A DNA stretch of 64,000 nucleotides, taken from NCBI GenBank assembly GCA_024277375.1, contig JAJRVD010000053.1:8680-72679 (forward strand), written 5' to 3'. Positions 1 through 64,000 of this stretch are shown here, in pieces. How positions within the stretch are numbered: the first letter of the stretch is position 1; each line of letters begins with the position of its first letter. Made by a program: the position numbers and the translations under genes. The stretch is from Candidatus Omnitrophota bacterium (lineage in GTDB: Bacteria > Omnitrophota > Gorgyraeia > Tantalellales > Tantalellaceae). The notes below the pieces were generated by a model. It saw nothing but the letters and a program-made list of their open reading frames with translations, did not search any database and was not told the DNA's origin.

Positions 1-1071
1 GGATTTACTATGACAAATGGAAAGTTCGGGAAATTGTTCGGCTCGCCTCGCCGCCGGCCTGAAAGCAAGCTTGAACAGAGGCATATGGATCTGGCCAGAT
101 CCGTTCAGGTCGTTACAGAGATGGCGATGCTTAATATAGCGAAATATGTCCACGCGCGAACGGGGAGTGACAATCTTTGTCTTGCCGGGGGAGTTGCTCT
201 TAATTGCGTAGCGAATGGTAAAATATTGACCGAAGGACTTTTTAAGAATGTCTGGATACAGCCGGCCGCGTCTGACGCGGGAGGAGCGTTGGGGGCCGCG
301 TTGGCAGGGTGGTATGAATATTTGGGGAATGACCGATCAGCCGATGGAAGCGGAGATCAACAGAAAGCGAGTCTCCTCGGGCCTTCTTTTTCGGATGATG
401 AGATAGAAAAATATTTGAATGAAAATAAGATACCATTCGAGAAACTTACAAGCGAAAGTGTTTCTGAGAGCGTTTCAGATCTTTTGGCCGATCAGAAGGT
501 CATAGGATGGTTTCAAGGGCGAATGGAGTTCGGCCCACGTGCTTTGGGTTCAAGAAGTATTCTCGGAGATCCAAGATCTAAGGAGATGCAGTCTATCCTT
601 AATAGAAAAATAAAGTTCAGAGAATCTTTCAGACCCTTCGCGCCAAGTGTTATTCTGGAAAAGACGAGTGAATGCTTTAACCTGAAAGGTGAAAGTCCCT
701 ATATGCTTATTGTGGCACCCATTAATGAGAAACAAAGAGAGTCTGTTCCAAAGGAAAGTGAGCTTGCGGGATTGACGAAACTAAGCGTAAAAAGATCCCG
801 GATCCCGGCGGTCACGCATGTAGATTATTCCGCGAGGGTTCAGACCGTAAAGCGCGAGGATAATCCTGTATTTTATGACATGATCAAGAAATTTAATGAT
901 GATCACGGTTGTCCGGTGGTTATAAACACTTCATTCAATGTAAGGGGTGAGCCCATAGTTTGCACTCAGGAGGAAGCGTACAAATGTTTTATGCGGACAA
1001 ATATGGACTTCTTAATAATGGGTTCGTATCTTGTTGATAAGGCAGAACAGCGTGCAGCGTACAGCGCATAG
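1..1071 (+). CDS. Carbamoyltransferase (NodU/CmcH family), C-terminal ~355 aa; N-terminus lies upstream of the window
   Basis: Open frame runs to position 1. Translation has the carbamoyltransferase C-domain signatures LCLAGGVALNCVANGKI and NTSFNVRGEPIVCTQEEA. Stop TAG at 1069..1071. Confidence 0.8.
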   Translation, partial: GFTMTNGKFGKLFGSPRRRPESKLEQRHMDLARSVQVVTEMAMLNIAKYVHARTGSDNLCLAGGVALNCVANGKILTEGLFKNVWIQPAASDAGGALGAALAGWYEYLGNDRSADGSGDQQKASLLGPSFSDDEIEKYLNENKIPFEKLTSESVSESVSDLLADQKVIGWFQGRMEFGPRALGSRSILGDPRSKEMQSILNRKIKFRESFRPFAPSVILEKTSECFNLKGESPYMLIVAPINEKQRESVPKESELAGLTKLSVKRSRIPAVTHVDYSARVQTVKREDNPVFYDMIKKFNDDHGCPVVINTSFNVRGEPIVCTQEEAYKCFMRTNMDFLIMGSYLVDKAEQRAAYSA

Positions 1072-1155
1072 AGCATGGCGTATGGGCAGTAAATAGAGAA
1101 GATCCCTCGGTTTCGCTCGGGATGACAAGCTTTTAAAGTTGCTAAGCAAAAAATT

Positions 1156-1236
1156 GCATACAACATGTTGTAGGGGTTCGATTTATCGAACCCGATATAA
1201 CGGGTTTGATGAATCAAGCCCCTACATTATGACATA
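1156..1236 (+). repeat. Structured intergenic repeat family A, copy 1 (core 1169..1226)
   Basis: catacaacatgTTGTAGGGGTTCGATTtATCGAACCCGATATAACGGGtTTGATGAATCAAGCCCCTACATTATGACA. Confidence 0.8.
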
Positions 1237-1250
1237 GCCTGGAAGCGGGG

Positions 1251-1664
1251 ATGACGGTTTTTATGAAGAAAGAAATTACTAAAAAAGATCTAAGACAATT
1301 TGGGGTGGTTTTTGCGGTTATACTTACCCTGATAGGGTTTCTCCAGATGGGAAAGGGGTATGACGTTGTCGCTTCGTTTTTCTGGATAAGCGCGATCCAT
1401 ATGGTCGCTTTCGGGTTGATAGCCCCGGTACTGCTAAAACCTATTTTTCACATTTTCACGAAGGTAGCGCATGCCATGGGTTGGGTTAACACCCGGGTTG
1501 TCCTGGTCCTCGTATATTATTTGATCTTAACTCCGATCGGTCTCATAATGCGGTTGTTTAGAAAGGATCTTTTAGGGAGCCATATTGACAGGTCAAAAGA
1601 GACTTATTGGATAAAAAGAAAAGTTGGCGCGGTCTCTAAAGAGAGCTTGGAGAAACAGTTCTAA
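1251..1664 (+). CDS. SxtJ-like small polytopic membrane protein
   Basis: 137 aa with three hydrophobic segments. Sits immediately after a carbamoyltransferase, as in the conserved carbamoyltransferase/SxtJ/SxtK arrangement. Family assignment is from memory of the family, not from a search. Confidence 0.5.
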   Translation: MTVFMKKEITKKDLRQFGVVFAVILTLIGFLQMGKGYDVVASFFWISAIHMVAFGLIAPVLLKPIFHIFTKVAHAMGWVNTRVVLVLVYYLILTPIGLIMRLFRKDLLGSHIDRSKETYWIKRKVGAVSKESLEKQF

Positions 1665-1699
1665 TTCAGTTATAAGCGTGGAAGTGGGTGTCGTTGCGA

Positions 1700-1745
1700 G
1701 GGCACGAAGTGCCCGAAGCAATCTTTTATTTGTTGAGATTGCTTC
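1700..1745 (+). terminator. Two consecutive hairpins after the SxtJ-like gene: GGGCAC-GAA-GTGCCC, then GAAGCAATC-(13 nt, T-rich)-GATTGCTTC
   Basis: Found by direct inspection. They lie immediately upstream of repeat A copy 2. Confidence 0.35.
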
Positions 1746-1746
1746 G

Positions 1747-1856
1747 TCGTAATTTGTTTTGCGGATGGTCGTATGTAATATGTTGTAGGGGTTCGATTCA
1801 TCGAACCCGATATGACGGGCTTGACAAATCAAGCTCCTACATTATGCCACAGTCTG
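1747..1856 (+). repeat. Structured intergenic repeat family A, copy 2
   Basis: tcgtaatttgttttgcggatggtcg ... TGTAGGGGTTCGATTCATCGAACCCGATATgACGGGCTTGAcaAATCAAGCtCCTACATTATGcCACagtctga. Near-identical to copy 3 over about 110 nt. Confidence 0.85.
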
Positions 1857-1881
1857 AAGGGCAAGGCTACGAGGAGAACAC

Positions 1882-2040
1882 ATGGGGAAGATATCTATTT
1901 TGAAAGAATTTTGGGAGTTTTTGAAGGAAAGAAAAAAATGGTGGCTCTTGCCGATAATTATAGTGTTGCTTCTTTTGGGGCTTTTGATAATTTTTACAGA
2001 ATCTGCGGCTGTAGCGCCATTTGTTTATACGTTGTTCTAA
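1882..2040 (+). CDS. DUF5989/SxtK-like 52-aa membrane peptide. It is absent from the ORF track because it is under 60 aa. It lies in frame +1 of the spurious track ORF 1812..2045.
   Basis: Hand translation gives [52 protein letters not shown]. This matches the DUF5989 pattern (EFWxFLKxRKKxWLLPIIxVLLLLGxLIxxTxxSAxAPFIYTLF) and the position after SxtJ. Confidence 0.55.
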
Positions 2041-2052
2041 TCTAAGGGGGAA

Positions 2053-2989
2053 TATGAGGATACTATTAACCGGTGGGTCCGGGTTTCTCGGGTCTCATTT
2101 GGCGGAGAGATTATTGGCGGATGGGCACCAGGTAGTGTGCATGGACAATCTTATAACTGGCCGGGTGGAAAACATCGATCATCTCGCGAGTGATAAGAAC
2201 TTTGAGTTCATAAAGCATGACGTGTCGAAGTATATCGTTGTAAAAGGGCAAATAGATTGTGTCCTGCATTTCGCGTCTCCGGCCAGTCCGATAGATTATC
2301 TGGAGCATCCGATCAAAACGTTAAAGGTGGGTTCTCTCGGCACACATAACGCGCTCGGAGTCGCTAAAGCACACGGGTCCAGATTTTTGCTCGCGTCCAC
2401 TTCAGAGGTTTATGGGGATCCTCTGGTGAACCCTCAGCCGGAAACATATTGGGGTAATGTAAACCCGGTAGGACCGCGAGGATGCTATGATGAGGCAAAA
2501 CGTTTCGGTGAGGCCATAACAATGGCGTATCACAGGACACATGGTATTGACGCGAAGATCGTGCGGATATTTAATACATACGGTGAGCGTATGCGCCATC
2601 ATGACGGGAGGGTCGTTCCGAACTTTATTGATCAGGCACTCAAGGGAGAGCCTATTACGGTTTATGGTGATGGGTCTCAAACAAGAAGCTTTTGTTATGT
2701 TTCGGACCTGGTTGACGGGATCGTGCGTCTTATGATGTCGGATCTGAATGAACCGGTCAATATAGGCAATCCGACTGAGATGAATGTTCTGGATTTTGCC
2801 AAAAAAATAATTGAGTTAACCGGTAGTAAAAGTGAGATAATTTTTGAGGATCTGCCGGTCAATGACCCAAAAGTGAGAAGACCGGATATAACAAAGGCTA
2901 AAGCGAAGTTTGGATGGGAGCCGAAAGTTGATCTGGCTGAAGGGCTCGCGAGAGTTATTAAATGGTTTAAGGCGAATTATAAGGAATAA
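2053..2989 (+). CDS. NAD-dependent epimerase/dehydratase, UDP-glucuronate decarboxylase (UXS/ArnA C-domain) type
   Basis: [16 protein letters not shown] Rossmann motif with a UXS-like YDEAKR catalytic dyad context. RBS aagggggaa lies upstream of ATG 2053. The track ORF starts earlier at TTG 2021. Confidence 0.7.
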
Positions 2990-3003
2990 ACAGGGAGCAT
3001 GAG

Positions 3004-4179
3004 GTGCATAAACCGCACGGTGGTAAATTAATAGATAGAACACTCGACGCCAAGAGCGCCGCTGAATGGAAAGATATGGAGGGGAAGCTTCCCGAAATAG
3101 TTCTTGTTCATGAGAAAGTGCAGGAAGTGACGAATATCGCTTTCGGTGTTTTTAGTCCCCTTGAAGGATTTATGGACGAAGCGGATTATAAGAGCGTTAT
3201 TGGAAGATCCCGTTTAGCCAACGATCTGGCTTGGACTATCCCTATTGTGCTTGATGTGGACATTAAAGTATCAAAAGACTATACGCGCGGTGACAATGTT
3301 TTGCTTAAAGATGTAACGGGAAAGATCTTTGCGGTGCTTACGGTAAGCGATATATACGATTATGATAAAGCGGAATACTCTAAGAATGTTTTTGGAACGG
3401 ACGATAAAACGCATCCAGGCGTCAGGAAAATATTTGATATGAAGGACGTTTTGGTAGGAGGGAAGATAGATCTTATAGAAGAAGCAGAAAACGATTTTTC
3501 ACGGTACACATTACATCCTAAGGAAACGCGAGTGCTTTTTAAAGAAAAGGGATGGAGGGACGTAGCGGGGTTTCAGACGCGTAATGTCCCACATTTGGGG
3601 CACGAGTTTGTTCAAAAGACCGCTTTATCGTTTGTGGACGCTGTTTTTATAAATCCCGTTATTGGAAGAAAGAAGTGCGGGGATTTTAAAGATGAAGTTA
3701 TTCTCGAGGCGTATGAAGAGCTGCTTAAGCATTACTTCTTAAAAGAAAGAGTGTTCATGTCCATTCTTTTAACTGAGATGAGGTATGCGGGGCCAAAGGA
3801 GGCGGTATTTCACGCGATAATCAGGAAGAATTTCGGGTGTACCCATTTTATTGTAGGCAGGGACCATGCCGGTGTAGGAGATTATTACGGTCAATTTGCG
3901 GCACATGATATTTTTGATCAATTCCCTGAGATTGAAATAACTCCCATATTTTTCAGGACCTTTTTTTATTGTCGCAAATGCGCCAGTATCGCAAATGATA
4001 AAACATGCCCGCATAACGAGGCAGACAAAGTTGTTTTTAAGGGCACTCATATTCGGAACCTTTTGCAGAAGGGGGATGTTCCCCCTGAGAGTATGATGCG
4101 ACCGGAAGTGACAAAAGTTATTCTTTCGCATAAGGATCTATTTGTCGGTTCTTCTCCCCCCGAGGCAGTAGTTGGGTAG
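3004..4179 (+). CDS. sat: Sulfate adenylyltransferase (ATP sulfurylase)
   Basis: GFQTRNVPHLGHEFV (QTRN/HxxH ATP-sulfurylase motifs) and GRDHAGV. GTG start with RBS cagggagca. Confidence 0.8.
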   Translation: MHKPHGGKLIDRTLDAKSAAEWKDMEGKLPEIVLVHEKVQEVTNIAFGVFSPLEGFMDEADYKSVIGRSRLANDLAWTIPIVLDVDIKVSKDYTRGDNVLLKDVTGKIFAVLTVSDIYDYDKAEYSKNVFGTDDKTHPGVRKIFDMKDVLVGGKIDLIEEAENDFSRYTLHPKETRVLFKEKGWRDVAGFQTRNVPHLGHEFVQKTALSFVDAVFINPVIGRKKCGDFKDEVILEAYEELLKHYFLKERVFMSILLTEMRYAGPKEAVFHAIIRKNFGCTHFIVGRDHAGVGDYYGQFAAHDIFDQFPEIEITPIFFRTFFYCRKCASIANDKTCPHNEADKVVFKGTHIRNLLQKGDVPPESMMRPEVTKVILSHKDLFVGSSPPEAVVG

Positions 4180-4198
4180 GAGGGCTAAAGGAGTGGTA

Positions 4199-4795
4199 AT
4201 GGACGGGTTTACGATATGGTTTACAGGGCTTTCCGGATCAGGAAAAACAACTTTAGCGCATATGCTGGTTGATGAATTAAAAGATATGGGCCGCAAAGTT
4301 GAGCTTCTTGATGGAGACGTTATAAGAACAAATTTGAGTAAAGGACTGGGGTTCAGTAAGGAAGATCGTGACGAGAATATCAGAAGGGTGGGGTTTGTTT
4401 GTGAGCTGTTGTCGCGTAATGGCATTATCGCGATAGCTGCCTGTATTTCACCGTATAAAGATATTAGAGATTCTCATAGAGGAAAAATAGACAGGTTTTT
4501 TGAGGTTTTCACTAAATGTTCTATAGAAGAATGTATCAAACGCGATCCTAAGGGGAATTATAAAAAAGTACTTTCCGGAGAGATCAAAAATTATACAGGT
4601 ATAGATGATCCTTATGAAGAGCCGTCTGACCATGAGATTACCGTTGAGACAGACAAAGAGTCTCCGGAAGAAAGTTTGAGAAAAATAATTAATAAACTGA
4701 AAGAATTAAAGTTTCTTCCAGATTGTCGATCACATTGCGATAAGGAAGAAGAGAAAATTATTAAGGATAGGTTGAAATCGTTAGGGTACCTGTAA
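4199..4795 (+). CDS. cysC: Adenylyl-sulfate kinase (APS kinase)
   Basis: P-loop FTGLSGSGKTTLA and the APS kinase DGDVIRTNLSKGLGFSKEDRDENIRR motif. ATG 4199 preceded by RBS aaaggag. Confidence 0.85.
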   Translation: MDGFTIWFTGLSGSGKTTLAHMLVDELKDMGRKVELLDGDVIRTNLSKGLGFSKEDRDENIRRVGFVCELLSRNGIIAIAACISPYKDIRDSHRGKIDRFFEVFTKCSIEECIKRDPKGNYKKVLSGEIKNYTGIDDPYEEPSDHEITVETDKESPEESLRKIINKLKELKFLPDCRSHCDKEEEKIIKDRLKSLGYL

Positions 4796-4811
4796 GAGGA
4801 AAGTGTTTGCG

Positions 4812-6242
4812 ATGAAAAAAGTATTGGTTATAGGATTGGATTGCGCTGCGTTGAAGATAGTTTTTGATCGACGTGATCAGTTGCCAAATATTGATAAGAT
4901 GTTGTCGGGTGGAATATCCGCGCCATTCAGAAGCGGACATCCTCCGATAACGATACCGGCATGGATGACGATGACCTCGGGAAAAGACGCGGGAGAACAT
5001 GGGGTTTATGGGTTCAGGCATAGAGTGACGGGAACGTATAACGATATTAAGTTAAGTTCCGCCAGTAGTTTTAAAAAAAGCGCTATTTGGGATATTATAG
5101 CGGAAAAGGGGCTTAAGTCCTGTCTGGTGGGTGTGCCGCCAAGTTATCCGATATCGGAAGTAAATGGCAGTAAGGTGTCTTGTTTTATGACTCCCGGTTC
5201 TGATAAGGAATATACGTACCCTTCTTCGCTGAAGGCGGAATTGGAAGAGAGGTTTGGACCTTTCAAATTTGATGTCGAATTTCGTACTTCTGATCGCGAT
5301 AAATTAAAAGAAGAGCTCTTTGAAATGACATTGCAACATTTTGAGGTGATAAAATATCTTCTCCTGAATAAACCATGGCAGTTTTTCATGTTTGTTGAGA
5401 TAGGTGTGGATCGCATCCAACACGCGTTTTGGAAATTCTTTGACAAAACACACCATGGTTATACCCAGGGCAATGAATATGAAGACGTGATCATGGAGTA
5501 TTACCGTATGTTGGATAAGGGGATAGGAGAGATACTTGATCTGGTAGATACTGATACCGTAATTTTTGTTGTTTCCGATCATGGCGCGAAAGCTATTAAA
5601 GGAGTGTTTTGTATAAATCAGTGGCTTGTTGATAAAGGGTATCTTGTGCTAAGAAATACGCCTGCCGAGGGAACTCCTATCGAGCTGGCTGAAGTGGATT
5701 GGGGGCGGACAAAGGTATGGGCATGGGGAGGCTATTATTCCCGTGTGTTCTTTAATGTGAAAAACAGGGAAAAAGAGGGTATTATAGATCAGGATGAATA
5801 TGATTTTTTGAGAGATAAGGTCAAAAATGAGCTTATTTCTGTCCGCGGACCCGAAGGTGAAGAATGGAAAACCCGCGCTTTTCGTCCGGAAGAGTTGTAT
5901 GATGAATTAAATGGAGATTATCCGGATCTTATGGTATATTTTGATGACCTTTCATGGCGAGCCGCTGGGACTTTAGGCCATAAGAGTATGTATTTAAACG
6001 AGAACGATACCGGTCCGGATGACGCTGTGCACGATTGGGAAGGTGTTTTTGTGATGTATGACCCCGAGAAGCAAAGTGGGGAGCGGCGTGATGTAGTGGA
6101 TATCCTAGATTTCGCGCCGACAGTTCTGGAGATAATGGGAGTAGAGCAGCCCGCGGATATGAAGGGAAAAAGTGTTTTGCAAAGAAACAATAATGATAGA
6201 ATCCTGCAAAATGGAACTTTCGTTATTCGGACTCTGTCGTAA
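4812..6242 (+). CDS. Alkaline-phosphatase-superfamily protein, type I phosphodiesterase/nucleotide pyrophosphatase-like
   Basis: VLVIGLDCAA followed by PPITIPAWMTMTSGKDAGEHGVYG (Thr-nucleophile NPP-type core) and a VVSDHG metal-ligand motif. Confidence 0.6.
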   Translation: MKKVLVIGLDCAALKIVFDRRDQLPNIDKMLSGGISAPFRSGHPPITIPAWMTMTSGKDAGEHGVYGFRHRVTGTYNDIKLSSASSFKKSAIWDIIAEKGLKSCLVGVPPSYPISEVNGSKVSCFMTPGSDKEYTYPSSLKAELEERFGPFKFDVEFRTSDRDKLKEELFEMTLQHFEVIKYLLLNKPWQFFMFVEIGVDRIQHAFWKFFDKTHHGYTQGNEYEDVIMEYYRMLDKGIGEILDLVDTDTVIFVVSDHGAKAIKGVFCINQWLVDKGYLVLRNTPAEGTPIELAEVDWGRTKVWAWGGYYSRVFFNVKNREKEGIIDQDEYDFLRDKVKNELISVRGPEGEEWKTRAFRPEELYDELNGDYPDLMVYFDDLSWRAAGTLGHKSMYLNENDTGPDDAVHDWEGVFVMYDPEKQSGERRDVVDILDFAPTVLEIMGVEQPADMKGKSVLQRNNNDRILQNGTFVIRTLS

Positions 6243-6346
6243 TTCGTTTTGCGGATGGTCGCATACAGTACATTGTAGGGGTTCGATTCATCGAACCCGA
6301 TATAACGGGCTTGATGAATCAAGCCCCTACATTATGACACGATCTG
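6237..6346 (+). repeat. Structured intergenic repeat family A, copy 3
   Basis: tcgtaattcgttttgcggatggtcg ... TGTAGGGGTTCGATTCATCGAACCCGATATAACGGGCTTGATGAATCAAGCCCCTACATTATGACACgatctga. Confidence 0.85.
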
Positions 6347-6403
6347 ATTGAAAAAACAGCGTTTTGCATGAGTCTAACAATAGTAATGTAAAGGAGATAG
6401 CCA

Positions 6404-7393
6404 ATGGCTAAGAAAAAGGCATTGATAACGGGTATAACGGGACAGGATGGTAGCTACCTGGCGGAGTATTTGTTTGAACTGGGTTATGAAGTGCATGGTA
6501 TTGTCAGGCGTGTAGCTTTGGAAGACCAGCGCCATCGTATGTGGCGTATACGACATATACAGGACCAGGTAACACTGCATTGCGGCTCTCTGGAGAGTTA
6601 TCCAAGCATTTTCAAGGTAGTAATGGATGTGCAGCCCGATGAATGTTACCATCTGGCGGCCCAAAGTTTTGTTACATATTCGTTCGAGGACGAATTTTCG
6701 ACGTTTAATATAAATATTAACGGTACGCATTATGTCATATCCGCGCTTAAGAACGCGTGTCCGGAATGTAAGTTTTATTTCGCGGCTTCCAGTGAAATGT
6801 TCGGTAAGGTGCAGGAAGTTCCGCAGTCGGAGACGACGCCATTCCACCCGCGGTCTGTGTATGGGATATCGAAAGTAGCGGGCTATGATCTGACGAGGAA
6901 TTATCGCGAGGCTTACAATATGTACGCCGCGAGCGGAATCCTGTTTAATCACGAGTCTCCTCGCAGAGGGTTTGAGTTTGTTACACGAAAGATCACGTCA
7001 GCCGCCGCGCGCATAAAACTCGGGCTATCAGATAAACTGTTGCTTGGTAATTTGGAAGCTAAAAGAGATTGGGGACACTCCCGGGAATATGTAAAAGTTA
7101 TGCACACGATGCTTCAACAGGATGTGCCGACGGATTATGTAATAGGTACGGGAGAGACACATTCGGTTCAGGAATTTGTTGACCTGACTTTTAAGTCTTT
7201 GGATCTTGATTATAAAAAGTATGTGGGGGTAGATGAGAACTTTTTCAGGCCCGCGGAAGTGGATCTCTTGATCGCCGATACCGATAAGGCAAAGAAAGAA
7301 CTGAACTGGGAATATGCTCTTACTTTTGAACAGTTGGTAAATGAAATGGTAAAAGAGGATTATGATCTTTTAAAAAAGAGACATAATTTGTAG
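6404..7393 (+). CDS. gmd: GDP-mannose 4,6-dehydratase
   Basis: ALITGITGQDGSYLAEYL, FYFAASSEMFG and YGISKVAGYDLTRNYREAY are classic Gmd blocks. Confidence 0.85.
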   Translation: MAKKKALITGITGQDGSYLAEYLFELGYEVHGIVRRVALEDQRHRMWRIRHIQDQVTLHCGSLESYPSIFKVVMDVQPDECYHLAAQSFVTYSFEDEFSTFNININGTHYVISALKNACPECKFYFAASSEMFGKVQEVPQSETTPFHPRSVYGISKVAGYDLTRNYREAYNMYAASGILFNHESPRRGFEFVTRKITSAAARIKLGLSDKLLLGNLEAKRDWGHSREYVKVMHTMLQQDVPTDYVIGTGETHSVQEFVDLTFKSLDLDYKKYVGVDENFFRPAEVDLLIADTDKAKKELNWEYALTFEQLVNEMVKEDYDLLKKRHNL

Positions 7394-7416
7394 CATCCGC
7401 TGGTATAAAAGGGTGA

Positions 7417-7476
7417 GTTGTGTATACTTCCTACCAGGCATAGCCTGTACGGAAGCATACACAACTTCCGTTTTCG
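7417..7476 (+). terminator. Strong hairpin (about 15-bp stem with an inner 5-bp hairpin in the loop) followed by a T-run, downstream of gmd
   Basis: gttgtgtatacttcc ... ggaagcatacacaac, then ttccgttttcg. Confidence 0.4.
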
Positions 7477-7523
7477 TGAAATATGTTTTTTAAAAAATCA
7501 AAAAGAGAGAGGAGTAGGACGAA

Positions 7524-8651
7524 ATGGAAGTGCCGTTACTCGATCTGAAAGCGCAGTATCAGACGATAAAAAAAGATATTGATGAAGCGGTAAAAAGGGT
7601 TATTGACAGTCAGTATTTTATTCTCTCGGGGGAGGTAAATGCTTTTGAAGAAGAAATTGCCGCTTATACGGGGGTGCCGTACGCGGCGGGTGTAGCGTCA
7701 GGGACGGACGCTTTGATCCTCGCCTTAAAAGCTTTTGGTATAGGTGAAGGAGACAGGGTTATTACCAGCCCCTTCACTTTTTTCGCGACCGCCGAGGCGG
7801 TTTCTCTGGTTGGCGCGAAACCTGTTTTTGTGGATATCGACCCCAAGACATACAATATTGATCCCGATAAGATCGAGAAGCTGTTACGGGAAACGAGTCA
7901 TGAGTTACGAGACACGATAAAGGCTATCATCCCGGTACATCTCTATGGACAGTGCGCGGATATGGACCGTATAATGAGGATCGCGGAGGAACATGGGCTT
8001 AAGATCATAGAAGATTGCGCTCAGGCGATAGGTGCTTCGAATAATGGGCGTCCTGCCGGTAGTTTTGGGGACGCGGGAGCTTTCAGTTTTTTCCCAAGTA
8101 AAAATCTTGGCGGGTTCGGTGACGGGGGAATGGTTATTTCTAACGATAAACAGGCAATAGAGCGTGTTAAGAAACTGCGTGTTCATGGGAGTGTCGAACA
8201 ATATATACATGAGGAATTGGGATATAATTCACGTCTTGACAGCCTTCAGGCCGCTATACTTCGCGTGAAATTAAAAAAACTTAATGAATGGCTTGATGCC
8301 AGAAGGGCTATAGCCGCCAAATATGATGAGGCGTTTTCGCCCTTGGGCATTATTACCCCTAAAGTGGCCGATGGAAACGCGCATGCGTATCATCAGTACA
8401 CAATGGCGGTTGAGGAAAGGGATAGATTCGTTCAGTATCTTAATGACAATGGTATTGCCGCGCGTGTTTATTATCCCGTTCCTTTGCATCTGCAGCCATG
8501 CTATAGAGATCTGGGTTATTCTATCGGTAGTTTTCCGATCTCTGAGGAACTGGCGGAGAAGGTGTTGTCTCTCCCTATTTATCCGGAATTGTCAGAAGAA
8601 AAGGTGAACTATATTATCCAAACAGTGAAAGATTTTATCGCTAAAGGATAG
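7524..8651 (+). CDS. DegT/DnrJ/EryC1/StrS PLP-dependent sugar aminotransferase (candidate GDP-perosamine synthase)
   Basis: Family N-terminal pattern and SGTDALILAL ... FSFFPSKNLG (PLP lysine region). Adjacent to gmd. Confidence 0.75.
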   Translation: MEVPLLDLKAQYQTIKKDIDEAVKRVIDSQYFILSGEVNAFEEEIAAYTGVPYAAGVASGTDALILALKAFGIGEGDRVITSPFTFFATAEAVSLVGAKPVFVDIDPKTYNIDPDKIEKLLRETSHELRDTIKAIIPVHLYGQCADMDRIMRIAEEHGLKIIEDCAQAIGASNNGRPAGSFGDAGAFSFFPSKNLGGFGDGGMVISNDKQAIERVKKLRVHGSVEQYIHEELGYNSRLDSLQAAILRVKLKKLNEWLDARRAIAAKYDEAFSPLGIITPKVADGNAHAYHQYTMAVEERDRFVQYLNDNGIAARVYYPVPLHLQPCYRDLGYSIGSFPISEELAEKVLSLPIYPELSEEKVNYIIQTVKDFIAKG

Positions 8652-8665
8652 GGATAGTGAATAGT

Positions 8666-8711
8666 CGTAGGAGTGGCCTCCCCTCGACTTCGCTCGGGAC
8701 AGGCTGGCCGC
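8666..8711. repeat. Composite repeat: family C hairpin arms (CGTAGGAGtGGCCTC ... TGGCCGC) with a family B motif (CCCTCGACTTCGCTCGGGACAGGC) nested in the loop
   Basis: Compared with 46604..46629 and with the B copy at 1105..1130 (CCTCGGTTTCGCTCGGGATGACAAGC). Confidence 0.55.
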
Positions 8712-8823
8712 AAACTGAAAAAGTGTCAAAGCGTCATAGTGGTACATAATCACAAACTGTCATCCTGAGAGAGGGAGGAACTAAGTGACGACCGAGCCGA
8801 AGGATCTCAAAAAGGTTAGGCTT

Positions 8824-9549
8824 ATGAATGAAAAAGTATTCTTATCGATAATTATTCCCGCTTATAATGAGGAAAGTAATATTTCAGGTACACTTTCTGA
8901 GGTAGCGGAATATCTGGAAAGCAGGAACTTTTCCTGTGAAGTGATCGTTATCGATGACGGGTCTAAAGACGCTACAGTCGAGATAGCCCGCCAATTCGGG
9001 GGGAAGATCCCGAACCTGAAAATTATCGAAAGTTCGCCGAACGGTGGAAAAGGGTATGTTCTTAAAAAAGCAATATTCCAGTCTAATGGCGAATATGTAA
9101 TGTTCATGGACGCCGATAGTTCCGTTTCCGTGAGTGAATTAGATAACTTTTTGCCGCTCTTGGAGGAGGAAACAGATGTTTATATAGCTTCAAGAAGGGT
9201 TCCAGGAGCAAAAGTGTCTATGCCTCAGAGTCGTGAAATATTGGGAAAGGTATATATCTTCTTTTCGAAGGTGTTGCTCGGCATAGAAGTAAACGACATA
9301 AACTGTGGATTTAAGTTGTTCAAGGGCAAGGTCGCGAAAGAAGTGTTTTCCAAGCAGATCATGGGAGACTGGAGTTTTGACGCGGAAGTTCTGTTTATAG
9401 TCGGAAAATACGGATATAAAATAAAAGAAATTCCTGTAGAATGGATCTATAAGGATACTTCGAAGGTGCGTCCGATCCGGGACGGGATAAATAGTTTTAT
9501 TAGTCTGGTCAAGATAAGGGTCAATAACCTAAGCGGTAAATATGAGTAA
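8824..9549 (+). CDS. GT2 polyprenyl-phosphate sugar synthase (GtrB/CsbB/DPM1-like)
   Basis: SIIIPAYNEE, VIVIDDGSKD and FMDADSS (DxD) motifs. Confidence 0.75.
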   Translation: MNEKVFLSIIIPAYNEESNISGTLSEVAEYLESRNFSCEVIVIDDGSKDATVEIARQFGGKIPNLKIIESSPNGGKGYVLKKAIFQSNGEYVMFMDADSSVSVSELDNFLPLLEEETDVYIASRRVPGAKVSMPQSREILGKVYIFFSKVLLGIEVNDINCGFKLFKGKVAKEVFSKQIMGDWSFDAEVLFIVGKYGYKIKEIPVEWIYKDTSKVRPIRDGINSFISLVKIRVNNLSGKYE

Positions 9550-10261
9550 TAACGTGTTCATATCTATAATAATTCCGGCATACAACGAGGAGTAAAGAAT
9601 AGGCGCTACACTGGCGCATATATACGACTATCTTAAGTCTAAAGACTTTAAATATGAAGTGATTGTCGTTGATGACGGTAGCGATGACGATACTGTGCGG
9701 AAGGCGAAAGAAAGCGATATATTCAAAACAGGTGCTCTTAGCGTTGTTAGGAACGAGACCAATAGCGGCAAAGGATTCGCGGTTAAGGCGGGTATCTTAA
9801 AAAGTGCCGGTAAATATGTGCTGTTCAGTGACGCGGATTCCTCGACCCCGATCGATGAGTTGGATAAGATGCTTGAGTATATCGGGGATGATGTCGATAT
9901 AGTTATAGGGTCACGTTCTGTTCCTGACTCGGATGTCAGAGTTCCGCAGCCATGGCATAGAGAGAAGATGGGTAAGATATTCAACTTTTGCGTTAGAGCG
10001 CTTCTCGTAGATAGTTTTAAGGATACACAGTGTGGCTTCAAACTTTTTAAGGGGGATATTGCCCGGGAAATAGCTCGTCTTTCAGAAATTAAGGGGTTTT
10101 GTTTTGACGTAGAGATGTTGTATATCGCTGGACAGAAGGGGTATAGGGTTAGGGAAGTCGGTGTGGTGTGGAATAATTCTATTCAGAGTAAAGTGAAGAT
10201 ACTAAACAGTTCTTTAAGCATGTTTCTTGACCTCTTGAGGATAAAAAAAATACACAAATGA
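9542..10261 (+). pseudogene. Second GtrB-like GT2 paralogue interrupted by an in-frame TAA at 9593..9595 (or a sequencing error)
   Basis: ATG 9542 gives MSNNVFISIIIPAYNEE, then TAA. The same frame continues RIGATLAHIYDYLKSKDFKYEVIVVDDGSDDD... to 10261. The track shows only the downstream GTG-initiated piece 9659..10261. Confidence 0.6.
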
Positions 10262-11973
10262 TCTCTTTTCGTAAAGAACATTACTTTCTTGCCGTGATAA
10301 TCGGTCTGGGTTTTATTGTCCGTATATGGGGTTTGGACTTCGGCCTTCCTTTTCAATTCCATCAGGATGAACCGATAGTTGTCAACCATGCTATTGCTTA
10401 TGGTACAGGTGACTTTAATCCTCACTTTTTCATTATCCCGCCGCTATGTTCATACATGCTTTTTACGTTTTATGGTGGGTATTTTGTTCTGGGAAAACTC
10501 TTTGGGGCGTTTATCGGCGCTGATCAGTTCGCTTTAAGTTTCTTTTCTGATCCAAGCATTTTTTATTTGATCGCAAGGACCGTTCTGGGGGTTTTACCCG
10601 GAACTCTGGTCATATGGTTGTGCTACGTTCTGTATAAGAAACTTTTCGGGGAAAAAGGAGCGTTATATGCGGCGATGGTAATTGCCTTTTCTTTTTTGTG
10701 TGTCGCGAATGCCCATTACGCGTATACCGACAGCATAATGCTCGTTCTTATACTCATGGTATATATTTCGCTGGTTAACTTGATAAAAAAACCGGTGATC
10801 AAGAATTATTTGATATCTGCTGTGCTATTAGGGCTTGCTGTAGGTACTAAATACAATGCGGCACTCTTGGCGGTAAGCTGTTATACCGCTCATGTAATTG
10901 CCGTGTATGAGCATGGCCTGGACAAGAAAAGGGTGATCATTGATAAAGCTCTTTGGCTGTCGTTTTTGGTGGTGATCGGAATATTTGTGTTTACAAATCC
11001 GTTCGCGATATTGGATTGGTCCGCTTTTTCGAGGACAATAACAGGCGGGATAAGACATCACCCGATGGGGTGGTTGTACCATCTTCGTTATTCAACTATT
11101 GAGGGTGTCGGATTGGCTGTTCTGGCGGGTGGTATTATGGGGGGAGTTATAATGTTCATAAAGGAAAAAAAGTGGAAGGCTTTTCTTCTTTTTTCCTTTC
11201 CAGCTGCTTTTTATGTACATCTTGTATTCGCGAGTCAGAGATTTTCGAGATATGCTTTGCCTCTCGTACCGTTCCTGGCGATATGCGTGTCTTTTTTGCT
11301 CTGGCAGGTGCTATTCCAAAAAGGAGGAACGGTTCTTAGGAAGTCTGGTGTAGTTGCGATATCGTTGTTACTGCTCATCCCTACAACCGCTAAATCGATC
11401 AAGGCGGACCTTCTTTTTTCTGGTGAAGATACCAGAACATTATCGACCGATTGGATACTGAAAAACATTCCTTCAAATACTAAAATAGTCGTTGATCACA
11501 CGTCATTCAGACCCCAGATCCTTCAGACGAAAGAACAAATGTATGAAAAGAATGAAATAGCCGGGTATCAAGAAGGCATGCGTGAAACGAAAAAAAAGAA
11601 AATAGGGTTTTTGCTGAAGACAATAGAAGGTATGAAGGCCTATAACGTTTATTTCTTATCGCATAAGCCGGAGAAGGGCGGACAGTTTCTTTCTACCATG
11701 CCTGCCATTGCTTATGATCTCGATGATATAAAAGCGAGGGGCATAGAATATGTCGTTATCAATAACAATACGTCCGGCGGGAAAAAGGATAAATTCATCG
11801 AACGCCTTAAGCGAGAGTCCGAGGTTGTCGCTCAATTCAGTCCATATTATGACGAGAAGATAAGGAAACGGTTCGATCCTATAGATGTTACATGTGTTTC
11901 GGTAGGGACCAGGGAGATCTTCTCCCGGCGTTTGTCAGGACCGTGTATCATTATTTACAAGCTGAGATACTGA
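10258..11973 (+). CDS. GT-C membrane glycosyltransferase, PMT/ArnT (GT39/GT83-like)
   Basis: Polytopic protein with an HQDEP loop motif near the N-terminus, as in ArnT/PMT family transferases. Confidence 0.6.
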   Translation: MISFRKEHYFLAVIIGLGFIVRIWGLDFGLPFQFHQDEPIVVNHAIAYGTGDFNPHFFIIPPLCSYMLFTFYGGYFVLGKLFGAFIGADQFALSFFSDPSIFYLIARTVLGVLPGTLVIWLCYVLYKKLFGEKGALYAAMVIAFSFLCVANAHYAYTDSIMLVLILMVYISLVNLIKKPVIKNYLISAVLLGLAVGTKYNAALLAVSCYTAHVIAVYEHGLDKKRVIIDKALWLSFLVVIGIFVFTNPFAILDWSAFSRTITGGIRHHPMGWLYHLRYSTIEGVGLAVLAGGIMGGVIMFIKEKKWKAFLLFSFPAAFYVHLVFASQRFSRYALPLVPFLAICVSFLLWQVLFQKGGTVLRKSGVVAISLLLLIPTTAKSIKADLLFSGEDTRTLSTDWILKNIPSNTKIVVDHTSFRPQILQTKEQMYEKNEIAGYQEGMRETKKKKIGFLLKTIEGMKAYNVYFLSHKPEKGGQFLSTMPAIAYDLDDIKARGIEYVVINNNTSGGKKDKFIERLKRESEVVAQFSPYYDEKIRKRFDPIDVTCVSVGTREIFSRRLSGPCIIIYKLRY

Positions 11974-11978
11974 AAACC

Positions 11979-14252
11979 ATGAAAAAAACTAAAGATGTAT
12001 TTTTTATCTTATTGCTCGCCTCCGCGGTATGCTTTATTTTTCGGGATATTCTTTTTTTAAAAGTAACATTCATAAGAGGTGATTACCTCCAGCAGTTCTT
12101 CCCCTGGCTGAATTTTTACTCCGAAAGTATAAAAAGTTTACAATTACCCTTATGGATAAGATCTGTGCAGTGTGGGTTTCCTCTGCTTGCGGAGGGGCAG
12201 ATAGGGGTTCTTTATCCCTTAAACTTGGGGTTTTTCTACTTTTTACCTTTCAGGGAAGCCTATAATTATTCTTTTCTGTTTCATTTTATATTATCCGGAG
12301 TATTCACCTATTTATATGCCAGAAAAATGAAAGCGGATTTTTGGGGAGGAGCGCTTGCCGCTATTTTGATATGTTTTGGGAGTGCTTACGCCGGGTGTTT
12401 TGTGCATATAGCTACATTGAAGTGCCTTGTGTGGTTTCCTCTTGTTTTATTGGTATCTGAAGTTCACCTCGAAAGGAAAGACAAGAAATTACTGCCGTTG
12501 ATAGGGGTTTTTGTGGGAATGCAGTATTTATCAGGCTCATTTCAAATGGCGTTCTATTCTACCGCTATGTACATAGTATATTTCTTTATTCGAAATCGGG
12601 CGGACGGTAAAAGTTTTTGGGGCTTCGCGAAAGACATACTTATCGTTTTGGCGGTCGCGGTCGCTATAGGATTACCTCAGATAATTCAGACCGCGCAGTT
12701 AGCGGAATATTCCAACAGGCCCTTAAAGACCCTGGATTTCGCGTTATGGAACTCTTTGTCTCCGGCGGCTTTTTTGGGCACCTTTTTGCCTTATATGGGG
12801 ATGATCTTCTCTAAAGGTAATGTTTTTTATATAGGGATGATAGGTCTCTTTTTCTGTTTATACGCTATGACATCTAAAAACACATCAAAGCGGTCAAAGG
12901 GGATCGTATTTGTGTTAGTACTGGCTGTATTTATCGCGCTTGGTAAATACAACCCTCTGTACGTATGGATGATAAAGGCATTCAATTTTTATACTTTCAG
13001 GGCTCCTTCAAGGGCGATATATTTTGCTGTTTTTGCCGCCTCTGTCCTTGCTGGTGTGGGTTTTACAAGTTTTTTTAATAATATTCGAAGCCGTCGGGAG
13101 TCTTCCTTATACAGGAAATTCACAGGGATATTGATCTTTGTTCTCAGCGCGTTTTCCGCAATAAAACTTACCTTGATGTATTATGGTCCGCAGATATTGG
13201 AGATAGCAAAAAAATATGTCGCTAAGAACATTTATGGCAAACCTTTTCATCGGTATAGTTTGGATGTTTATATGAGCAAAACGGAGAATTTTTATAATAC
13301 GATCATAAACCGTTTTTCGTTGGAGGACCGATATGTTCTTACTTCTGTCGTTATGATCGCGGGGGCTTTGGTCGTGTTGTACGCCGTAAATAATATCAAA
13401 CGGAAAACGTTAGCCCGATCTTTGTGTTTTGGATTTGTGGCCGCGGAACTTTTTTTCTTCAGTTTTTTTGCCAAGGGTATAAATACGGATCTGGCGGGTT
13501 TCGACTTCGCCGCTCCAAAAGAAAAAGAAATATTTAATATTCTAAAGGCGGATAAAGAGCTGTTCAGAATATGTCCGATAGGATACCAGGAGGGCTTGCC
13601 GTTATGGTTATGGCCGAGCATGAACCAGGTGTATGGGTTTGATAGTATAGCTTTATATTCACCTTTGGCTAACAGGGATTATTTTCTTGATACAAAAGGG
13701 CTTGGCCTTGTTGACGATTCGCTGGGAATACTTCCGTATAACATAGAGGCATTGCATGACAAAATGGGCCTCCTGAAGGCGATGAACGTTAAATATGTTA
13801 TCGCGCCAGAGAAGTTGTATCACCCCGCGCTACAACTACTTATCTCTGAAGGAGATATACAGCTATACCTTGTTAAAGGATTTGGCGAAAGGTTCTTTTT
13901 CTCGACCTCTATAGAAGATATTACCTCTGCCGAGGCGGATATATCCGTAGAAGAGTATCGATCAGGTTACGCGGAAGTAATTGTTGATTGTCGGGAGAAA
14001 GGGTTCCTTGTGTTTTCCGAGAAAAATTATTCCGGGTGGGAAGTATATGTTGACGGAAAGAAGGGTAAGTTAGAAAAGTATGGTTCTGTGCTCCAGTCTG
14101 TAAGGATCTCGGCCGGATCGCATAGGGTTGTTTTTAAATACGATCCCGCGTATTTAAAGATTATTTTGTATTTTTCATTGGCTATTTTTTTAATGGCATT
14201 GTTGATCAGTGCAATGGGATTATTTGTGCAACGTACGGTAAAAAACAAATAG
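11979..14252 (+). CDS. YfhO-family GT-C membrane glycosyltransferase
   Basis: About 758 aa with many TM segments, then an extracytoplasmic C-terminal domain and a terminal TM. Size and architecture are typical of YfhO. Follows a CsbB-like GT2. Confidence 0.6.
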   Translation: MKKTKDVFFILLLASAVCFIFRDILFLKVTFIRGDYLQQFFPWLNFYSESIKSLQLPLWIRSVQCGFPLLAEGQIGVLYPLNLGFFYFLPFREAYNYSFLFHFILSGVFTYLYARKMKADFWGGALAAILICFGSAYAGCFVHIATLKCLVWFPLVLLVSEVHLERKDKKLLPLIGVFVGMQYLSGSFQMAFYSTAMYIVYFFIRNRADGKSFWGFAKDILIVLAVAVAIGLPQIIQTAQLAEYSNRPLKTLDFALWNSLSPAAFLGTFLPYMGMIFSKGNVFYIGMIGLFFCLYAMTSKNTSKRSKGIVFVLVLAVFIALGKYNPLYVWMIKAFNFYTFRAPSRAIYFAVFAASVLAGVGFTSFFNNIRSRRESSLYRKFTGILIFVLSAFSAIKLTLMYYGPQILEIAKKYVAKNIYGKPFHRYSLDVYMSKTENFYNTIINRFSLEDRYVLTSVVMIAGALVVLYAVNNIKRKTLARSLCFGFVAAELFFFSFFAKGINTDLAGFDFAAPKEKEIFNILKADKELFRICPIGYQEGLPLWLWPSMNQVYGFDSIALYSPLANRDYFLDTKGLGLVDDSLGILPYNIEALHDKMGLLKAMNVKYVIAPEKLYHPALQLLISEGDIQLYLVKGFGERFFFSTSIEDITSAEADISVEEYRSGYAEVIVDCREKGFLVFSEKNYSGWEVYVDGKKGKLEKYGSVLQSVRISAGSHRVVFKYDPAYLKIILYFSLAIFLMALLISAMGLFVQRTVKNK

Positions 14253-14277
14253 GATCGAGCCACCATCAGAAAAACAT

Positions 14278-15960
14278 ATGTGTAGAAAGTATCAAATCAA
14301 TATAATAGTGGTAGTGCTACTAGCCGTTTTTGTGTTCCTTGCCGTTTCGAGCATATGGCCTGACAGGAAATCGCCTACCTGCGACGAGCTTTCGCATCAT
14401 ATCCCTGTCGGGTATGTATTTCTCATCAAAAGGGATTTTGCTTTCGCGACAGATTCCCCTCCTCTTGCCAGATGTTTCGCGGCTTTGCCTCTTCTGGGAT
14501 TGAATATAAATCTTCCGGATGAAAGGTCTTTTTGGGCAAGAGAGGATAGGGGCGAATTTTCCAAAGAGTTCATGTATAAGCTGAACAGGTCCATCGCCGA
14601 TAAGATAGTGCGCTATGCGCGTTTGCCAAATATTCTTTTGGCGTCTTTCGGAGGCATCTTTTTATTTTTCTGGATAAGAAAGAAATTTGATCTCATTGCA
14701 GCGGTTCTAGCGTCGTTTTTTTACTTTTTGTCACCGAATATTCTGGCGCACGCAAGGCTGGCTACTACAGATATAGCGGCAACGGTATTTATTATGTGTT
14801 CTGTCTTTACGTTCTGGGATCTTGTGAATAAACCTGGTCGCGTCAAAGCTTTGATAGCCGGAGTTTTTATGGGGCTGGCTATGATGTCGAAATATTCCGC
14901 ACTCTTACTTTTTCCGGTGTATGCCGTGCTTACAGTCTCCATCTATAGCAGGCAGTTGACGTCAGCCAAAAGGTTAAAAACCCCGATCCTGTCTTCTTTC
15001 TTTCTGTTCCTATGCATATCCTTTTTTGTTTTGTGGGCGGGATATGCTTTTGAATTTAAACCGTTCCTTAAAGATGTTTTGCGGCCCGAGGGTAAGATCG
15101 AAATTTTCGAGAATGTGATACGTCGGATATATCCTGCCGCAGGAGTCGAATTTCTCGATAGGGCAAAGAGTTGGCTTTATACGGTACCCGTACCGCTTAG
15201 TTCATTCTTTTTGGGTGTTCTCGGAGTTTTGAAGCATGCTTCTGGATCTATGGGAACTTTTTTTATGGGTTACCGATCGTCCGGTCATCCCATGTATTAT
15301 GTCTTGGTGTTTCTTATCAAAACTCCGATACCTGTTATTATATCGTTCTTTCTCGGAACGTTAATATTGTTCAGGAGAACGGAGAAGAGAGCTTTACACG
15401 TTTATCTGTTGTCGGTGATGTTGATATATTTTATTATGGCGTCACGTTCTGATCTGCAGCTTGGTCTCAGATATGTTTTGCCGGTCTATCCGATCATTTT
15501 TGTTATCGCGTCGATCGGTCTTACTGATCTATTTGCGAAAAGACGCGTTTTCAAAGCGGTAGGATTCGGACTCATTTTGTGGTCATGCGTAATACCGTTA
15601 TATGTTTGGCCCGACTATTTAAGTTATTTTAATGAGTCCATAGGAGGTCCCGGGAACGGGTACAAGTATTTAAGAGGAAGCAATTTAAGCTGGGGACAGG
15701 ATCTGCCGGCTTTACGGGAATATATGAAGGATAATAGTCTTGAAGATGTCGTATTAGTTTATCATGGGAGCGCGGACCCTTCGTATTATGGAATAGGATA
15801 TAGCAAAATAAGTGATGCGGAGGTCTTCTCTCCCGAGAAGAAAGTTTACGCGATAAGTGCTCATAGTTTTGATTCTGTCGAATGGACAAAAGATCATACG
15901 CCGGTGAAAAAAATCGGTTACTCGATCTTTATTTATGATTTCAGGGATTCCACTATGTAG
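14278..15960 (+). CDS. ArnT/PMT-like GT-C membrane glycosyltransferase
   Basis: Polytopic with an N-proximal CDELSHH loop and a C-terminal soluble domain. Confidence 0.55.
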   Translation: MCRKYQINIIVVVLLAVFVFLAVSSIWPDRKSPTCDELSHHIPVGYVFLIKRDFAFATDSPPLARCFAALPLLGLNINLPDERSFWAREDRGEFSKEFMYKLNRSIADKIVRYARLPNILLASFGGIFLFFWIRKKFDLIAAVLASFFYFLSPNILAHARLATTDIAATVFIMCSVFTFWDLVNKPGRVKALIAGVFMGLAMMSKYSALLLFPVYAVLTVSIYSRQLTSAKRLKTPILSSFFLFLCISFFVLWAGYAFEFKPFLKDVLRPEGKIEIFENVIRRIYPAAGVEFLDRAKSWLYTVPVPLSSFFLGVLGVLKHASGSMGTFFMGYRSSGHPMYYVLVFLIKTPIPVIISFFLGTLILFRRTEKRALHVYLLSVMLIYFIMASRSDLQLGLRYVLPVYPIIFVIASIGLTDLFAKRRVFKAVGFGLILWSCVIPLYVWPDYLSYFNESIGGPGNGYKYLRGSNLSWGQDLPALREYMKDNSLEDVVLVYHGSADPSYYGIGYSKISDAEVFSPEKKVYAISAHSFDSVEWTKDHTPVKKIGYSIFIYDFRDSTM

Positions 15961-16034
15961 GGGTTAGTTCATTATATGACGAAAGGCTTGTGATCCAGTA
16001 GTTACAAGTTTTAAATATGCAGAAGGAGGATCGG

Positions 16035-17039
16035 ATGGTTGGCCGTAAAAATAATTTCAATAAATTCCGTTTTAATGTATTTACTGTTCTGCTTGTTTTG
16101 GCTGTAGTATCGGCAGGTATTTTGGGGGTTTTTAAGATAAGCAAAAAAATTATCAATTTCACTGAAAGTTTCAGAGATATGCGTAGCCGCATGAAAGTTA
16201 TATATGATATGACCAGAGACAATAGATCTTTGCTGGTGCCTCTTGAAGAAGTTAAAAAATCGGATCATTCTTTTGTTTTTGTGGGACATATTTATCCTTT
16301 TAACGGTGTTAACGTAGACAAGGAGACTATTGCTTTTCTTCTAAATAAGATGAATAGTGTTGATCCTCAAAGGGTTATTTTTGGGGGAGATAGCGCTCTA
16401 AGGAGCACGGAGAACAGCCTCCGGTATCTAAAAGACAAAGTTATGGGGGCGCTCAATTCGGAAACTCGGTTCGTATTGGGCAACCATGATCGTTTAAAAG
16501 CTTCGGGCAAAAGAAAAAGAGATTATAACGATCTTTTTAGCAAGGTCTACTATAAGCCGTATTATTTCGAAGATGTCGATGGTGTGAGGTTGATCTATCT
16601 GAATAGTACTATTTCCTTCGGGAAATACGGGTTGGATGAGGCCCAACTGAAATTCTTGAAAAACGCTTTAGAGCGCGGAAAATATAAATTCGCGTTAGTT
16701 TTTCTGCATCATGCTCTTTGGTTGGGAAGATCACCACATGTGAATGAGCAGTATACCAATGCTCAAGAATTGAAAGAAACTTGGATGGAGAAGGTACTGC
16801 CTATTCTGAAGAGTGGGAAGGTTAAGGCTGTTTTTTCGGGAGACGGCGGTGTAAACAAAACTACTTTTCTTCAAGATATCGAGGGGATCCCTCATTATCT
16901 GACGGGTTGGTCATTCAATTTGGATGAAAGGCCGGCGGATTTTTTGAGGATAGATGTAGAGGGGACTGTGGTTAATGTTTACCGATACATTATGCTCAAC
17001 AAACGCCTTATACGTATGCCGATATATGATAAACCATGA
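16035..17039 (+). CDS. Membrane-anchored metallophosphoesterase (calcineurin-like)
   Basis: N-terminal TM. GGDS, GNHD and FLHHALW motifs. RBS agaaggagga before ATG 16035. Confidence 0.6.
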   Translation: MVGRKNNFNKFRFNVFTVLLVLAVVSAGILGVFKISKKIINFTESFRDMRSRMKVIYDMTRDNRSLLVPLEEVKKSDHSFVFVGHIYPFNGVNVDKETIAFLLNKMNSVDPQRVIFGGDSALRSTENSLRYLKDKVMGALNSETRFVLGNHDRLKASGKRKRDYNDLFSKVYYKPYYFEDVDGVRLIYLNSTISFGKYGLDEAQLKFLKNALERGKYKFALVFLHHALWLGRSPHVNEQYTNAQELKETWMEKVLPILKSGKVKAVFSGDGGVNKTTFLQDIEGIPHYLTGWSFNLDERPADFLRIDVEGTVVNVYRYIMLNKRLIRMPIYDKP

Positions 17040-17127
17040 CATTTTTCGGGTTAGCACTTATCTGGGGTGACATTGTATCCCCGTAGTGATATAATGCCTT
17101 GTTCATAACGGCAAAAAAGGAAATTAT

Positions 17128-19881
17128 ATGAAATTACCAAATAAATCCATATATGTGGTTGGGTTCGTCAATATAGTCATAACTTTTCTTTTGGTGCTTT
17201 TTGTTGTAAATCTCTTGTTCTCAGGGGTTCTGGGGGAAGATATGGCGAGACGGCTAAGGAATGAGTATATTGAGCCGATATTAAGGAAGATAGATGTATC
17301 TTACCTTCTTTTTAACCAGACAGTTTCAAAACTTCCTGTATATGAGATCACGATATCGGCTAAAAAATACAGAAAACTACTCGCTGCCAGGGACGAAAAA
17401 CTTAAGGACAGGTTTTATAAGTTCCCTTACGTTAAAGCAAAGTTCGCCTACGAGGGTAAGGAATATGATGTTAAGGTGAAACTGAGAGGCCTTTTCCCTA
17501 ACCACTGGATGGAGGACAAGAAGTCCTGGCGGGTTAAATTTCCCAAAGAAAATCTTTTCAATGGCAAAAGACGTATCAATCTGATAATCCCGGCCGATAG
17601 GGACTACATTAAGGAATATCTGGCCTACTACACCGCACGTAAATTCGGTATCATTGCACCTGAAAGCAGGTTCGTTATTTTGAGTATCAATGGTCGTTCG
17701 CAGGGCGTTTATTTTGAAGTGGAACAGATGGGAAAAGAGTTCTTGGCTCATAATTTTCAGTCTGAGGATACGGATCTATATTACGGTGAAGACAGCAGTT
17801 TTGAGACGAATATATTCCAAAATTTAGTCTCCTGGGAAAAAATACGATCAGGGAAAAATTCTGACTTTGAAAATTACGCGAATATTGATAAATTGCTGGA
17901 CATAATGAGCCAGAGTGATGAAGAGTTTTATAGGCAGATCCCACAACTAGTGAACGTAGAAAAGATATTAAAATGGAACGCGAACTCAATGCTTTATTTC
18001 GATTATCATCAGGATAACAGACATAATGTTCGATTGTTCTTTTCGGCGGTGACGGGTCTATTTGAGCCGCTCATATGGGATTGTTCTCATCCGCTCTTTG
18101 ACTCGAAGATAGATCGGCTTTATAATGATCTGGTTACGCGCATTTTGAAGGATCCGGCTTATTTGTACAGGCGCAATGAAATATTGTGGAACTATGTCGG
18201 CGATCCTGATAATCTTGCTGATGATCTTAAGTTCTTCGACCGTACGTACGGTGACATCAAAATGGCTTTTCTGGCGGATTCATTGAAAAACATATCCAAT
18301 ACGCGTTTTGTGTACGTAATGCGCCGGATCCGAGAGGACGTAGGAAAATATTACAGTGAGATAAAGAAACAATTGAATAAAAGTTGGGCACATGCCGTAA
18401 TTTACTACAATACTCCTGATCCCGCGGTGTTCGCTCGTCTCAAGATATCAAGCGGAGGGTTTAGCGCCTCAAGTCTTGACCGAATAGAGGTTGACGACAC
18501 CGGGGAGTATGAACTTTATTATGACGCGGATAGTGACGGAGTTTTTGATGGAACGGACACCTTTTTGGGGAAATTGGAATTGAAAGACAATAGTGTTGTC
18601 CTGGATGATATCGATTTTACGCTTTTTTCGGGTAAGATCGTAAATGAGGGGTTTCTTTTACCAAAATCGGAGGATTATATATTCTTTTTGATAAGTCGAG
18701 AAGGGATCTCGACGGGGTATCGTGGCATAAAATTAAAAGCAAGTAATGCCGTGACAGAGGAAGATATTAAACCCGGAATAAGGGCTGTGGATGATTCTAA
18801 TTTTAAATATTTCGACCTAATATCTTCTTCTTCCGGGGAGTTCGTGAAACGATATCCATTTGTGAAGGTGGATCAGGGGAAAGGCCATTTTGTGGTGACT
18901 CAAGGTGAATATTTTATTGATGATATCGTAATCGTTCCGAGGGGGATAACGCTTAAAATAGATCCCGGAGTTGTTCTTAATTTCGCGCCGAAAGTTTCGT
19001 TTATTTCTTATGGAAAAGTTTTGGCGCGCGGCATAAAAGAGCTTCCCGTAGTCTTTAAAGCGAAGGATCAGGGAGAAAACTGGGGCATTTTTTCTGTGAT
19101 AGGGGACGGAGCGAATGGGAGTGTGTTTTCTAATGTTCAGGTAAAAGGCGCTTCGGAAGAGTTTATGAATGGGGTTCGATTTAGCGGTGCTTTGGCGATA
19201 CACGGAGCGGAAGCTCTCGTTGCGGATTGCGTTTTTGAGGACAATAACGGCGATGATGCTCTTAATGTCAAAGGATCCAAGGCAGAGATCGTTTCTTCTG
19301 TTTTTAGAAATAACAAAGCAGACGCGATAGATCTTGATTTTGTTCCCGGCGGTGTCGTCGGTGAGTGCCTTTTTGAAGAGAATGGGAATGATTACATAGA
19401 TATGGGGTCGTCATCCGTGATCATCAGGAATAATACTATAATCGACAGCGGGGATAAGGGTATTAGTTGCGGGGAGAAGTCGAGTTCCGTTATTTTTAAT
19501 AATCGCGTTTCAGGGTGTAATATAGGGGTTGCCGCAAAAGATAATTCAGAGGTTATTGTGATCAATTGCGACATTGTAAATAACAAAAAGGGTATTTCTT
19601 CCTACATGAAGAAACCTTTATGGCAAAAAGCCGGTACCGTTCAGGTATACAATTCTATTTTAGACAATTATCAGGAGTTGGAAATACTTGATAGCTCGGG
19701 AACAATAACAGTAGAGAATTCTTTTATCTCAGACGAAAAGTATCAGGATAAAAAGAAAAAGGTCTGGTTCGGGAAAGGGCGGCAAACGGAGAGGATGAAA
19801 GATCTTCCGGCGGATACTGACATTGTTATGAAATATTTTCCTGATGTGGATAAGAGAAAATTACGCTTGGGAGTGTTTTGA
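17128..19881 (+). CDS. CotH kinase-family protein with N-terminal TM anchor and C-terminal right-handed parallel beta-helix
   Basis: CotH core: KKSWRVKF ... INLIIPADRDYIKEYLAYYTARKFGIIAPESRFVILSINGRSQGVYFEVEQMGKEFL ... DLYYGE ... WD. The C-terminal ~300 aa contain repeated beta-helix rungs (NNGDDALNV, NKADAIDLD, NGNDYIDMG, GDKGISCG, NIGVAAKDNS). Confidence 0.75.
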   Translation: MKLPNKSIYVVGFVNIVITFLLVLFVVNLLFSGVLGEDMARRLRNEYIEPILRKIDVSYLLFNQTVSKLPVYEITISAKKYRKLLAARDEKLKDRFYKFPYVKAKFAYEGKEYDVKVKLRGLFPNHWMEDKKSWRVKFPKENLFNGKRRINLIIPADRDYIKEYLAYYTARKFGIIAPESRFVILSINGRSQGVYFEVEQMGKEFLAHNFQSEDTDLYYGEDSSFETNIFQNLVSWEKIRSGKNSDFENYANIDKLLDIMSQSDEEFYRQIPQLVNVEKILKWNANSMLYFDYHQDNRHNVRLFFSAVTGLFEPLIWDCSHPLFDSKIDRLYNDLVTRILKDPAYLYRRNEILWNYVGDPDNLADDLKFFDRTYGDIKMAFLADSLKNISNTRFVYVMRRIREDVGKYYSEIKKQLNKSWAHAVIYYNTPDPAVFARLKISSGGFSASSLDRIEVDDTGEYELYYDADSDGVFDGTDTFLGKLELKDNSVVLDDIDFTLFSGKIVNEGFLLPKSEDYIFFLISREGISTGYRGIKLKASNAVTEEDIKPGIRAVDDSNFKYFDLISSSSGEFVKRYPFVKVDQGKGHFVVTQGEYFIDDIVIVPRGITLKIDPGVVLNFAPKVSFISYGKVLARGIKELPVVFKAKDQGENWGIFSVIGDGANGSVFSNVQVKGASEEFMNGVRFSGALAIHGAEALVADCVFEDNNGDDALNVKGSKAEIVSSVFRNNKADAIDLDFVPGGVVGECLFEENGNDYIDMGSSSVIIRNNTIIDSGDKGISCGEKSSSVIFNNRVSGCNIGVAAKDNSEVIVINCDIVNNKKGISSYMKKPLWQKAGTVQVYNSILDNYQELEILDSSGTITVENSFISDEKYQDKKKKVWFGKGRQTERMKDLPADTDIVMKYFPDVDKRKLRLGVF

Positions 19882-19882
19882 G

Positions 19883-20617
19883 ATGGTTGAGAAATTCCAC
19901 TTTCACAGGTTTGAGTTTAAGTATTTGGTAGATAGAAAGACGAAAGAAAATCTGTTGAAAGATCTCCTTGACTTTATGGATTTTGATATACCTGGTAGTT
20001 CAAATAATGCTTACTACGATGTTTTGAATTTGTATATGGATTCGCAGGATCTGAGATTCTACAGGGAAAAGATAGATGGCCTTATGTTCAGGAGAAAAAT
20101 GAGGTTTCGTTTTTACACTTCAAATCCAGAGGAGAACACGCACGTATTTGCCGAGATAAAAAGAAAAAGAAATATGACGATCATAAAGGACAGGATAAGA
20201 TTGTCTTATGAAGACGCGCTGAACATCGCTATGAGGTCTTTTTCTGGGATCGTGAGGAAGCTGGACAGTTTCGGGGCTCAGGAAAGAGATATTCTGTCGG
20301 AATTTTTGTTTGAGGTTATGAAATGCAGGTTGTCCAGCAGATTATGGGTGAATTATAAAAGAACAGCGCTTGCCGCTAAAAAATTTCCCAGATTACGTGT
20401 TACATTTGATGATGATATTTTCTCTACCATAGCGAGGGATGGATTTGGATTTAACCTTAAGAGAAACCCTCGCCGGATATTTTCGAATAGATCGATCTTT
20501 GAGGTTAAATACAATGGTACGCTCCCGTACTGGATCCATGGACTAATACGCAAATACCAGTTGTTCAGGGAACCGATATCGAAATATTGTAATGCCGTAG
20601 AAAATCTTTTGTATTGA
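19883..20617 (+). CDS. VTC-domain (CYTH-like, polyphosphate-polymerase-type) protein
   Basis: Size (~245 aa), basic-rich composition and an N-terminal FEFKY strand resemble bacterial VTC-domain proteins. Start/stop overlap with the CotH gene. Called from memory of the family. Confidence 0.5.
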   Translation: MVEKFHFHRFEFKYLVDRKTKENLLKDLLDFMDFDIPGSSNNAYYDVLNLYMDSQDLRFYREKIDGLMFRRKMRFRFYTSNPEENTHVFAEIKRKRNMTIIKDRIRLSYEDALNIAMRSFSGIVRKLDSFGAQERDILSEFLFEVMKCRLSSRLWVNYKRTALAAKKFPRLRVTFDDDIFSTIARDGFGFNLKRNPRRIFSNRSIFEVKYNGTLPYWIHGLIRKYQLFREPISKYCNAVENLLY

Positions 20618-20707
20618 TGAATTCGCGGAGGAAATTGTCCTCCGGTGTACTGACAACAACTAAAAGTTCTTTGTGATCTCTGTGGTTGAAAAAAAAGGAG
20701 AAGGAAG

Positions 20708-21391
20708 ATGTTTGATGATTTAGGCAACTTGTTCACTAGTAAGACGGACTATGCTCCGGCGGCAATATTTGTAAATCTGTTAATAGCTTTTTTGTTAAGT
20801 GTTGTAGTGGCACTTTCGTATAAAAAGAATCATAAAGGATTATCATATTCCCAGTCTTTGATATTTTCTTTTATTCTGTTAAGCGTTACGACCTCATGCG
20901 TTATAATGGTTATCGGCAATAGTTTGGCCAGGGCGTTCGGACTGGTCGGGGCGCTGTCCATTATAAGGTTCAGGACCGTTGTTAAGGATACGAAGGATAC
21001 GGCATATGTGTTTTTCGCCCTTGCCATAGGAATGGCATCAGGGACAGGAGCCTATACTATCGCTGTATTGTCTACGCTAATGTTCGTCGCGGTCGATACT
21101 ATACTTACCATGACCAATTTTGGGTCTATACGAAAACATGAGTATATAGTCAGGTTCACATTTAATCCCCAGACCCAGACAGATGATGCCTACAAAGACG
21201 TATTCGATAGGTTTTTGAATTATTCACATCTGGTGGACATGACTGTTATGAGTAACGATGCGATAGAGTACAGTTACAATATCCAGCTTAAAAAAGAGAT
21301 GCAGCTTAATGTGTTTGTAGATGAGTTGAAACGGGTCGAAGGGTTGACCGCCATTAATGTTGTTACCGCTAAAATGGATGTAGAATACTGA
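20708..21391 (+). CDS. Polytopic membrane protein, DUF4956-like
   Basis: 227 aa with 4-5 TM segments and a conserved-looking ARAFGLVGALSIIRFRT...KDT..Y.FFALAIGMASGTGAY core. Position is after CotH and VTC. Confidence 0.45.
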   Translation: MFDDLGNLFTSKTDYAPAAIFVNLLIAFLLSVVVALSYKKNHKGLSYSQSLIFSFILLSVTTSCVIMVIGNSLARAFGLVGALSIIRFRTVVKDTKDTAYVFFALAIGMASGTGAYTIAVLSTLMFVAVDTILTMTNFGSIRKHEYIVRFTFNPQTQTDDAYKDVFDRFLNYSHLVDMTVMSNDAIEYSYNIQLKKEMQLNVFVDELKRVEGLTAINVVTAKMDVEY

Positions 21392-21483
21392 TCCTCGGGT
21401 AGTTAATAAAGGCCTAACAAAATCTAGTTCAAAAAACTCAATAAAGGGTTGTTTCCGCAGCCACTTTAGGGGGTATATTTTTT

Positions 21484-22928
21484 ATGTTATTTAATTCCTT
21501 GGGGTTTTTGGTATTTTTTCCAATAACGGTGATCGCTTATTTCATGATAGCTCAGCGTTATCGGTGGATTTTCTTGCTTGCGGCAAGTTATTATTTCTAT
21601 ATGTGCTGGAAGCCGGAATACATTGTATTGATCATAGCGTCGACATTGATCGATTATTTCGCCGGGATAAAAATGGGGGAGATACAGGTCAAGGCGAAGC
21701 GTAAGAAGTTTATGGCGCTAAGCTTGGTCACGAATTTAGGGTTGTTATTCGCGTTTAAATATTTTAATTTTTTTAACGATTCCGCCAGGACTATTTTTGA
21801 CCATTTCAATATATTCTATGGTGTCCCGGCGTTCAAAGTACTCCTTCCCGTAGGTATATCTTTTTATACTTTTCAGACCTTGAGTTACTCTTTTGATGTT
21901 TACAGAGGAAAAAAGGATCCGGAGAAGCATCTGGGTATCTTTGCCCTGTATGTCTCCTTTTCCCGCAGCTGGTGGCCGGGCCTATCGAAAGATCAACGCA
22001 TCTTCTGCCACAATTCCGTCAAACGCATAAATTCGAATATCGAAGAGTTACAGACGGAATAAAACTGATGATGTGGGGGTTTTTTAAAAAGATCGTGATC
22101 GCCGATAGGTTGGCTGTAATGGTCAATCATGTGTATAACTCTCCGTCTGATTATAACGGCATATCTCTTATAGTAGCTACTTATTTTTTTGCTTTTCAAA
22201 TATATTGCGATTTTTCAGGATATTCTGATATCGCTATAGGAGCCGCCCAGGTTTTCGGTTTTGACCTGATGAATAATTTTAACCGCCCATATTTCTCGAA
22301 AAACATAGTTGAGTTCTGGAAACGATGGCACATATCGCTTTCGACCTGGTTCAGGGATTATTTCTATATACCGTTAGGCGGTAACAGGGTATCTAAATAC
22401 AGGTGGGCGGTGAATATACTGGTAGTGTTTATCGTAAGCGGCCTGTGGCACGGGGCCAATTGGACTTTTGTGCTATGGGGAATGTTGCACGGGCTGTATT
22501 TTTTGGTATCCTCTAAGACCAAGGCGGCACGGGCTAAAATATCTAGTTTTTTTCGTTTAAACAGATACCCTCTGATCCGGAAATATTTGCAAGTCTTTAT
22601 AACTTTTCATCTAGTCCTGTTTGCCTGGATATTTTTCAGGGCTAACTCTTTACCTGATGCTCTATATATAGTTGGGCATTTGTTCTCAAGCGATCCTTCT
22701 AAGATAAATAGCCTATGGGTGGGGTTGGATAGAACTGAATTCATTATCGCGATATCTTCTATACTTTTTATGGAATTTGTTCATATAATACAGCGGCACA
22801 GCGGGATCAGGCACCTTTTGGCCGAAAGACCCGCATGGCTCAGGTGGACGGTTTATTTTCTTTTGCTGATAAGTATCTTTTTGTTTGGAGAATTCGGTAA
22901 AAACGAATTTATTTATTTTCAGTTTTAA
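21484..22928 (+). pseudogene. MBOAT-family O-acyltransferase (AlgI/DltB-like) with a -1 frameshift in a T-run near 21958..21961 (or a sequencing error)
   Basis: ORF 21484..22062 carries the MBOAT N-terminal half (ISFYTFQTLSYSFDVYRG ... FALYVSF). ORF 21972..22928 continues in another frame with the expected FPQLVAGPIER ... LMMWGFFKKIVIADRLA. Five T's would restore VSFFPQLVAGP. Confidence 0.7.
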
Positions 22929-22937
22929 TGAATGGTT

Positions 22938-24998
22938 TTATGCGTGAACTACCTGGCGAAAAAGATCTCGTTCGTTCATGTATTCAACCATTTTTCTGAG
23001 TGTTTGATTGATGTCTTCCGCTTTGTACTGTGCGTAAAGCTTTGCCAGTTTTGATTTTTGCTCTTCGGGAAAAAGAAAATCAATTTCGGTTCCGGATGTG
23101 AGGTATTCGGACAAGGTCTTCTGGTAAGAGTCTTCCTTCCATTTTAAAATATCGTATTCGAAGGCTTTCTTTTTTGATACGGCTAGATTTTCGAATCCTT
23201 TTGAAAAATCCACGAATCTGTTCTTTGTGTATTTAATTATCTCATTGAGCTGTGTTTTGCGGGCATTGTCATATTTATCATGTTCTTTCAATAAGATAGA
23301 AGTTGTTTCAAAAAGATATTGATCGAAAACTTCCCTGCATTCTAAGAGTATTTTGTAGGTGTACTTGTAATTTAGCTTTCCGAACCCGCCCTTGCAGATC
23401 AATTTGAAATTTTCAGGTTTTGAATAGTGGTCAACAAGATCTTTTTCAGAGTCAAACCATTCGTCGTGCGCGTCGGTCATGAAATTGTCAAAAAGTTCTT
23501 TTATCAGAGGAGGGGCCGACGAAGTATTATCAATGACGGATAAGATCAGATCCATTGGATTTATATGTTCGTTTTTTAAAAAGTGAAGCAATTCTTCGTA
23601 GTATTTATAGTTCCAGAGGAACTGTATGAGAAAATGAATAGGGCGAAAATAAAGGATATCATCTGTTGTCATCGAGTCGGTCTCGAGAACCATTTCTTCA
23701 TGTTCGATCGAAACGATATCATCATATTTTCCGAATCCACCGTCGATAAGTCTGTATTTTGTTTTAATACCAAATTTTTTACGGTTTTCCCGGGTGTTTA
23801 ACGTGCTCCCGCCTATCATCCTGAGGTTGTAACAGAAAATAGCCGGAGCGTTAAAATCGAATAGATCTTTGAGTCCGTCACGGTGGGATGCTTTAGTTTC
23901 TCCAGGTAGCGCAAGGATGAGTTCCGACGATGTTGAGATGTTCTTGCTTCTGAAGTAATCTTGTAGGTCCCTGAATTCGTCAAGGCTAAGATTAGTTCTT
24001 TTAATGTTTTTTGTGACCAGAGGATCTAATGATTGGAAAGATCCGAAAGTACTTGTTACACCGAAGATATCTTTCAGTATCTCCACCATTTTCATCATAC
24101 GTTTGGTACCGCTTTTTGCCCAGGCTACGAATATGTTGCGGGGGTAGCCATGTTTGTTCATTGTGGTCCTGATGAATTTTGCGATTTCGACATCTCTTTC
24201 CAGTATTCCGAAATTCGCGTCACCCATCATAAGCATATCTGTGTTTTTGATCCTTTTTGCTATATATTCAATTTCCCGTGTTATCCTTTCCAGGGAAAAT
24301 TGGTAGATCTTTTTTTGTGTGGATCTTCCCCAGGCGCAATATGTGCAGAGATAAGGGCATCCTCTATTCGTCTCGATCAGCGGATTCAGGTTGTCATCAA
24401 AGAACTCATCCATAATACCCTCAAGGTAGGGGGAGGGTATCTCGTTGATGTTTTCTATGAAGTCATTTTTGTCTGAGGTGACGGAGATGTTGTTGTTCCT
24501 GTCGTAAAATACACAATTTTGTACAGGCGAACTTTTCATATCTTTGATCGAGCCTGAGTCGAAAAATCTTTCCAGTATGTTTGTGAAACCTTTTTCACCC
24601 TGATCTATAACATGGAAGTCCAAGTCAGGACGGGTTTTTAAGTAAGAACTGTATTCATCGGGGGCGGATGGAAGGTCCGGCCCTCCAAAGACGGTAACAA
24701 TGTCCTTGGATAATGATTTGACCCAGGAGGTTATCTTGCGGTTTATATCCAGATTCCATGTATAGTTACTCATGCCGATAATGTGGGGGGTTTGCTCTTT
24801 GATGGCATCAAGGAGGTCCTGTGGATACTTGAATAACTTTATATGAAGTTTTTCGCCGTATATCTTTTTGGCGTAAGCGGTTATATAGCCTATGTTGATG
24901 GGAAAAGTATGGGGTCCCTTGGCAGTATAGTTATGGACCAGGTCCGCAAGGTATATAACGCATTTCTTATTGTTCTTGGGAATTAACATAACCTTCAC
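22938..24998 (-). CDS. Cobalamin (B12)-binding radical SAM protein (class B)
   Basis: N-terminal B12-binding-like domain. CPYLCTYC (Cx3Cx2C). 686 aa with a long C-terminal extension. It is the only large minus-strand gene. Confidence 0.75.
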   Translation of the reverse strand: MKVMLIPKNNKKCVIYLADLVHNYTAKGPHTFPINIGYITAYAKKIYGEKLHIKLFKYPQDLLDAIKEQTPHIIGMSNYTWNLDINRKITSWVKSLSKDIVTVFGGPDLPSAPDEYSSYLKTRPDLDFHVIDQGEKGFTNILERFFDSGSIKDMKSSPVQNCVFYDRNNNISVTSDKNDFIENINEIPSPYLEGIMDEFFDDNLNPLIETNRGCPYLCTYCAWGRSTQKKIYQFSLERITREIEYIAKRIKNTDMLMMGDANFGILERDVEIAKFIRTTMNKHGYPRNIFVAWAKSGTKRMMKMVEILKDIFGVTSTFGSFQSLDPLVTKNIKRTNLSLDEFRDLQDYFRSKNISTSSELILALPGETKASHRDGLKDLFDFNAPAIFCYNLRMIGGSTLNTRENRKKFGIKTKYRLIDGGFGKYDDIVSIEHEEMVLETDSMTTDDILYFRPIHFLIQFLWNYKYYEELLHFLKNEHINPMDLILSVIDNTSSAPPLIKELFDNFMTDAHDEWFDSEKDLVDHYSKPENFKLICKGGFGKLNYKYTYKILLECREVFDQYLFETTSILLKEHDKYDNARKTQLNEIIKYTKNRFVDFSKGFENLAVSKKKAFEYDILKWKEDSYQKTLSEYLTSGTEIDFLFPEEQKSKLAKLYAQYKAEDINQTLRKMVEYMNERDLFRQVVHA

Positions 24999-25093
24999 TC
25001 TAACAGAAAAACTCTATTTTATCAAGGAAAAATATAGCCGCATTTGGCATCTAGTGACCACTGATGACATCTAATGACCGAGGGAGAAACCTG

Positions 25094-25121
25094 TTGATAA
25101 TATGCACTATCTTGATATAAT
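25094..25121 (+). promoter_or_regulatory. Sigma70-like promoter (TTGATA, 16-nt spacer, TATAAT) in the divergent intergenic region
   Basis: -35 TTGATA at 25094..25099 and -10 TATAAT at 25116..25121, about 50 nt upstream of ATG 25171 with RBS aaggggga. Confidence 0.35.
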
Positions 25122-25170
25122 ATCACTGATGTACTATGAGTTATGTGTTGTTTAATCTATAAGGGGGAAC

Positions 25171-25446
25171 ATGGAGATCAAATCTAACGAGGTATACACT
25201 ACTCAGGAAGTTCAGGAACTGCTGAAGGTAAGCTCCAGCACAACTATGCGCCTTATAAAGAAGGGCATTATCCGTACCGCGAAAGTGGGCAAACAGTACC
25301 GGGTATTGGGGAAGGAACTACTCAGGCTTGTTTCTCCTGAATTGGAGGACAAGGTCGGAAAAGTGTATAACAAGGGCCGTCATTGGCTCCATGAAGGTGT
25401 AGTCGAGGAAGATTCGGACTCAAACACACAAAACAGGAAGAGGTAG
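25171..25446 (+). CDS. Small helix-turn-helix DNA-binding protein (excisionase/MerR-like HTH)
   Basis: YTTQEVQELLKVSSSTTMRLIKKGIIRTAKVGKQYRV is a typical HTH_17-like DNA-binding segment. It is the first gene of the long + operon. Confidence 0.55.
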   Translation: MEIKSNEVYTTQEVQELLKVSSSTTMRLIKKGIIRTAKVGKQYRVLGKELLRLVSPELEDKVGKVYNKGRHWLHEGVVEEDSDSNTQNRKR

Positions 25447-25448
25447 AC

Positions 25449-26447
25449 ATGGCAAAAATTCTTATTACCGGTGGTGCGGGATATATTGGAAATGTCATTA
25501 GCAGTGTGGCGTTGCAAAATGGTCATAATGTGAGGGCTATTGACCTTTTATGGTTTGAAAAAGACATTCCGATGGTTCACATGTCCAATCCGTCATATGA
25601 ATTCACAAGGGGTGACATATGTGATGAAGATCTTGTAAATAAAATGTTGGAAGGCGTAGATTTTGTTATTCATACAGCCGCGATCGTTGGAGAACCTGCC
25701 ACAAAAAAATTTCCGGACCTAACAAAAAAAATAAATCAGGATGCTTCTCTGAGTCTTATCAAAAAGGCCGGAGGAGCCGGGGTGAAGGGTCTTATCTTTT
25801 TATCTACCTGTTCCAATTACGGGATAGCAGATGGTATCGCGACCGAAGATACGACTTTGCAGCCGCTTTCACCTTATTCGGAAACAAAAGTAAATGTTGA
25901 GAAGTATTTGATGAATGAGGTTAAAGGTCTTGATTGGGTTATATGCAGGCTTTCTACCGTATACGGAGTTTCGCCAAGAATGAGATTTGATCTGACAGTA
26001 AACGATTTCACGATGAATGCCTATGTTAACAAGTATCTGGACGTTTTTATGCCTCGTTCATATCGTCCATATGTACACGTTTTTGATGTTGCCAGGGTAT
26101 TGATGAATGTTATCGGAAGTTTTGAGCAAGTTAAAAACAATGTATTTAATGTTGGATTTGAGGGCGAAAATTATCAAAAAATACAGATAGCCGATATGGT
26201 TAAGAAATATATACCGGATATTAAGATAGATATTGTTGAAAAAGGTACGGACCTCAGGGATTATCAAGTAGATTTTTCAAAGCTGAAGAAGTATTTTGAT
26301 CTGGAAAAGACCCATATCGTGGAAGATGGGGTCAAAGAAGTTGTGAATTTATTGGAGATGGGGCTTGTGGCCGATCCCCTGGATAGCAGTTATTATAATA
26401 CTACCCCTGATATCGGAGACGGAGAACAAAATGCGACTAGAACTTGA
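25449..26447 (+). CDS. NAD-dependent epimerase/dehydratase (SDR). Candidate nucleotide-sugar 4,6-dehydratase of the nonulosonate pathway.
   Basis: ILITGGAGYIGN Rossmann motif and SPYSETK (YxxxK). Confidence 0.65.
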   Translation: MAKILITGGAGYIGNVISSVALQNGHNVRAIDLLWFEKDIPMVHMSNPSYEFTRGDICDEDLVNKMLEGVDFVIHTAAIVGEPATKKFPDLTKKINQDASLSLIKKAGGAGVKGLIFLSTCSNYGIADGIATEDTTLQPLSPYSETKVNVEKYLMNEVKGLDWVICRLSTVYGVSPRMRFDLTVNDFTMNAYVNKYLDVFMPRSYRPYVHVFDVARVLMNVIGSFEQVKNNVFNVGFEGENYQKIQIADMVKKYIPDIKIDIVEKGTDLRDYQVDFSKLKKYFDLEKTHIVEDGVKEVVNLLEMGLVADPLDSSYYNTTPDIGDGEQNATRT

Positions 26448-27530
26448 TGCTCCGAATGTCGGAGAATTGGAAAAGAAATGTGTATGCGGTACGATAGATT
26501 CCGGTTTTGTCTCCACATTTGGGCCGAATGTAACGAAATTCGAGGAAAAATTTGCCGAATATCTCGGTTCACAAAAGCTGTCTCCACCCAAAGTGGAACA
26601 GCGGCACTCCATGCGGCGCTTTATGAGCTAGGAATAGGTGAGGGGGACGAAGTGATCGTTCCCGCTCTGACTTTTGTGGCAACAGTAAATCCCGTTATGT
26701 ATGTAGGCGCGCGTCCCGTTTTTGCGGATGTGAATATCAATACATGGAATATAGATCCCTCGGCGATAGAGAAAAATATCACTCCAAAGACAAGGGCGAT
26801 AATTCCTGTTCATCTTTATGGGAATCCTTGTGAAATGGATAAGATAATGGAGATAGCAAAAAAGCATGGTCTTTTTGTTATAGAAGATGCTACAGAAAGC
26901 CTGGGCGCTCAGTACGCCGGAAGGTATACGGGGACTTATGGTGATTATGGTTGTTTTAGTTTTAACGGCAATAAGACTATTACGACAGGTGGAGGTGGGA
27001 TGATAGTTGGAAACGATCCGGAAGGCATGGATCATCTGAAGTTTTTAGTAAATCAAGCGAGAGATGAGACCAGAGGGTACTTCCATCCGGAAGTGGGGTT
27101 TAACTACAGAATGACAAATTTGGAAGCCTCCATGGGTCTGGCACAGATGGAGCGTTTGGAAGAGTTGTCTAACAAAAAAGAACGTATACACGCGATATAT
27201 CAAGAAGAACTTGCAGGCGAGAGCTGTATAGATCTGCAGCTGGAATATGAAGGGGGTGTAAGTTCCTGGTGGTTTAATTGTATTTATTTCACCGATGGAA
27301 TGGATCTGGCGGATGTTATGAGACGCTTAAAAAATGAAGGTATTCCGACGCGACGGGTATTTATGCCTATAAACCAGTTTCCTCCGTATGAACGATGTGG
27401 ATCCGGGGATCTCGAAAATTCTCAGAAAATTTACGAAAGAGGCTTGTGTCTGCCGAGTTCTACGTTGAACCGGGAGGAAGACATAGGGTTCGCGTGTAGG
27501 AAAATTAAAGAGCTAATAGCTATTGGCTGA
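26431..27530 (+). pseudogene. DegT/DnrJ/EryC1 aminotransferase (LegC/PseC-like position) with a frameshift in an A-run near 26573..26576 (or a sequencing error)
   Basis: ATG 26431 gives MRLELDAPNVGELEKK ... FAEYLGSQK, then falls out of frame. ORF 26478..27530 continues KAVSTQSGTAALHAALYELGIGEGDEVIVP. One extra A would fuse them. Confidence 0.7.
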
Positions 27531-27542
27531 TGAGAGGTTGAT

Positions 27543-28199
27543 ATGTCTGAGAAAATAATATTAGTTGGCGGCGGTGGACATTGTAAAGTGGTGATAGACG
27601 CTATAAAAAAAGCCGGTATTTTTGAGGTAGAAGGGGTGCTTGATCCAGCGCAGACAGATGATATCCTCGGAGTGAAAATTTGTGGGAACGACAATAAGAT
27701 GAAAGAATTATTTGAAAAAGGCATAAAGAACGCGTTTATCACTGTGGGTTCCACCGGTGATTGTTCCTTGAGAAAAAAGTTATACAAAAAAGCTAAAGAT
27801 ATTGGATTCGAGTTCCCTGTGATAATTCATCCTCGCGCGGAAATAGCGGACGATGTCGGGGGCGAGATTGGTTGCGGAACGTTTATCGCCGCGTCAGCAA
27901 CAGTAAATCCGGGAACGAAAATAGGTGAGAATGTTATTGTCAATACTTCTGCTTCGGTTGATCATGATTGCGTTATAGGCGATTTTGCTCATATTGCTCC
28001 GGGTGCGGTGCTAAGCGGAGGAGTTGAAGTTGGTGAAGAAGCGCATATTGGAACAGGGGCCAACATTACCCAGTACGCGCGGATAGAGAAGGGCGAACTT
28101 GTTAAAGCCGGGAGTCTGGTTTTTAAGAGTAATACGCGAAAAAAAACGTATGTGTGGCCTATGCCTGCAAACGAAGAAAGTGAAAATAATGTCTTATGA
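27543..28199 (+). CDS. NeuD/PglD-family hexapeptide-repeat N-acetyltransferase
   Basis: KIILVGGGGHCKVVIDAI N-terminal Rossmann-like domain plus left-handed beta-helix hexapeptide repeats. Confidence 0.7.
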   Translation: MSEKIILVGGGGHCKVVIDAIKKAGIFEVEGVLDPAQTDDILGVKICGNDNKMKELFEKGIKNAFITVGSTGDCSLRKKLYKKAKDIGFEFPVIIHPRAEIADDVGGEIGCGTFIAASATVNPGTKIGENVIVNTSASVDHDCVIGDFAHIAPGAVLSGGVEVGEEAHIGTGANITQYARIEKGELVKAGSLVFKSNTRKKTYVWPMPANEESENNVL

Positions 28200-29199
28200 A
28201 AAAGTTTTTATAATAGCCGAGGCCGGAGTTAATCATAACGGTAGTTTGGAGACCGCTAGAAAGATGATAGACGCGGCTTCTGAGGCCGGTGTGGACGCGG
28301 TGAAATTCCAAACGTTTCGTGCTGAGAACATAGCGAGCGCTAACGCTCCTAAAGCGTATTATCAGAAAAATACTACTTGCGAGGATGAATCACAGCTTGA
28401 AATGTTAAAAAAACTGGAATTGGACGAAGACGCACATAAAGACCTTAAGGTATATTGTGAGAAAAAAGATGTTATGTTCCTTTCAACTCCGTTCGATCTC
28501 GAAAGTGTGGATATGCTTGAAGATATGGGTCTAGCCCTGTTTAAAGTGCCTTCGGGCGAGATCACGAATCTGCCATACCTGAGAAAGATAGGGGCGTTAA
28601 GGAAGAAGATAATATTGTCCAGTGGGATGTCGAACCTTGATGAAATAGAAGACGCTATTATGGTGCTTGTTGCCGCGGGAACGCGGAAGGAAGACATTAC
28701 GGTGTTGCAATGTAATACCGAGTATCCGACGCCGTATGAAGATGTGAATTTACGCGCGATGTCCACGATAAGAGAATCCTTTGGTGTTGATGTCGGATAT
28801 TCCGACCATACTCTTGGAATAGATATCGTCTCTGCCGCGGTAGGCTTGGGCGCCAGCGTGATCGAGAAACATTTCACACTTGATCGTCAAATGGAAGGCC
28901 CTGATCACGCGGCTTCATTGGAACCTGAGCAGCTTAGGAGGATGGTAGAAGTAATAAGGAACACGGAACTAGCTATGGGTGATGGAATTAAAAAACCGTC
29001 ATCTTCGGAATTTAAAAACATAACGGCAGTTCGGAAAAGTATAGTCGCGGCATGTCCGATCGCTGTCGATGAGGTTTTCACCGAAGATAATCTTACGGTT
29101 AAAAGACCGGCAACGGGTATAAGTCCCGTGGAGTGGGATAATGTTCTTGGAAAGTCCGCAAAGCGGGATTTTGGTCGAGATGAGGCGATTGAGCTATGA
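28189..29199 (+). CDS. NeuB-family nonulosonic acid synthase (PEP-condensing; LegI/PseI/NeuB-like)
   Basis: FIIAEAGVNHNGSLETARKMIDAASEAGVDAVKFQTF is the NeuB signature, with a C-terminal SAF/antifreeze-like domain. Confidence 0.8.
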   Translation: MSYEKVFIIAEAGVNHNGSLETARKMIDAASEAGVDAVKFQTFRAENIASANAPKAYYQKNTTCEDESQLEMLKKLELDEDAHKDLKVYCEKKDVMFLSTPFDLESVDMLEDMGLALFKVPSGEITNLPYLRKIGALRKKIILSSGMSNLDEIEDAIMVLVAAGTRKEDITVLQCNTEYPTPYEDVNLRAMSTIRESFGVDVGYSDHTLGIDIVSAAVGLGASVIEKHFTLDRQMEGPDHAASLEPEQLRRMVEVIRNTELAMGDGIKKPSSSEFKNITAVRKSIVAACPIAVDEVFTEDNLTVKRPATGISPVEWDNVLGKSAKRDFGRDEAIEL

Positions 29200-30080
29200 G
29201 AATAGTATTTGTCGGTACTGTTGAGTTCAGCCGTAGAATGTTAGAAAAATTGATATCCATGGAAGCTTTAATAGTGGGTGTCATAACAAAGAAGACGTCA
29301 GAGGCTAACGCTGATTTTTCGGATCTTTCCGGATTATGTGAAGACAAGGATATACCGTACAAGTATGTTACGGATATAAATTCACCGGATAGTGAGGAGT
29401 GGATAAAGGATAGAGAGCCCGATATTATTTTATGCTTAGGTTTTTCTCAAATATTGGAAGAAAAGATATTGAAAATCGCTCCTATGGGGGTGGTGGGGTA
29501 TCACCCGGCAAAATTACCGCAAAATCGTGGCAGACATCCGATAATTTGGGCGCTGGTCCTGGGGCTTAAGAAGACGGCATCTACTTTCTTTTTTATGGAT
29601 AAAGGTGCTGATAGCGGGGATATATTAAGCCAGGAGGAGATCGAGATCGATACCGAGGACGACGCGGGTACGCTCTACGAAAAGGTCGTGCAGACAGCCT
29701 TGAGTCAACTCAATGATATTTTGCCGCAATTGGAAGGGAAGACGTTTGATCTGATATCACAGAATGGCGTGGAAACGAATTATTGGAGAAAACGTAATAT
29801 GGAAGACGGACGCGTTGATTTTAGGATGACCGCGAGGGCGGTTTGCAACCTGATTAGAGGACTGACCCGGCCATATGTGGGCGCTCATATCAGATATAAT
29901 AACGCGGACATTAAGGTCTGGAAGGCAAAAGAAATAATAACAGACTTCGAGAATTGTGAATATGGCAAGGTTTTGGATGTAAGCGGCGGGCAAATACTAG
30001 TGAAGTGTATGGAGAACGCTGTTCTTTTTATGAAACATGAGTTTAACAAGTTACCCGAAACGGGGGATTATTTGATATGA
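29196..30080 (+). CDS. Formyltransferase (Fmt/ArnA-N-like); candidate amino-sugar N-formyltransferase
   Basis: Formyl_trans_N pattern: VVGYHPAKLPQNRGRHPIIWAL ... DKGADSGDIL. Confidence 0.65.
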   Translation: MRIVFVGTVEFSRRMLEKLISMEALIVGVITKKTSEANADFSDLSGLCEDKDIPYKYVTDINSPDSEEWIKDREPDIILCLGFSQILEEKILKIAPMGVVGYHPAKLPQNRGRHPIIWALVLGLKKTASTFFFMDKGADSGDILSQEEIEIDTEDDAGTLYEKVVQTALSQLNDILPQLEGKTFDLISQNGVETNYWRKRNMEDGRVDFRMTARAVCNLIRGLTRPYVGAHIRYNNADIKVWKAKEIITDFENCEYGKVLDVSGGQILVKCMENAVLFMKHEFNKLPETGDYLI

Positions 30081-30745
30081 AAAATGTTCTGGTATTGGCC
30101 GCTCATCCTGATGATGAGACTTTGGGGTGTGGAGGAACGTTGCTAAGGCACAAGGCGAATGGAGACCGTATCCACTGGCTTATCGCTACGGGTATGTCGA
30201 AAGAGGAGGGGTTCGCGTCGGCGGATATATCTCGAAGAGATAAAGAGATCGAGAAAGTAAGGGGACTGTATGCTTTTGATGGGGTCAGCAAACTAGATAT
30301 TCCTACGACAAAAGTGGATGATGTCCCCATTAATGAGTTGGTGGAAAAGATCTCAAAGGTGTTTCGGGAAGTTGAACCGGAGATATTGTATTTGCCTTTC
30401 AGGGGAGATGTTCATAGTGATCATCGTATGCTTTTTGACGCGGCGTATAGTTGTACGAAAACATTCCGATATCCGTTCATAAAAAAGATCCTTATGATGG
30501 AAATAATAAGTGAAACGGAATTCGTTCCGGGATTCAAGGATGCGGTATTTATCCCGAATTATTTCGTGAACATAGGTAGTTTTCTTGAAAAAAAGATCGA
30601 GATAATGAAGACCTTTGAAAGTGAGCTGGGGGAACAACCTTTTCCGAGAAGTCTTGAGAACATTAGAGCGCTGGCGACGTTCAGAGGAGCAATGTCGGGT
30701 TGTGATCACGCGGAAAGTTTTATGATCTTGAAGGAGATATCGTGA
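30077..30745 (+). CDS. PIG-L/LmbE-family N-deacetylase
   Basis: VLAAHPDDETLGCGGT motif. Confidence 0.75.
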   Translation: MKNVLVLAAHPDDETLGCGGTLLRHKANGDRIHWLIATGMSKEEGFASADISRRDKEIEKVRGLYAFDGVSKLDIPTTKVDDVPINELVEKISKVFREVEPEILYLPFRGDVHSDHRMLFDAAYSCTKTFRYPFIKKILMMEIISETEFVPGFKDAVFIPNYFVNIGSFLEKKIEIMKTFESELGEQPFPRSLENIRALATFRGAMSGCDHAESFMILKEIS

Positions 30746-31917
30746 GAAGGAAGATCTGTGTTTTTACGGGCACACGGGCTGAATACGGTCTTTTGAAGCC
30801 TTTAATGTCGGAAATAAAAGAGGATGAGGGGCTGGATCTGTTTGTAATAGTTTCCGCGATGCATTTGTCGGGAGAATTTGGTCTGACGTATCGAGACATA
30901 GTGGAGGATGGGTTCGAAATAAACGAGAAAGTGGATACAGGGCTTGATTCTGATACATCGATCGGGTTAAGCGCTTCAATGGGAAGAGGAATAGCGGGTA
31001 TTAGTGAAGCTTATTCCAGGTTGGCTCCGGATGTTGTTGTAGTGTTGGGCGACAGGGTCGAGGCTTTTGCGGCCGCCGCGGCGGCAATGATGTCGAGGAT
31101 CCCGATCGCTCATCTGCATGGAGGAGAATCAACTCGGGGGTTGATAGATGAGGCTATAAGACATTCCATTACAAAAATGAGTCATCTTCATTTTACTTCT
31201 GTAGAAGAATATCGAGGCAGAGTGATACAGATGGGAGAACAGCCCGATAAAGTATTCAACGTGGGTGCGATAGGCTTAGATAATATACGGGATATAAATC
31301 TGTTGTCAAAAGAAGAATTGGAAAAAGATCTGGGGATAAAGTTCGGGAAATATAATTTTCTGGTTACATTCCATCCTGTCACACTGGAAGAGGGCGAGTC
31401 CGGAAAACATTTTCGGGAATTATTGGATGCATTAGACCGGAATGCTCATATAAACGCTATCTTTACAAAAGCGAACGCTGACCATGAGGGCAGTGTTATC
31501 AACCGTATGATAGATGAGTATGTTTCTGAGAATAGCGATAGGTCCGTGGTATTTACTTCAATGGGACAGTTACGCTATTTGTCCGCAATGCGTGTGGTAG
31601 ACGCCGTTGTTGGTAATTCTTCAAGCGGGATAATTGAGGCTCCCAGTTTTGGTGTAGGGACAATAAATATCGGGGATAGGCAGGGTGGACGGGTTAGTGC
31701 CGATAGTGTAATAGATTGCGCACCTCGTAAAAGTGACATTATTGCCGCCATTGAAAAACTTTACTCTGAAGATTTTCAGGCAAGTTTATCCGATGTTTTT
31801 AATCCATACGGTGATGGTGGTGTCGCTAAACGCGTGAAAGATGTTTTAAAGAGTTGTGATCTGGCAAATATATTGAAAAAAGTTTTCTATGACATATCAG
31901 GGCAGGTGAAAATATGA
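30742..31917 (+). CDS. UDP-N-acetylglucosamine 2-epimerase, hydrolysing (NeuC/LegG-like)
   Basis: VFTGTRAEYGLLKPL, HLHGGE and GNSSSG blocks of the NeuC/WecB family. Confidence 0.75.
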   Translation: MRRKICVFTGTRAEYGLLKPLMSEIKEDEGLDLFVIVSAMHLSGEFGLTYRDIVEDGFEINEKVDTGLDSDTSIGLSASMGRGIAGISEAYSRLAPDVVVVLGDRVEAFAAAAAAMMSRIPIAHLHGGESTRGLIDEAIRHSITKMSHLHFTSVEEYRGRVIQMGEQPDKVFNVGAIGLDNIRDINLLSKEELEKDLGIKFGKYNFLVTFHPVTLEEGESGKHFRELLDALDRNAHINAIFTKANADHEGSVINRMIDEYVSENSDRSVVFTSMGQLRYLSAMRVVDAVVGNSSSGIIEAPSFGVGTINIGDRQGGRVSADSVIDCAPRKSDIIAAIEKLYSEDFQASLSDVFNPYGDGGVAKRVKDVLKSCDLANILKKVFYDISGQVKI

Positions 31918-32669
31918 AAAATGTGAGGGTAGTGGCGAGATTGGATGTTAAGCCTCCTTATGTGATAAAAGGGGTCCATTTTGAAGGGTTGCGAAAAGTG
32001 GGCACCCCCGAAGGTCTTGCCGGTAAATATTATGAGCAGGGAGTGGATGAGGTCTTTTACATCGATTGTGTGGCAAGTCTTTATCAAAGAGAGATATTGT
32101 ATGATTTTGTGGAAAAGACGGCTAAGAATATATTTGTTCCTTTTTGTGTAGGCGGAGGGGTTAAGAATGTCGATGATGTCGCCAGGCTTCTTCACAGTGG
32201 CGCGGATAAGGTTCTTATGAATACATATGCTATACAGACTCCGGGTCTTATTAAGGAGGCCGCTGAGATATTTGGAAGTCAATGCGTAGTGGTCTCGATA
32301 GAAGCCAAAAAGTGGGATGGATGGTGGGAATGTTATACCGATTGCGGCAGGATCAGAACCGGTAAAAATGCCGTGGAATGGGCAAAAGAAGCGGAAGACC
32401 TGGGGGCGGGTGAAATACTTGTTACTTCGGTTGACACAGAGGGAAGAAGGAAAGGGTTTGACGTTGAACTTACCCGGAAGATATCGGAAAATACAACGGT
32501 TCCTGTAGTCGCTTCAGGTGGAGCAGGTGATCTTTCTCATATTAAAAATGTTATCGAAGATGGTTACGCGGACGCGGTAAGTATCGCATCTCTTTTGCAT
32601 TACGATGAATTTTCTGTAGGTCAAATTAAGGAATTTCTCGCTTCACAAGGAATAGGGGTTGTCATATGA
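31914..32669 (+). CDS. HisF-like cyclase subunit (WbuZ-type, glycan amidine synthesis)
   Basis: (beta/alpha)8 HisF blocks: VPFCVGGGV ... VASGGAGDLSH. Located inside the glycan cluster and paired with a HisH-like gene. Confidence 0.8.
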   Translation: MKNVRVVARLDVKPPYVIKGVHFEGLRKVGTPEGLAGKYYEQGVDEVFYIDCVASLYQREILYDFVEKTAKNIFVPFCVGGGVKNVDDVARLLHSGADKVLMNTYAIQTPGLIKEAAEIFGSQCVVVSIEAKKWDGWWECYTDCGRIRTGKNAVEWAKEAEDLGAGEILVTSVDTEGRRKGFDVELTRKISENTTVPVVASGGAGDLSHIKNVIEDGYADAVSIASLLHYDEFSVGQIKEFLASQGIGVVI

Positions 32670-33271
32670 GTCAGAAAATAGGTGTTGTCGACTATGGGTA
32701 TGCCGGGAATGTTTTTAATATTAGAAAAACCATTGAGAATACCGATAAGACTGTAAGTACTATGATCATAAAAACACAGCAAGATGTTAAAAAAGCGGAT
32801 AAGATCGTTTTGCCGGGCGTTGGATCCTATAAAGACGTGATGGAAAAGATCACCGATCTTAGTGCTATGCTCGAAGAGCAAATACAAAATAAACCTACAC
32901 TTGGAATATGTTTGGGAATGCAGATACTTTCAGAAAAAGGATATGAATTCGGAGAGACTAAAGGGTTCAGTGTGATAGAAGTAGAGGTAAGAAAAATGCC
33001 GGTAAAAGGAAGAGTTCCTCATATAGGATGGGCGCGTATTGAGCCGATAAAGAATTCAAGGATATTAGCCGGTGTGACCTCTGATGATAGTTTTTATTTT
33101 ATGCATTCGTATGAGCTGATAAACTACAAAGATGTTATCGCTTTGTCGGATTATTGTGAACACAAGTTCGTATGCGCGATTGAAAGAGATAATGTTTTCG
33201 GAGTGCAATTCCATCCCGAAAAGAGCAGGGATAGCGGGTTCAGGGTATTCAAGAATTTTATAAACGTATGA
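32666..33271 (+). CDS. HisH-like glutamine amidotransferase subunit (WbuY-type)
   Basis: Class I GATase: GICLGMQIL (catalytic Cys) ... FGVQFHPEKS. Confidence 0.8.
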   Translation: MSQKIGVVDYGYAGNVFNIRKTIENTDKTVSTMIIKTQQDVKKADKIVLPGVGSYKDVMEKITDLSAMLEEQIQNKPTLGICLGMQILSEKGYEFGETKGFSVIEVEVRKMPVKGRVPHIGWARIEPIKNSRILAGVTSDDSFYFMHSYELINYKDVIALSDYCEHKFVCAIERDNVFGVQFHPEKSRDSGFRVFKNFINV

Positions 33272-33288
33272 TAAAGGAGTGGGGCATC

Positions 33289-34524
33289 ATGGAGCGATGT
33301 AATGCTGTAAATAAAAAAGAAGAACAAAGTACAGGGATGTATGGACTCCCCACTGAGGTTAAATTCTGTAAAAAGTGTGTTATGTCCAATCAAAGGCCCT
33401 CTTCCTGTATTGAGTTTAAAAATAAACCGGGCGATAAGAAAAAAACCATTGCTTTTGATGAAGATGGTGTTTGTGACGCGTGCAGGTTCGCGGAAAAGAA
33501 AAAAAATATTAACTGGGAAGAAAGGGAGCAGCAGTTAAAAGAGGTTTTAGATCGGTTCCGCAGTAAGGACGGTAGTTACGATGTTGTGGTCCCGGGTAGC
33601 GGAGGTAAGGACAGTGTAGTTGCCTCATACGTTTTGAAATATAAATATGGCATGCATCCGTTGCTTGTTACCTGGCCTCCGCATAGTTATACTCATATGG
33701 GGAGAGTTAATTTTCAGGCATGGGTGAACGCGGGTTTTGATAATATCAGCTATATGCCGAACCAGAAAGCTCACAGGTTGGTTACGCGTTTGGCTTTTGA
33801 GAACCTTGTCCATCCTTTTCAGCCTTTTATTATCGGGCAAAAAAATCTAGCTCCAAAGATATCGGCTATGTATAACATTCCGTTCGTGGTTTACGGGGAG
33901 AATGAAGCTGAATATGGAAACCCTGTGGATGATAACGATAGCGCTACCAGAGACAGTTCTTTTTATACGCATGATGAGAATTTGGAAAATGTACGTCTTG
34001 GAGGTGTAAGTGCCGTAAAGCTAATGAAAGATCATGGTTTGACCAGAGCGGACTTGGATCCTTATCTTCCGGTTGCCTCCGATCTTCTCAGGAAGGTCGG
34101 CACTGAAGTCCATTATCTTGGATATTATATGAAGTGGGATCCGCAGGAAAGTTATTATTTTTCAGTTGAGAATACTGATTTTTATCCTAACTGCGAACGT
34201 ACGGAAGGCAGCTACAGTAAATATAACAGTCTTGATGACAAAATAGATTGGTTCCATTTCTATACTTACTATATAAAATTCGGGATAGGAAGAGCTACTT
34301 ATGACGCATCGCAGGAAGTCAGGAACGGTCATTTGACCAGAGACGAAGGAGTGCGTTTAGTGAAACGGTTCGACGGGGAATTCCCGCGCAAATACTTTAA
34401 AGACAATCTTGACTATATGGGCATAACAGAAGAAAAGTTTTACGAAATAATTGAAAAAGCACGACCGCCTCATTTGTGGGAGAAAATCAAAGGTGAGTGG
34501 CGGCTTAAACACCAGGTGGGGTGA
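33289..34524 (+). CDS. N-acetyl sugar amidotransferase, PP-loop ATP pyrophosphatase (WbuX/PseA-like). Alternative upstream start 33268.
   Basis: VVPGSGGKDS PP-loop motif. RBS aaggagtgggg before ATG 33289. Confidence 0.7.
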   Translation: MERCNAVNKKEEQSTGMYGLPTEVKFCKKCVMSNQRPSSCIEFKNKPGDKKKTIAFDEDGVCDACRFAEKKKNINWEEREQQLKEVLDRFRSKDGSYDVVVPGSGGKDSVVASYVLKYKYGMHPLLVTWPPHSYTHMGRVNFQAWVNAGFDNISYMPNQKAHRLVTRLAFENLVHPFQPFIIGQKNLAPKISAMYNIPFVVYGENEAEYGNPVDDNDSATRDSSFYTHDENLENVRLGGVSAVKLMKDHGLTRADLDPYLPVASDLLRKVGTEVHYLGYYMKWDPQESYYFSVENTDFYPNCERTEGSYSKYNSLDDKIDWFHFYTYYIKFGIGRATYDASQEVRNGHLTRDEGVRLVKRFDGEFPRKYFKDNLDYMGITEEKFYEIIEKARPPHLWEKIKGEWRLKHQVG

Positions 34525-34526
34525 GT

Positions 34527-35585
34527 ATGAATTGGAAGAAACTTCTTGTAAAAGATGAACTGTCGGTGAAGGATATTCTTAAAAGAATGGATGCCGGCGG
34601 CGAAAAGATACTGTTTATAGTCGGAGAGCATGATAGGCTTAAGGGAGTTATTACTGACGGGGATATAAGACGTCATTTTCTGTCTCATGGAAGTTTGGAC
34701 GAACAAGTCGGGAAGATCTATAATCCCGAACCTTTGTACGTTTTTAAGGGGTACGACAGGCAGGATGTAAAACAGCTAATGGCAAACGAAAAGATCGAAG
34801 TAGTGCCGGTAGTGGATCAGGATAAACATGTTATAGGTGCTTTGTCCTGGACGGATATTTTCGGCAAAGAGAATATTATGCTTGCCGGAACAGTTAACGT
34901 GCCTGTAGTAATAATGGCGGGAGGCAAAGGGAAAAGGTTGGATCCTTTTACAAAGATATTGCCGAAGCCGCTTATCCCTGTGGGAGAAAAGCCAATTATC
35001 GAAATAATAATGGATGAGTTTAATCAATATGGTGTAGAGGACTTTTATGTCACTCTGAACTACAAGGGCGAAATGATAAAGATCTATTTCGCTAACGCGG
35101 AGAAAGAGTATAACGTAAGGTATGTCAGAGAAGAAGAGTTTCTGGGAACGGCGGGAAGTCTTAAACTCTTGCCCGAGAATATAGGGGATACGTTTATAGT
35201 GTCTAACTGCGATATAATAGTGAATATTGACTATGGGGACCTGATAAAGTTCCATAAAGATAATGGCAATTGTCTGACGATAGTTGGATCAATACAACAC
35301 CACAGGATCCCGTATGGTGTTATTGACTTTGAGAAGGAAGGAAAGCTTAAAAAAATAGAAGAAAAACCGGAACTTGATTTTACCGTAAATACGGGGGTTT
35401 ATGTGCTGTCAAAGAAGGTTGTAGACGCTATCCCGGAAAATAAACATTTTGATATGACAGATCTTATTCAAGCTCTTATGGATGATAAGGAAAATATAGG
35501 AGTTTACCCGGTGTCACAAAAATCATACATCGATATAGGGCAGTGGGAGGAATATAAGAAACATATTGAAAATTTGGTGATCTAA
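34527..35585 (+). CDS. CBS-pair + sugar-phosphate nucleotidyltransferase (PtmE-like)
   Basis: Two CBS motifs at the N-terminus, then the NTP-transferase GGKGKRLDPFTKILPKPLIPVGEKPII. Confidence 0.65.
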   Translation: MNWKKLLVKDELSVKDILKRMDAGGEKILFIVGEHDRLKGVITDGDIRRHFLSHGSLDEQVGKIYNPEPLYVFKGYDRQDVKQLMANEKIEVVPVVDQDKHVIGALSWTDIFGKENIMLAGTVNVPVVIMAGGKGKRLDPFTKILPKPLIPVGEKPIIEIIMDEFNQYGVEDFYVTLNYKGEMIKIYFANAEKEYNVRYVREEEFLGTAGSLKLLPENIGDTFIVSNCDIIVNIDYGDLIKFHKDNGNCLTIVGSIQHHRIPYGVIDFEKEGKLKKIEEKPELDFTVNTGVYVLSKKVVDAIPENKHFDMTDLIQALMDDKENIGVYPVSQKSYIDIGQWEEYKKHIENLVI

Positions 35586-35588
35586 ACT

Positions 35589-36320
35589 ATGCGAAAAGAT
35601 AAAAAGATACTGGGAATAGTACCCGCAAGGGGTGGTAGCAAAGGTATTCCAGGTAAAAACATCAAGAATATCGCCGATAAGCCATTAATCTGGTGGACGA
35701 TACAGGAAGCTAAAAAGTGTGGTCTATTGGATAGAACTATTGTGAGTACTGATGACGAGGAAATTTCCAACGTGGCGGTTAATTGTGGTGCCGAAGTTCC
35801 TTTTACGCGTCCCGCCGAAATTTCCGGGGATAACGCGACGTCAGTAGATCTGGTGCTTCATGCTGTTGAATACTTTCGTCAAAAAGGGGAAGAATTCGAT
35901 CTGTTTGTTTTGTTACAACCGACTTCGCCGCTAAGAACAAGTGAGGATATAAGATGTGCTATAGATGTTCTCTTTGATAGGGAGGCTGAGATGGTAGTCT
36001 CGGTTACGCGGTCTTCATCTCATGCGTTATGGACAAATGAGCTGCCTGAAAACGGATGTATGAAAGATTTTTTACCAAAGCGGGTCGTTAATAAACCGCG
36101 GCAGGAAATGCCGGTGGTTTTTCATCCGAACGGAGCGATTTTCGCGGGGGTTATCGATCGATTGGAAAATAACAGACAATTTTATGGAGACAGAACATTT
36201 GCCTACATAATGCCTAAGGAAAGATCCGTTGATATCGATGATATGCTGGACTTTGAGTTGGCGGAAGTTCTGCTTAATAGATCTATCAGGAAAGATCATA
36301 AGATTAGCGAGGAGCGTTAA
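35589..36320 (+). CDS. Acylneuraminate cytidylyltransferase family (CMP-nonulosonate synthetase, NeuA/LegF-like)
   Basis: ILGIVPARGGSKGIPGKNIK ... LLQPTSPLR motifs. Confidence 0.8.
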   Translation: MRKDKKILGIVPARGGSKGIPGKNIKNIADKPLIWWTIQEAKKCGLLDRTIVSTDDEEISNVAVNCGAEVPFTRPAEISGDNATSVDLVLHAVEYFRQKGEEFDLFVLLQPTSPLRTSEDIRCAIDVLFDREAEMVVSVTRSSSHALWTNELPENGCMKDFLPKRVVNKPRQEMPVVFHPNGAIFAGVIDRLENNRQFYGDRTFAYIMPKERSVDIDDMLDFELAEVLLNRSIRKDHKISEER

Positions 36321-36324
36321 CACA

Positions 36325-38214
36325 ATGATCATTGTGGATGATATAAGTTTTGTTAAGCGGAATATCGACGAGATCAAAAAGATCGTGGCTTATGAGGGTG
36401 GTCCGGTAGTTCCACTGTCGGACCCGGTGCTTCTGTTGTTAAGGTCGAAAGGTATAGAGTGTATGGATTATCATGATCTTGAGTCTGCCGGGATGTATGA
36501 AGACGTCTATGCTACCGCGCGGGATTGGGGTTTGCGGTGGTATAAGCCCGAAGGGACAGATCTATCCGAGTTCGGGACATATTCTCCGGGAGCTCTTCTT
36601 GAATGGTCCATGATATTTTTCTTTTCTCATGTCCTTAAGGTGTATCTTGTTCTATCTGAATTGATCAAAAGAGGTGACGCGAGAAAAATAGTATGTATAG
36701 CCGCCAACGATTTTGATCTAAAAAAGTGTTCGATCAAATTGCAGAACATTGACGCGGGACTTCTAGGGCATATTGTACGTGAGGTTAGCGGAGAGGCGCA
36801 ACAACCGGTCGAGTTTAAGCTTGTAAAATTACCGTATCCTAATGAACTTGAAGAACGGAAATTTCATTTTGTTAGATCGGCGGGAAACTATGTAAATCTT
36901 CTCGTATCGGGAGTTTGTTCGTTTTTTGAAAGGTTTTTTCGTGAAAACAGAAAAATACTCTTCTTAGAAGGAGCGCATCATTTTTTTGAGATAATGAAGT
37001 CCCCTTCGTTGAAAAAGATCAAAAAAGTTCATTTTGAAAAGAACGTTGGATTATCGTTGTTCCCGAAGATGTACTCAAATGGAATAAGGATAGTTACACA
37101 CGATAACAGAAAACCAAAAACACCTGAAAAAGGAAACTGTTTTAGCCCGGATAAAATTGACAACGTGCTTTCCGGGTTTTTTATGTACAGGGGCAAAGAT
37201 ATCTTTTCTTTGGTATCGCCCCGGCTAAAGTTTATGTTCGAGGATTATTTTCCCAATGTTGTTTTTTCGGATATTATCGCTGTTGAAAAGATGTTAAAGG
37301 CCGAGTCTCCCGACTTGATCGTGACGGAGAATGATACAACATATTTTGAGAAGATGCTGACAGTTATAGCGAAGAGGTTGTCTATCCGAACTGCCGTTGT
37401 TCAGCATGGCGCGACGTTATGCGAGGATGCCTGTGATAATAAGGGGATCATGGTCCATGACTTTTATCCTTTGACCGCGGACATGTTTTTCGCTTTTGGT
37501 AAGACTACCAAAGATTGGTTTACGAAGATGAAAGTCGATCCCGGAAGGGTAATAGTGACGGGAGGCGCGAGGTTCGACGAATATTACAGGGATAAAGTTT
37601 TAGTAAAGGATAAGCGTAATAAGGCCAGGAAGGTAGCGTTGATATTGCTTAGTGATATGTGGCTGAAAGAAGGAGTCGTTACTCATTATGCCGGGATGAC
37701 CATATTTCATAAGCATATACAGGAGTTCATGAAACTGGCAGAGAAAAATCCGGATATAGATTTTATAATAAGACCGCATGACAATACTCATTTGTGGAGT
37801 GAAGTGTTCAGAAAAGAACTTGGCGTGCTTAATAACATTACGATCTCGCGTGAGAGTGGGCTTAAAGATCTTTTTTCGCGGGTGGATATTGTGATCGGAT
37901 ATTGGTCAACCGCGCTTTTTGAGGCGTTGATCTATGATATTCCGGTCATAAGTCTGGATACGGGAGAATACTATAATCTGTTACCTTTATGGCGGTACGA
38001 GCTTTCTGAAAGGGTCGGGTCTTTCGAGGAATTGGAAAGCGCGCTACGGAAATTTATCCATAACAGAGTTGAAAGAGAGCTGTTTATAAAGGAAACATCC
38101 GAAAAATTGCACCTATTCAATTATGACAATGATGGCAGAGCGGCACAGAGGATAGCGGATGGACTTGGAGAAGTTATCTCGAAACCGAAACCATTGAAGA
38201 GGTGCGCGTTATGA
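36325..38214 (+). CDS. Hypothetical 629-aa protein; candidate nonulosonate/capsule glycosyltransferase (GT-B-like C-terminal half)
   Basis: No firm motif. C-terminal FIIRPHDNTH ... RVDIVIGYWSTALFEALIYDIPVISLD resembles GT-B / glycerophosphotransferase-like folds. Its position directly after the CMP-sugar synthetase is the main argument. Confidence 0.3.
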   Translation: MIIVDDISFVKRNIDEIKKIVAYEGGPVVPLSDPVLLLLRSKGIECMDYHDLESAGMYEDVYATARDWGLRWYKPEGTDLSEFGTYSPGALLEWSMIFFFSHVLKVYLVLSELIKRGDARKIVCIAANDFDLKKCSIKLQNIDAGLLGHIVREVSGEAQQPVEFKLVKLPYPNELEERKFHFVRSAGNYVNLLVSGVCSFFERFFRENRKILFLEGAHHFFEIMKSPSLKKIKKVHFEKNVGLSLFPKMYSNGIRIVTHDNRKPKTPEKGNCFSPDKIDNVLSGFFMYRGKDIFSLVSPRLKFMFEDYFPNVVFSDIIAVEKMLKAESPDLIVTENDTTYFEKMLTVIAKRLSIRTAVVQHGATLCEDACDNKGIMVHDFYPLTADMFFAFGKTTKDWFTKMKVDPGRVIVTGGARFDEYYRDKVLVKDKRNKARKVALILLSDMWLKEGVVTHYAGMTIFHKHIQEFMKLAEKNPDIDFIIRPHDNTHLWSEVFRKELGVLNNITISRESGLKDLFSRVDIVIGYWSTALFEALIYDIPVISLDTGEYYNLLPLWRYELSERVGSFEELESALRKFIHNRVERELFIKETSEKLHLFNYDNDGRAAQRIADGLGEVISKPKPLKRCAL

Positions 38215-39677
38215 GCGAACGTAAGAAAAATATAATTAAGGATGTGACTGCCTATGGAGTGGGTAGGTACATTGCTCAGTTCGTCGGTTTTTTTATAGCT
38301 GTTTTAATGAGAAATTTTCTCGGCCCGCTGCAAATGGGTATGTGGAGTTTGGTTAAGGTGGTTTTGAGTTATGCCATCTATAGCGAGGTAGGAATAACGC
38401 AGGCGGTATATTATAAGATCCCGCTTCATAACGGAAAAGGTGAACGCGACGAAGCGGAAAACATACAGAACGTGGTTTTTGCTTTTATGATACTCGCGAG
38501 TGTGCTTGCCAGTATTTTGATACTCGCGGCAGCTATCATTTTGAAGGACAAAATGCCGAGGGAGCTGTTTGTGGGGTTTCTGGTCTTTCCGGCGTTCTTT
38601 CTCGCGCAAAGGGTATATTCTTACCATGTAATGCTGTTGCGAGCGAACAAAAAGTTTTTTGTCTTAAGTAAAACGTATATATTCGATAGCCTGTTCAACG
38701 TTTTGCTCGTCCTTGTGGTAGTAGGCAAGTTCAGGTTGTATGGTCTGTACGCCGTAAGTGTTTTATTGCCGGTGCTTGATATCTGTTACATAAGGCGTAA
38801 CGTGAAATATAAGATCAAATGGAAGATCATGTGGGACAAGATCGGCGAGTACATAAAATTCGGGTTTCCCGTATTCGTGTCGGGCATATCAATGTTGATG
38901 CTGTATAGCGTCGACAGGATCATGATAGCGAAAATGATAGGGTTGGTTCCGTTAGGTTATTATTCTATCGCTGTCATGACCAGAACGTATACCGCGGAAC
39001 TTTCTGGAAGTTTCGCGGCGGTTCTGTCTCCTTATTTTATCGAAGACTATGGAAAAACGGGGGACATTTCAAAGACAGGAAAGGCGATAACGACGTATAC
39101 GGAGATCATCTCATGTGCTATGGCTATTATCCTCGGGCTTACATATTTGTCATTCCCCGTTTTTGTGCATTACGCTATGCCTAAGTTCTATCCCGGTGTT
39201 CCAGCTATGAAATTAATGCTTGTATGTACGTTTTTTGTGGTTATCGCGATGCAATTGAGGAATCTGTTGATAATGAAGGATAAGCAGACTACGTTGATGA
39301 AAATATCACTTTTTGCCATTGTGTTGAATGTTTGTGTTAACTATGCCGCTATAAGGTCCGGTTTCGGGATCGCGGGGGTCGCTGGAGCCAGTGTCATATC
39401 GGCATTTTCACTGTTTATACTTGTTGCCGCGAGCGCGATACATCATATCAAAGATGTAAAGCTCATGCCGTTTTTAACATATATAGCTATGCTGTTTATG
39501 TATTTTGTGTTGAGCATTTACGCTATTGAGAACATAGTATCTTTGGAAAATCTTATTTATGGGGCTCTGGCTAAGATATTATTGTTTTTGACGGTAGCGA
39601 TCGGTGCTGTTTATTATGTGAACAAGAGGACAGGTGTTATTAATATTGTGCTGGAAGCCATAAGGAAGAAAAAATGA
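38211..39677 (+). CDS. Wzx-like MOP-superfamily oligosaccharide flippase
   Basis: About 12 TM segments in the size range of polysaccharide biosynthesis proteins. ATGA overlap with the upstream gene. Confidence 0.6.
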   Translation: MSERKKNIIKDVTAYGVGRYIAQFVGFFIAVLMRNFLGPLQMGMWSLVKVVLSYAIYSEVGITQAVYYKIPLHNGKGERDEAENIQNVVFAFMILASVLASILILAAAIILKDKMPRELFVGFLVFPAFFLAQRVYSYHVMLLRANKKFFVLSKTYIFDSLFNVLLVLVVVGKFRLYGLYAVSVLLPVLDICYIRRNVKYKIKWKIMWDKIGEYIKFGFPVFVSGISMLMLYSVDRIMIAKMIGLVPLGYYSIAVMTRTYTAELSGSFAAVLSPYFIEDYGKTGDISKTGKAITTYTEIISCAMAIILGLTYLSFPVFVHYAMPKFYPGVPAMKLMLVCTFFVVIAMQLRNLLIMKDKQTTLMKISLFAIVLNVCVNYAAIRSGFGIAGVAGASVISAFSLFILVAASAIHHIKDVKLMPFLTYIAMLFMYFVLSIYAIENIVSLENLIYGALAKILLFLTVAIGAVYYVNKRTGVINIVLEAIRKKK

Positions 39678-41899
39678 CGGATGATCTACATTTTTTTAAA
39701 GATATACATATATCGAGGACTCAAAAAGGCGCGAGGTTCCTGAATATATTCGCAGACTTTCGTCGGGCGGCAAAAAATAACAGGGTACTGTTCTTTTTGT
39801 TTTTAAGCGCGACTGTTTTTACGTCAATAAGTACAGCGAAATTTCTGGGGGCTCTTTTGGGGACGGTGTTCTCTTTTTCTGATCAGATCATGATCTTTGA
39901 AGTTGTTTTGATGCTATTTTGCCTGGCCTGTTTAAAGGGGGCTGTAAAGATATCATCCAGGTTCAGGTGCAGGATGGATGTGAGCATAAGGGACAGTTGG
40001 TTTTTTCTGTTCGCGTTTAACGTGTATTTTGTTACTTTTTTGCCATTTTTTACGAATGCTCCTGTTCTAGGGTTTCTTGTTTCAAGCTTAGCTGTTGCTG
40101 GTACGTTTTCTGTGCTTTATGTCTTTTACGTTAAGAAAATAGCCGTCAAAAAACAACCGGATCTCGAAATACCCGGTACTGTCAAAGCGGATGATCCGGT
40201 GGACTTTATGGTTTCGGGATCGCATACGCGTGAAAAGGTACAGATAAACGGAGATACTCGAGACGCGTTCCTGATGGATATAGACGGAAAAATTAAAATG
40301 GAACTCCCCCCTGATGCAAAAAAAATAAAATTCGCGATTGGCGTAAGAGAATCGATAAAAAAACCAGCGTATAATGCTGTTATCATAAAGGTGTCAGAGC
40401 TGAACGTGGATGGTGAGGAAAATCTTATATATTCGAAATATTTGGAGACGTCACCCGATAATAATACGCGTTCATGGTCAGAAGTGTCTGCCGATCTTGT
40501 TGGGCAGGATCCGTCGAGATCGCGACATATCGTGGTGAAAGTGGAAGCTTCCGGCAATGGGGCTCCTCTGGACGGGGATGAGCGAAGATATTGTTTTTCC
40601 GGACCGCGTCTTTCGGGGAAAAGTAAACCCAGAAAGGTAATTCTTATTGTGGCTGACGCGGTGAGGTCGGATCATGTCGGGTGCTACGGATATGGTCGTC
40701 CGATAACACCGAATATCGATAGTTTGGCGAAGGACGGTGTCAGTTTTGATACGGCTTTTACTCAAGGGCAATTGACGCTTCCTTCATTCATGTCGATGTT
40801 GACGGGAATGTATCCGACATCGCACCACGTGTATCATAGTCAGCACTACAGTATGCTGGGTGAGGCCACCGCGACATTGCCGGAAATATTGCGCAAAAAC
40901 GGATTTGTGACCAGAAGCTATTTTACTCATAGAAGGTTGATGTCTCATTTTGGTTTCGCGAAAGGATTCGATTCGCATCTTTTCAGGCAGTATGATAAAG
41001 AGTGGAATATCGCTACCGCGGATGATGTAACAAATAAAGCTCTTGATATGTTGGAATTCCACAAAGATGATGATCTTTTCCAGATGATACACTTCTTTGA
41101 TACGCATCAGCCTTGTGACCCGCCGGCACCTTTTTCTGAGGTTTTCGACAAAACATATGGCAGGAAGATCATTAAAGACGTTCGGCATGAGTTGATGAAG
41201 GGTAAGAAAACAGGATTTGATGAAGCGGACCTTAATAACTTGATCGCGAGATATGATACTGAGATATCCCGCGTGGATATGAAAATAGGTATATTAATGG
41301 ATCGCTTGAAGAGGGAAGGGCATTATGAGGACGCGATGATCATAGTTACAGCCGATCATGGTATGTTGTTGAACGATCAAGGGAGTTTGACGGATATGAC
41401 CCTGTTCGACGAGATCGTGAAGGTACCTTTCATTGTTAAATTTCCTGAATCTGCCGAGGTGTCCAAAGGTGTCCCTGTTGAGGACAGTGTTATCGAGGCG
41501 AACATAGATATAATGCCTACGGTACTTGATGTATGTGGCATAGATGTGCCCCCAACCGTTCAGGGTAAAAGTGTTTTTCCTTTAGCGAAGGGGGAGGGAT
41601 CAATGAAGGAGTATGCTATTTCGGAATCATTATTTGATGATATTTATTCGGTATCGCTGAGGGATCAGCGATACCGGTACACTTTTAAGACAGAATTCGA
41701 CATATTGAAGTTCAATAACTATAGGGAGTCGCGTACGGAGGAACATGTTTTTAAAGCAGACGCGAGGATGCCAGAGTCGGATGTGGACCAAAACGAAAAA
41801 GCTACTTTTGTAAATAAGTACAAAACTGTGGTAGAACAGCATATAAAACAGAGTTTGGATATGAACAACAATAGTAAATGGAGGAAAGATGGATTTTAA
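39674..41899 (+). CDS. LtaS/phosphoglycerol- or phosphoethanolamine-transferase-like membrane enzyme (sulfatase fold, Thr nucleophile)
   Basis: Five N-terminal TM segments plus an extracytoplasmic sulfatase-fold domain: VILIVADAVRSDHVGCYGYG ... LTLPSFMSMLTG ... TADHG. Thr replaces the Cys/Ser formylglycine site. Confidence 0.6.
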   Translation: MTDDLHFFKDIHISRTQKGARFLNIFADFRRAAKNNRVLFFLFLSATVFTSISTAKFLGALLGTVFSFSDQIMIFEVVLMLFCLACLKGAVKISSRFRCRMDVSIRDSWFFLFAFNVYFVTFLPFFTNAPVLGFLVSSLAVAGTFSVLYVFYVKKIAVKKQPDLEIPGTVKADDPVDFMVSGSHTREKVQINGDTRDAFLMDIDGKIKMELPPDAKKIKFAIGVRESIKKPAYNAVIIKVSELNVDGEENLIYSKYLETSPDNNTRSWSEVSADLVGQDPSRSRHIVVKVEASGNGAPLDGDERRYCFSGPRLSGKSKPRKVILIVADAVRSDHVGCYGYGRPITPNIDSLAKDGVSFDTAFTQGQLTLPSFMSMLTGMYPTSHHVYHSQHYSMLGEATATLPEILRKNGFVTRSYFTHRRLMSHFGFAKGFDSHLFRQYDKEWNIATADDVTNKALDMLEFHKDDDLFQMIHFFDTHQPCDPPAPFSEVFDKTYGRKIIKDVRHELMKGKKTGFDEADLNNLIARYDTEISRVDMKIGILMDRLKREGHYEDAMIIVTADHGMLLNDQGSLTDMTLFDEIVKVPFIVKFPESAEVSKGVPVEDSVIEANIDIMPTVLDVCGIDVPPTVQGKSVFPLAKGEGSMKEYAISESLFDDIYSVSLRDQRYRYTFKTEFDILKFNNYRESRTEEHVFKADARMPESDVDQNEKATFVNKYKTVVEQHIKQSLDMNNNSKWRKDGF

Positions 41900-42878
41900 G
41901 ATCATAGTGACATTGGGACCCGCTATATTGAATGAAGAAAAACTCGCGGAGATAGCGCAGCATGGTTCTTGTCTGTTTAGGCTCAACGGAGCTCATACGG
42001 ACCCGGAAAATGTAGATAAAGTAGTCGAACTTGTCAGGGGAGTTCTGCCTGAAGCGAAATTCATGCTTGATCTGCCAGGTAATAAGGTCAGACTGAGTGG
42101 TTTGAGTGAGCCGTTGAGATTGGTCAAGGATGAGTATATCGATATCCATGAGTATCAGCTAAACTTTCCGGAATTCTATCGCTATATTAAACCGGGCGAG
42201 ATCGTTCTTGCTCATGATTCTATTTATCGACTGGAAGTCGTGGAAGTAAAAGGTAAGACCATCAGATTTCTTTCGCATTCTGACGGCATACTTTTAAGTC
42301 GAAAGGGTTTACATGTAAAAGGTGTGAGTGATAGTCTGCCGTTTTTGTTCGATAGGGACCTGGCATTGATCAAGAGCGCATGTGAATGTAAGCTGGACTA
42401 TTTAGCGCTTTCTTTTGTTCGGAACGCCGATGATATTCGTTTTGCCAAGGAGATGGTGAGCAAATATAACGCGGACGAGTGTGAACTCATCTCTAAAGTT
42501 GAAACATCCGCCGCTGTTGAAAATCTTGACGAAATTTTAACGGAGATAAACGCAATTTTGATAGATCGAGGCGATCTATCAGCTGACATAGGGATACATA
42601 ATCTTGCGTGTCATCAGGAAAATATAATAAGCGCTGCCAAAAAAGCGGGAAAAAAGATATATCTGGCGACACAATTCCTTAAAAATATGGAAAAACATCC
42701 GCTGCCGTTGATCGCTGAAACGTTGGACTTGCATAAGACACTGAAAGCGGGGATTAGCGGAATACAACTGTCCGAAGAAACAGCTGTGGGAGCGTATCCC
42801 GTCCAATGTGTCGAATATGTGTTTAAAACCCTTGAAGGGATCCGTAACGAGGTTATTCCGGCCGGAGATAAGATATGA
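41889..42878 (+). CDS. Pyruvate-kinase-like barrel-domain protein (A+B domains only; no C-terminal regulatory domain)
   Basis: KIIVTLGPA ... MLDLPGNKVRL ... LISKVETSAAVENLDEILTEINAILIDRGDLSADIG ... IQLSEETAVGAYP parallels PK motifs (TIGPAS / MLDTKGPEIR / ISKIEN ... ARGDLG ... LSGETAKG). Confidence 0.6.
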   Translation: MDFKIIVTLGPAILNEEKLAEIAQHGSCLFRLNGAHTDPENVDKVVELVRGVLPEAKFMLDLPGNKVRLSGLSEPLRLVKDEYIDIHEYQLNFPEFYRYIKPGEIVLAHDSIYRLEVVEVKGKTIRFLSHSDGILLSRKGLHVKGVSDSLPFLFDRDLALIKSACECKLDYLALSFVRNADDIRFAKEMVSKYNADECELISKVETSAAVENLDEILTEINAILIDRGDLSADIGIHNLACHQENIISAAKKAGKKIYLATQFLKNMEKHPLPLIAETLDLHKTLKAGISGIQLSEETAVGAYPVQCVEYVFKTLEGIRNEVIPAGDKI

Positions 42879-43627
42879 GATCCGTTAAAGAGCTGAGAGC
42901 TAAATGTCAGGCGGGCAAGGAAGGATCAGATACGTGGTACGGCCGTTGTTTTGCCAGAAAAATATCGATCTATTTTACGATCGCTTTTATCAAGCTGGGT
43001 ATAAGAGCTAATGTTGTAACCGGGATGTTCCTGCTAAGTGGTATTGTTGCCGCGTGTCTTTTTGCCATTGGCACAAAAGAGAGTATTTTAGCAGGCGCTC
43101 TGATGCTACAATTATGGTATATACTGGATCATTCTGACGGCGAGGTAGCCAGAAATAATAATGAAACATCTTTAACCGGGATTTACTATGATTATATTAT
43201 TCATTACATTGTTCATCCCATGGTATTTTTTGGAATCGGATTTGGTGTTTCTAGAGCAATAGGGAATGTGAACTATTTATTCCTTGGAGTTGCCGGAGCT
43301 TTCGCGATAATGCTTTTAAGTCTCGTTTCAGATCTTAAGGATATGGTTTTGTTTAGAGCTCACATAGCTTATTCCGGAGACGAGGGGGTCAAGGGCAGTG
43401 GTAAGGGCGAAAGGTCCTTTGGCAGAAAGATCTTTTCGGGTGGTCATCTGTTGTGTACCTTTCCGGTAATTATGAATCTGATAACTATTGCCGCTATTGT
43501 TGATTTTGTTTTCAATAAATACGTGATGTTGTATGTTTTAGCGTCTTACGCTGTTTTGATAAATATTGTTTGGATAATGAAGGTTATAGTTTTTATACTG
43601 GGAAAAAAAATGGATCACGAAGGATGA
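42875..43627 (+). CDS. CDP-alcohol phosphatidyltransferase family protein
   Basis: DHSDGEVAR ... G ... D ... D matches D-x2-DG-x2-AR-x8-G-x3-D-x3-D. Polytopic. Confidence 0.7.
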   Translation: MRSVKELRAKCQAGKEGSDTWYGRCFARKISIYFTIAFIKLGIRANVVTGMFLLSGIVAACLFAIGTKESILAGALMLQLWYILDHSDGEVARNNNETSLTGIYYDYIIHYIVHPMVFFGIGFGVSRAIGNVNYLFLGVAGAFAIMLLSLVSDLKDMVLFRAHIAYSGDEGVKGSGKGERSFGRKIFSGGHLLCTFPVIMNLITIAAIVDFVFNKYVMLYVLASYAVLINIVWIMKVIVFILGKKMDHEG

Positions 43628-44424
43628 TCCTTAGAAAAGGAGTTGATGTGAAGGCCATAATTATAGCGGCAGGTAGAGGCAAAAGGATGAAGCGTTTGAC
43701 GGATGATATCCCGAAATGTCTTCTGGATTTTAATGGCAGGAAGTTGTTGGATATTCAACTTGCCGCGTTGAGGCATAACGGGATAGAGGACATATCCATA
43801 GTAGTGGGGTATAAGAAAGAAAAGATCAAATATCCGGAATTGAAATATTATGTAAATGACAGGTATGAACACAATAATATTCTACATTCGTTATTATACG
43901 CGGAAAATGAGATGAATGACGGGTTTATAGCGAGTTATTCGGATATTATCTACGATAAAACCGTTATTAGAAAGCTATGTGAAAGTAAAGCTGATATATC
44001 GATCGTAGTTGATACCGATTGGAGGGGGTATTACGATGGAAGGGTTGGCCACCCTGTAGAAGAGGCCGAAAACGTTGTTTTTGATCCTGAAGGCCGGGTT
44101 CTTAACATAGGTAAGATATTGCCTGACAAGGATGCCGCGCATGGTGAATTTTTAGGCATATTTAAATGCACAAAAAAAGGTGCCCTTATATTTAAGGAGC
44201 ATTTTAACAGCTTAAAGGAAAAATTTGCTGGTAAAACTTTTCAAAGGGCAAAGGTGTTCGAAGAAGCGTATGTGACGGATATGGTACAGGATCTGGTCGA
44301 TTCCGGGATACCTGTACATTGTGTTAAGATCGAAGGCGGCTGGAAGGAAATTGATACCATCGATGATTATGAAAAAGCGGTAATTGATCTTTCAAAGGAA
44401 GAACAAAAGGCGCAGTTCGCATGA
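43624..44424 (+). CDS. LicC/PntC-like nucleotidyltransferase (phospho-alcohol or phosphonate cytidylyltransferase). Alternative GTG start 43648.
   Basis: KAIIIAAGRGKRM NTP-transferase G-loop. Size (~260 aa) and architecture resemble LicC. Confidence 0.6.
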   Translation: MILRKGVDVKAIIIAAGRGKRMKRLTDDIPKCLLDFNGRKLLDIQLAALRHNGIEDISIVVGYKKEKIKYPELKYYVNDRYEHNNILHSLLYAENEMNDGFIASYSDIIYDKTVIRKLCESKADISIVVDTDWRGYYDGRVGHPVEEAENVVFDPEGRVLNIGKILPDKDAAHGEFLGIFKCTKKGALIFKEHFNSLKEKFAGKTFQRAKVFEEAYVTDMVQDLVDSGIPVHCVKIEGGWKEIDTIDDYEKAVIDLSKEEQKAQFA

Positions 44425-45296
44425 TAACGAAGTTAAGCTTCATACTGATTATTGTCTCGGGCCTGATCCATCCTTTATGGAATATGCTTTTAAAAAGAAG
44501 CCGGGATAAGGTGATATTTTATTTGAATATACACCTCATTTTTACGGTACTGTTCAGCTTTGTTCTGTTCAAGTACCCGGTAAAGGATATAACGCTTTTA
44601 GGTTGGGGGTTTGTGCTTTTGTCGGCTTTTGCGCACTTTTTTTATCAGATGTTCTTGTGCCGTACGTATGAACTGGGGGATATGTCCTTGACGTATCCTA
44701 TTGTGAGATCTTCTCCGGTATTTGTTCTTTTAATGGGGGTAATGTTTTTAAGAGAAATGCCTTCGAAGACGGCTCTTTTAGGAGTTTGTATTGTTGTTCT
44801 CGGGGTTCATGTTATAAATCAGAAACAGTTATCCCTAGTTGGGCTTTTGTCGAGATGGGGCCATATGGATAAAAAGGTAATAGCGGTCGCGTGCCTGACA
44901 GCTATCGCGTCCGCGTGTTATTCGATAATTGATAAGAGGGGTGTTTTATTGATAGATCCCGTACTGTTCTTTTATCTCTTTTTTTCTGTTAGCGGTTTTA
45001 TGTTTTTGGGATATTTATTGACTCTTAAGGATCGAAGGAAAAAGTATTTTGAGATACTGCGAAAGGATAAGTTTAAGATCGTTCTGGCGGCTATTTTAGA
45101 GTTTTCGTCATATGTTTTAATACTGTACGCGTTCCGCATTTCAAAAGTCGCGTATGTAGTCGCGCTTCGGCAGATAAGTGTAGTGTTCGGGGTTTTATAT
45201 GGCAGTTTGTTCTTAAAGGAGAACTATGGTAGGGTAAGATTTGCGGGTGCGGTAACAATATTTATCGGAATATTTTTAATAACCGCGTTTGGATGA
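44421..45296 (+). CDS. EamA/DMT-family transporter (LicB-like)
   Basis: Ten predicted TM segments and two EamA-like halves. Confidence 0.6.
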   Translation: MITKLSFILIIVSGLIHPLWNMLLKRSRDKVIFYLNIHLIFTVLFSFVLFKYPVKDITLLGWGFVLLSAFAHFFYQMFLCRTYELGDMSLTYPIVRSSPVFVLLMGVMFLREMPSKTALLGVCIVVLGVHVINQKQLSLVGLLSRWGHMDKKVIAVACLTAIASACYSIIDKRGVLLIDPVLFFYLFFSVSGFMFLGYLLTLKDRRKKYFEILRKDKFKIVLAAILEFSSYVLILYAFRISKVAYVVALRQISVVFGVLYGSLFLKENYGRVRFAGAVTIFIGIFLITAFG

Positions 45297-45325
45297 TTGG
45301 ATAAAATAAAAGGGAGGAACTATCG

Positions 45326-46528
45326 ATGAGTAAGAAAAATGAAGAAAATTTGGTTTTATATCCGGGGATGGCAGGGCTTACGAGGGATATGATAGATCGC
45401 ATGAAAGCGGATGGGTCGGAGCTGCTCTCAGTTGATATTATGTTGACCCAAAAATGCAATTTTAAGTGTATTTATTGTTATGCCGAAGCCGGTCCGCAAA
45501 GGGTTCATCAACTTACCATGACCGAGGCAAAGAGTATAGTTAACGATGCTGTGGATATGGGCGTGAAGATACTGAACATGCAGGGAGGTGAACCCTTGAT
45601 ATGGCATCCCGACGATTGGGAAGGAAAGGGTGGCGAAGCTTTTTTTCATATAGTTGAGTATATAAGAGATCTGTACGCGGAAAGAAAACTTCCGCTTGAC
45701 CTGGTTAGCTTTACTGATGTCGCGATCATCACCGAAGAGAAAGCCAAACGGCTCGTTAAATTGGGTGTGGCTTTGTGTTGCAAACTCGATTCGATCGAGG
45801 AGGAAGTACAGGATAAATTGTTGGGGGTTCCTGGTGGCGCTAAAAAAATGAGGGATGGGTATCAACATTTGATAAACGCGGGGTATGGCCGGGACGATAT
45901 GCCGGCGATCTCAACGAATACGGTCGTTACTACTTTGAATTATGATGGAGTTCCCGAGGTTTTCAGATGGTCCAGAAATCATAATTTTCGACCGTTCATA
46001 ATTCCGGTACATGTTCACGGAACGGCCCAGGAGAACGCTTCTATGATGTTGTGTGGTAAACCGTCAGGTGGTACTCTGGATGCCGGGGACATTAAAAAAC
46101 TATTTGAAAATCTTGCCGAGATAGACGGAAAAGAATTTGATATTCATTGGAAGGCGGAAACCCCGTGGGTAGAGAACAAGGCATGTTCCAGGCATTTAGG
46201 AGGTGTTCACGTAAGGGCGGACGGGAAAGTAATACCATGTTCGGAAGCTCCGGACCAGTGGGCGCTTGGAGATATCAGAAAGGAATCTTTCAAGGATATA
46301 GTGATGTCGGAGAAGGTGAAAAAATTCAGAAATATTTATTCGGAATTACATGATCATTCGAAATGTTCTCCTGTAAATTGTCCGGCAGCAAAAGAAGGAA
46401 GATGTTATGGTTGTCGAACTCGGGCGTATGATGATTCAGGATTTGATGCTGATGGTAATTTTGACGTTGCACGGTTAGATCCGGAAGCGTTTTTCGCCGG
46501 AGATCCGGCATGTTGGAGGGAAGCCTAA
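45326..46528 (+). CDS. Radical SAM protein with C-terminal SPASM/twitch-like Cys-rich domain
   Basis: CNFKCIYC (Cx3Cx2C) near the N-terminus. C-terminal CSPVNCPAAKEGRCYGCRTRAY cysteine cluster. Confidence 0.7.
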   Translation: MSKKNEENLVLYPGMAGLTRDMIDRMKADGSELLSVDIMLTQKCNFKCIYCYAEAGPQRVHQLTMTEAKSIVNDAVDMGVKILNMQGGEPLIWHPDDWEGKGGEAFFHIVEYIRDLYAERKLPLDLVSFTDVAIITEEKAKRLVKLGVALCCKLDSIEEEVQDKLLGVPGGAKKMRDGYQHLINAGYGRDDMPAISTNTVVTTLNYDGVPEVFRWSRNHNFRPFIIPVHVHGTAQENASMMLCGKPSGGTLDAGDIKKLFENLAEIDGKEFDIHWKAETPWVENKACSRHLGGVHVRADGKVIPCSEAPDQWALGDIRKESFKDIVMSEKVKKFRNIYSELHDHSKCSPVNCPAAKEGRCYGCRTRAYDDSGFDADGNFDVARLDPEAFFAGDPACWREA

Positions 46529-46603
46529 CGGGTAGCAGGTTTTAGGTGAAAGGTTTATGGGGCGCGGAATAAAGAACCCGGAGTACTCTCCGGCTTCTTC
46601 TAA

Positions 46604-46640
46604 CGTAGGAGCGGCCTCTGGCCGCGAAGGATTTTGTTCA
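46604..46640 (+). terminator. GC hairpin (GCGGCC-TCT-GGCCGC) followed by GGATTTTGTT; a copy of short repeat family C
   Basis: A second hairpin, CCGGAG-TACT-CTCCGG, sits at 46577..46594. Both lie downstream of the radical SAM-SPASM gene. Confidence 0.4.
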
Positions 46641-46714
46641 TATCAATTATTCATAGATGCAGGGATGACATAGGTTGCGGAATATGATATCACACAAAAA
46701 AAATGAGGTAAAAA

Positions 46715-48337
46715 ATGAAAAAAAGAGCAAAATTACGAAGTTTTATAGAAAAAGGTGAACTCTTCAAGATAGTGGGAGCTCATAACGGTTTAACGGCCAA
46801 GTTGGTGGCCGAAGCCGGGTTTGACGGGGTTTGGGCATCAGGTTTTGAGATATCAAGCTCACATGCGGTTCCGGACGCTAATATTCTCACTATGACGGAT
46901 TATTTGAACGCCTCCGCTGAAATGGCATCGACGGTATCGATCCCCGTGATCTCGGATTGTGATACCGGTTACGGGAACTCGAATAATGTCATACATATGG
47001 TCCAGAAATATGAGGCTGCCGGTATCGCGGCTGTCTGTATTGAGGATAAAAAATTCCCGAAAGTAAATAGTTTTATCCCCGGACGCCAGGAACTGGCGCC
47101 AATAGCGGAATTTGTCGGGAAAATAATGGCGGCTAAGAACGCGCGGGTTACAAAAGATTTTATGGTTTTTGCCAGGGTGGAAGCTTTGATCGCCGGATGG
47201 GGGATGGATGAGGCTTTAAGGAGAGCGGAAGCGTATGTGGATGCCGGTGCCGACGGGATATTTATCCATTCGAAGTCGAAAACTTCGGATGAAATAACCG
47301 CTTTTTGTGAGGTATGGAACAAAAGAGCGCCGATCCTGATCTGTCCTACGACGTATCCGATCAGTGAGGATGAGATGAAAAATCTGGGCGTAAGTATTGT
47401 CATTTACGCGAATCATGGGCTCCGGGCGGCGATAAAACATATGGGTGAAATTTTACGACACATTAAGGAGAACGGTCTTAGCGGCGTCGATTCCAAAATT
47501 GTTTCTATGGCGGAAGTCTTCCGCCTTCAGGGCATGCATGTCATGAAACAACAGGAAAAGAAATACCTGAAGACGGAGGGAGGATCCGTTAAGGCAATAA
47601 TACCCGCTGCCGGGGCTAAGATGGACAGCTCTTTTAAAGAGATACTGGAGGATAGGCCTGTAGGAATGCTTGATATAAACGGAAAATTATTATTTCAGAG
47701 GAATATTGAAACGTTAAATTCCGCGGGGGTGCAGGATATCAATATAATTGTCGGGTATGGCGGGGATAAGGTCTCTCTTGAAGGTGTTAATATTATTAAA
47801 AATGAGGATTTTCAGAAAAAAGGAATTATGCAGTCCATCATCAAAGGTATGGATTCCATATCCGATAAAAATGTGATACTATACTCCGATATTATTCTGG
47901 ACCAGGGTCTTTTAGAAAGACTCCTTAAAAAGGAAGGAGATATAATTCTTGTTGTGGATAGCACTTACAGAAAGACGCAATCCCGGAACAAAGAACTTGA
48001 ACTGGTCATGGCTGAGTATTCTTCACATGACAACCGTCGTACTATTGATGTGAACAGAAAGAACTTAGTGCGGAAAACCGGGAAAAACCTTTCTGAAGAA
48101 GACGCAAATTTTGAGTTTATCGGCACGGCTCTTTTATCAAAAAAGGGCATGGAACTTTTGGTTAAAGAATATGAAAACGCGAAATTTCCCGAGCCGCTTT
48201 CTTTTACGGATCTTATCCAGCACTTAGTAGGTGCCGGACATGAAGTTCTTGCTTATGAAGTGACTAGCGGATGGATGGAGATACATAATTTTTCTGACTA
48301 TAAAAAAGCATGTTCAATATTTTGCGGGGGGAAATGA
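46715..48337 (+). CDS. Phosphoenolpyruvate mutase fused to a C-terminal nucleotidyltransferase domain
   Basis: The N-terminal ~290 aa match PEP mutase blocks (LRSFIEKGELFKIVGAHNGLTAKL ... VISDCDTGYGN ... AAVCIEDKKFPKVNSF). The C-terminal ~250 aa have the AIIPAAGAKMDSSFKEILEDRPVGMLDING NTP-transferase fold. Confidence 0.8.
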   Translation: MKKRAKLRSFIEKGELFKIVGAHNGLTAKLVAEAGFDGVWASGFEISSSHAVPDANILTMTDYLNASAEMASTVSIPVISDCDTGYGNSNNVIHMVQKYEAAGIAAVCIEDKKFPKVNSFIPGRQELAPIAEFVGKIMAAKNARVTKDFMVFARVEALIAGWGMDEALRRAEAYVDAGADGIFIHSKSKTSDEITAFCEVWNKRAPILICPTTYPISEDEMKNLGVSIVIYANHGLRAAIKHMGEILRHIKENGLSGVDSKIVSMAEVFRLQGMHVMKQQEKKYLKTEGGSVKAIIPAAGAKMDSSFKEILEDRPVGMLDINGKLLFQRNIETLNSAGVQDINIIVGYGGDKVSLEGVNIIKNEDFQKKGIMQSIIKGMDSISDKNVILYSDIILDQGLLERLLKKEGDIILVVDSTYRKTQSRNKELELVMAEYSSHDNRRTIDVNRKNLVRKTGKNLSEEDANFEFIGTALLSKKGMELLVKEYENAKFPEPLSFTDLIQHLVGAGHEVLAYEVTSGWMEIHNFSDYKKACSIFCGGK

Positions 48338-49452
48338 TACAGGCAGGAAATCTAATAAGTGAGTTTGATAAATACGGATTTGGGCCATATATCGAGGTTC
48401 CTTGCAGTATCCTGGGACCGATAATCGCGAATCTTATTAATAAAAGACCCGAAGAGCTGATAAATCCGACTAATGAAGCGATCGCGATGGGTATAGCCAG
48501 TGGATCTTTTATGGCTACGGGTAAAATTCCGGTTGTACTTATGCAAAATTCAGGTTTGTGTAACGCGTTGAACTCTATCACTTCTTTGAATCAAATATAC
48601 GATATTCCCATTCTGATGATGATCTCGTGGAGGGGAGAACCCGGAGCGAAAGACGCGCCTGAACATCTTGTTGTCGGAGAGCGGATGAAACAACTGCTCG
48701 AAGTGTTTGATATCCCATATGTTGTTTTGTCTGAAGACCGATTGAAGGAAGACATTGTTCGGTTAGCTGAAATAGTTGAGGAACAAAAGCGTCCAGTGGC
48801 GTTGATCATACGGCACGGGCTTTTTGAAAAAGAAGACATAGTTCTTCCGGATAGCCCGCATACCATGTATAGGGATGAGGCCATCAATATTATTATTGAC
48901 GCCGGGATCGGAAAATCCTTTTTTGTTACGACCAACGGGTTTATAAGTAGAGAGGCTTTTAATGACCTTACCGGTAAGGGAGAGGAAGATAAAAACCCCC
49001 TTTTTTATATGTTAGGATCAATGGGGCACGCTCTGCCCGTGGGGATGGGATTAGCCAGAGGTATAAACGCGGATAAAAAGATCATCGTTTTAGACGGAGA
49101 CGGGGGATGTCTTATGCATTCGGGAGCTATGGCTTCGGTTAATGATGGGAACTGCAAAAATCTCGTTCATATTGTTTTAGATAATTCCGTTTACGGGTCT
49201 ACGGGGGGGCAACCCACCATTTCGGGGAAAATAGATTTTAAAAAGATCGCTTCAGGGTGTGGATATAAGAACGTATTTCGATTTAATGATCCTGAGAAAA
49301 TGAAAGGCGAACTTCCGAGGATACTTGACGAAGATGGCCCGACATTCGTACACGTACGTGTAAATAGTGTTTCACGTGAAGCCGGACCGAGGATATCCAC
49401 AAAATATTCGTGTAAAGACATCAAAGAAAGATTTATGGAAAAATTAAAGTAA
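48334..49452 (+). CDS. Phosphonopyruvate decarboxylase (ThDP-dependent)
   Basis: ThDP-binding GSMGHALPVGMGLA ... LDGDGGCLMH motif. ATGA overlap with the PEP mutase gene. Confidence 0.75.
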   Translation: MIQAGNLISEFDKYGFGPYIEVPCSILGPIIANLINKRPEELINPTNEAIAMGIASGSFMATGKIPVVLMQNSGLCNALNSITSLNQIYDIPILMMISWRGEPGAKDAPEHLVVGERMKQLLEVFDIPYVVLSEDRLKEDIVRLAEIVEEQKRPVALIIRHGLFEKEDIVLPDSPHTMYRDEAINIIIDAGIGKSFFVTTNGFISREAFNDLTGKGEEDKNPLFYMLGSMGHALPVGMGLARGINADKKIIVLDGDGGCLMHSGAMASVNDGNCKNLVHIVLDNSVYGSTGGQPTISGKIDFKKIASGCGYKNVFRFNDPEKMKGELPRILDEDGPTFVHVRVNSVSREAGPRISTKYSCKDIKERFMEKLK

Positions 49453-49453
49453 T

Positions 49454-50566
49454 ATGAAGTACCGTCATAAACTGGTATCCATAGTTATTGCGTTGGTAAT
49501 ATCGGTATCCGTTACCGAAGTCGGGCTGAGGATGCTTCGGTTAGTTCCGCATGAAGGATATCCTGACGGTATGTATCAAAAAGACGAGCTGCTGGGATAT
49601 AGCTTGACGCCTAATTTTGAGGGGAAGTTGATAAAACATGAATTCGCAACGAAGTTCCGGACAAATTCGATCGGGATGAACGATGTAGAATACGGGCAAA
49701 AAAATGAAGATGATTATAGGGTATTAGCTTTGGGAGCGTCTTTTGCCTGGGGAGCATACGGGGCCGGGTTGAACGAGACATTTTTAAAAAAACTGGAGCA
49801 GAAACTTAATACGGAACATAACAATACGAATTATCAGGTCATGAACGCGGGTGTGCCGGGGTACGCGCTCGATAGGCAGTTGTTATGGTTAAAGAACAGG
49901 GGTCTGGCATTCAAACCGGATATGCTTTTGGTCACGGTTTACGCGGGAAATGTTTTTCACGAGGCGGCTATTAAACGTGCGGTAACGGTTGACGAAAGGG
50001 GACAACTGGTTTCACAAAAACATATCATCAAAGGTGGTTTTGCCTTTTTTGTAAAGATAAGAGATTTTTTCATTAAACATTCTCATTTCTACAGAATGGC
50101 AGAAAATAAATGCGCTAATCTTTTGAGTAGATTTGTTGAGAGAGAGTTTCTTGGGAAAATGCAGAATTGGGATAAAGGTAAGAATAACGTATTTATGATC
50201 CGTTCCTCGGATATGGTGACGGGAGAGATAAATACGGCATTAGATATGCTGGGAGAGATAAATGACATCGCTAAAGAAAATAAGTTACCGATCTTTGTAG
50301 TGATAATACCATCTAAATATCAGGTGGATGATTACTTTAAAGAGCTTTTCATTAAAGACAACGGCATGTTTGCGGGAACTTACGACATGGAAAAACCGCA
50401 AAAAATACTAGCGAAATGGGGTAAAGAGAACGGAGTTGAGATAATCGATCCGATCAGGGAATTCAGAGACAAAAATCAGGGAGGGGGGCTTTATTGGAGA
50501 ATAAATCCCCATTTGAATAAAAGGGGAAATGAGATCCTTTCCGGAACGATCTTTGGGTCGATATAA
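49454..50566 (+). CDS. SGNH/GDSL-like hydrolase-fold protein with N-terminal TM (AlgX/AlgJ/DltD-like)
   Basis: N-terminal TM. LALGASFAWG (block I Ser) and a C-terminal NPHLN (D/H-like block). Weak call. Confidence 0.4.
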   Translation: MKYRHKLVSIVIALVISVSVTEVGLRMLRLVPHEGYPDGMYQKDELLGYSLTPNFEGKLIKHEFATKFRTNSIGMNDVEYGQKNEDDYRVLALGASFAWGAYGAGLNETFLKKLEQKLNTEHNNTNYQVMNAGVPGYALDRQLLWLKNRGLAFKPDMLLVTVYAGNVFHEAAIKRAVTVDERGQLVSQKHIIKGGFAFFVKIRDFFIKHSHFYRMAENKCANLLSRFVEREFLGKMQNWDKGKNNVFMIRSSDMVTGEINTALDMLGEINDIAKENKLPIFVVIIPSKYQVDDYFKELFIKDNGMFAGTYDMEKPQKILAKWGKENGVEIIDPIREFRDKNQGGGLYWRINPHLNKRGNEILSGTIFGSI

Positions 50567-50616
50567 AAAACAATATTGTAAAACGTTTGTAGTAATGCCG
50601 ATCATAGGAGGGAAAA

Positions 50617-51576
50617 GTGAAACTGATCATTCAGATTCCATGTTATAACGAGGAAGAAACGCTATCGGTAACATTAAAGGATCTGCCTAAGCACATAGAG
50701 GGGATCGATGTTATAGAAACATTGATCATCGATGATGGCAGTTCTGACGGTACGGTGAAGAAAGCAGGGGACTTGGGAGTTGATCATATTCTCAAATTGC
50801 CGGGGCATAGAGGATTGGCGGAGGCTTTTAGACGCGGGCTTGAAAGATGCCTGGAATTGCAGTCAGATATTATCGTCAATACTGACGGTGACAATCAGTA
50901 CAATGGTGGGGATATTAAGAAACTGGTGGAGCCCATACTATCAAAAAAAGCGGATATTGTAATTGGTTGCCGGGAAATGTCAGCTATCAAACATTTTTCT
51001 GTGATAAAAAAAATACTTCAGAAAGTAGGTAGCTATATCGTGCGCAAGATATCCAATACCAATATTCCCGATACTACCAGCGGGTTCAGAGCATATTCGC
51101 GGGAAGCAGCTTTGCGGATAAATGTTTTTTCAAATTATACATACACCCTTGAAACACTAATTCAGGCCGGAAGAAAAGAGATCCCCGTAACTCATGTTGA
51201 TATTTCGACTAATGAAAAACTAAGGGAATCCAGATTGATGAAAAGCATGTTCGGTTATGTTACCAGATCCGTATCGACGATATCGCGTATATATTTAATG
51301 TACGAACCAATGAAAAGTTTTTTCTGGTTGGGGATGGTTCCCATATCGTTAAGCATTATACTGATAGTGAGGTTCGCGATAAGCTATTTTACCCGTGTTC
51401 ATGGCGGGCATGTTCAGTCCCTTATTATTGCCGCGATGTTGTTTATCGTCGGCGGGATGATAGTTCTTATAGGTCTTTTGGGGGACGTTATATCGGCTAA
51501 CAGAAAACTTAATGAAGAAACATTGTATAGGCTTAAAAAAAACGCAATGTCCAGGTCGTTGGAAAGCAAAGAGTAA
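50617..51576 (+). CDS. GT2 polyprenyl-phosphate glycosyltransferase (DPM1/ArnC-like) with C-terminal TM helices
   Basis: IIQIPCYNEEE, LIIDDGSSDGT and NTDGDNQY (DxD). Two C-terminal TM segments. GTG start with RBS ggagggaaaag. Confidence 0.75.
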   Translation: MKLIIQIPCYNEEETLSVTLKDLPKHIEGIDVIETLIIDDGSSDGTVKKAGDLGVDHILKLPGHRGLAEAFRRGLERCLELQSDIIVNTDGDNQYNGGDIKKLVEPILSKKADIVIGCREMSAIKHFSVIKKILQKVGSYIVRKISNTNIPDTTSGFRAYSREAALRINVFSNYTYTLETLIQAGRKEIPVTHVDISTNEKLRESRLMKSMFGYVTRSVSTISRIYLMYEPMKSFFWLGMVPISLSIILIVRFAISYFTRVHGGHVQSLIIAAMLFIVGGMIVLIGLLGDVISANRKLNEETLYRLKKNAMSRSLESKE

Positions 51577-51597
51577 TGATCGTTCGGGGAGAATGTA

Positions 51598-52287
51598 ATG
51601 GCGAATACAAAAGATTTTATGTACAAAGGACGAGACGCGGGGCATAAAGAGTTTTTTAGTATGTTGATCTATCGACCCATAGCTAATTTTGTGCTGAATA
51701 AGCTGGTTAGGCACATGAAAGTTACACCTAACCAGATAAGTCTCTTTTCTCTCCTGATGGTGTTCGTAGGATGTGTTGTATTTGTTAAAAATCCGTATCC
51801 ATATTCACTCGTTTTTGTGATATTCCTACATCTTGGTTATCTTTTTGATGTTTTAGACGGACAATACGCGAGATATAAAGGACTTGAGTCAAAGTATGGA
51901 CAATGGTTTGACGCTTTTCTTGATACTATCAAAGGAGCTTTGATCTTTGTGTCTTTGTCTTATAAAGCGTACCTCATCGACCATGAACCGATGGTATTGT
52001 TATGGGGCATGGTAGCTCTTATTCAAAGTTTTCTGGCGTTTTATGCTTTGAATTCCAAAGAGCAGGTTATTGAGGGGAGTTTTTCCATAAAACTGAAAAG
52101 GAAAGTATATGTAGGATATGAGGCTTCGCTCTACTGGGCAATATCATTGGTCGTGATATCCAACAGGTTATATTATGGGCTCTTGTTTCTCGGCGCGGTT
52201 TGCGCTGTAACATGGCTAAGAGTGTGTGTTGTGCTTAGCAGAAATTGTAGGGTAAATAAAAAAATGATCAAGGATGAAAATGGATAG
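51598..52287 (+). CDS. CDP-alcohol phosphatidyltransferase family protein (second copy)
   Basis: FDVLDGQYARYKGLESKYGQWFDAFLD is a perfect D-x2-DG-x2-AR-x8-G-x3-D-x3-D motif. Confidence 0.7.
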   Translation: MANTKDFMYKGRDAGHKEFFSMLIYRPIANFVLNKLVRHMKVTPNQISLFSLLMVFVGCVVFVKNPYPYSLVFVIFLHLGYLFDVLDGQYARYKGLESKYGQWFDAFLDTIKGALIFVSLSYKAYLIDHEPMVLLWGMVALIQSFLAFYALNSKEQVIEGSFSIKLKRKVYVGYEASLYWAISLVVISNRLYYGLLFLGAVCAVTWLRVCVVLSRNCRVNKKMIKDENG

Positions 52288-53824
52288 AAAATTATTATTT
52301 TATACCGCGATTTTTGGATTATTTTTTTCAATTTTTGTCTTTTTGGGGAACGGACATTACGGTGGTGACGGTCTGGAAAATTATCTGACTGCGGAGAGTA
52401 TTGTTTTGGATGGTGACCTGAAGATCTACGACAGGCCATTTGAAGTGAAAGAGATGAGGGCTAAAAAAACGAAAACGAGAGAGCAAGACGGAGCGAGATA
52501 CTCAAAGTATGGTATCGGAATGCCGTTATTGCTCGTCCCGTTGTATGGTTTGGGGCAGGCGATCGCGAGTTTTATACCAGGCATATCGTATAGCTATGTG
52601 ACGCAATTTTGCGTCGCGTTAACTAACCCCTTAATTACGGCACTGACAGTGTTGATGCTTTTTGTTTTTTTGGAAAATTTAGGATATGAGCCGCGTACAT
52701 GTTTTTTTACTGTTCTTTGCTATGCTTTTAGCACAATGGTACCGGCGTACGCGCGTTCGGGGTTTTCCGAACCTGCAGTAACTTTTTTTGTATTGTCAGC
52801 CGTCTTTTTCCTCCATAAACATGAAAAGAGTTCTTTGACGCGCTATCTAGTGCTGGCAGCGGTCCTGGTCGGGTATACACTGCTTATAAAGATCAACTCG
52901 CTGATATATCTGCCTATGATGTTTGGTTATGCCGTATATCGGTCCAAAAAAGAATGGCCGGGATGGGGGAGGTCCTTCAGATTATGGATGGCGGTTATTT
53001 TACCTCTGGCATTTGCTGTCGGGGTGGCCCTGTATGTCAGGACATTGGGAGGGGCAGGTGTGGCTGACGCTACCGTTGGCAGTTTTAACAGAATGTTCAG
53101 GGGGAGCATCGGATCGATGCAGTCACTTGTTAAGGGGCTTTATTATAATTTGTTTTCCTCCGGGAAAGGATATTTTTTCTATAATGTACCTCTGGTATTA
53201 GCGCTGTTTGCCGTAAAAGATTTCCTAAGAAAAAATAGAACTATTGCCATGGTTTGCTTGATCTTTATCGTGACAAATTTCTTCGTATACTCATTCATTT
53301 TCAAAAGGGGGTCACTTTTTTCCTGGGGGCCTAGATACCTTTATCCGACCATTCCTTTTATGTGTGTATTTTTGGCGCAATTTATTGATAATGCGAGATC
53401 TGTCGCTAAAAAGATAGCTGTGGCGGCGGCGGGGCTGATAGGATGTTTTATACAGCTGCCGGTTATGTTCATTAATGTGTCCAAATATTTATTTTTCGTA
53501 AAAGAAAAACTTATGCAGGAAGAGTATTTTATAAACTATGTGCCGCATTTAAGTCCCTTGTATGGGAATTGGAGACTCTTTCTCTCGGCAATAACAAGAT
53601 CAGTATCAGGCGTTTCGTTGAGCTTTACCTATGATCCTGACTATTGGTTCCTGAAGCCGATTATCGTTTCATTAAAAGGTTATGATGTATGGGACATATG
53701 GTGGGTAAACGCCGTGAAAGTGTCGCCGCGTTTTTCGATAATGGTCTTAATGACGGCTTTTTTGCTGGTATTTGTCATGATACTATGTTTGGTAAAGATA
53801 AAACGAACGATCTTTGTGAAATAG
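52274..53824 (+). CDS. Large polytopic membrane protein, GT-C-like (lipid-carrier-dependent glycosyltransferase candidate)
   Basis: About 516 aa and at least 10 TM segments, following a DPM1-like GT2. No diagnostic motif. Confidence 0.4.
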   Translation: MKMDRKLLFYTAIFGLFFSIFVFLGNGHYGGDGLENYLTAESIVLDGDLKIYDRPFEVKEMRAKKTKTREQDGARYSKYGIGMPLLLVPLYGLGQAIASFIPGISYSYVTQFCVALTNPLITALTVLMLFVFLENLGYEPRTCFFTVLCYAFSTMVPAYARSGFSEPAVTFFVLSAVFFLHKHEKSSLTRYLVLAAVLVGYTLLIKINSLIYLPMMFGYAVYRSKKEWPGWGRSFRLWMAVILPLAFAVGVALYVRTLGGAGVADATVGSFNRMFRGSIGSMQSLVKGLYYNLFSSGKGYFFYNVPLVLALFAVKDFLRKNRTIAMVCLIFIVTNFFVYSFIFKRGSLFSWGPRYLYPTIPFMCVFLAQFIDNARSVAKKIAVAAAGLIGCFIQLPVMFINVSKYLFFVKEKLMQEEYFINYVPHLSPLYGNWRLFLSAITRSVSGVSLSFTYDPDYWFLKPIIVSLKGYDVWDIWWVNAVKVSPRFSIMVLMTAFLLVFVMILCLVKIKRTIFVK

Positions 53825-53843
53825 CGACGTTAAAGGTAAAACG

Positions 53844-54791
53844 ATGTTCAAAAAAATATTCAAATGTATTGTACCGTATGTCATATTGATCGTTCTGATG
53901 GTGATGTTTACCGGTTTTTTGCTTGAGAATAAAGATACTCTGGCAAAACTTTCGGAAGTATCGCCGCTTCACATATTGGGTGTAGCGATCTTTATTGTTT
54001 TATTCATCGTTGTTAATGCGTACTCGACAAAAGAATTGACGAAAGCTTTTGGTGTGGATCTATCCGTTAAGGAATGGTTGGGTTTGTCCTGTATTACCGT
54101 AATGCTTAATTACTTAATGCCGGCAAGGTCAGGCGCTGTGCCGAGAGCATTGTATATGAAACGAAAATATAATTTTTCACGTACTTTATTCCTCTCATCA
54201 TATCTCGGCTTGTATGTTTTTGCGCTTGCTGTTAACGCGTTTTTCGGGATGATATTGTGTGTTGCCTATTACGCGAGATTTGGAGTGCTGCAAAAGGGAT
54301 TGATGGTGTTTTTTATTATCTTTATCTTCCTGGCCGGAGGTTGTATCGCGATAAGCAGATGGTTTGGAAAAAGGAACACGGGGTCCGGGATTTTTCATAA
54401 AGTTATAGAAGGCCTGGAGTATTTCCGGAAACAGAAAAAACTTTTGATTAAATTGCTTTTTTTGAACCTGCTTAGTATGCTTTTTCTGGCAGGCAGGTTC
54501 TGGGTGGCATATAGTGCTATCAATGTTTCACCTAGCCCGATCGCTGTGCTTATCGTGGCAAATGTTGTCGTTTTTTCTTTTGTTGTAAGCATTACGCCGG
54601 CTAATCTCGGGATCAAAGAGACGTTCATAACGCTTGTTTCCGGGATTATCGGGTTGTCAACCATTAATGGCGCGTTAATGGCCGTAATAGACAGGGGTGT
54701 TAGTTTTCTCGTCGTTTTTGTCCTTGGAATAGTTTTTAGCGTGATCTTGTTTCGCGAGATATATCCAAGGCAGGCCGAAAGGACAGGATAA
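53844..54791 (+). CDS. YbhN/UPF0104-like (lysylphosphatidylglycerol-synthase TM-domain-like) membrane protein
   Basis: About 8 TM segments. It has the size and architecture of the flippase-like domain family that often accompanies DPM1-like GT2s. Weak call. Confidence 0.45.
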   Translation: MFKKIFKCIVPYVILIVLMVMFTGFLLENKDTLAKLSEVSPLHILGVAIFIVLFIVVNAYSTKELTKAFGVDLSVKEWLGLSCITVMLNYLMPARSGAVPRALYMKRKYNFSRTLFLSSYLGLYVFALAVNAFFGMILCVAYYARFGVLQKGLMVFFIIFIFLAGGCIAISRWFGKRNTGSGIFHKVIEGLEYFRKQKKLLIKLLFLNLLSMLFLAGRFWVAYSAINVSPSPIAVLIVANVVVFSFVVSITPANLGIKETFITLVSGIIGLSTINGALMAVIDRGVSFLVVFVLGIVFSVILFREIYPRQAERTG

Positions 54792-54801
54792 TACCGATAT
54801 T

Positions 54802-56292
54802 ATGAACAAAGGCACAATGCAAATATTATTGATCTATCCCGGTGAGCGTGTTATGAAGCCGAGATTGCCCATGGCAGTGCTTACGATAGCTACCCATTGC
54901 ATCGCGGAAGGATTCAAGTGTCGGATAGTAGATGAGCGGGTGGAAGAGCTAAGTGACGAGGATATCATATCAGCGGATGTGATAGGGATAAGTACGATGT
55001 CGGGGGCGCAGTTGAAAGCATCCATAAAAACGGCAAAAAGGATAAGGGAGATAAGAACGGATGTGCCGCTAGTATGGGGAGGGGCGCACCCTTCGGCGTA
55101 TTCTGTGCAGTCGGCTGAAAGCGATCTTGTGGATTATGTGATCAAGGCTGAGGGGGAACAAGCTTTTATTGATCTTTGTCTCAGACTGCTTAAAGGTGGA
55201 GATCATGAAGATATTCCGGCACTTACTTTCAAACGGGAAGATGGCCGCATGGTAAACAATCCGGTAAGTAATTCATGGATGAATATGGATGACTTACATT
55301 TTCCCGAGTACAGATTGCTGGATATTAAGAAATACGCTGATCATGATGATGGATTGAGTTATGAGACTTCCCGCGGGTGTCCTTTTAGATGCACTTTTTG
55401 TTACGTAGAATATTTTCATAACAGGCAGTGGCGAGGGAAGAGCGCAAAAAAAGTAGTTGGTGACCTCAAAAGGATAAAAAAAGAAATAGGCGTGAAGAAA
55501 ATGTTTTTTATTGACGATAATTTCTTCGGCAGTAAAAAAAGAAGCATGGAGATATGCTCCGAAATGATAGAAGCGGGTCTCTCGATGAAATGGAGCGCGA
55601 CAATAAGAGCTGATCTTCTTTCCAAGTATACCGATGAAGAGATGAGGTTGATCAAAGAAAGCGGGTGCGAGATCCTGGCGATCGGCGCCGAATCAGGATC
55701 GGAGAGAGTGCTTAAAAAGATAAAAAAGGATATTACTCCCGGGCAGGTAAAAAGATCGGTGGCTAAATGCGCGGAAAACGGGATCATGCCTCAGGTGAGT
55801 TTTGTGATAGGGTTTCCATTCGAAGAGGAAGAGGATCTGGAGAAAACAATAAGATTTTATGATGAGTTGATGGGTTGCGGGAAGAACATTGAGATTAACG
55901 GATTGTTTATTTACATGCCGTACGTCGGAACGCAGATGTTTGATATAGCCGTTGAACATGGGTACAAGCCATGTAAGACTTTGGAGGAATGGGGGGATTG
56001 GAATTTTAGTACCGCGGATAATAACCCCTGGATCTCGGGTAAAAAAAGAAAAAGGATGGAAACTATTTCTAGTATAGCCAGATTTAAATATTTGTACCAT
56101 AGGTTTGAATATTATTCTGAGGAGTATCGAAAACAGAAATTAAGATCTCCATTGGTTAAATTAGGGTACCATGTGGGCGTTAAGTTGTTCGCGAAAATCG
56201 CGGACATACGTTGGAAATATATGTATTTTGATTTTGCCGTTGAATGGAAACTATGGCGCTTTTTGGCTTTTAAAATTTTTAAAGTTAATTGA
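54802..56292 (+). CDS. Cobalamin (B12)-binding radical SAM protein (class B), second copy
   Basis: N-terminal B12-binding-like domain and CPFRCTFC (Cx3Cx2C). Confidence 0.75.
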   Translation: MNKGTMQILLIYPGERVMKPRLPMAVLTIATHCIAEGFKCRIVDERVEELSDEDIISADVIGISTMSGAQLKASIKTAKRIREIRTDVPLVWGGAHPSAYSVQSAESDLVDYVIKAEGEQAFIDLCLRLLKGGDHEDIPALTFKREDGRMVNNPVSNSWMNMDDLHFPEYRLLDIKKYADHDDGLSYETSRGCPFRCTFCYVEYFHNRQWRGKSAKKVVGDLKRIKKEIGVKKMFFIDDNFFGSKKRSMEICSEMIEAGLSMKWSATIRADLLSKYTDEEMRLIKESGCEILAIGAESGSERVLKKIKKDITPGQVKRSVAKCAENGIMPQVSFVIGFPFEEEEDLEKTIRFYDELMGCGKNIEINGLFIYMPYVGTQMFDIAVEHGYKPCKTLEEWGDWNFSTADNNPWISGKKRKRMETISSIARFKYLYHRFEYYSEEYRKQKLRSPLVKLGYHVGVKLFAKIADIRWKYMYFDFAVEWKLWRFLAFKIFKVN

Positions 56293-56306
56293 GGGAGAGA
56301 GGAACG

Positions 56307-57005
56307 ATGAAAAAGAGTCCCACAGAACAGGACATAAAAGCATGGTATGACGATAGATATATCGTGGAAAAAGAAAAGAATAACAGGCCCTTTGAAGCGT
56401 ACCCGATCTTTCTTGATCATCTGGAGGCTGAAAAGGGGAAGAAGCTGCTTGACATTGCATGTGGATCGGGGTTTTTGCTATGTGCGGCTTCTCTGAAGGG
56501 CATAACTACGTTCGGTATTGATATCTCCCCGGAGGCGATAAAGATCGCGAAAGAGATATCTCCCTACTCGACTCTTTCTGTCGGGAAAGGTGAGGAATTG
56601 GAATATAGTGACAGGAAATTTGACTATATAACATGTCTTGGGGCATTAGAACATTTTCTTGATATTGATAAAGGTCTTCAGGAGATGAAAAGGGTAGCGA
56701 AAGATGACGCGACATTTTGCATAATGGTGCCTAATTCTGATTTTGCTTTATGGAAATTAATGGGTAGGATCGGTACGGAGCAGCAGGATATTAATGAAAA
56801 TTTAATGCCGCTTGACCAATGGAGAAGTATTTTTAAAAAGAATGGATTTGAAGAAGTGCATATTTACCGGGATAGATGGTATGAGAAATTTTCTTCTTCA
56901 AGCTTATCGGGGGCGATAAAGAGGAATGTAGGCCGTTTCATATGGATGTTTATTCCGGTGAAAAAAGCGTATCAATTTATTTTCATACTAAAAAAATGTA
57001 GATAA
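56307..57005 (+). CDS. Class I SAM-dependent methyltransferase
   Basis: LLDIACGSGFL motif I. RBS gagggagagagg. Confidence 0.7.
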   Translation: MKKSPTEQDIKAWYDDRYIVEKEKNNRPFEAYPIFLDHLEAEKGKKLLDIACGSGFLLCAASLKGITTFGIDISPEAIKIAKEISPYSTLSVGKGEELEYSDRKFDYITCLGALEHFLDIDKGLQEMKRVAKDDATFCIMVPNSDFALWKLMGRIGTEQQDINENLMPLDQWRSIFKKNGFEEVHIYRDRWYEKFSSSSLSGAIKRNVGRFIWMFIPVKKAYQFIFILKKCR

Positions 57006-57035
57006 GAATACGATCATGCAAAATATTGGACTTTT

Positions 57036-58100
57036 ATGAGGATATTAGCGGTTTCCAGGAAATATCCACCCTCTATCGGGGGGATGCAGACATATAGCAG
57101 GCATTTGATGAAACACCTGCTAAGGGATTTTAACCTGGATCAAATATTGCTTAAAAGAAGTCAGTACAATCTTATATGGTTTTTGCCGTATGCTTTTGTT
57201 ATGTCTTTTCTGCGTCTTTGTACCCGGAAGTATGATGTTATATACATATTCGACGCTTTTCTTGCCCCTCTTGGTGTTTTTTTGAAACGCGTATTTAATA
57301 TTCCGGTTATTGTAACCGTGCACGGACTTGATGTTGCATACAATAGGTTTTTTTATCAGAAGATCATACCCGGATCAGTGGGGAAGCTAGACAAGGTTAT
57401 TTGTGTAAGTAACAACACTATCGAAGAATGTGTAAAAAGGGGTATAGCTCGTAGTAAGTGTATATTTATCCCGAATGGAATGGATCCTGAAGAACATTAT
57501 ATGGATCTTTCGTTTTCCGAGGCTGTTGAGAAAACAGAGAAGTTAGCGGGTTGCGATCTGAAAGAAAAAAAGATCCTTATTACGGTCGGAAGGCTTGTAA
57601 AAAGGAAGGGGGTCGCGTGGTTCATTGAAAACGTGTTCTCTCAGTTGAACGGCGAGTATGTATATCTGATCATTGGCGAAGGACCCGAGAGTGGTGAAAT
57701 AAAAGATATTATCGCTAAGACGGGATTAGAAGAGAAGGTACGTATGTTAGGGTACGTAGACATGAAAGATCTTAGCGTATTGTACCGTGCCGCATATCTT
57801 TTTATTATGCCCAATCAGAAAGTTGTTGATGATCCGGAAGGGTTCGGTATCGTAGCGGTTGAAGCGGCGGGTTGCGGGCTACCGACGATAGCGAACAGCA
57901 TAGAGGGCATAACCGACGCGGTAATTGAAAACCAGACGGGACATTTGGTCGAATACAATAATGCCGAGTTGTTTATTAGAAAAATAAGGAATGCTGAATT
58001 TGACAGAGAAAAGGTCATGGCAAGCGCTATGAAATTTTCGTGGCAGAATATAATAGAAAAATATAACAGTGAGATAAAACAAACCGCGGAGTTTGGATAG
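57036..58100 (+). CDS. GT4-family (GT-B) glycosyltransferase
   Basis: C-terminal EGFGIVAVEAAGCGLP (E-x7-E region) typical of GT4. Confidence 0.75.
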   Translation: MRILAVSRKYPPSIGGMQTYSRHLMKHLLRDFNLDQILLKRSQYNLIWFLPYAFVMSFLRLCTRKYDVIYIFDAFLAPLGVFLKRVFNIPVIVTVHGLDVAYNRFFYQKIIPGSVGKLDKVICVSNNTIEECVKRGIARSKCIFIPNGMDPEEHYMDLSFSEAVEKTEKLAGCDLKEKKILITVGRLVKRKGVAWFIENVFSQLNGEYVYLIIGEGPESGEIKDIIAKTGLEEKVRMLGYVDMKDLSVLYRAAYLFIMPNQKVVDDPEGFGIVAVEAAGCGLPTIANSIEGITDAVIENQTGHLVEYNNAELFIRKIRNAEFDREKVMASAMKFSWQNIIEKYNSEIKQTAEFG

Positions 58101-58137
58101 TACGGCAGGATCAAAAAACTGAAAACTTAAGGAAGAT

Positions 58138-59049
58138 GTGAAAATAGATATTCTTATACTCAATTACAATTGAAAGGCGCTTTTAGAAGATAATCTGCCG
58201 TCAGTATGTGAAGCTGCCGGGAGGTCTTCGCACACCTGTAAAGTTATTGTCGTAGACAATTGCAGTAATGATGGTAGTGTAGAGTTCTTAAAAAGAGAGT
58301 TCCCTGAAGTCATCACCGTAGTCGCGAAAGAGAATCGTGTGCTTTGCTCATATAATGATATTGTAAGGGGGCTCGACAGTGAAATAGTTATATTTCTGAA
58401 TAATGATATGAAGGCTGATGAGTGTTTTGTCGATCCGTTGTCTGAACTTTTTGAGCAAAAGGATCTAATGTTCGCTGCTCCTCGTATTATGAATCCCGAT
58501 AATACGTTTAATGGTGGTAAGTCTTCCTTGAAATTCAGATTCGGAGCGGTAAGAGTAGAGGTTGATCATGCCGGATATATGGAGAGGGGTCGTACACAAG
58601 CCATTTCAACGGGAGCGTTCAGGCGAAAAATGTTTCTCGAACTCGGGGGCTTTGATGATCTCTATTTACCCGGGATATGGGAAGATGTGGACATTTGCTA
58701 TAGGGGACAGTTGCGTGGTTGGGGTGGCATATATGAGCCTAAGAGCTTGATATGGCATGAGGAATCAACGACCTTTCATCGCGAATTCGGTCGAAAAAGG
58801 AAAATGAGACTGGCACATCGGAATATGTTCCTGTTTATATGGAAGAACATAAAAGACCCTCAAATGTTGGCACAGCATGTTATTCTGGCAGTGCCTCGGG
58901 CTTTGGCTCTTTTTGTTAAGGGGCAGACCGAAGTTATAGAAGGTCTTATCCTTGCCCTCGGGAAAATAAAAACTGTACTAAAAAAACGAGCAATATTAAA
59001 AAAGGAAGCTTGCGAAGTTCTTTTTAAGGACCGAGAATTTTTTAAATGA
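58138..59049 (+). pseudogene. GT2 glycosyltransferase with in-frame TGA at 58171..58173 (or a sequencing error)
   Basis: GTG 58138 gives KIDILILNYN, then TGA. The same frame continues KALLEDNLPSV ... KVIVVDNCSNDGS ... DMKADE ... EDVDICYRG (GT2 motifs) to 59049. Only the 58339..59049 piece is in the track. Confidence 0.55.
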
Positions 59050-59726
59050 AAATATCTATTTTGACAAGTAATATTTTTGATGGCCTGGTAGTGAGCCAAA
59101 GGCTTATGGACAGCGGTAAAGATATTGTTTCAATAATATACGAGAAAAAACTTTTGTCGTATAAGGCCGTTCTTAAAAGAGTGTTATATCGGATCAAAGG
59201 GGTTTTAAAAGGTATTAGCTACGAAACGATCGCCAAGCGAAATGGTAAACTCTTTGTAGCGGGAGTAGAAAACATTGTTTGTGATCGTACACGTGAAATA
59301 ATAAATAATTCAAGTCCTGATCTTATTGTGGTTGTCGGAACACGTAAATTGCCTCCGGATATATTTGATAAAGCGCGACTAGGCGCTATAAATATGCATT
59401 CGGGTATACTTCCGTACTATAGGGGCGCTGATTCGGAGTTTTGGGCTCTTCATAACGGGGAAAAAGACAAAATTGGTGTTACGATACATTTTGTAGATGA
59501 AAAATTAGACACCGGTGATATTGTTCTGCAGGCCCGGCAGAAAGTAACGGATGCGGATGATCATAAAAGTTTAAGGATGAAGAATATATTTTTAGGTGCG
59601 GATAAAATAGTTGAGGCTATAACCCTTATAGAGAAAGGAAGCTATAGCAGGTTAAAACAAGACGAAAATTTTGCTAAATCATATAAGTCGGCTACCAGAG
59701 AAGATATCAGGAAATATCGAGGGTAA
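59046..59726 (+). CDS. Formyltransferase-family protein (second copy)
   Basis: HSGILPYYRGADSEFWAL ... IHFVDEKLDTGDIV matches the Formyl_trans_N core. Confidence 0.6.
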   Translation: MKISILTSNIFDGLVVSQRLMDSGKDIVSIIYEKKLLSYKAVLKRVLYRIKGVLKGISYETIAKRNGKLFVAGVENIVCDRTREIINNSSPDLIVVVGTRKLPPDIFDKARLGAINMHSGILPYYRGADSEFWALHNGEKDKIGVTIHFVDEKLDTGDIVLQARQKVTDADDHKSLRMKNIFLGADKIVEAITLIEKGSYSRLKQDENFAKSYKSATREDIRKYRG

Positions 59727-59735
59727 GCTGGATAT

Positions 59736-60581
59736 GTGACCCATAGCGTGAAAAACAAAGAAAACGTGATAAACAGTATAAACTACATGAGAGATAATTT
59801 ACGAAAAAAGAGTATGCTAAAAGAGTTTGGTCCTGAGGATCTTAAAGTGAAAGAAGTAGTCGCTTTGAAATCGTCACTTTGTGAATACGCTTCCGATAAA
59901 TGGCGGGAACCTGACATATTCTGTATAAGGATCGATGCCGATGAGTTCTAGGAGAGGTCTTTCAGCGCGTACTATCCTGTCTTTGAGAAGTATAAGAACG
60001 CTATAACTATATTTTTTAACGCCCGGTCATTTGGAGCGGGGAAGAAACATATCCTAAAATGTAAGGAGATGGGGTTGGATATTCAATCCCACGCGTTTTA
60101 TCACTATACATACAATGATTATGCCAGTAACAGGTTCAATATTCGCAAAGCAAAAGAGTTTTTTCTGGATCTGGGAATAGAAACGACCGGATTTGTGGCG
60201 CCGTATGGAAAGTGGAACGAACAATTGGCAGAGGCTTTAGAGGATGAAGGTTACAGGTATTCCTCGGAGTTCTCATACGATTATATGGGGTTCCCCAGTT
60301 ATCCGGTGGTGAAAGGCAAGGTCTCGAAGGTGTTAGAGATCCCGGTTTTCCCTGTGGCACCGGAATTGTTCGTTAATGAGGATATGACGTGTAATCCCGA
60401 AAAGATTCTCGAATTTTATAAAACGGCTATTGATGAACTTATTGATCATGGAATACCGGTTATAGTGTACGCGCACACGCATCCGTTGATGTCGATGATA
60501 CCTTCACTGCTTGAGAATATTATGGATTACGCAATAAATGAAAAGGGTCTAAAGCCTGTCAATATGACTAGGATTCATTAA
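59736..60581 (+). pseudogene. Polysaccharide deacetylase (NodB-like) with in-frame TAG at 59949..59951 (or a sequencing error)
   Basis: ORFs 59736..59951 (...IFCIRIDADEF) and 60069..60581 are in the same frame. The read-through text ERSFSAYYPVFEKYKNAITIFFNARSFGAGKKHILKCKEMGLDIQSHAFYH fits a NodB-type deacetylase. Confidence 0.5.
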
Positions 60582-60823
60582 ATATGGTCGCAACTTTCGG
60601 AAGGTGTGTCCGAGCGTGAAAGGTCAGATGTATTCCGGTCGCCGGCCGATAATTTTTTGGGAAGGCCCTTATCAAGGGGAATATTGACTGAATTTAAAAA
60701 TATCATAAAACAAGCGCTTGATTTTGAAAGAATTACTCCTGTAGAAGACCTAAAGTGTGGGGAAATACGGAAAATCTTAAAATTGATCGCCAGAAAAGTG
60801 ATCAGTGATAAAAACTGATCGCT

Positions 60824-61825
60824 ATGAAGGATAAAATGGAATACAAAAATGTAACAGGATTTGAGGGCAGTAAAAAGGCAGTGAATTGCATGGACAAGGC
60901 TATGCTGAACGAGAGGTTCAAAATGTGCGATGAGGAAGGAATATATTCTTCCTGTCAGCCTATATACGGATTTAGAAGGGGAGACCGTCATGCGGGTGAC
61001 ATTCAATGGTATATCATTACCAATCATATCTTGAAAATTCTCTCGAGTCTTGAATTTGATTCTCTTTTGGACGTGGGGGCCGCGGAAGGGTTTACAGCTT
61101 ACCTGGCAGGGAAACTGTTCGGGGGCGAAGTTGCTACGAGTGATTTTTGTGAAGAAGTATGTCTTCGATCTAAAGAAATTTTCGGAATGGACGCAACGGC
61201 GGCTGATTGTTGTGATCTTCCGTTCGGGGATAATGAATTCGATGTGGTTTTAAGCAGTGAATCATTAGAACATATTCCGGATCTTCCGAAAGCTGTTGAT
61301 GAGCTTTTAAGGGTTGCCAGGAAAGCCGTGGTAATAACTGTTCCGCGTGAGTCGCCGGAACTAATTGAGAAGAATATTGCCGGGCGCGGAACCGGGTCGA
61401 GTCATATACATAGTTTTGACCTGGACAGTTTTAACCATCTGGATTATCCGGTGATCGCTACGGGGTTTTACAGCCCTTCAAAGATATTGAGGGTTCTTGC
61501 CGCGGTGGTGGAAGCCGCGCCGAGGAAACATCACGAAAACATGAAGTATCCTAAGGCTCTGGTTGATATCTATAACGCAGCTATAATGCCAATCTTAAGA
61601 AAGTTGTTTGGTAAGAGAGCTGCTTCATTGTTGATAAAGTTAGATGAGCTTTTTAGCAAATTTACGAGTTCTTATAACGCGTGTTCATTTGTGATCTTAA
61701 AAGATGGTGATATAACAAAAGAACAAACCGTGAAAATTTCTCCGTATTGGATAATGGACGTATCTATGCCATATCATTATCCTGATGGAGAAAAGGATGA
61801 AGGAAAAGGGATAAAGTTAGCGTAG
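60824..61825 (+). CDS. Class I SAM-dependent methyltransferase
   Basis: LLDVGAAEGF motif I and FDVVLSSESLEHIPD. Confidence 0.65.
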   Translation: MKDKMEYKNVTGFEGSKKAVNCMDKAMLNERFKMCDEEGIYSSCQPIYGFRRGDRHAGDIQWYIITNHILKILSSLEFDSLLDVGAAEGFTAYLAGKLFGGEVATSDFCEEVCLRSKEIFGMDATAADCCDLPFGDNEFDVVLSSESLEHIPDLPKAVDELLRVARKAVVITVPRESPELIEKNIAGRGTGSSHIHSFDLDSFNHLDYPVIATGFYSPSKILRVLAAVVEAAPRKHHENMKYPKALVDIYNAAIMPILRKLFGKRAASLLIKLDELFSKFTSSYNACSFVILKDGDITKEQTVKISPYWIMDVSMPYHYPDGEKDEGKGIKLA

Positions 61826-61868
61826 GCGCCGTATCGCCTTCGGCGATGGGCGGCGAAGTATAAATATG

Positions 61869-61894
61869 TTCGCGGCCGGAGGCCGCTCCTACGT
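61869..61894. repeat. Short hairpin repeat family C (TTCGCGGCCgGAGGCCGCTCCTACGT), copy in opposite orientation to 46604..46629
   Basis: It is the reverse complement of ACGTAGGAGCGGCCTCTGGCCGCGAA at 46604..46629, differing by 1 nt. A UUCG-loop hairpin lies just upstream at 61826..61855. Confidence 0.7.
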
Positions 61895-61944
61895 GATGTT
61901 TAACGAATTGTTGTTAATGTGGTGTTAAGAAGGAGCAGTATAAG

Positions 61945-62913
61945 ATGAAGAGTTATTATAAGGGTAAAAGAGTGTTGGTTACGGGCGCGGACGGGTTTAT
62001 GGGGTCCCATCTTACCGAAAGGCTGCTTGCCGCGGGAGCGAAAGTTTCTGTCTTTGTGAGAGGGAATTCCACTACGGGGACTACCCAGTACGCGCTTAAG
62101 AACATAAAACATCTTGAGGGAGATATTGAAGATATCCTCACGGGAAATATCGCCAGTCTGGACGCGAAAGACCTGGTCATTAAGAATAGACCGGAAATAA
62201 TTTTTCATCTCGCCGCGGATGCGTATGTGCCTAATTCTTTCGATCACCCCATAGAGGTAATGGAGACGAACCTTATCGGAACCTTGAACATGCTGCATGC
62301 AGTCAAGGAAGATAAACGTATAAAACGCATTGTGTGTACATCTTCCAGCGAGATATATGGTATGACGATAGGTGGATCGATAGATGAAGACCATCTTTTG
62401 TATCCGTCATCACCTTACGCGGCCAGTAAAGTCGCGGCAGACAAATATTGCTATTCGTATTGGAATACGTATAAGTTGCCGGTAGCCGTGATAAGGCCGT
62501 TCAATACTTATGGGCCCAGGCATACTTATGACGTGATACCGAAGTTCATTGAGCTTGCCCTTAAGAACAAGCCGCTTACCGTGCATGGTACGGGCAGGCA
62601 GTCGAGAGATTTCACGTATGTTGATGACATGGTGGACGCGTTCATGATAATGGGAAAAGACAAGAAAGCTATAGGGTGCTCGGTAAATTTCGGTACCGGT
62701 GAAGCTATAACGGTAAATTATGTAGCCAAAGCGATAAAAAAGATCTCCGGGTCAAAATCTGAAATAATTCATACAAAGGACCGTACGGCACAGGTGCCGA
62801 AGTTATTGTGCAACTATTCGTTGGCAAAAAAACTTTTTGGATGGGAACCGAAGGTGTTTATAGACGAGGGGATAAGGAGGAACATAGAATGGGTGAAGAA
62901 CGAAAAGGCGTAA
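61945..62913 (+). CDS. NAD-dependent epimerase/dehydratase (SDR; dTDP-glucose/GDP-mannose 4,6-dehydratase-like)
   Basis: [14 protein letters not shown] and [11 protein letters not shown] (YxxxK). Confidence 0.75.
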
Positions 62914-63374
62914 AGATCCATTCCACGGCACTTGTTGCGGACAGCGCCAAGATAGGTGAAGGGACCGTTATATGGGCATATGTCCAGGTAGGAGAGAATG
63001 CCGAAGTGGGTAAAAGCTGCATATTGGGTAACGGCGTGTATGTGGACAGGAACGTCAAGATAGGAAATAACGTTAAGATGCATAACAAAGCTTCTGTGTA
63101 TGACGGAACTATTGTGGAAGATGATGTTTTTATCGGTCCACACGCTTGTTTTACTAACGATAAGTATCCTAAATTTGATTCGACGCGGGATCTTGAAGAT
63201 GTTTCATGGCGTGTAAAAAAGGGAGCTTCTATCGGGGCGAATGTAACGGTACTTCCCGATGTTACTATAGGCGTGGGGGCAGTGGTAGGGGCCGGATCGG
63301 TTGTTACCAAGGATGTTCCCGATGGCGCGCTTTGTTACGGAAATCCCGCGGTAGTTGTGAAGGAAGGAAAGTAA
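62889..63374 (+). CDS. Hexapeptide-repeat (left-handed beta-helix) acyltransferase
   Basis: Repeated [LIV]-G-x-x-x-x hexads along the length. RBS aaggagga before ATG 62889. Confidence 0.7.
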
Positions 63375-64000
63375 TGAATAATGAAATATTGCTTGCGAAA
63401 GATTGGTTGTTGAATTCAGGAATACAGAATACCGCGGGAGAAGTTCTTGGCGGGTTTAATTCCTGGTTTGATCTTGATACCGGGCGGTATCCTTATGTGT
63501 ATTCTGAGATCACAGGTTACGGGATAACAACTCTTTTGTTTTTGGATGATCTTTTTGAAGGTGACTTTATTGCAAGAGCAAAGCTTGCCGCTGATTGGCT
63601 CGAGAAAAACGCTTTGCATGAGTGCGGTGGAGTGAGAACCAGGGATTATAGAGAGAAAATGACAGAATCGGATGTGTATTCTTTTCAGAGCGATAATCTT
63701 TACGCGTTTGATAACGGCATGGTGCTATACGGGTTGATCAACTTATATAAGAAATGCAAAGATAAAAAGTATCTTGATTTTTCAAAGAAAATTGCCGGTC
63801 TTATGCTGAAAGAGATGAGGAAAGAAGACGGTCTGTTCTATGCTGTTTATAATCCCTCGACAGGAAAAAAGGAAGATTCTCCACGGAAATGGTCAAGCCA
63901 GAGCGGGAGTTATCACGCTAAACTGGCTATGGGGTTTGTTGATCTTTTTGAGGTTACAAAAGAAGAGAAATATAAGGACGCGGCTTTGACGCTTTGCCGG
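63374..64000 (+). CDS. Hypothetical protein, 3' end outside the window
   Basis: Open frame from ATG 63374 to the window end (209 codons). No diagnostic motif. Confidence 0.3.
   Translation, partial: MNNEILLAKDWLLNSGIQNTAGEVLGGFNSWFDLDTGRYPYVYSEITGYGITTLLFLDDLFEGDFIARAKLAADWLEKNALHECGGVRTRDYREKMTESDVYSFQSDNLYAFDNGMVLYGLINLYKKCKDKKYLDFSKKIAGLMLKEMRKEDGLFYAVYNPSTGKKEDSPRKWSSQSGSYHAKLAMGFVDLFEVTKEEKYKDAALTLCR

Follow-up and report, generated by a model that had tools for sequence, protein, structure and literature searches.

Gene neighborhoods and fusions indicate a conserved partnership between PAPS synthesis and an NPP-fold enzyme of the alkaline phosphatase superfamily, here called X, and we tentatively suggest that X itself consumes PAPS as a non-canonical sulfotransferase of that superfamily. 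X lies in a 64-kb stretch of DNA (the window) whose first part forms the start of an envelope-glycan locus from an Omnitrophota-like bacterium, where two decoration modules are combined. An earlier note on this DNA had described carbamoylation and PAPS synthesis genes inside a glycan locus; the genes it named were all recovered at or near their expected coordinates with strong Pfam support, and the remainder of the window is indeed a large envelope-glycan locus.

Two PAPS synthesis genes precede X, and all three are on the + strand. The ATP sulfurylase gene sat (3004..4179) encodes PUA_2 and ATP-sulfurylase domains and scores 516.7 on NCBIfam NF003166 (cutoff 387), while cysC (4172..4795) encodes an APS kinase with a C-terminal extension (APS_kinase, 3.3e-58; NF002059 score 248.8, cutoff 244). 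X (4812..6242; 476 aa, with an alternative GTG start at 4803) matches PF01663 (Phosphodiest) at 8e-46, and the solved folds nearest to its AF2 model (pLDDT 81.8) are ENPP1/3 and Xac NPP, so the NPP-like identity first assigned to this protein stands. X resembles Xanthomonas NPP and ENPP1/ENPP3 in its fold, in its Thr nucleophile motif, and in its Asp/His metal ligands; Thr47 and the metal ligands are invariant, as are many Arg/Lys residues. On the other hand, identity to these enzymes is 14-16% with a TM-score of ~0.55, and X has large insertions and an Arg-rich YGFRHR segment where NPP carries the ...HN... segment. While those NPPs are secreted, X is predicted to be cytoplasmic, with neither a signal peptide nor a hydrophobic segment found by hydropathy.

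At least 588 stretches of species-representative genomes carry relatives of X. Among the 80 closest loci, cysC lies immediately 3' of X in 62 of the 71 that could be counted, and the order sat-X-cysC was seen in 46 of 61 countable loci and in all 8 archaeal loci with sufficient flank. Either this order or sat-cysC-X is found in Omnitrophota, Aminicenantes/Acidobacteriota, Bathyarchaeota, Asgard lineages, Hydrothermarchaeota, and Nitrososphaerales. Within 5-kb flanks, X was accompanied by activation genes plus cysC at 35 loci, by cysC alone at 4, and by sat alone at 0. In sister loci at the same glycan-cluster position, [DUF2061::APSK]-CysD-CysNC takes the place of Sat and CysC, and X follows directly. 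X is also fused to APS kinase, in at least 13 protein clusters counting that of D. copahuensis; the three fusion contexts inspected are polysaccharide clusters, with sat absent within the available 2-10 kb of flank. Besides a sulfotransferase outside the window, the earlier note had offered a non-canonical sulfating enzyme or PAP/PAPS handling by X as options. The adjacency across phyla and two domains, the CysD/CysNC swap, and the APS-kinase fusions support its central idea of a functional tie between the NPP-like gene and PAPS.

The window CysC carries a tail motif at its C-terminus (DKEEEKIIKDRLKSLGYL followed by the stop codon; 4739..4792, +), and nothing else in the 64 kb matches the tail regex; the protein ends in ...KDRLKSLGYL. 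Across species, a C-terminal tail (...EEKVKERLKALGYID) is encoded near X in 74 of 78 loci. Its function would most likely be docking, with the tail bringing its partner protein onto X. Since this tail is system-specific, the window gene is not a generic cysC.

No ORF of at least 110 aa in the window matched the Pfam sulfotransferase families at E<=1e-3, the unassigned ORFs of the window gave zero matches to these families at E<=10, and a crude scan of all six frames for the 5'-PSB motif found nothing, which bears out the initial observation that a canonical sulfotransferase is missing from the 64 kb. A sulfotransferase was likewise absent from the 10 kb upstream in the closest syntenic relative, where LptD forms the cluster boundary, and no canonical one was found in the Pfam-annotated relatives L001, L004, L005, L087, L092, L094, and L095.

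Under the reading that we tentatively prefer, Sat, CysC, and X would form a dedicated sulfation module in which Sat makes APS, CysC converts it to PAPS, and X uses PAPS as donor, its sulfuryl group going to a nucleotide sugar or a lipid-linked sugar in the cytoplasm while PAP is released. Since X retains the NPP two-metal site and Thr nucleophile, sulfuryl transfer could use its metal center, directly or via a covalent intermediate. Asgard and Hydrothermarchaeota cassettes have the order sat-DHH-X-cysC, and since the DHH protein is a homologue of the M. thermolithotrophicus PAP phosphatase (PDB 8a8k, E=5e-39), X is the sole member left for the step from PAPS to PAP. In P. yayanosii, the cassette is present and a sulfotransferase or PAPS reductase was not identified (PMC8268124). 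In S. meliloti (L100), a canonical family-2 sulfotransferase gene follows cysD-cysN, the position held by X in L001. Moreover, Agl30 and Agl31 of Halobacterium salinarum, which are sulfatase-fold members of the alkaline phosphatase superfamily encoded in a glycan cluster, are genetically proven glycan sulfotransferases, and one of the two is soluble and cytosolic (Zaretsky et al. 2025, PMC11980604). The sulfate donor of this pair is undefined, and linkage to sat/cysC was not reported (PMC11980604).

Several points count against a sulfotransferase role for X. A Thr nucleophile with a two-metal site is typical of phosphoryl or nucleotidyl rather than sulfuryl transfer, and the proven archaeal enzymes resemble sulfatase-fold PF00884 members, on which X reaches 27 bits only, and not the NPP-fold PF01663 to which X belongs. 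In 5 of 44 loci, and also in L005 and L089, neither sat nor cysC is found close to X; some of these loci are from Aminicenantes. Eukaryotic ATPS-APSK-pyrophosphatase fusions illustrate that a pyrophosphatase can also join PAPS synthesis. Since X is conserved like Sat and CysC, with ~55% identity between archaea and bacteria, a universal small substrate (PPi, PAP, or PAPS) fits better than a lineage-specific glycan acceptor. In addition, a sulfotransferase gene adjoins the cassette in some archaea, according to Jin et al. (PMC8268124).

Conservation of this kind would also suit an inorganic pyrophosphatase that clears the PPi that ATP sulfurylase produces, pulling the unfavorable activation forward, with an acceptor-specific sulfotransferase encoded elsewhere, although we consider this unlikely. 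Jin et al. speculated on such an activity for PYCH_17550 (PMC8268124), the Thr/two-metal fold natively carries out phosphoryl transfer, and a Natrinema paralogue of X adjoins a family-I diphosphatase gene. The M. thermolithotrophicus study describes PPi removal as rate-limiting for ATPS in vitro, but it also proposes a separately encoded pyrophosphatase (PMC10322725). The linkage data argue against clearance of PPi by X, since X occurs with cysC alone but never with sat alone within 5 kb, is fused to APS kinase rather than Sat, with no sat within the available 2-10 kb at the three inspected fusion loci, and is retained both alongside the GTP-driven CysDN system and in loci without PAPS genes, while its haloarchaeal paralogues are located in glycan clusters. 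NPP enzymes, moreover, normally release PPi and do not hydrolyze it.

It is more doubtful still that X is unrelated to sulfate and acts as a phosphodiesterase or phosphotransferase on glycans or nucleotide sugars, with a canonical sulfotransferase outside the window or with sat and cysC as housekeeping genes. PF01663 does include phosphoethanolamine transferases, some Aminicenantes have X beside SDR and UGDH genes but lack PAPS genes there, L089 has X by itself, and ~16 kb of contig plus the rest of the genome lie beyond the searched 64 kb. However, without a link to PAPS it is hard to account for the adjacency counts, the exchange of Sat for CysD/CysNC, and the fusions, and sulfotransferases are absent from the syntenic relative as far as its LptD boundary. 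The tail on the window CysC speaks against a housekeeping role for sat and cysC, as does the lack of cysH or sulfite reductase among the Pfam matches in the 64-kb window. About as improbable is a phosphohydrolase role on a sulfonucleotide or by-product, either as a CysQ-like PAP 3'-phosphatase or as a pool-limiting PAPS/APS hydrolase: the cysC linkage and fusions place X near PAPS, Pfam found no CysQ or DHH PAP phosphatase in the window, a polyanionic nucleotide could be held by the invariant Arg/Lys residues, and ENPP1/3 bind AMP and other nucleotides, but archaeal cassettes already have, beside X, a gene for a homologue of a PAP phosphatase that is both specific and fast, hydrolysis of APS or PAPS would be a futile cycle and an unlikely basis for strong conservation, and the PAPS consumer of P. 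yayanosii would then be unaccounted for. The separate archaeal homologue of a characterized enzyme makes a plain PAP-phosphatase role unlikely.

ATP sulfurylase, a PF01663 enzyme, and APS kinase also occur together in an archaeal cluster, sat - DHH pApase - type I phosphodiesterase - cysC, described in P. yayanosii (PYCH_17520-17560) and also present in T. onnurineus, F. placidus, A. boonei, A. pernix, and I. hospitalis (Jin et al. 2021, PMC8268124). The small upstream "CopG-like" gene of that cluster also occurs in loci found here, as does its DHH PAP phosphatase in the Asgard and Hydrothermarchaeota loci. The window cassette differs in being bacterial, in its sat-cysC-X order, in lacking the DHH and CopG-like genes while carrying a tail on CysC instead, and in lying inside a glycan cluster beside a carbamoylation module. 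That work offered the pyrophosphatase guess only and left the tail motif, the fusions, and the bacterial spread unmentioned. The earlier note had been made without knowledge of this archaeal cluster or of the genetic precedent for sulfotransferases in the alkaline phosphatase superfamily. ATPS, APSK, and a DHH-type PAP phosphatase are also clustered in the ATPS-APSK-PAPP-PAPSR system of M. thermolithotrophicus, but there an APS-reductase-like PAPS reductase, which X cassettes lack, converts PAPS to PAP, and the available portion of the report mentions no NPP-like gene at the locus (Jespersen et al. 2023, PMC10322725). Rhizobial NodPQ/NodH, S. meliloti L100, and the Cobetia CPS cluster (PMC11766843) likewise have dedicated PAPS genes in a glycan or decoration cluster. 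In classical modules of the NodPQ/NodH type, the gene after cysNC encodes the sulfate-using enzyme, whereas in the window the NPP-fold enzyme fills this slot and both a Sulfotransfer_1/2/3-type protein and CysQ are absent.

The carbamoylation module, also on the + strand, begins with the 3' part of an O-carbamoyltransferase gene (1..1071, 356 codons, truncated by the window start), which matches the end of Carbam_trans_N (1.7e-26) and Carbam_trans_C (4.4e-74); the full-length protein (P0188), on an 80,144-bp NCBI contig, has 599 aa. It scores 139.7 against a NodU equivalog cutoff of 1000, so the label "Nod-factor-like" used in the earlier note can be kept as an analogy only. An SxtJ-family small membrane protein (1251..1664; 137 aa; PF19588, 6.8e-14) with 3-4 hydrophobic segments by hydropathy is followed by an SxtK-sized DUF5989 protein (1882..2040; 52 aa; PF19451, 1.5e-25) with one; as had been pointed out, the latter escapes a 60-aa ORF cutoff, and it appeared only once the cutoff was dropped to 40 aa. 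The gene order around DUF5989 is repeated in L001/L092 and L007/L009, and a protein from elsewhere (P0210) is a carbamoyltransferase::SxtJ fusion. In this module, the soluble O-carbamoyltransferase would partner the two small membrane proteins, which probably keep it at the membrane. Saxitoxin clusters similarly have a carbamoyltransferase followed by ~135-aa and ~54-aa genes (SxtI-SxtJ-SxtK), with the APS kinase SxtO and sulfotransferase SxtN nearby (PMC2679770). Unlike the window, their product is an alkaloid and not a glycan, and SxtN is a canonical sulfotransferase (PMC2679770), whereas the trio described here resides within envelope-glycan clusters of Omnitrophota and Gemmatirosa.

Between the two modules lies a gene absent from the earlier description, encoding a UXS/ArnA-decarboxylase-like NAD-dependent SDR (2054..2989, +; Epimerase and GDP_Man_Dehyd families; ORF opening at TTG 2021) with 82% identity to the syntenic L001 gene. 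Downstream of X, a syntenic block (6404..15960, +) encodes, by Pfam, GMD, a DegT aminotransferase, two GT2 proteins, PMT_2, a YfhO-like protein, and a second PMT_2, a set of the polyprenyl-phosphate-sugar / GT-C type of glycan transfer whose order is also found 3' of X in L001 and L087. Three + strand copies of an intergenic hairpin repeat of 112 nt are present, at 1131..1242, 1746..1857 (the reference copy), and 6236..6347, the last of which begins at the stop codon of X and has a fold energy of -39 kcal/mol (z = -7.1).

The genes that the earlier note had named at the start of the window were each confirmed by our ORF listing and by Pfam/NCBIfam scans. The plus strand encodes the 3' 356 codons of a carbamoyltransferase (1-1071; PF02543 and PF16861, Carbam_trans_N/C), SxtJ (1251-1664; PF19588), a 52-aa DUF5989 protein that is visible only with a lowered ORF cutoff (1882-2040; PF19451), a UXS-like SDR absent from the note (2054-2989), ATP sulfurylase (sat; 3004-4179), APS kinase (cysC; 4172-4795), and a PF01663 enzyme assigned by Pfam, which we call X (4812-6242). 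The complete form of the carbamoyltransferase, P0188 (599 aa), is found on an 80,144-bp NCBI contig, and both this protein and X have their nearest relatives in Candidatus Omnitrophota. The other 58 kb are a large envelope-glycan locus, on the plus strand almost throughout, which contains GMD, DegT, GT2, PMT_2, a nonulosonic-acid block, phosphonate genes, CDP-alcohol transferases, and radical-SAM enzymes.

Pfam and six-frame motif scans bore out the claim that no canonical sulfotransferase, meaning the Pfam families Sulfotransfer_1/2/3/4/5 and the Stf0 type, is present in the 64 kb. The sulfotransferase families had no match at E<=1e-3 in any window ORF of at least 110 aa and, for X and the unassigned ORFs, none even at E<=10. 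A crude regex for the 5'-PSB (PKxGTT-like) P-loop motif found nothing in the window's six frames and only spurious matches over 90+ related loci. We also looked at the flanks of the closest syntenic relatives. In L092, which represents the upstream side and encodes proteins 66-82% identical to those of the window, the cluster starts directly after LptD, and the 10 kb upstream of the carbamoyltransferase hold nucleotide-sugar genes only and no sulfotransferase; the downstream side, represented by L001 and L087, is likewise without one.

One other protein of the alkaline-phosphatase superfamily was considered for this role, a 741-aa TM+sulfatase-domain protein (39674-41899) in which several N-terminal hydrophobic segments are followed by the sulfatase domain, a layout that we take to be LtaS/EptA-like. 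A pyruvate-kinase-barrel protein, a CDP-alcohol phosphatidyltransferase, a nucleotidyltransferase, and an EamA transporter are encoded 3' of it, and the neighborhood is probably a phospho-alcohol decoration module. Because of this layout and the CDP-alcohol and nucleotidyltransferase neighbors, the protein is less likely to be the sulfotransferase; it is a possible Agl30-like candidate.

X is a recurrent companion of PAPS genes. Its homologues number in the thousands, the best 120 of which (54-70% identity) include Omnitrophota, Aminicenantes, Acidobacteriota, Bathyarchaeota, and Hodarchaeota proteins, and a scan of one genome per species confirmed at least 588 stretches with relatives. Among the 80 closest loci, cysC lay directly 3' of X in 62 of the 71 with enough flank, and sat lay upstream of X in 47 of 63. 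The arrangement sat-X-cysC was seen in 46 of 61 species loci, including 8/8 archaeal loci with enough flank. When 5-kb flanks were scored, X occurred with both activation genes and cysC in 35 loci, with cysC alone in four, and with neither sat nor cysC in five; no locus had sat alone. In the relatives nearest to the window, [DUF2061::APS kinase]-CysD-CysN::CysC stands in the same cluster where Sat and CysC stand in the window; X directly follows the CysD/CysNC set, in L001 so closely that the start of X overlaps the stop of cysNC. On an S. meliloti plasmid, the position that X holds in L001, after cysD-cysN, is taken by a canonical family-2 sulfotransferase.

X is also found fused to APS kinase. 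In Desulfotomaculum copahuensis, the two are encoded by one 777-aa gene (NCBI annotation) whose halves are both 52-53% identical to the window proteins, and both domains occur together in at least 12 further clusters (641-700 aa); we therefore rejected a read-through artifact as the source of the fusion. The three fusion contexts examined were polysaccharide clusters, with no sat within the flanks at hand. Other neighbors of X vary, being UGDH and SDR in Aminicenantes, GT2 and a nucleotidyltransferase in Asgard archaea, and the UXS-like SDR with GMD and DegT in the window and its relatives.

X scored 157.6 bits on PF01663, against a cutoff of 23, and D10, T47, D200, H204, D256, H257, and H407 are invariant in 17 diverse sequences of its family. 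It retains the Thr nucleophile and the Asp/His two-metal ligands of the alkaline-phosphatase superfamily: PPITIPAW aligns with the SLTFPNH nucleophile motif of Xanthomonas NPP, and VVSDHG has its counterpart in the VVSDHG metal-ligand segment of NPP. A sequence search against the PDB gave no match, and a profile search gave weak NPP, sulfatase, and iPGM matches. The AF2 model of X (pLDDT 81.8) had its best Foldseek matches in ENPP1/3, snake-venom PDE, and Xac NPP (E about 1e-15, TM-score 0.5-0.56); to the closest folds, ENPP1/3 and Xac NPP, the TM-score is only about 0.55 and the identity 14-16%. Since X has neither a signal peptide nor a hydrophobic segment, it is probably cytoplasmic; its metal-binding Asp is already at residue 10. 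Many invariant Arg and Lys residues, such as those of the YGFRHR segment, suggest a polyanionic substrate.

Archaeal loci place X between two steps of PAPS metabolism. Asgard (Frey-/Jord-archaeia) and Hydrothermarchaeota loci have the order sat-DHH-X-cysC, and a Bathyarchaeota locus has a DHH/DHHA1 gene directly 3' of cysC. The DHH protein of the sat-DHH-X-cysC cassettes is similar over its full length (E=5e-39) to the M. thermolithotrophicus PAP phosphatase (PDB 8a8k), an enzyme both fast and specific on PAP (PMC10322725). Archaeal cassettes that hold sat, cysC, and this PAP phosphatase homologue therefore make PAPS and remove PAP, and X is their sole unassigned member for the step in between. 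As no redox-cofactor domain was found in X, sulfuryl transfer is the simplest assignment for that step.

Jin et al. reported this cassette as a five-gene cluster of P. yayanosii and further cultured archaea, found P. yayanosii to be without an identifiable sulfotransferase or PAPS reductase, and guessed that the PF01663 protein of the cluster removes PPi (PMC8268124). The window shares with this archaeal sat-pApase-NPP-cysC cassette the genes for sat, the PF01663 enzyme, and cysC as same-strand neighbors (3004-6242). It differs in that the DHH gene of the Asgard, Hydrothermarchaeota, and Bathyarchaeota loci is missing, with neither a DHH/DHHA1 nor an Inositol_P family in the 64 kb, and in that no ORF corresponds to the small CopG-like gene upstream in the archaeal cassette, of which only the C-terminal tail is present, fused to CysC. 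In the window, a cluster previously reported from archaea takes a bacterial form that is set within a glycan locus. The spread, the replacement of Sat by CysD/CysNC, the fusions, and the tail motif go beyond the existing literature. Zaretsky et al. used deletion and heterologous expression to show that Agl30 and Agl31, two sulfatase-fold proteins of the alkaline-phosphatase superfamily, are the N-glycan sulfotransferases of Hbt. salinarum and left the sulfate donor undefined (PMC11980604). These enzymes therefore set a precedent for a non-canonical sulfotransferase of this superfamily, though from another family: X shares with Agl30/Agl31 the alkaline-phosphatase-like core and the location in a glycan cluster, but they have the sulfatase fold, whereas X belongs best to PF01663 and reaches only 27 bits (E=3e-6) on PF00884. 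A literature search returned nothing relevant on COG3379, or on the alkaline phosphatase superfamily together with sulfotransferase and PAPS.

We tentatively favor X as a sulfotransferase, or an enzyme of PAPS-dependent sulfuryl transfer, while giving this reading somewhat less than an even chance. Four observations favor a role as PAPS user: the linkage of X with cysC is tighter than that with sat, its fusions with APS kinase are in loci lacking sat, its position is equivalent to that of a canonical sulfotransferase, and archaeal cassettes carry a separate PAP phosphatase. This role is disfavored by a catalytic machinery of phosphoryl type, by the very high conservation of X, and by loci in which X is retained but PAPS genes are missing. 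The phosphoryl-type machinery would suit a pyrophosphatase, in line with the guess of Jin et al., and the tighter link to cysC and the fusions without sat would not; we regard this alternative as unlikely. If X were unrelated to sulfate and the sulfotransferase were encoded elsewhere, the five loci with neither sat nor cysC would be expected and the APS kinase fusions would not; we consider this explanation quite unlikely. Another sulfonucleotide hydrolase would agree with the invariant Arg and Lys residues and with ENPP1/3 as closest folds, and less well with the separate PAP phosphatase of archaeal cassettes; we think it about equally unlikely, the rest of the probability going to roles outside these four. 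The earlier note had proposed that the sulfotransferase lies outside the window, that a non-canonical enzyme performs the sulfation, or that X handles PAP/PAPS, and it is upheld in part: adjacency and fusions support the link of X to PAPS genes, but a role as PAP phosphatase is downgraded, since archaeal cassettes carry their own MtPAPP homologue.

To our knowledge, there are many archaea and uncultured bacteria in which PAPS is made and PAP destroyed with no known PAPS-using enzyme. This gap extends over Pyrococcus, Asgard lineages, Bathyarchaeota, Aminicenantes, and Omnitrophota, and a single conserved enzyme, X, is located in it in hundreds of species, some of which have X and APS kinase as one fused protein. 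If X is a sulfotransferase, it would represent a new and widespread route of cell-surface glycan sulfation and extend the haloarchaeal N-glycan sulfation by alkaline-phosphatase-type proteins, and sat/cysC in metagenomes would no longer imply sulfate assimilation. If X is instead a pyrophosphatase, it would still be a new dedicated helper of sulfate activation. Cultured organisms with the cassette make the function of X directly testable.

We found that small ORFs directly upstream of X in several loci are mutual homologues that all have the same tail end. We searched for [RKQ]L[KRQES]xLGY followed by at most three residues and a stop in the window and 95 loci, each read in six frames, which gave 91 matches, nearly all beside X and on its strand. 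A tail-bearing ORF lay near X in 74 of the 78 species loci whose upstream flank was 400 nt or longer, the other four having short flanks. The consensus is S-K-E-D-E-E-K-V-K-E-R-L-K-A-L-G-Y-I-D-stop, with L, L, G, and Y invariant in 79/79 tails. Varied proteins adjoining the NPP-like gene carry the core ...EEKVKERLKALGY(I/L/M)(D): in most loci a 70-110 aa, weakly RHH-like (E=0.012) protein that is present even without sat and cysC, in L010 and L089 a 51-58 aa protein, in Omnitrophota the DUF2061 membrane protein, and in the window and some other loci the C-terminus of CysC. The window tail (4739-4792) reads ...DKEEEKIIKDRLKSLGYL and is the single regex match in 64 kb. In haloarchaea, and in a single bacterial locus of Aminicenantes type (L017), longer paralogues of X themselves end in the tail, as do the products of two 'sulfatase' genes and a CysD-like gene of a Halopiger glycan cluster. 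Native CysD C-termini (...LETLRREGYM, ...MERLRDLGYM, ...MEKKKQEGYF) are related to the tail. A tblastn search of plasmids with a 22-aa tail peptide, too short a query, gave no match.

The tail marks the window cysC as part of the X system and not a generic housekeeping gene. The tail may be a docking peptide for X or, more speculatively, may offer a mobile Tyr that accepts a sulfuryl group. It is a concrete experimental handle, with P. yayanosii, T. onnurineus, and D. copahuensis as cultured carriers. We also considered a long shot, that X, the longer paralogues, and the tail-bearing sulfatase-like proteins form one sulfation system that works as a swinging-arm sulfuryl relay, in the way that PAPS reductase uses its C-terminal Cys tail. 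Alkaline-phosphatase-superfamily enzymes would then stand in for classical sulfotransferases in both prokaryotic domains, and the proteins concerned would share the ...ERLKALGY(I/L/M)D tail. With PAPS, X would sulfate the Tyr that is invariant in the mobile C-terminal tail, and arylsulfatase-like, Agl30/31-type transferases would then draw on the aryl sulfate so formed as their donor. If true, such a relay would explain why PAPS pathways are orphan in Thermococcales, Asgard archaea, Bathyarchaeota, Aminicenantes, and Omnitrophota, and also what donates sulfate to the haloarchaeal enzymes.

The order carbamoyltransferase-SxtJ-DUF5989 matches the saxitoxin genes sxtI-J-K. In cyanobacteria, sxtJ is 405 bp and sxtK 165 bp, and the function of SxtJ and SxtK in saxitoxin clusters is unknown (PMC2679770). 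We liken the 52-aa DUF5989 gene to SxtK by order and size, its family identity being putative. SxtJ has three to four hydrophobic segments, the DUF5989 protein one, and the carbamoyltransferase none, and a carbamoyltransferase::SxtJ fusion is known (P0210); SxtJ and the DUF5989 protein therefore probably anchor the carbamoyltransferase at the membrane. The trio adjoins PAPS genes both in Omnitrophota (L007-L009, L001/L092) and in cultured Gemmatirosa kalamazoonensis. The earlier comparison with a Nod-factor-like toolkit is an analogy only: the carbamoyltransferase is no NodU equivalog, and we rejected NodU orthology at 139.7 bits against the NF041651 equivalog cutoff of 1000, as scored with the incomplete protein. 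The trio is absent from L087, which has X, and the G. kalamazoonensis locus (L099) has no NPP-like gene within 12 kb; the two modules are therefore often paired yet separable.

L099 is an unannotated record from plasmid 2 of this cultured Gemmatimonadota strain (579303-604178), in which the genes for the carbamoyltransferase (63% identity) and DUF5989 are divergent from cysN...cysC-cysD, and its CysD is 74% identical to that of L001. DUF2061 is a small predicted membrane protein, fused to the N-terminus of an extra APS kinase in L001 (4386-5105) and L087 (6571-7290), which therefore hold two APS kinase domains; in L007, it is encoded directly after cysC (5616-5912). X loci often contain a second, longer gene of the alkaline-phosphatase superfamily, placed immediately 5' of the small tail gene and X; its product is either a PF01663 paralogue (525-560 aa) or a sulfatase-family protein of cytoplasmic appearance (L094 8127-9725; L095 26-1375; L037, L047, L053, L056). 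In a housekeeping-like region of Natrinema thermotolerans (CP031304.1, L098), the gene for an NPP-like paralogue with 27% identity and no tail motif (9011-11305) directly follows one for a family-I inorganic diphosphatase.

GC skew is above 0 along the whole window (about 0.1-0.3), and all long genes but one are on the plus strand. A PEP mutase::nucleotidyltransferase-domain fusion and a TPP-dependent decarboxylase (46715-49452) point to phosphonate (AEP-type) decoration of the glycan. A 917-aa CotH-kinase plus beta-helix protein, followed by VTC-domain and DUF4956 proteins, is encoded within the glycan locus at 17128-21391. An intergenic element of 112 nt, with no Rfam family match and no copy among 91 related loci, is present in three same-strand copies (1131-1242, 1746-1857, and 6236-6347) and nowhere else in the window. 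Its core of ~65 nt is near-identical among copies and forms one long hairpin (-39 kcal/mol, z = -7.1); a REP/MITE-like element and an intra-operon RNA stabilizer are possible identities of the repeat. The C-terminus of the window's X is ~18 residues longer than in relatives (6186-6242), and since this extension stops where the third copy starts, insertion of the repeat may have changed the X gene at its 3' end.

Follow-up and report, generated by a model that had tools for sequence, protein, structure and literature searches.

Three intergenic repeats in a Candidatus Omnitrophota genome are most probably head-to-head pairs of GTAG-tagged REPs

A 64,000-nucleotide stretch of a Candidatus Omnitrophota contig (the window) carries three similar repeats between genes of its + strand, which raises the question of whether they are RNA elements of the surrounding operon or repeats of a mobile kind. 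An earlier note, made from the letters of this DNA, had favored a structured RNA and had left a miniature mobile element among the candidate roles. The analysis points to REPs, a known class of small repeats whose spread is thought to be due to a domesticated transposase (RAYT).

Anatomy of the three copies

A repeat search of the window revealed three direct copies of ∼112 nt each (1131-1242, 1746-1857, and 6236-6347); with copy 2 (1746-1857) as the reference, copy 1 scored 75% and copy 3 scored 88%. When up to 3 mismatches were allowed, a 37-nt core pattern matched these three copies only, all on the + strand (shuffle expectation, 0.00). All three were intergenic and flanked by + strand genes, and both searches thus agreed with the repeats of uniform orientation described before. 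The 56-nt core consisted of GTAG plus a 20-nt palindrome (H1), an 8-nt linker, and a second 20-nt palindrome (H2) plus CTAC. In both arms, GTAG abutted, on the 5' side, a stem of 9 bp that closed a 2-nt loop. Six REP units were present in the 64-kb window, all intergenic, all within its first 6.4 kb, and each made up of GTAG and a 20-nt palindrome; they formed three pairs of a REP and an inverted REP, each with an 8-nt linker. The parts of each copy were as follows.

1170..1193, + strand: copy 1 H1 REP unit, GTAG + GGGTTCGATTTATCGAACCC, 9-bp stem, TT loop
1194..1201, + strand: copy 1 linker, GATATAAC
1202..1225, - strand: copy 1 H2, inverted REP, GTAGGGGCTTGATTCATCAAACCC on the - strand; one stem G.T in the + reading
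1226..1242, + strand: copy 1 conserved 3' flank, ATTATGACATAGCCTGG
1746..1771, + strand: copy 2 upstream block, 26 nt, GTCGTAATTTGTTTTGCGGATGGTCG, common to copy 3 only
1785..1808, + strand: copy 2 H1 REP unit, GTAGGGGTTCGATTCATCGAACCC
1809..1816, + strand: copy 2 linker, GATATGAC
1817..1840, - strand: copy 2 H2, inverted REP, GTAGGAGCTTGATTTGTCAAGCCC on the - strand; loop CAAA, one G.T
1841..1857, + strand: copy 2 conserved 3' flank, ATTATGCCACAGTCTGA
6236..6261, + strand: copy 3 upstream block, 26 nt, GTCGTAATTCGTTTTGCGGATGGTCG; contains the TAA stop (6240-6242) of ORF 4803-6242
6275..6298, + strand: copy 3 H1 REP unit, GTAGGGGTTCGATTCATCGAACCC
6299..6306, + strand: copy 3 linker, GATATAAC
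6307..6330, - strand: copy 3 H2, inverted REP, GTAGGGGCTTGATTCATCAAGCCC on the - strand; same as the REP that follows a RAYT gene at locus L117
6331..6347, + strand: copy 3 conserved 3' flank, ATTATGACACGATCTGA

The succession of H1, linker, and H2 described earlier was reproduced in all three copies, together with the substitutions listed for them (C>T in the H2 5' arm of copy 1 and in the H2 3' arm of copy 2) and the loop changes TTCA/TTTA and TGAA/CAAA. The linker of copy 2 contained an extra A>G absent from that description, and H2 of this copy (1817..1840) was the most diverged unit. The sequence said to be shared upstream of copies 2 and 3 is real, but measures 26 nt, of which 25 are identical (1746-1771 and 6236-6261), and its association with a stop codon applied to copy 3, not to copy 2. 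Within the block of copy 3, GTCGTAAT is able to pair with ATTATGAC at 6331-6338. That the ∼112-nt repeat extends beyond the REP doublet, with the 26-nt block outside REP anatomy, counts against the REP reading.

As previously proposed, the minus-strand ORFs at 966-1217, 1593-1832, and 5918-6322 have in common the motif IGFD(E/K)SNPYN, which is read from the repeat, and these ORFs are taken to be spurious. The REP assignment accounts for the three odd intergenic repeats as well as for such ORFs with IGFDESNPYN.

Stable GC-rich hairpins located 33 to 121 nt after stop codons would also suit intrinsic terminators or attenuators punctuating the operon. We regard this as very unlikely: none of 12 terminator-like sites in 900-6600 coincided with a copy, and neither hairpin is followed by a T run, with ATTATGAC present after CTAC.

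The repeat family and its RAYT genes in other genomes

The exact 24-nt H1 was found in 11 metagenome contigs and, among the matches listed, in >105 MAG stretches from over a dozen phyla, a range possibly inflated by MAG binning errors. The hosts were uncultured Omnitrophota, Atribacterota, WOR-3, Desulfobacterota, and others. All 235 family units in related loci had the format of GTAG plus palindrome; of these, 125 had TT and 96 had TC as the loop on the GTAG strand. H2 conformed to GGG-N4-ATRAAT-N4'-CCC, with more than 10 complementary N4/N4' variants. A partner plus CTAC accompanied 55 of 124 H1 units, at linker lengths of 2 to 117 nt; 63 dimers had GTAG outside, 15 had it inside, and 8 were tandem. 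The stricter of two scan patterns, which fits all three window copies, had no match in the genome contigs scanned. The whole doublet with the linker GATATNNN (GATAT-type) recurred at unrelated sites, and a flank resembling ATTATGACACGATCTGA of copy 3 also followed the dimer of locus L002. Family units occurred in every genomic context, convergent, divergent, and intragenic included (21/235 inside crude ORFs).

In related genomes, one clade of RAYT (TnpAREP, HUH/Y1) genes is flanked by these REPs. ORFs of loci L054, L093, L107, and L115 matched Pfam Y1_Tnp and NCBIfam NF047646 (REP-associated tyrosine transposase) at 67 to 91 bits; the cut-off for NF047646 being 80 bits, two ORFs passed, and the other two scored 67 and 72 bits. 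These RAYT-like proteins are small (141 to 155 aa), their sole PDB match was 4ER8, TnpArep, and their best NCBIfam match was REP_Tyr_transpos, not transpos_IS200. The L117 RAYT had H1 upstream and exactly the H2-CTAC of the window downstream, while the L115 RAYT was preceded by H1 with a 4-nt deletion and followed by an intact inverted H1. At L015 and L072, H1 was located ∼20 nt before the RAYT start; at L118 to L121 and L054, the RAYT was adjoined by sister REPs. Five of five further RAYT homologues (60 to 92% identity), that at L117 included, were flanked by family REPs. No RAYT gene was found in the 64-kb window by regex and tblastn; this, like the presence of only six units in 64 kb, counts against the REP reading.

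Together, these observations indicate that each copy is very probably a head-to-head pair of GTAG-tagged REPs of sister subtypes, a BIME/REPIN-like heterodimer presumably spread by a RAYT. Being short, inverted, and present in several copies, the element could alternatively be a classical MITE, that is, a deletion derivative of a DDE-type IS with terminal inverted repeats and a target-site duplication of fixed length. Long direct repeats were indeed seen around dimers in L002, L010, and L031 (15, 23, and 40 nt), but they were unequal in length and offset and look like local tandem duplications. When flanking direct repeats of head-to-head (HH) dimers were compared with random controls, a search earlier suggested as a sign of a MITE, no regular target-site duplication was found: 54 of the 62 HH dimers listed had flanking repeats of only 5 to 8 nt, like the controls. 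Moreover, the arms are self-palindromic REPs with a GTAG tag, and the enzyme associated with them belongs to the Y1/HUH RAYTs instead of the DDE transposases; a MITE origin is thus extremely improbable.

Hairpins, strand, and the structured-RNA reading

The earlier note had proposed a dedicated cis-acting RNA of the + strand, folded as a three-way junction; such an RNA would control processing, stability, or translation within the operon. Consistent with this, all three copies are located between co-directional + strand genes, both stem substitutions yield G.U pairs on the + strand, H1 is on the sense strand 47:17 in related loci, and the RNA fold z-scores of the copies range from -5 to -11. 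G.T pairs and transcribed locations, which would also fit such an RNA, have been noted in the REP literature too. We nevertheless judge this explanation unlikely. The claim that variants keep pairing only through G-U rests on two informative substitutions; since both are C>T on a strongly G-rich strand (GC skew, +0.13 to +0.28), mutation bias alone predicts G.T. Across the 235 family units, mismatches in the mRNA sense were mixed, with 13 G-U, 8 A-C, and 15 other. As a caution, a few G-U changes in a strongly skewed genome are insufficient for a riboswitch-like call. The sense-strand bias is likewise confounded with the G-rich strand (H1 on the G-rich strand, 67:35), and an identical orientation bias would be expected of a transposase specific for single strands. 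The minus strand, moreover, folds about equally well.

The postulated fold fared no better. In copy 1 RNA, a single long hairpin reached -37.6 kcal/mol versus -25.8 kcal/mol for the three-way junction, and in copy 3 the values were -35.5 versus -28.2 kcal/mol; the two folds tied in copy 2. Long-hairpin minimum free energies in the window copies ranged from -27 to -40 kcal/mol. The supposed outer stem is made up of the constant GTAG and CTAC tags that two inverted REPs carry, and outside these tags pairing falls to chance from ±2 onward; a closed three-way junction is therefore without support.

Both local hairpins, in contrast, are real, and here the covariation analysis advised earlier was informative. 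Among 13 related dimers, both sides had changed in 4 of 8 H2 pairs (15 cells), and 97% of cells were paired; this level of double change was reached by 0 of 500 shuffles, so that the stem is kept by complementary changes. In 61 dimers, local pairs were 95 to 98% Watson-Crick versus 72% for cross pairs, and no covariation of the single long hairpin was found among family dimers. Two independent hairpins are thus conserved family-wide with compensatory changes.

An Rfam scan of the window, also proposed before, gave no match at gathering score; the best hit at a copy was mir-254 (19 bits versus 70; E, 3.5). In syntenic Omnitrophota loci, the REP was absent at the same gene junctions, which measured 12 to 75 and 36 to 105 nt there versus 179 and 217 nt in the window. 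Identical units, furthermore, flank transposase genes. Among the roles first considered, a miniature mobile element is closest to the truth, whereas a dedicated RNA element does not agree with the mixed family mismatches or with the empty syntenic junctions. The elements are very probably a known class of repeats rather than a dedicated RNA regulator. Since the doublets are located within a + strand sugar-modification operon, they are probably transcribed, and their stable hairpins could in passing hinder 3' exonucleases or influence how neighboring genes are expressed. An RNA-level side effect of the doublets is possible.

Putative mode of spread and relation to known systems

By analogy with the published REP/RAYT system, each unit would fold into a hairpin on transiently single-stranded DNA. 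A cognate RAYT would then recognize the hairpin together with its 5' GTAG, cleave, and rejoin nearby, so that REPs or whole doublets might spread into intergenic DNA. The doublet would in this scheme resemble both ends of a RAYT cassette with the gene removed. In the REP literature, the dissemination mechanism is not experimentally established, even in E. coli.

REP/BIME elements of Enterobacteria and Pseudomonas are a related known class, and the closest description is that of GTAG REPs and their HH heterodimers, for which a TY loop was reported (Di Nocera, De Gregorio & Rocco 2013, PMC3733652). As here, these have a terminal GTAG abutting the stem (6 to 13 bp) and a 2-nt TY loop, and complementary changes in the stem distinguish their sub-families. 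Their dimers mostly have GTAG outside and are made up of two different units with variable spacers; most of the repeats are intergenic, between co-directional or convergent genes, with occasional G.T pairs and spurious small ORFs from the repeat. The comparison of the window family, GGG-N4-ATTYAT-N4'-CCC, with the 24 published GTAG REP families covered their described features. In contrast to the published GTAG REPs, which are from Proteobacteria, the hosts here are uncultured phyla, and an identical 24-mer is common to many of them.

Full-text literature searches retrieved no publication that connects REP/RAYT systems with these uncultured phyla, and the present family adds one in Omnitrophota and others. 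Its unusual traits are a REP nearly identical across phyla and a stem with a modular, variable 4-nt core. It is conceivable, if rather doubtful, that one REP/RAYT system spread horizontally over more than 12 phyla of uncultured and for the most part anaerobic bacteria with its 24-nt hairpin near-unchanged, that the window doublets are miniature REPtrons with the left (H1) and right (H2) hairpins of the L117 RAYT cassette, and that the enzyme reads GTAG-GGG...ATTYAT...CCC with any self-complementary 4-nt insert. If true, this would contrast with the prevailing view of RAYTs as vertically inherited, lineage-specific, and domesticated, which was gained mainly in Proteobacteria. The family is convenient for asking how RAYTs recognize their substrates and whether REPtrons move between phyla.

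Like REPtrons (Nunvar 2010, PMC2817692; Corneloup 2021, PMC8266576; 4ER8), the related-genome Y1/HUH proteins (NF047646, 4ER8) are encoded between a GTAG-REP on the upstream side and a REP-CTAC on the downstream side, and group 3 REPs are short perfect palindromes, as here. They differ in that the window lacks a RAYT and that the related-genome proteins are small, two of four falling below the NF047646 cut-off. REPINs (Bertels & Rainey 2011, PMC3116915) share with the window inverted REPs, a short conserved spacer, and one long hairpin, as well as the recurrence of whole doublets, linker included, at unrelated sites; unlike in REPINs, spacer length in the family ranges between 2 and 117 nt, the units pair up in varied combinations, and conservation does not extend to the long hairpin. 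RAYTs are reported to be single-copy and domesticated, unlike the self-copying IS200/IS605 insertion sequences, and the best NCBIfam match also sets the two apart. The ends of IS200/IS605 elements and of their non-autonomous derivatives nevertheless offer a parallel, in that a Y1 HUH enzyme recognizes their subterminal hairpins when the DNA is single-stranded, as may hold here. They too lack a target-site duplication and show a strand bias relative to replication, and the doublet H1...H2 equals both hairpins bracketing the L117 RAYT gene.

Paired GTAG-tagged palindromes in a sugar-modification gene cluster

A repeat search of the window recovered three direct copies of one family, and a 37-nt core pattern allowing up to 3 mismatches matched these three copies alone, all on the + strand (0.00 matches expected from shuffles), in line with the three same-orientation copies of the earlier note. 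They are interspersed with + strand genes as follows.

Order of repeat copies and genes (all + strand; genes by Pfam)
carbamoyltransferase
1131-1242, +, repeat copy 1
SxtJ-like gene
1746-1857, +, repeat copy 2
DUF5989 gene
epimerase
Sat
APS kinase
phosphodiesterase-like gene
6236-6347, +, repeat copy 3
GDP-mannose dehydratase

The core reads T-GTAG-GGGTTCGA-TT(C/T)A-TCGAACCC in its 5' half (H1), followed by the linker GATAT(A/G)AC and the H2 half, GGG(C/T)TTGA-(TGAA/CAAA)-TCAAGC(C/T)C-CTAC-A. Every substitution listed previously was present on reading the sequence, together with an A>G change in the linker of copy 2 that had not been listed. Three minus-strand ORFs, already described as translations of the repeat, have IGFD(E/K)SNPYN in common, which is encoded by the repeat, and we take them to be spurious. 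The nearest relatives of window proteins are from Omnitrophota (73-74% for Sat, 52-57% for SxtJ). Nearly all window genes lie on the + strand, which shows a strong positive GC skew throughout (+0.13 to +0.28 across all 4-kb bins of 1-64000), and the window forms a single long polysaccharide and sugar-modification gene cluster.

In every arm, a 9-bp stem and a 2-nt loop make up a perfect 20-nt palindrome, with GTAG directly 5' on its own strand, which is the + strand for H1 and the - strand for H2 (CTAC on +). The outer stem TGTAG/CTACA, which had been proposed to close an RNA three-way junction, therefore consists of the tags of two inverted units. The arms fit the published definition of REPs, which often occur as a REP plus an inverted REP with a variable linker between them (Corneloup et al. 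2021, PMC8266576). In the vocabulary of the GTAG REPs (Di Nocera et al. 2013, PMC3733652), the copies are head-to-head heterodimers, and the TT/TC loop on the GTAG strand matches the "TY" loop of many GTAG families. REPs and their REP-associated tyrosine transposases (RAYTs) are already well known as a kind of element; the GGG-N4-ATTYAT-N4'-CCC family itself and its hosts are new. Full-text literature searches returned no paper tying RAYT or REPIN to Omnitrophota or Atribacterota.

Conserved fold and level of selection

To compare folds, 13 aligned dimers with an 8-nt linker (set A2) were set against 500 shuffles. The structure with two local hairpins was 97.1% paired, and in H2 4 of 8 pairs had changed on both sides (15 cells), which none of the 500 shuffles matched. 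A single long hairpin was 83.4% paired, with covariation no better than in shuffles (211/500). Among 61 distinct dimers, local Watson-Crick pairs amounted to 98% in H1 and 95% in H2, versus 72% for cross pairs (19% mismatches). Outside the tags, position ±1 was paired in 43 of 63 dimers, and positions ±2 to ±5 were paired at chance. Since the local hairpins covary and the flanks pair at chance from ±2 outward, H1 and H2 had been drawn correctly in the earlier note, and its closing outer stem is uninformative. Pair counts rule out the long hairpin as the conserved structure, although as RNA it is the lower-energy fold of window copies 1 and 3. In DNA, the alternatives for copies 1 and 3 lie within a few kcal/mol of each other, and copy 2 prefers local hairpins (-13.5 versus -5.2 kcal/mol). 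The window copies fold well on + and - strands alike.

RNA folding energies of the window copies (kcal/mol)
copy 1: long hairpin -37.6; three-way junction -25.8
copy 2: long hairpin -24.8; three-way junction -25.2
copy 3: long hairpin -35.5; three-way junction -28.2

Covariation cannot separate selection on RNA from selection on DNA, because RAYTs recognise a single-stranded DNA hairpin. The argument that G-U-only substitutions point to a + strand RNA does not hold: there are two stem changes in all, both C>T on the + strand, as is the H1 loop change, and given the positive GC skew of that strand, C>T is the expected mutational direction and necessarily yields G.T. Counted over the whole family on the GTAG strand, stem mismatches comprised 20 G.T versus 14 A.C; in mRNA orientation, the counts were 13 G-U, 8 A-C and 15 others. 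The orientation bias of the family is real: between co-directional genes, H1 has its GTAG strand in sense orientation 47:17 (p about 2e-4, with crude gene calls and non-independent loci). The GTAG strand is likewise the G-rich one (67:35), and the two assignments are discordant in just 8 cases, so that transcription and replication are confounded as causes when judged by local GC skew. Enzymes of the IS200/IS605 type work on the lagging-strand template (PMC6006769; Corneloup et al. 2021, PMC8266576); strand-specific insertion would thus explain the bias equally as well as RNA-level selection. None of the copies carries a terminator-like T run, and a terminator reading was rejected. An Rfam search for a structured RNA, at gathering and permissive thresholds, returned nothing relevant at the copies. 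For other REPs, exonuclease-barrier or expression-modulating roles have been proposed (Di Nocera et al. 2013, PMC3733652; Corneloup et al. 2021, PMC8266576); speculatively, transcribed doublets might block exonucleases here or modulate operon expression otherwise.

Relatives in other genomes and their transposases

A strict pattern including the linker (…CCCGATAT) gave 0 matches against GTDB species representatives and matched 11 metagenome contigs. A looser GTAG + H1 pattern hit more than 105 MAG stretches among the matches listed, labeled Atribacterota, Omnitrophota, WOR-3, Desulfobacteraceae, Clostridia, Auribacterota, Zixiibacteriota, Planctomycetia, Chloroflexi, Gammaproteobacteria and others. 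Exact GTAG-H1 occurred in just 4 contigs classed as viral (IMG/VR, L122-L125). In the listed loci, 55 of 124 H1 units were followed after 2-117 nt by a second palindrome and CTAC. This partner is built as GGG-N4-AT(R)AAT-N4'-CCC, and its N4 takes many self-complementary forms, including TCGG, CTTG, GCGG, CGCG, CGCA, CGCC, CTCA and more. A signature search of the loci yielded 235 family units (loop TT in 125, TC in 96), whose adjacent pairs had GTAG outside (63), inside (15) or in tandem (8). In five loci (L017, L029, L037, L051, L078), the loop of the partner REP is split by a GC-rich palindrome of 20-40 nt, as in GGGCTTGA-cctgcccgcc...ggcgggcggg-TGAATCAAGCCC of L029, which suggests nested insertions.

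No RAYT gene was found in the 64-kb window by motif regex or tblastn; the association was observed in related genomes. A motif search of all loci identified four IS200-like ORFs, all of which matched Pfam Y1_Tnp and had NF047646 ("REP-associated tyrosine transposase") as their best NCBIfam match (67-91 bits, two of four above the cut-off of 80), with weaker matches to IS200 models. The RAYT gene of an Omnitrophota MAG (L115) has an H1 with a 4-nt deletion upstream and an intact inverted H1 downstream. For its protein, 806 homologues were found (E<=1e-10), several of which carry the JGI name RayT, and all five that were looked up (60-92% identical; contigs labeled Omnitrophota, Nitrospinae, Endomicrobiales and Thermodesulfobacteriota) are flanked by family REPs. 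At the RAYT of L117, the flanking units are GTAGGGGTTCGATTTATCGAACCC upstream and GGGCTTGATGAATCAAGCCCCTAC downstream, exactly the window H1 and H2, and partial RAYT genes in two further loci (L015, L072) start about 20 nt 3' of an exact H1. Among solved structures, 4ER8 (E. coli TnpArep) alone matches this clade by sequence. By analogy with published systems, a RAYT would bind the folded single-stranded REP with its GTAG and would cleave and rejoin near it, thereby spreading REPs or doublets. The 24-nt unit is near-identical across many phyla and the family RAYTs are 51-92% identical, which hints at horizontal spread, with MAG contamination as a caveat; published RAYT work describes vertical inheritance within genera and allows for transfer over long time scales.

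Around the RAYT gene of another contig (L118, 2001-2432; surroundings about 1760-2640), at least 6 N4 subtypes of the REP (CTTG, TCGG, CTCA, CGCC, CGAC, GCGG) occur in the flanks, no farther than about 240 nt upstream or 200 nt downstream, which suggests that a single RAYT tolerates many REP stem cores. The L121 RAYT product (2001-2468, start as called in the source record) opens with 14 residues that resemble the window REP copies at 1170-1211 and 6275-6316 weakly and without significance (64% over these 14, E about 0.7), as might be seen if the start had been called within a REP; the spurious IGFDESNPYN ORFs of the window are an artefact of a related kind.

Insertion sites and neighboring palindromes

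The possibility of a MITE had been raised earlier, with target-site duplications as a check. Dimers showed no regular duplication: their flanking direct repeats of 5-8 nt were the same as in random controls. Three dimers have longer direct repeats (L002 2484-2539, 23 nt; L010 426-481, 15 nt; L031 5302-5392, 40 nt). These are unequal in length and offset from the element ends, and they resemble local tandem duplications that took in a REP with its flank, as opposed to target-site duplications. In three syntenic Omnitrophota loci the order carbamoyltransferase, SxtJ, DUF5989 is kept (SxtJ 52-57% identical), and no REP was found in their junctions of 12-75 and 36-105 nt; the window equivalents measure 179 and 217 nt. 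In Sat-CysC-Gmd relatives, the junction just upstream of Gmd is at most 18 nt. As these relatives are distant, the syntenic junctions represent no precise empty site; being REP-less, they argue against a conserved operon-specific RNA. One syntenic contig (L130, 3164-3310) carries a long perfect intergenic palindrome 3' of DUF5989, ctaacctgacagatctaaccaggttag...ctaacctggttagatctgtcaggttag, with no relation to the REP family.

A 26-nt block, GTCGTAATTYGTTTTGCGGATGGTCG, lies 5' of copies 2 (1746-1771) and 3 (6236-6261) and is 25/26 identical (96%); the 13 nt from it to GTAG are just 62% identical. In all loci searched, it occurred nowhere beyond these two copies. The block had been said to start at a stop codon, which is correct for copy 3 (the stop of the phosphodiesterase-like gene) and not for copy 2, where the block provides no real stop. 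In copy 3, GTCGTAAT of the block can pair with ATTATGAC 3' of the dimer, and we considered GTCGTAAT...ATTATGAC as a second, GTCAT-tagged palindrome with the doublet nested inside (n=2 copies).

Immediately 5' of copies 1 and 2 lie two other small palindromes, tagged with GTCAT/GTCGT.

Palindromes and hairpin near copies 1 and 2
1101-1126, -, tagged palindrome GTCATCCCGAGCGAAACCGAGGGATC
1690-1723, +, tagged palindrome GTCGTTGCGAGGGCACGAAGTGCCCGAAGCAATC
1723-1753, hairpin GAAGCAATCT-tttatttgttg-AGATTGCTTC, between the GTCGT-tagged palindrome and the 26-nt block of copy 2

Searching the window together with the fetched loci for loose 9- to 11-nt patterns of their 5' ends gave 50 and 27 matches; 17 and 5, respectively, had a GTAG REP no more than 150 nt away. 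Many of the matches were complete palindromes belonging to one or other of the two types, and these may represent further REP-like families. The AGATTGCTTCGTCG motif of the 1723-1753 hairpin was found again in five fetched loci (L001, L076, L083, L091, L106).

What the first reader, a model, noticed from the sequence alone, without database searches (positions are those of the whole stretch)
17128..19881. CotH kinase with membrane anchor and pectate-lyase-like beta-helix tail
CotH proteins are best known as Bacillus spore-coat kinases. Here the CotH domain (residues ~100-430) is preceded by one N-terminal TM helix, so it is probably extracytoplasmic. It is followed by about 300 aa of right-handed parallel beta-helix rungs of the kind used by polysaccharide lyases, tailspikes and adhesins for glycan binding. 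A kinase fused to a glycan-binding module in a glycan locus suggests phosphorylation of a polysaccharide, or of a glycan-bound protein, at the cell surface.
Basis: partly seen in the sequence, partly recalled or inferred. Interest (0 to 1): 0.6.

Follow-up and report, generated by a model that had tools for sequence, protein, structure and literature searches.

The report
Surface CotH-like enzyme tied to polyphosphate genes
The gene is real and encodes a membrane-anchored, outward-facing CotH-like domain fused to a beta-helix, but its constant partners in many phyla are a yeast-type polyphosphate polymerase and a membrane protein, which suggests an unstudied system that sends phosphate polymer out to a surface enzyme.

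Summary
The AF2 model has pLDDT 89.6.

1. The conserved context is not the glycan genes. It is the next two genes: a Vtc4-like polyphosphate-polymerase domain (19883-20617) and DUF4956 (20708-21391). Both lie within 6 kb in 64 of 80 related genome loci, from Omnitrophota, CPR, Planctomycetota, Chloroflexota, Gammaproteobacteria and archaea.
2. The canonical catalytic Asp of CotH is replaced by a near-invariant His. The Mg-binding Asn and Asp and the adenine-stacking aromatics are kept.
3. The beta-helix is the most conserved part, with a virtually invariant patch of Asp, Lys and Glu. It is therefore unlikely to be a passive glycan-binding tail.

Best model (inferred, about 0.4): VTC makes polyP at the inner face, DUF4956 passes it across the membrane, and the ecto-enzyme uses or processes it on surface polymers.

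The triad is known only as uncharacterised accessory genes of Gram-positive Pel loci. The beta-helix fusion, the His variant and the breadth (over 2000 clusters at 50% identity) are new. I rate it a new variant of a known kind, interest 0.66.

The parts
17128..19881 (+). CotH-like/beta-helix ecto-protein, 917 aa. TM anchor at residues 6-32 (nt 17143-17223). CotH-like domain about 65-416 (nt 17320-18375). Beta-sandwich with a DxNxNGxxDxxD Ca-type loop, 420-555 (nt 18385-18792). Right-handed beta-helix 588-870 (nt 18889-19737). C-terminal tail 871-917.
18007..18084 (+). Catalytic-loop region of the CotH-like domain: H294 (in place of the canonical Asp), N300, W317, D318.
   Evidence: Profile alignment to 5jd9. 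Conservation in 73 and in 146 relatives.
19255..19614 (+). Virtually invariant acidic/basic patch on six successive beta-helix rungs: D710, N713, K715, D732, D735, D737, D755, D758, D776, K777, S780, G782, E783, K804, D805, K828.
   Evidence: Strand register taken from the AF2 secondary structure.
19883..20617 (+). VTC-domain protein, a Vtc4-like triphosphate-tunnel polyphosphate polymerase domain with no TM segment. The likely start is the ATG at 19883, one nt after the CotH stop codon, with GGAG 9 nt upstream. The mechanical ORF start is 19844.
   Evidence: Pfam VTC E 1.2e-36, profile positions 2-234 of 235. Profile against the PDB: yeast Vtc4 3g3q, E 7.2e-15. Tunnel residues at least 96% conserved in 76 sequences. 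Start site.
20708..21391 (+). DUF4956 multi-pass membrane protein (MgtC-like TM region plus a C-terminal soluble domain) with an invariant S-x2-RFR-x3-KD-x2-D motif.
   Evidence: Pfam DUF4956 E 8e-17. TM segments. Motif conservation in 73 sequences.
16017..17039 (+). TM-anchored calcineurin-like metallophosphoesterase. It is a recurrent but not constant accessory of the module.
   Evidence: Pfam Metallophos E 7.4e-6, 27 bits against a cutoff of 21.5. TM segment 21-39. Also adjacent in L007, L009, L073, L090 and L091, and fused to the CotH domain in L077.
17067..17095 (+). Promoter-like site (GTGACA, 17 nt spacer, TG-TATAAT; 11 of 12 matches) in the 88-nt gap upstream of the CotH gene.
   Evidence: This is weak evidence: the number of such sites in the region is no higher than in shuffled sequence. 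No terminator-like site lies between the CotH, VTC and DUF4956 genes.

Best explanation
The ORF is the extracytoplasmic component of a conserved three-gene, trans-membrane module. The proposed mechanism has three steps.

1. The soluble VTC-domain protein, a Vtc4-type triphosphate-tunnel enzyme, makes polyphosphate from ATP at the cytoplasmic face.
2. The DUF4956 membrane protein passes the chain across the membrane, by analogy with the yeast VTC complex, which couples synthesis to translocation.
3. The membrane-anchored CotH-like/beta-helix protein receives it outside. There the nucleotide- and Mg-binding CotH-like site (with His in place of the usual Asp base) and the Asp/Lys-lined beta-helix groove use or tailor the polymer. 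The most likely use is transfer of phosphoryl groups to a surface glycan or glycoprotein made by the surrounding locus.

The TM-anchored metallophosphoesterase next door would trim polyP, as the lumenal metallophosphatase Ppn2 does in yeast.

What is shown: the architecture, the folds, the residue conservation and the gene linkage. What is inferred: polyP synthesis by the bacterial VTC protein, export through DUF4956, the identity of the donor, and the acceptor.
For: Gene linkage:
- The triad is present in all six Pfam-annotated contigs of relatives with 20-37% identity, in two gene orders.
- Of 80 genome loci from more than 10 phyla, 64 have both VTC and DUF4956 within 6 kb, 69 have at least one, and in 59 the two genes are adjacent. 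Several of the 11 misses are truncated contigs.
- All five loci found by seeding with VTC carry the CotH/beta-helix gene and DUF4956.
- In the window, the VTC ATG lies 1 nt after the CotH stop codon.

VTC partner:
- It aligns to yeast Vtc4 (E 7e-15).
- The residues aligned to Vtc4 K200, the R-x-R, E-x-K, Y-x-R and E-x-K motifs and SK are at least 96% conserved.

DUF4956: it has an invariant RFR...KD..D motif.

Topology:
- A TM anchor with a positive-inside bias is conserved.
- The sandwich domain has a DxNxNG Ca-type loop typical of extracellular proteins.
- The Pel-locus homologue SIR_1594 is predicted to be secreted (PMC12345266).
- There is no ATP outside the cell, so an exported phosphoanhydride donor solves a real problem (inference).

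Literature:
- Yeast VTC couples synthesis to translocation (PMC9911596; PMC10657179).
- Ppn2 is a lumenal PPP-superfamily metallophosphatase (PMC7381174).
- A metallophosphoesterase recurs next to the module and is fused to the CotH domain in L077.
- Deleting the CotH and DUF4956 homologues alters Pel level and aggregation in S. intermedius (PMC12345266).

Conservation argument: the glycan genes vary while the beta-helix patch is invariant. This fits a ligand common to all loci, such as metal-bound polyP.
Against: - No bacterial VTC-domain protein has been shown to make polyP, and none of the papers found describes one.
- DUF4956 shows no detectable similarity to the yeast VTC channel subunits, so its channel role is pure inference.
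- The conserved adenine-sandwich aromatics (Y/F218 in 130/143 sequences, W/Y317 in 127/145) imply that a nucleotide, not bare polyP, occupies the CotH site.
- The invariant beta-helix patch is mostly acidic. That is typical of Ca-dependent lyases and epimerases and is not obviously a polyanion-binding surface unless metals bridge the contact.
- The deletion of SIR_1593 (VTC) had no reported aggregation phenotype.
- Topology rests on hydropathy and charge counts only.
Confidence: 0.4

Rival explanations
1. The beta-helix is the real catalyst. It would be a Ca-dependent lyase, epimerase or hydrolase acting on an acidic surface polymer such as a uronic-acid, teichoic-like or phosphoglycan. The CotH-like domain would be a pseudokinase-type nucleotide sensor or scaffold. 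VTC and DUF4956 would supply or regulate something else.
For: The beta-helix carries the strictest conservation: D710, D732, D735 and D737 in 144/144 sequences, and E783, K804 and D805 in at least 142 of 143-144. The CotH site drifts more: H294 is 91% and D318 88% (Asn in 14). The nearest folds are AlgG/AlgE4 epimerases and PL6, PL9 and RbmB lyases, which act on acidic polymers with Asp, Glu and Lys sites. The canonical catalytic Asp is lost.
Against: TM-scores to those enzymes are only 0.3-0.54, and no family motif (DPHD of AlgG, the GH28 motifs) is recognisable (and direct reading of the sequence). An invariant site sitting in loci whose glycan genes differ is hard to reconcile with a glycan-specific enzyme. 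N300, D318, E199, the KKS motif and the adenine aromatics stay conserved at 88-100%, which argues for a working nucleotide/Mg site. This model does not explain the tight VTC/DUF4956 linkage.
Confidence: 0.25
2. One reading: an ATP-dependent surface kinase whose beta-helix binds a glycan, and which phosphorylates the polysaccharide or a glycan-bound protein. VTC and DUF4956 would serve general phosphate homeostasis.
For: The CotH fold with the Mg-binding Asn and Asp and the adenine-sandwich residues is kept. The neighbourhood encodes glycan synthesis. Glycan kinases exist in the related Fam20 and secretory-pathway kinase group (my own knowledge).
Against: No ATP source is known outside the cytoplasmic membrane. 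The catalytic Asp is replaced by His, and D228Q inactivates B. subtilis CotH. The beta-helix patch is invariant across loci with different glycans. The strict linkage to VTC and DUF4956 is left unexplained.
Confidence: 0.15
3. Regulatory protein kinase, as proposed for Pel loci: the CotH-like protein phosphorylates components of the polysaccharide synthesis or export machinery to control output.
For: This was suggested for the Gram-positive Pel accessory cotH (PMC7112168). Deleting the CotH and DUF4956 homologues changes the amount of Pel.
Against: The machinery differs between loci, and some loci have no evident glycan genes (L006). The large invariant beta-helix is unexplained. The donor problem is the same as for the ATP-kinase model.
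Confidence: 0.1

Closest known systems
Bacillus subtilis / B. cereus CotH spore-coat Ser/Thr kinase (PDB 5jd9, 5jda)
   Same: Same fold (TM-score 0.82 over 371 columns). Shared motifs are RG, KKS, ING...Y...E, the Mg-binding Asn and Asp (PKA N171 and D184 equivalents) and the adenine-stacking Trp.
   Different: The catalytic Asp (PKA D166, Bsu D228) is replaced by a conserved His. This protein is membrane-anchored and faces outward, whereas CotH works in the mother-cell cytoplasm. It has extra beta-sandwich and beta-helix domains. There is no CotB/CotG-type substrate, and the gene is linked to VTC and DUF4956.
cotH - polyphosphate-polymerase (VTC) - DUF4956 accessory genes of Gram-positive Pel loci (S. 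intermedius SIR_1594/1593/1592; Whitfield et al. 2020, PMC7112168; mBio 2025, PMC12345266)
   Same: The same three families sit side by side next to exopolysaccharide genes, and the CotH protein is predicted to be secreted. A Clostridiaceae example was seen here (L088). No mechanism is known.
   Different: In those loci CotH carries FN3 or other tails, not a beta-helix. The one example examined here (P0050) keeps the catalytic Asp. Those authors found the triad only at Pel loci, whereas this window has no pel genes and the triad spans Omnitrophota, CPR, Planctomycetota, Chloroflexota, Proteobacteria and archaea.
Yeast VTC complex (Vtc4 catalytic tunnel plus a TM channel) with the lumenal polyphosphatases Ppn1 and Ppn2
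   Same: The VTC domain is homologous to Vtc4 with the tunnel residues conserved. It is paired with a membrane protein, and a TM-anchored metallophosphoesterase lies on the far side, as Ppn2 does.
   Different: There is no SPX domain. The membrane partner is DUF4956, not Vtc1-type TM helices. A kinase-like/beta-helix ecto-enzyme has no yeast counterpart. No activity has been demonstrated.
Right-handed beta-helix carbohydrate-active enzymes (AlgG/AlgE4 C5-epimerases, PL6 and PL9 lyases, RbmB) and NosD
   Same: Same fold class and PbH1-type rungs, with acidic and basic residues on one sheet.
   Different: Low TM-scores (0.3-0.54) and 9-14% identity. None of the catalytic motifs of those families is recognisable. 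The domain is fused to a kinase-like domain.

Membership tests
CotH family (Pfam PF08757) | Sequence match above Pfam's gathering score | tested here: met
   91.9 bits against a cutoff of 23.8, E 6.9e-26. Only profile positions 12-211 of 322 are matched.
CotH family (Pfam PF08757) | Atypical protein-kinase-like fold of B. cereus CotH | tested here: met
   AF2 model against 5jd9: E 1.4e-17, TM-score to target 0.82, rmsd 3.4 A, 371 columns. Family profile against 5jd9: E 2.3e-40.
CotH kinase (active enzyme as characterised in Bacillus) | Catalytic Asp (Bsu D228, PKA D166), five residues before the Mg-binding Asn | tested here: not met
   The aligned position is H294 in the profile alignment or Q295 in the pairwise alignment. 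His is found in 70/73 and 132/145 relatives. No acidic residue holds a conserved position in the loop, and 19 of 73 sequences have none at all.
CotH kinase (active enzyme as characterised in Bacillus) | Mg-binding Asn and Asp (PKA N171, D184; Bsu D251) | tested here: met
   N300 in 73/73 and 141/145 sequences. D318 in 68/73 and 126/144.
CotH kinase (active enzyme as characterised in Bacillus) | Adenine sandwiched by Tyr142 and Trp245 (B. cereus numbering, PMC12189002) | tested here: inconclusive
   W317 aligns with Trp245 (W or Y in 127/145). The conserved aromatic is Y/F218 (130/143), one position before the residue aligned to Tyr142, which is Y219 and is not conserved.
CotH kinase (active enzyme as characterised in Bacillus) | [quoted passage not shown] | not testable with these tools
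   This needs biochemistry.
Right-handed parallel beta-helix (Pfam Beta_helix PF13229 / PbH1 repeats) | Sequence match and stacked three-strand rungs | tested here: met
   PF13229: 75.7 bits against a cutoff of 25.9. The AF2 domain model has pLDDT 94.3 and regular rungs over full-length residues 588-870. Foldseek returns beta-helix enzymes.
Polysaccharide lyase or C5-epimerase families (PL6, PL9, AlgG/AlgE) | Family-specific catalytic motifs and close structural match | tested here: inconclusive
CotH - VTC - DUF4956 triad | VTC-domain and DUF4956 genes adjacent to the CotH gene on the same strand | tested here: met
   Window genes at 19883-20617 and 20708-21391. Both genes are present in 64 of 80 related loci.
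Vtc4-type polyphosphate polymerase (the neighbouring gene) | Triphosphate-tunnel fold with conserved basic and acidic tunnel residues, including the Vtc4 K200 equivalent | tested here: met
   Profile against 3g3q: E 7.2e-15. K26, R-x-K-x-R-x-R, E-x-K, Y-x-R, E-x-K and SK are at least 96% conserved. Which of these residues are catalytic in Vtc4 comes from my own memory of the yeast work.
Vtc4-type polyphosphate polymerase (the neighbouring gene) | PolyP synthesis from ATP, coupled to membrane translocation | not testable with these tools
   No bacterial member has been characterised in the papers searched.

The most novel reading that the evidence does not exclude
Bacteria and some archaea have a VTC-type machine, previously regarded as eukaryotic, that synthesises polyphosphate and threads it across the cytoplasmic membrane through DUF4956. 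Outside, a His-variant CotH-like/beta-helix enzyme uses it as the phosphoryl or energy donor for chemistry in a compartment that has no ATP. The result would be phosphorylated or polyP-decorated surface polymers in Omnitrophota, CPR bacteria and Pel-producing Firmicutes.
Probability: 0.3. Interest if true: 0.9.

Novelty: new variant of a known kind. Interest (0 to 1): 0.66.

Why it matters
No phosphoryl donor is known for a kinase-like enzyme working outside the bacterial cytoplasmic membrane, where there is no ATP. A polyP-export route would provide one.

The reviews of polyphosphate biology read here describe bacterial synthesis by PPK1 and survey VTC only in eukaryotes (PMC10657179). This study finds a VTC-domain gene with intact tunnel residues, locked to a membrane protein and an ecto-enzyme. 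The CotH/beta-helix family has more than 2000 clusters at 50% identity, many of them in uncultivated, small-genome lineages (CPR, Omnitrophota).

The same triad modulates Pel-dependent aggregation in Streptococcus intermedius, and no mechanism is known there. A testable mechanism could therefore carry over to biofilm biology.

The Asp-to-His change at the catalytic base adds a case to the growing list of kinase-fold enzymes with non-canonical chemistry.

Tried and rejected
- Nguyen et al. 2016 (the CotH structure paper) is not held. The catalytic-residue mapping therefore rests on the D224/D247 spacing in 5jd9, on PMC7821199 and on PMC12189002.
- The search for related loci rejected the 29-sequence alignment and the 6-sequence VTC alignment. 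Smaller alignments worked.
- A word-indexed profile search meant to sample CotH broadly gave only 14 hits. I therefore could not survey how common the His variant is across all of PF08757.
- A search of plasmids with the B. cereus CotH fragment gave 3 hits, all from Bacillales.
- A single-sequence PDB search with VTC or DUF4956 found nothing useful. Only the VTC profile reached Vtc4.
- The gene downstream of the CotH-only relative P0039 is not a split beta-helix.
- The unannotated gene upstream of P0031 is not the metallophosphoesterase.
- No ORF fuses VTC with DUF4956.
- No pel, ppk or ppx genes are in the window.
- The source organism could not be named. The protein cluster carries no name, its contig is not in the look-up, and the closest relative is a Ca. 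Omnitrophota MAG at 61% identity.
Full report
**1. Observation.**
ORF 17128-19881 (+) encodes 917 aa. Pfam finds CotH (residues 130-319, E 6.9e-26), Beta_helix (693-826, E 4.1e-21) and NosD (706-857, E 4.3e-10). The only PDB sequence relative is B. cereus CotH 5jd9 (E 1.3e-16; E 2.3e-40 with a family profile, covering chain residues 3-356).

An AF2 model built on 29 homologues has pLDDT 89.6. Foldseek gives 5jd9 at TM-score 0.82 over 371 columns, followed by beta-helix enzymes. A separate model of residues 556-917 has pLDDT 94.3. Its best matches are AlgE4/AlgG epimerases, PL6 and PL9 lyases, NosD and RbmB, but TM-scores are only 0.3-0.54. The fold class is confirmed; no enzyme family can be assigned.

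One hydrophobic segment (8-26) has Lys residues on the N-terminal side and net negative charge after it. Of 73 relatives, 71 have such a segment, and in 57 of those the N-terminal side is the more positive. The sandwich domain has a conserved D466-x-[ND]-x-[ND]-G-x-[LF]-D-x-x-D477 loop, a Ca-binding pattern common in extracellular proteins. I conclude that the protein is anchored N-in, with the bulk outside the membrane. This is an inference from sequence.

**2. Surroundings.**
The 64-kb window is almost entirely glycan biosynthesis on the + strand:
- a carbamoyltransferase and PAPS synthesis genes;
- a nonulosonic-acid pathway;
- GT2 and GT4 glycosyltransferases, three GT-C/PMT_2 proteins, YfhO and MBOAT;
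- a flippase and an LtaS-like sulfatase;
- a PEP-mutase phosphonate set and radical-SAM/B12 enzymes.

There are no pel, ppk or ppx genes.

The immediate neighbours are different in kind. Upstream is a TM-anchored metallophosphoesterase (16017-17039). Downstream are a VTC-domain protein (Pfam E 1.2e-36 over the whole profile) and DUF4956 (E 8e-17). The VTC ATG at 19883 lies one nucleotide after the CotH stop codon, with GGAG 9 nt upstream. No terminator-like site separates the three genes. The best promoter-like site lies just upstream of the CotH gene.

**3. The conserved unit is a triad.**
Homologues with the same CotH plus beta-helix architecture exist at 20-61% identity. In every annotated contig examined, VTC and DUF4956 are adjacent. 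The contigs were Omnitrophica P0005, P0012, P0016 (gene order DUF4956-VTC-CotH), P0029, P0031 and P0035.

A scan of one genome per GTDB species found 549 relatives. The best 80 come from Omnitrophota (closest, 61% identity), Planctomycetota, many CPR lineages, Gammaproteobacteria, Chloroflexota, Gemmatimonadota, Myxococcota and two archaeal MAGs. I built HMMs from the window and first loci and searched them against six-frame ORFs. They found both VTC and DUF4956 in 64 of the 80 loci and at least one in 69. The two genes were adjacent to each other in 59. Several of the 11 misses are short or cut contigs; one of them, L023, turned out to carry DUF4956 and the end of a VTC gene just beyond the fetched flank (L094).

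Other glycan genes are far less constant: GT4 in 23 loci, SDR in 20, GT2 in 17, radical SAM in 9 and GT-C in 3. These counts come from crude HMMs.

A reciprocal scan seeded with VTC gave only five loci (two on contigs already sampled), and all of them carry the CotH/beta-helix gene and DUF4956.

The metallophosphoesterase recurs in L007, L009, L073, L090 and L091, and is fused to the CotH domain in a Levybacteria ORF (L077).

phmmer against 1.84 billion cluster representatives gives 2003 clusters at E <= 1e-30. The top 150 all match both the CotH and the beta-helix parts, apart from a few truncated sequences.

**4. The CotH-like site.**
B. subtilis D228 and D251 are the residues whose mutation kills activity (PMC7821199). 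CotH keeps equivalents of PKA D166, N171 and D184, and sandwiches adenine between Tyr142 and Trp245 (PMC12189002). In the 5jd9 chain these map to D224, N229, D247, Y143 and W246.

The family profile aligns H294 to D224 with posterior about 0.7. The pairwise alignment shifts this by one residue to Q295. In either register no Asp is conserved there. His is present in 70/73 genome-derived relatives and in 132/145 independent representatives. The loop between His and Asn varies in length, and 19 of 73 sequences contain no acidic residue in it.

The other features are kept:
- N300 in 73/73 and 141/145 sequences;
- D318 in 68/73 and 126/144;
- E199, the RG and KKS motifs and N188;
- Y/F218 in 130/143 and W/Y317 in 127/145.

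The site therefore looks functional and nucleotide/Mg-binding, but with a different residue at the catalytic-base position. A Clostridiaceae CotH that also sits next to VTC-DUF4956 keeps the Asp (P0050 and L088). The His variant is therefore characteristic of this beta-helix clade and its close CotH-only relatives, not of the triad as a whole. I could not survey all of PF08757.

**5. The beta-helix.**
The strictest conservation in the whole protein lies here. D710, D732, D735 and D737 are present in 144/144 sequences; D755 and D758 in 143/144. D776 is present in 142, K777 in 140, S780 in 143, G782 in 144, E783 in 143 and K804 in 143 of 144; D805 in 142/143 and K828 in 139/143.

From the strand register of the model, N713/K715, D735/D737, D758, S780, K804 and the flanking E783 and D805 fall on the solvent side of one sheet over five rungs. 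This register argument is my reading; no coordinates were available. Such a patch is what an active or metal site looks like, not a variable glycan-binding surface. Its invariance across loci with different glycan genes suggests a ligand common to all of them.

**6. The partners.**
A profile of bacterial VTC proteins hits the yeast Vtc4 catalytic domain (3g3q, E 7.2e-15) ahead of the Vtc2 and Vtc3 paralogues. The following are at least 96% conserved in 76 sequences:
- the residue aligned to Vtc4 K200 (K26);
- the R-x-K-x-R-x-R strand;
- the E-x-K, Y-x-R, R...D, E-x-K and S-K motifs.

Which of these are catalytic in Vtc4 is from my memory of the yeast work.

DUF4956 is a multi-pass membrane protein with an invariant S-x2-R-F-R-x3-K-D-x2-D motif.

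**7. Mechanism.**
[quoted passage not shown] A lumenal PPP-family metallophosphatase, Ppn2, then cuts it (PMC7381174).

The bacterial module has a Vtc4-like tunnel enzyme with no TM segment, an obligate membrane partner, an outward-facing enzyme and, often, an outward-facing metallophosphoesterase. The simplest reading is a synthesis-export-use line for polyP. Because the cell exterior has no ATP, polyP would be the phosphoryl donor for the ecto-enzyme or the substrate it processes.

I put this at about 0.4. That the three genes work together I put at about 0.85.

The main rival (0.25) is that the beta-helix is a lyase- or epimerase-like catalyst and the CotH-like domain a sensor or scaffold.

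The conserved adenine pocket argues against bare polyP in the CotH site. A bound nucleotide recharged from polyP is conceivable but is pure speculation.

**8. What is known.**
The cotH, polyphosphate-polymerase and DUF4956 set was noticed as accessory genes of Gram-positive Pel loci (PMC7112168). In S. intermedius, deleting the CotH and DUF4956 homologues reduces aggregation and alters Pel level. The authors found the triad only at Pel loci and offered no mechanism (PMC12345266). Only five held papers mention DUF4956. A search pairing CotH with CPR and Omnitrophota terms listed no paper on CotH in those lineages.

Three things are new here:
- the beta-helix fusion with its invariant patch;
- the conserved Asp-to-His change;
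- the demonstration that the triad is a widespread, self-contained module outside Pel loci.

**9. Verdict.**
I rate it a new variant of a known but uncharacterised kind, with interest 0.66. The most novel reading still open is bacterial VTC-type polyP export fuelling extracytoplasmic phosphotransfer: probability about 0.3, interest about 0.9 if true.

Noticed in passing
window 21484-22928 (+): The MBOAT (AlgI/DltB-like) gene is split into two overlapping ORFs in different frames (21484-22062 and 21972-22928). The conserved FPQLVAGPIER stretch is read in the second frame from about 21960. This is probably a frameshift, from either a pseudogene or an assembly error.
   Followed up: partly
window 46715-49452 (+), also 42875-43627 and 51598-52287: A phosphonate set: a PEP mutase fused to a nucleotidyltransferase domain and a TPP-dependent phosphonopyruvate-decarboxylase-like gene, together with two CDP-alcohol phosphatidyltransferases. 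This suggests that the surface glycans carry phosphonate or phospho-alcohol groups.
   Followed up: no
window 3004-6242 (+) and 39674-41899 (+): ATP-sulfurylase and APS kinase (PAPS synthesis) lie next to a phosphodiesterase/sulfatase-superfamily protein, and a large membrane-anchored LtaS-like sulfatase-family protein lies further on. Sulfated or phosphoglycerol-type decorations are likely.
   Followed up: no
window 26478-36320 (+): A complete-looking nonulosonic-acid (legionaminic/pseudaminic-type) pathway: DegT, PglD-like acetyltransferase, NeuB, formyltransferase, PIG-L deacetylase, 2-epimerase, a HisF/HisH-like pair and a CMP-transferase. A CotH-only His-type relative (P0039, L089) also sits in a NeuB locus.
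   Followed up: no
window 1-64000: GC skew is strongly positive throughout (0.10-0.31). Every large gene is on the + strand except one radical-SAM/B12 gene (22938-24998, - strand), which lies directly downstream of the module.
   Followed up: no
L077 2625-4976: In a Levybacteria (CPR) MAG, a single ORF joins a metallophosphoesterase domain (residues 41-202) to the CotH-like domain (292-668). This Rosetta-stone link joins the upstream gene of the window to the CotH domain.
   Followed up: partly
L003 6073-7851 and 8001-10703: A CotH-only paralogue (P0028, 592 aa, His-type loop) lies in tandem directly upstream of the CotH/beta-helix gene, followed by VTC and DUF4956.
   Followed up: no
L091 836-3091: A family member lacks the central beta-sandwich: the family HMM matches positions 19-451 and then 608-887. 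The sandwich with its Ca-type loop is therefore dispensable in some lineages. That locus has the gene order CotH/beta-helix, VTC, DUF4956, metallophosphoesterase.
   Followed up: no
window 8785-10261 (+): Two consecutive GT2 ORFs. The second (9659-10261, GTG start) matches the GT2 profile only from position 30, so its true start, or a frameshift, may lie upstream.
   Followed up: no
L063 and L067: Relatives of the CotH/beta-helix gene, with VTC and DUF4956 nearby, occur in MAGs labelled as archaeal (an uncultured archaeon and a Micrarchaeota). This is either horizontal transfer into DPANN-type archaea or a binning error.
   Followed up: no
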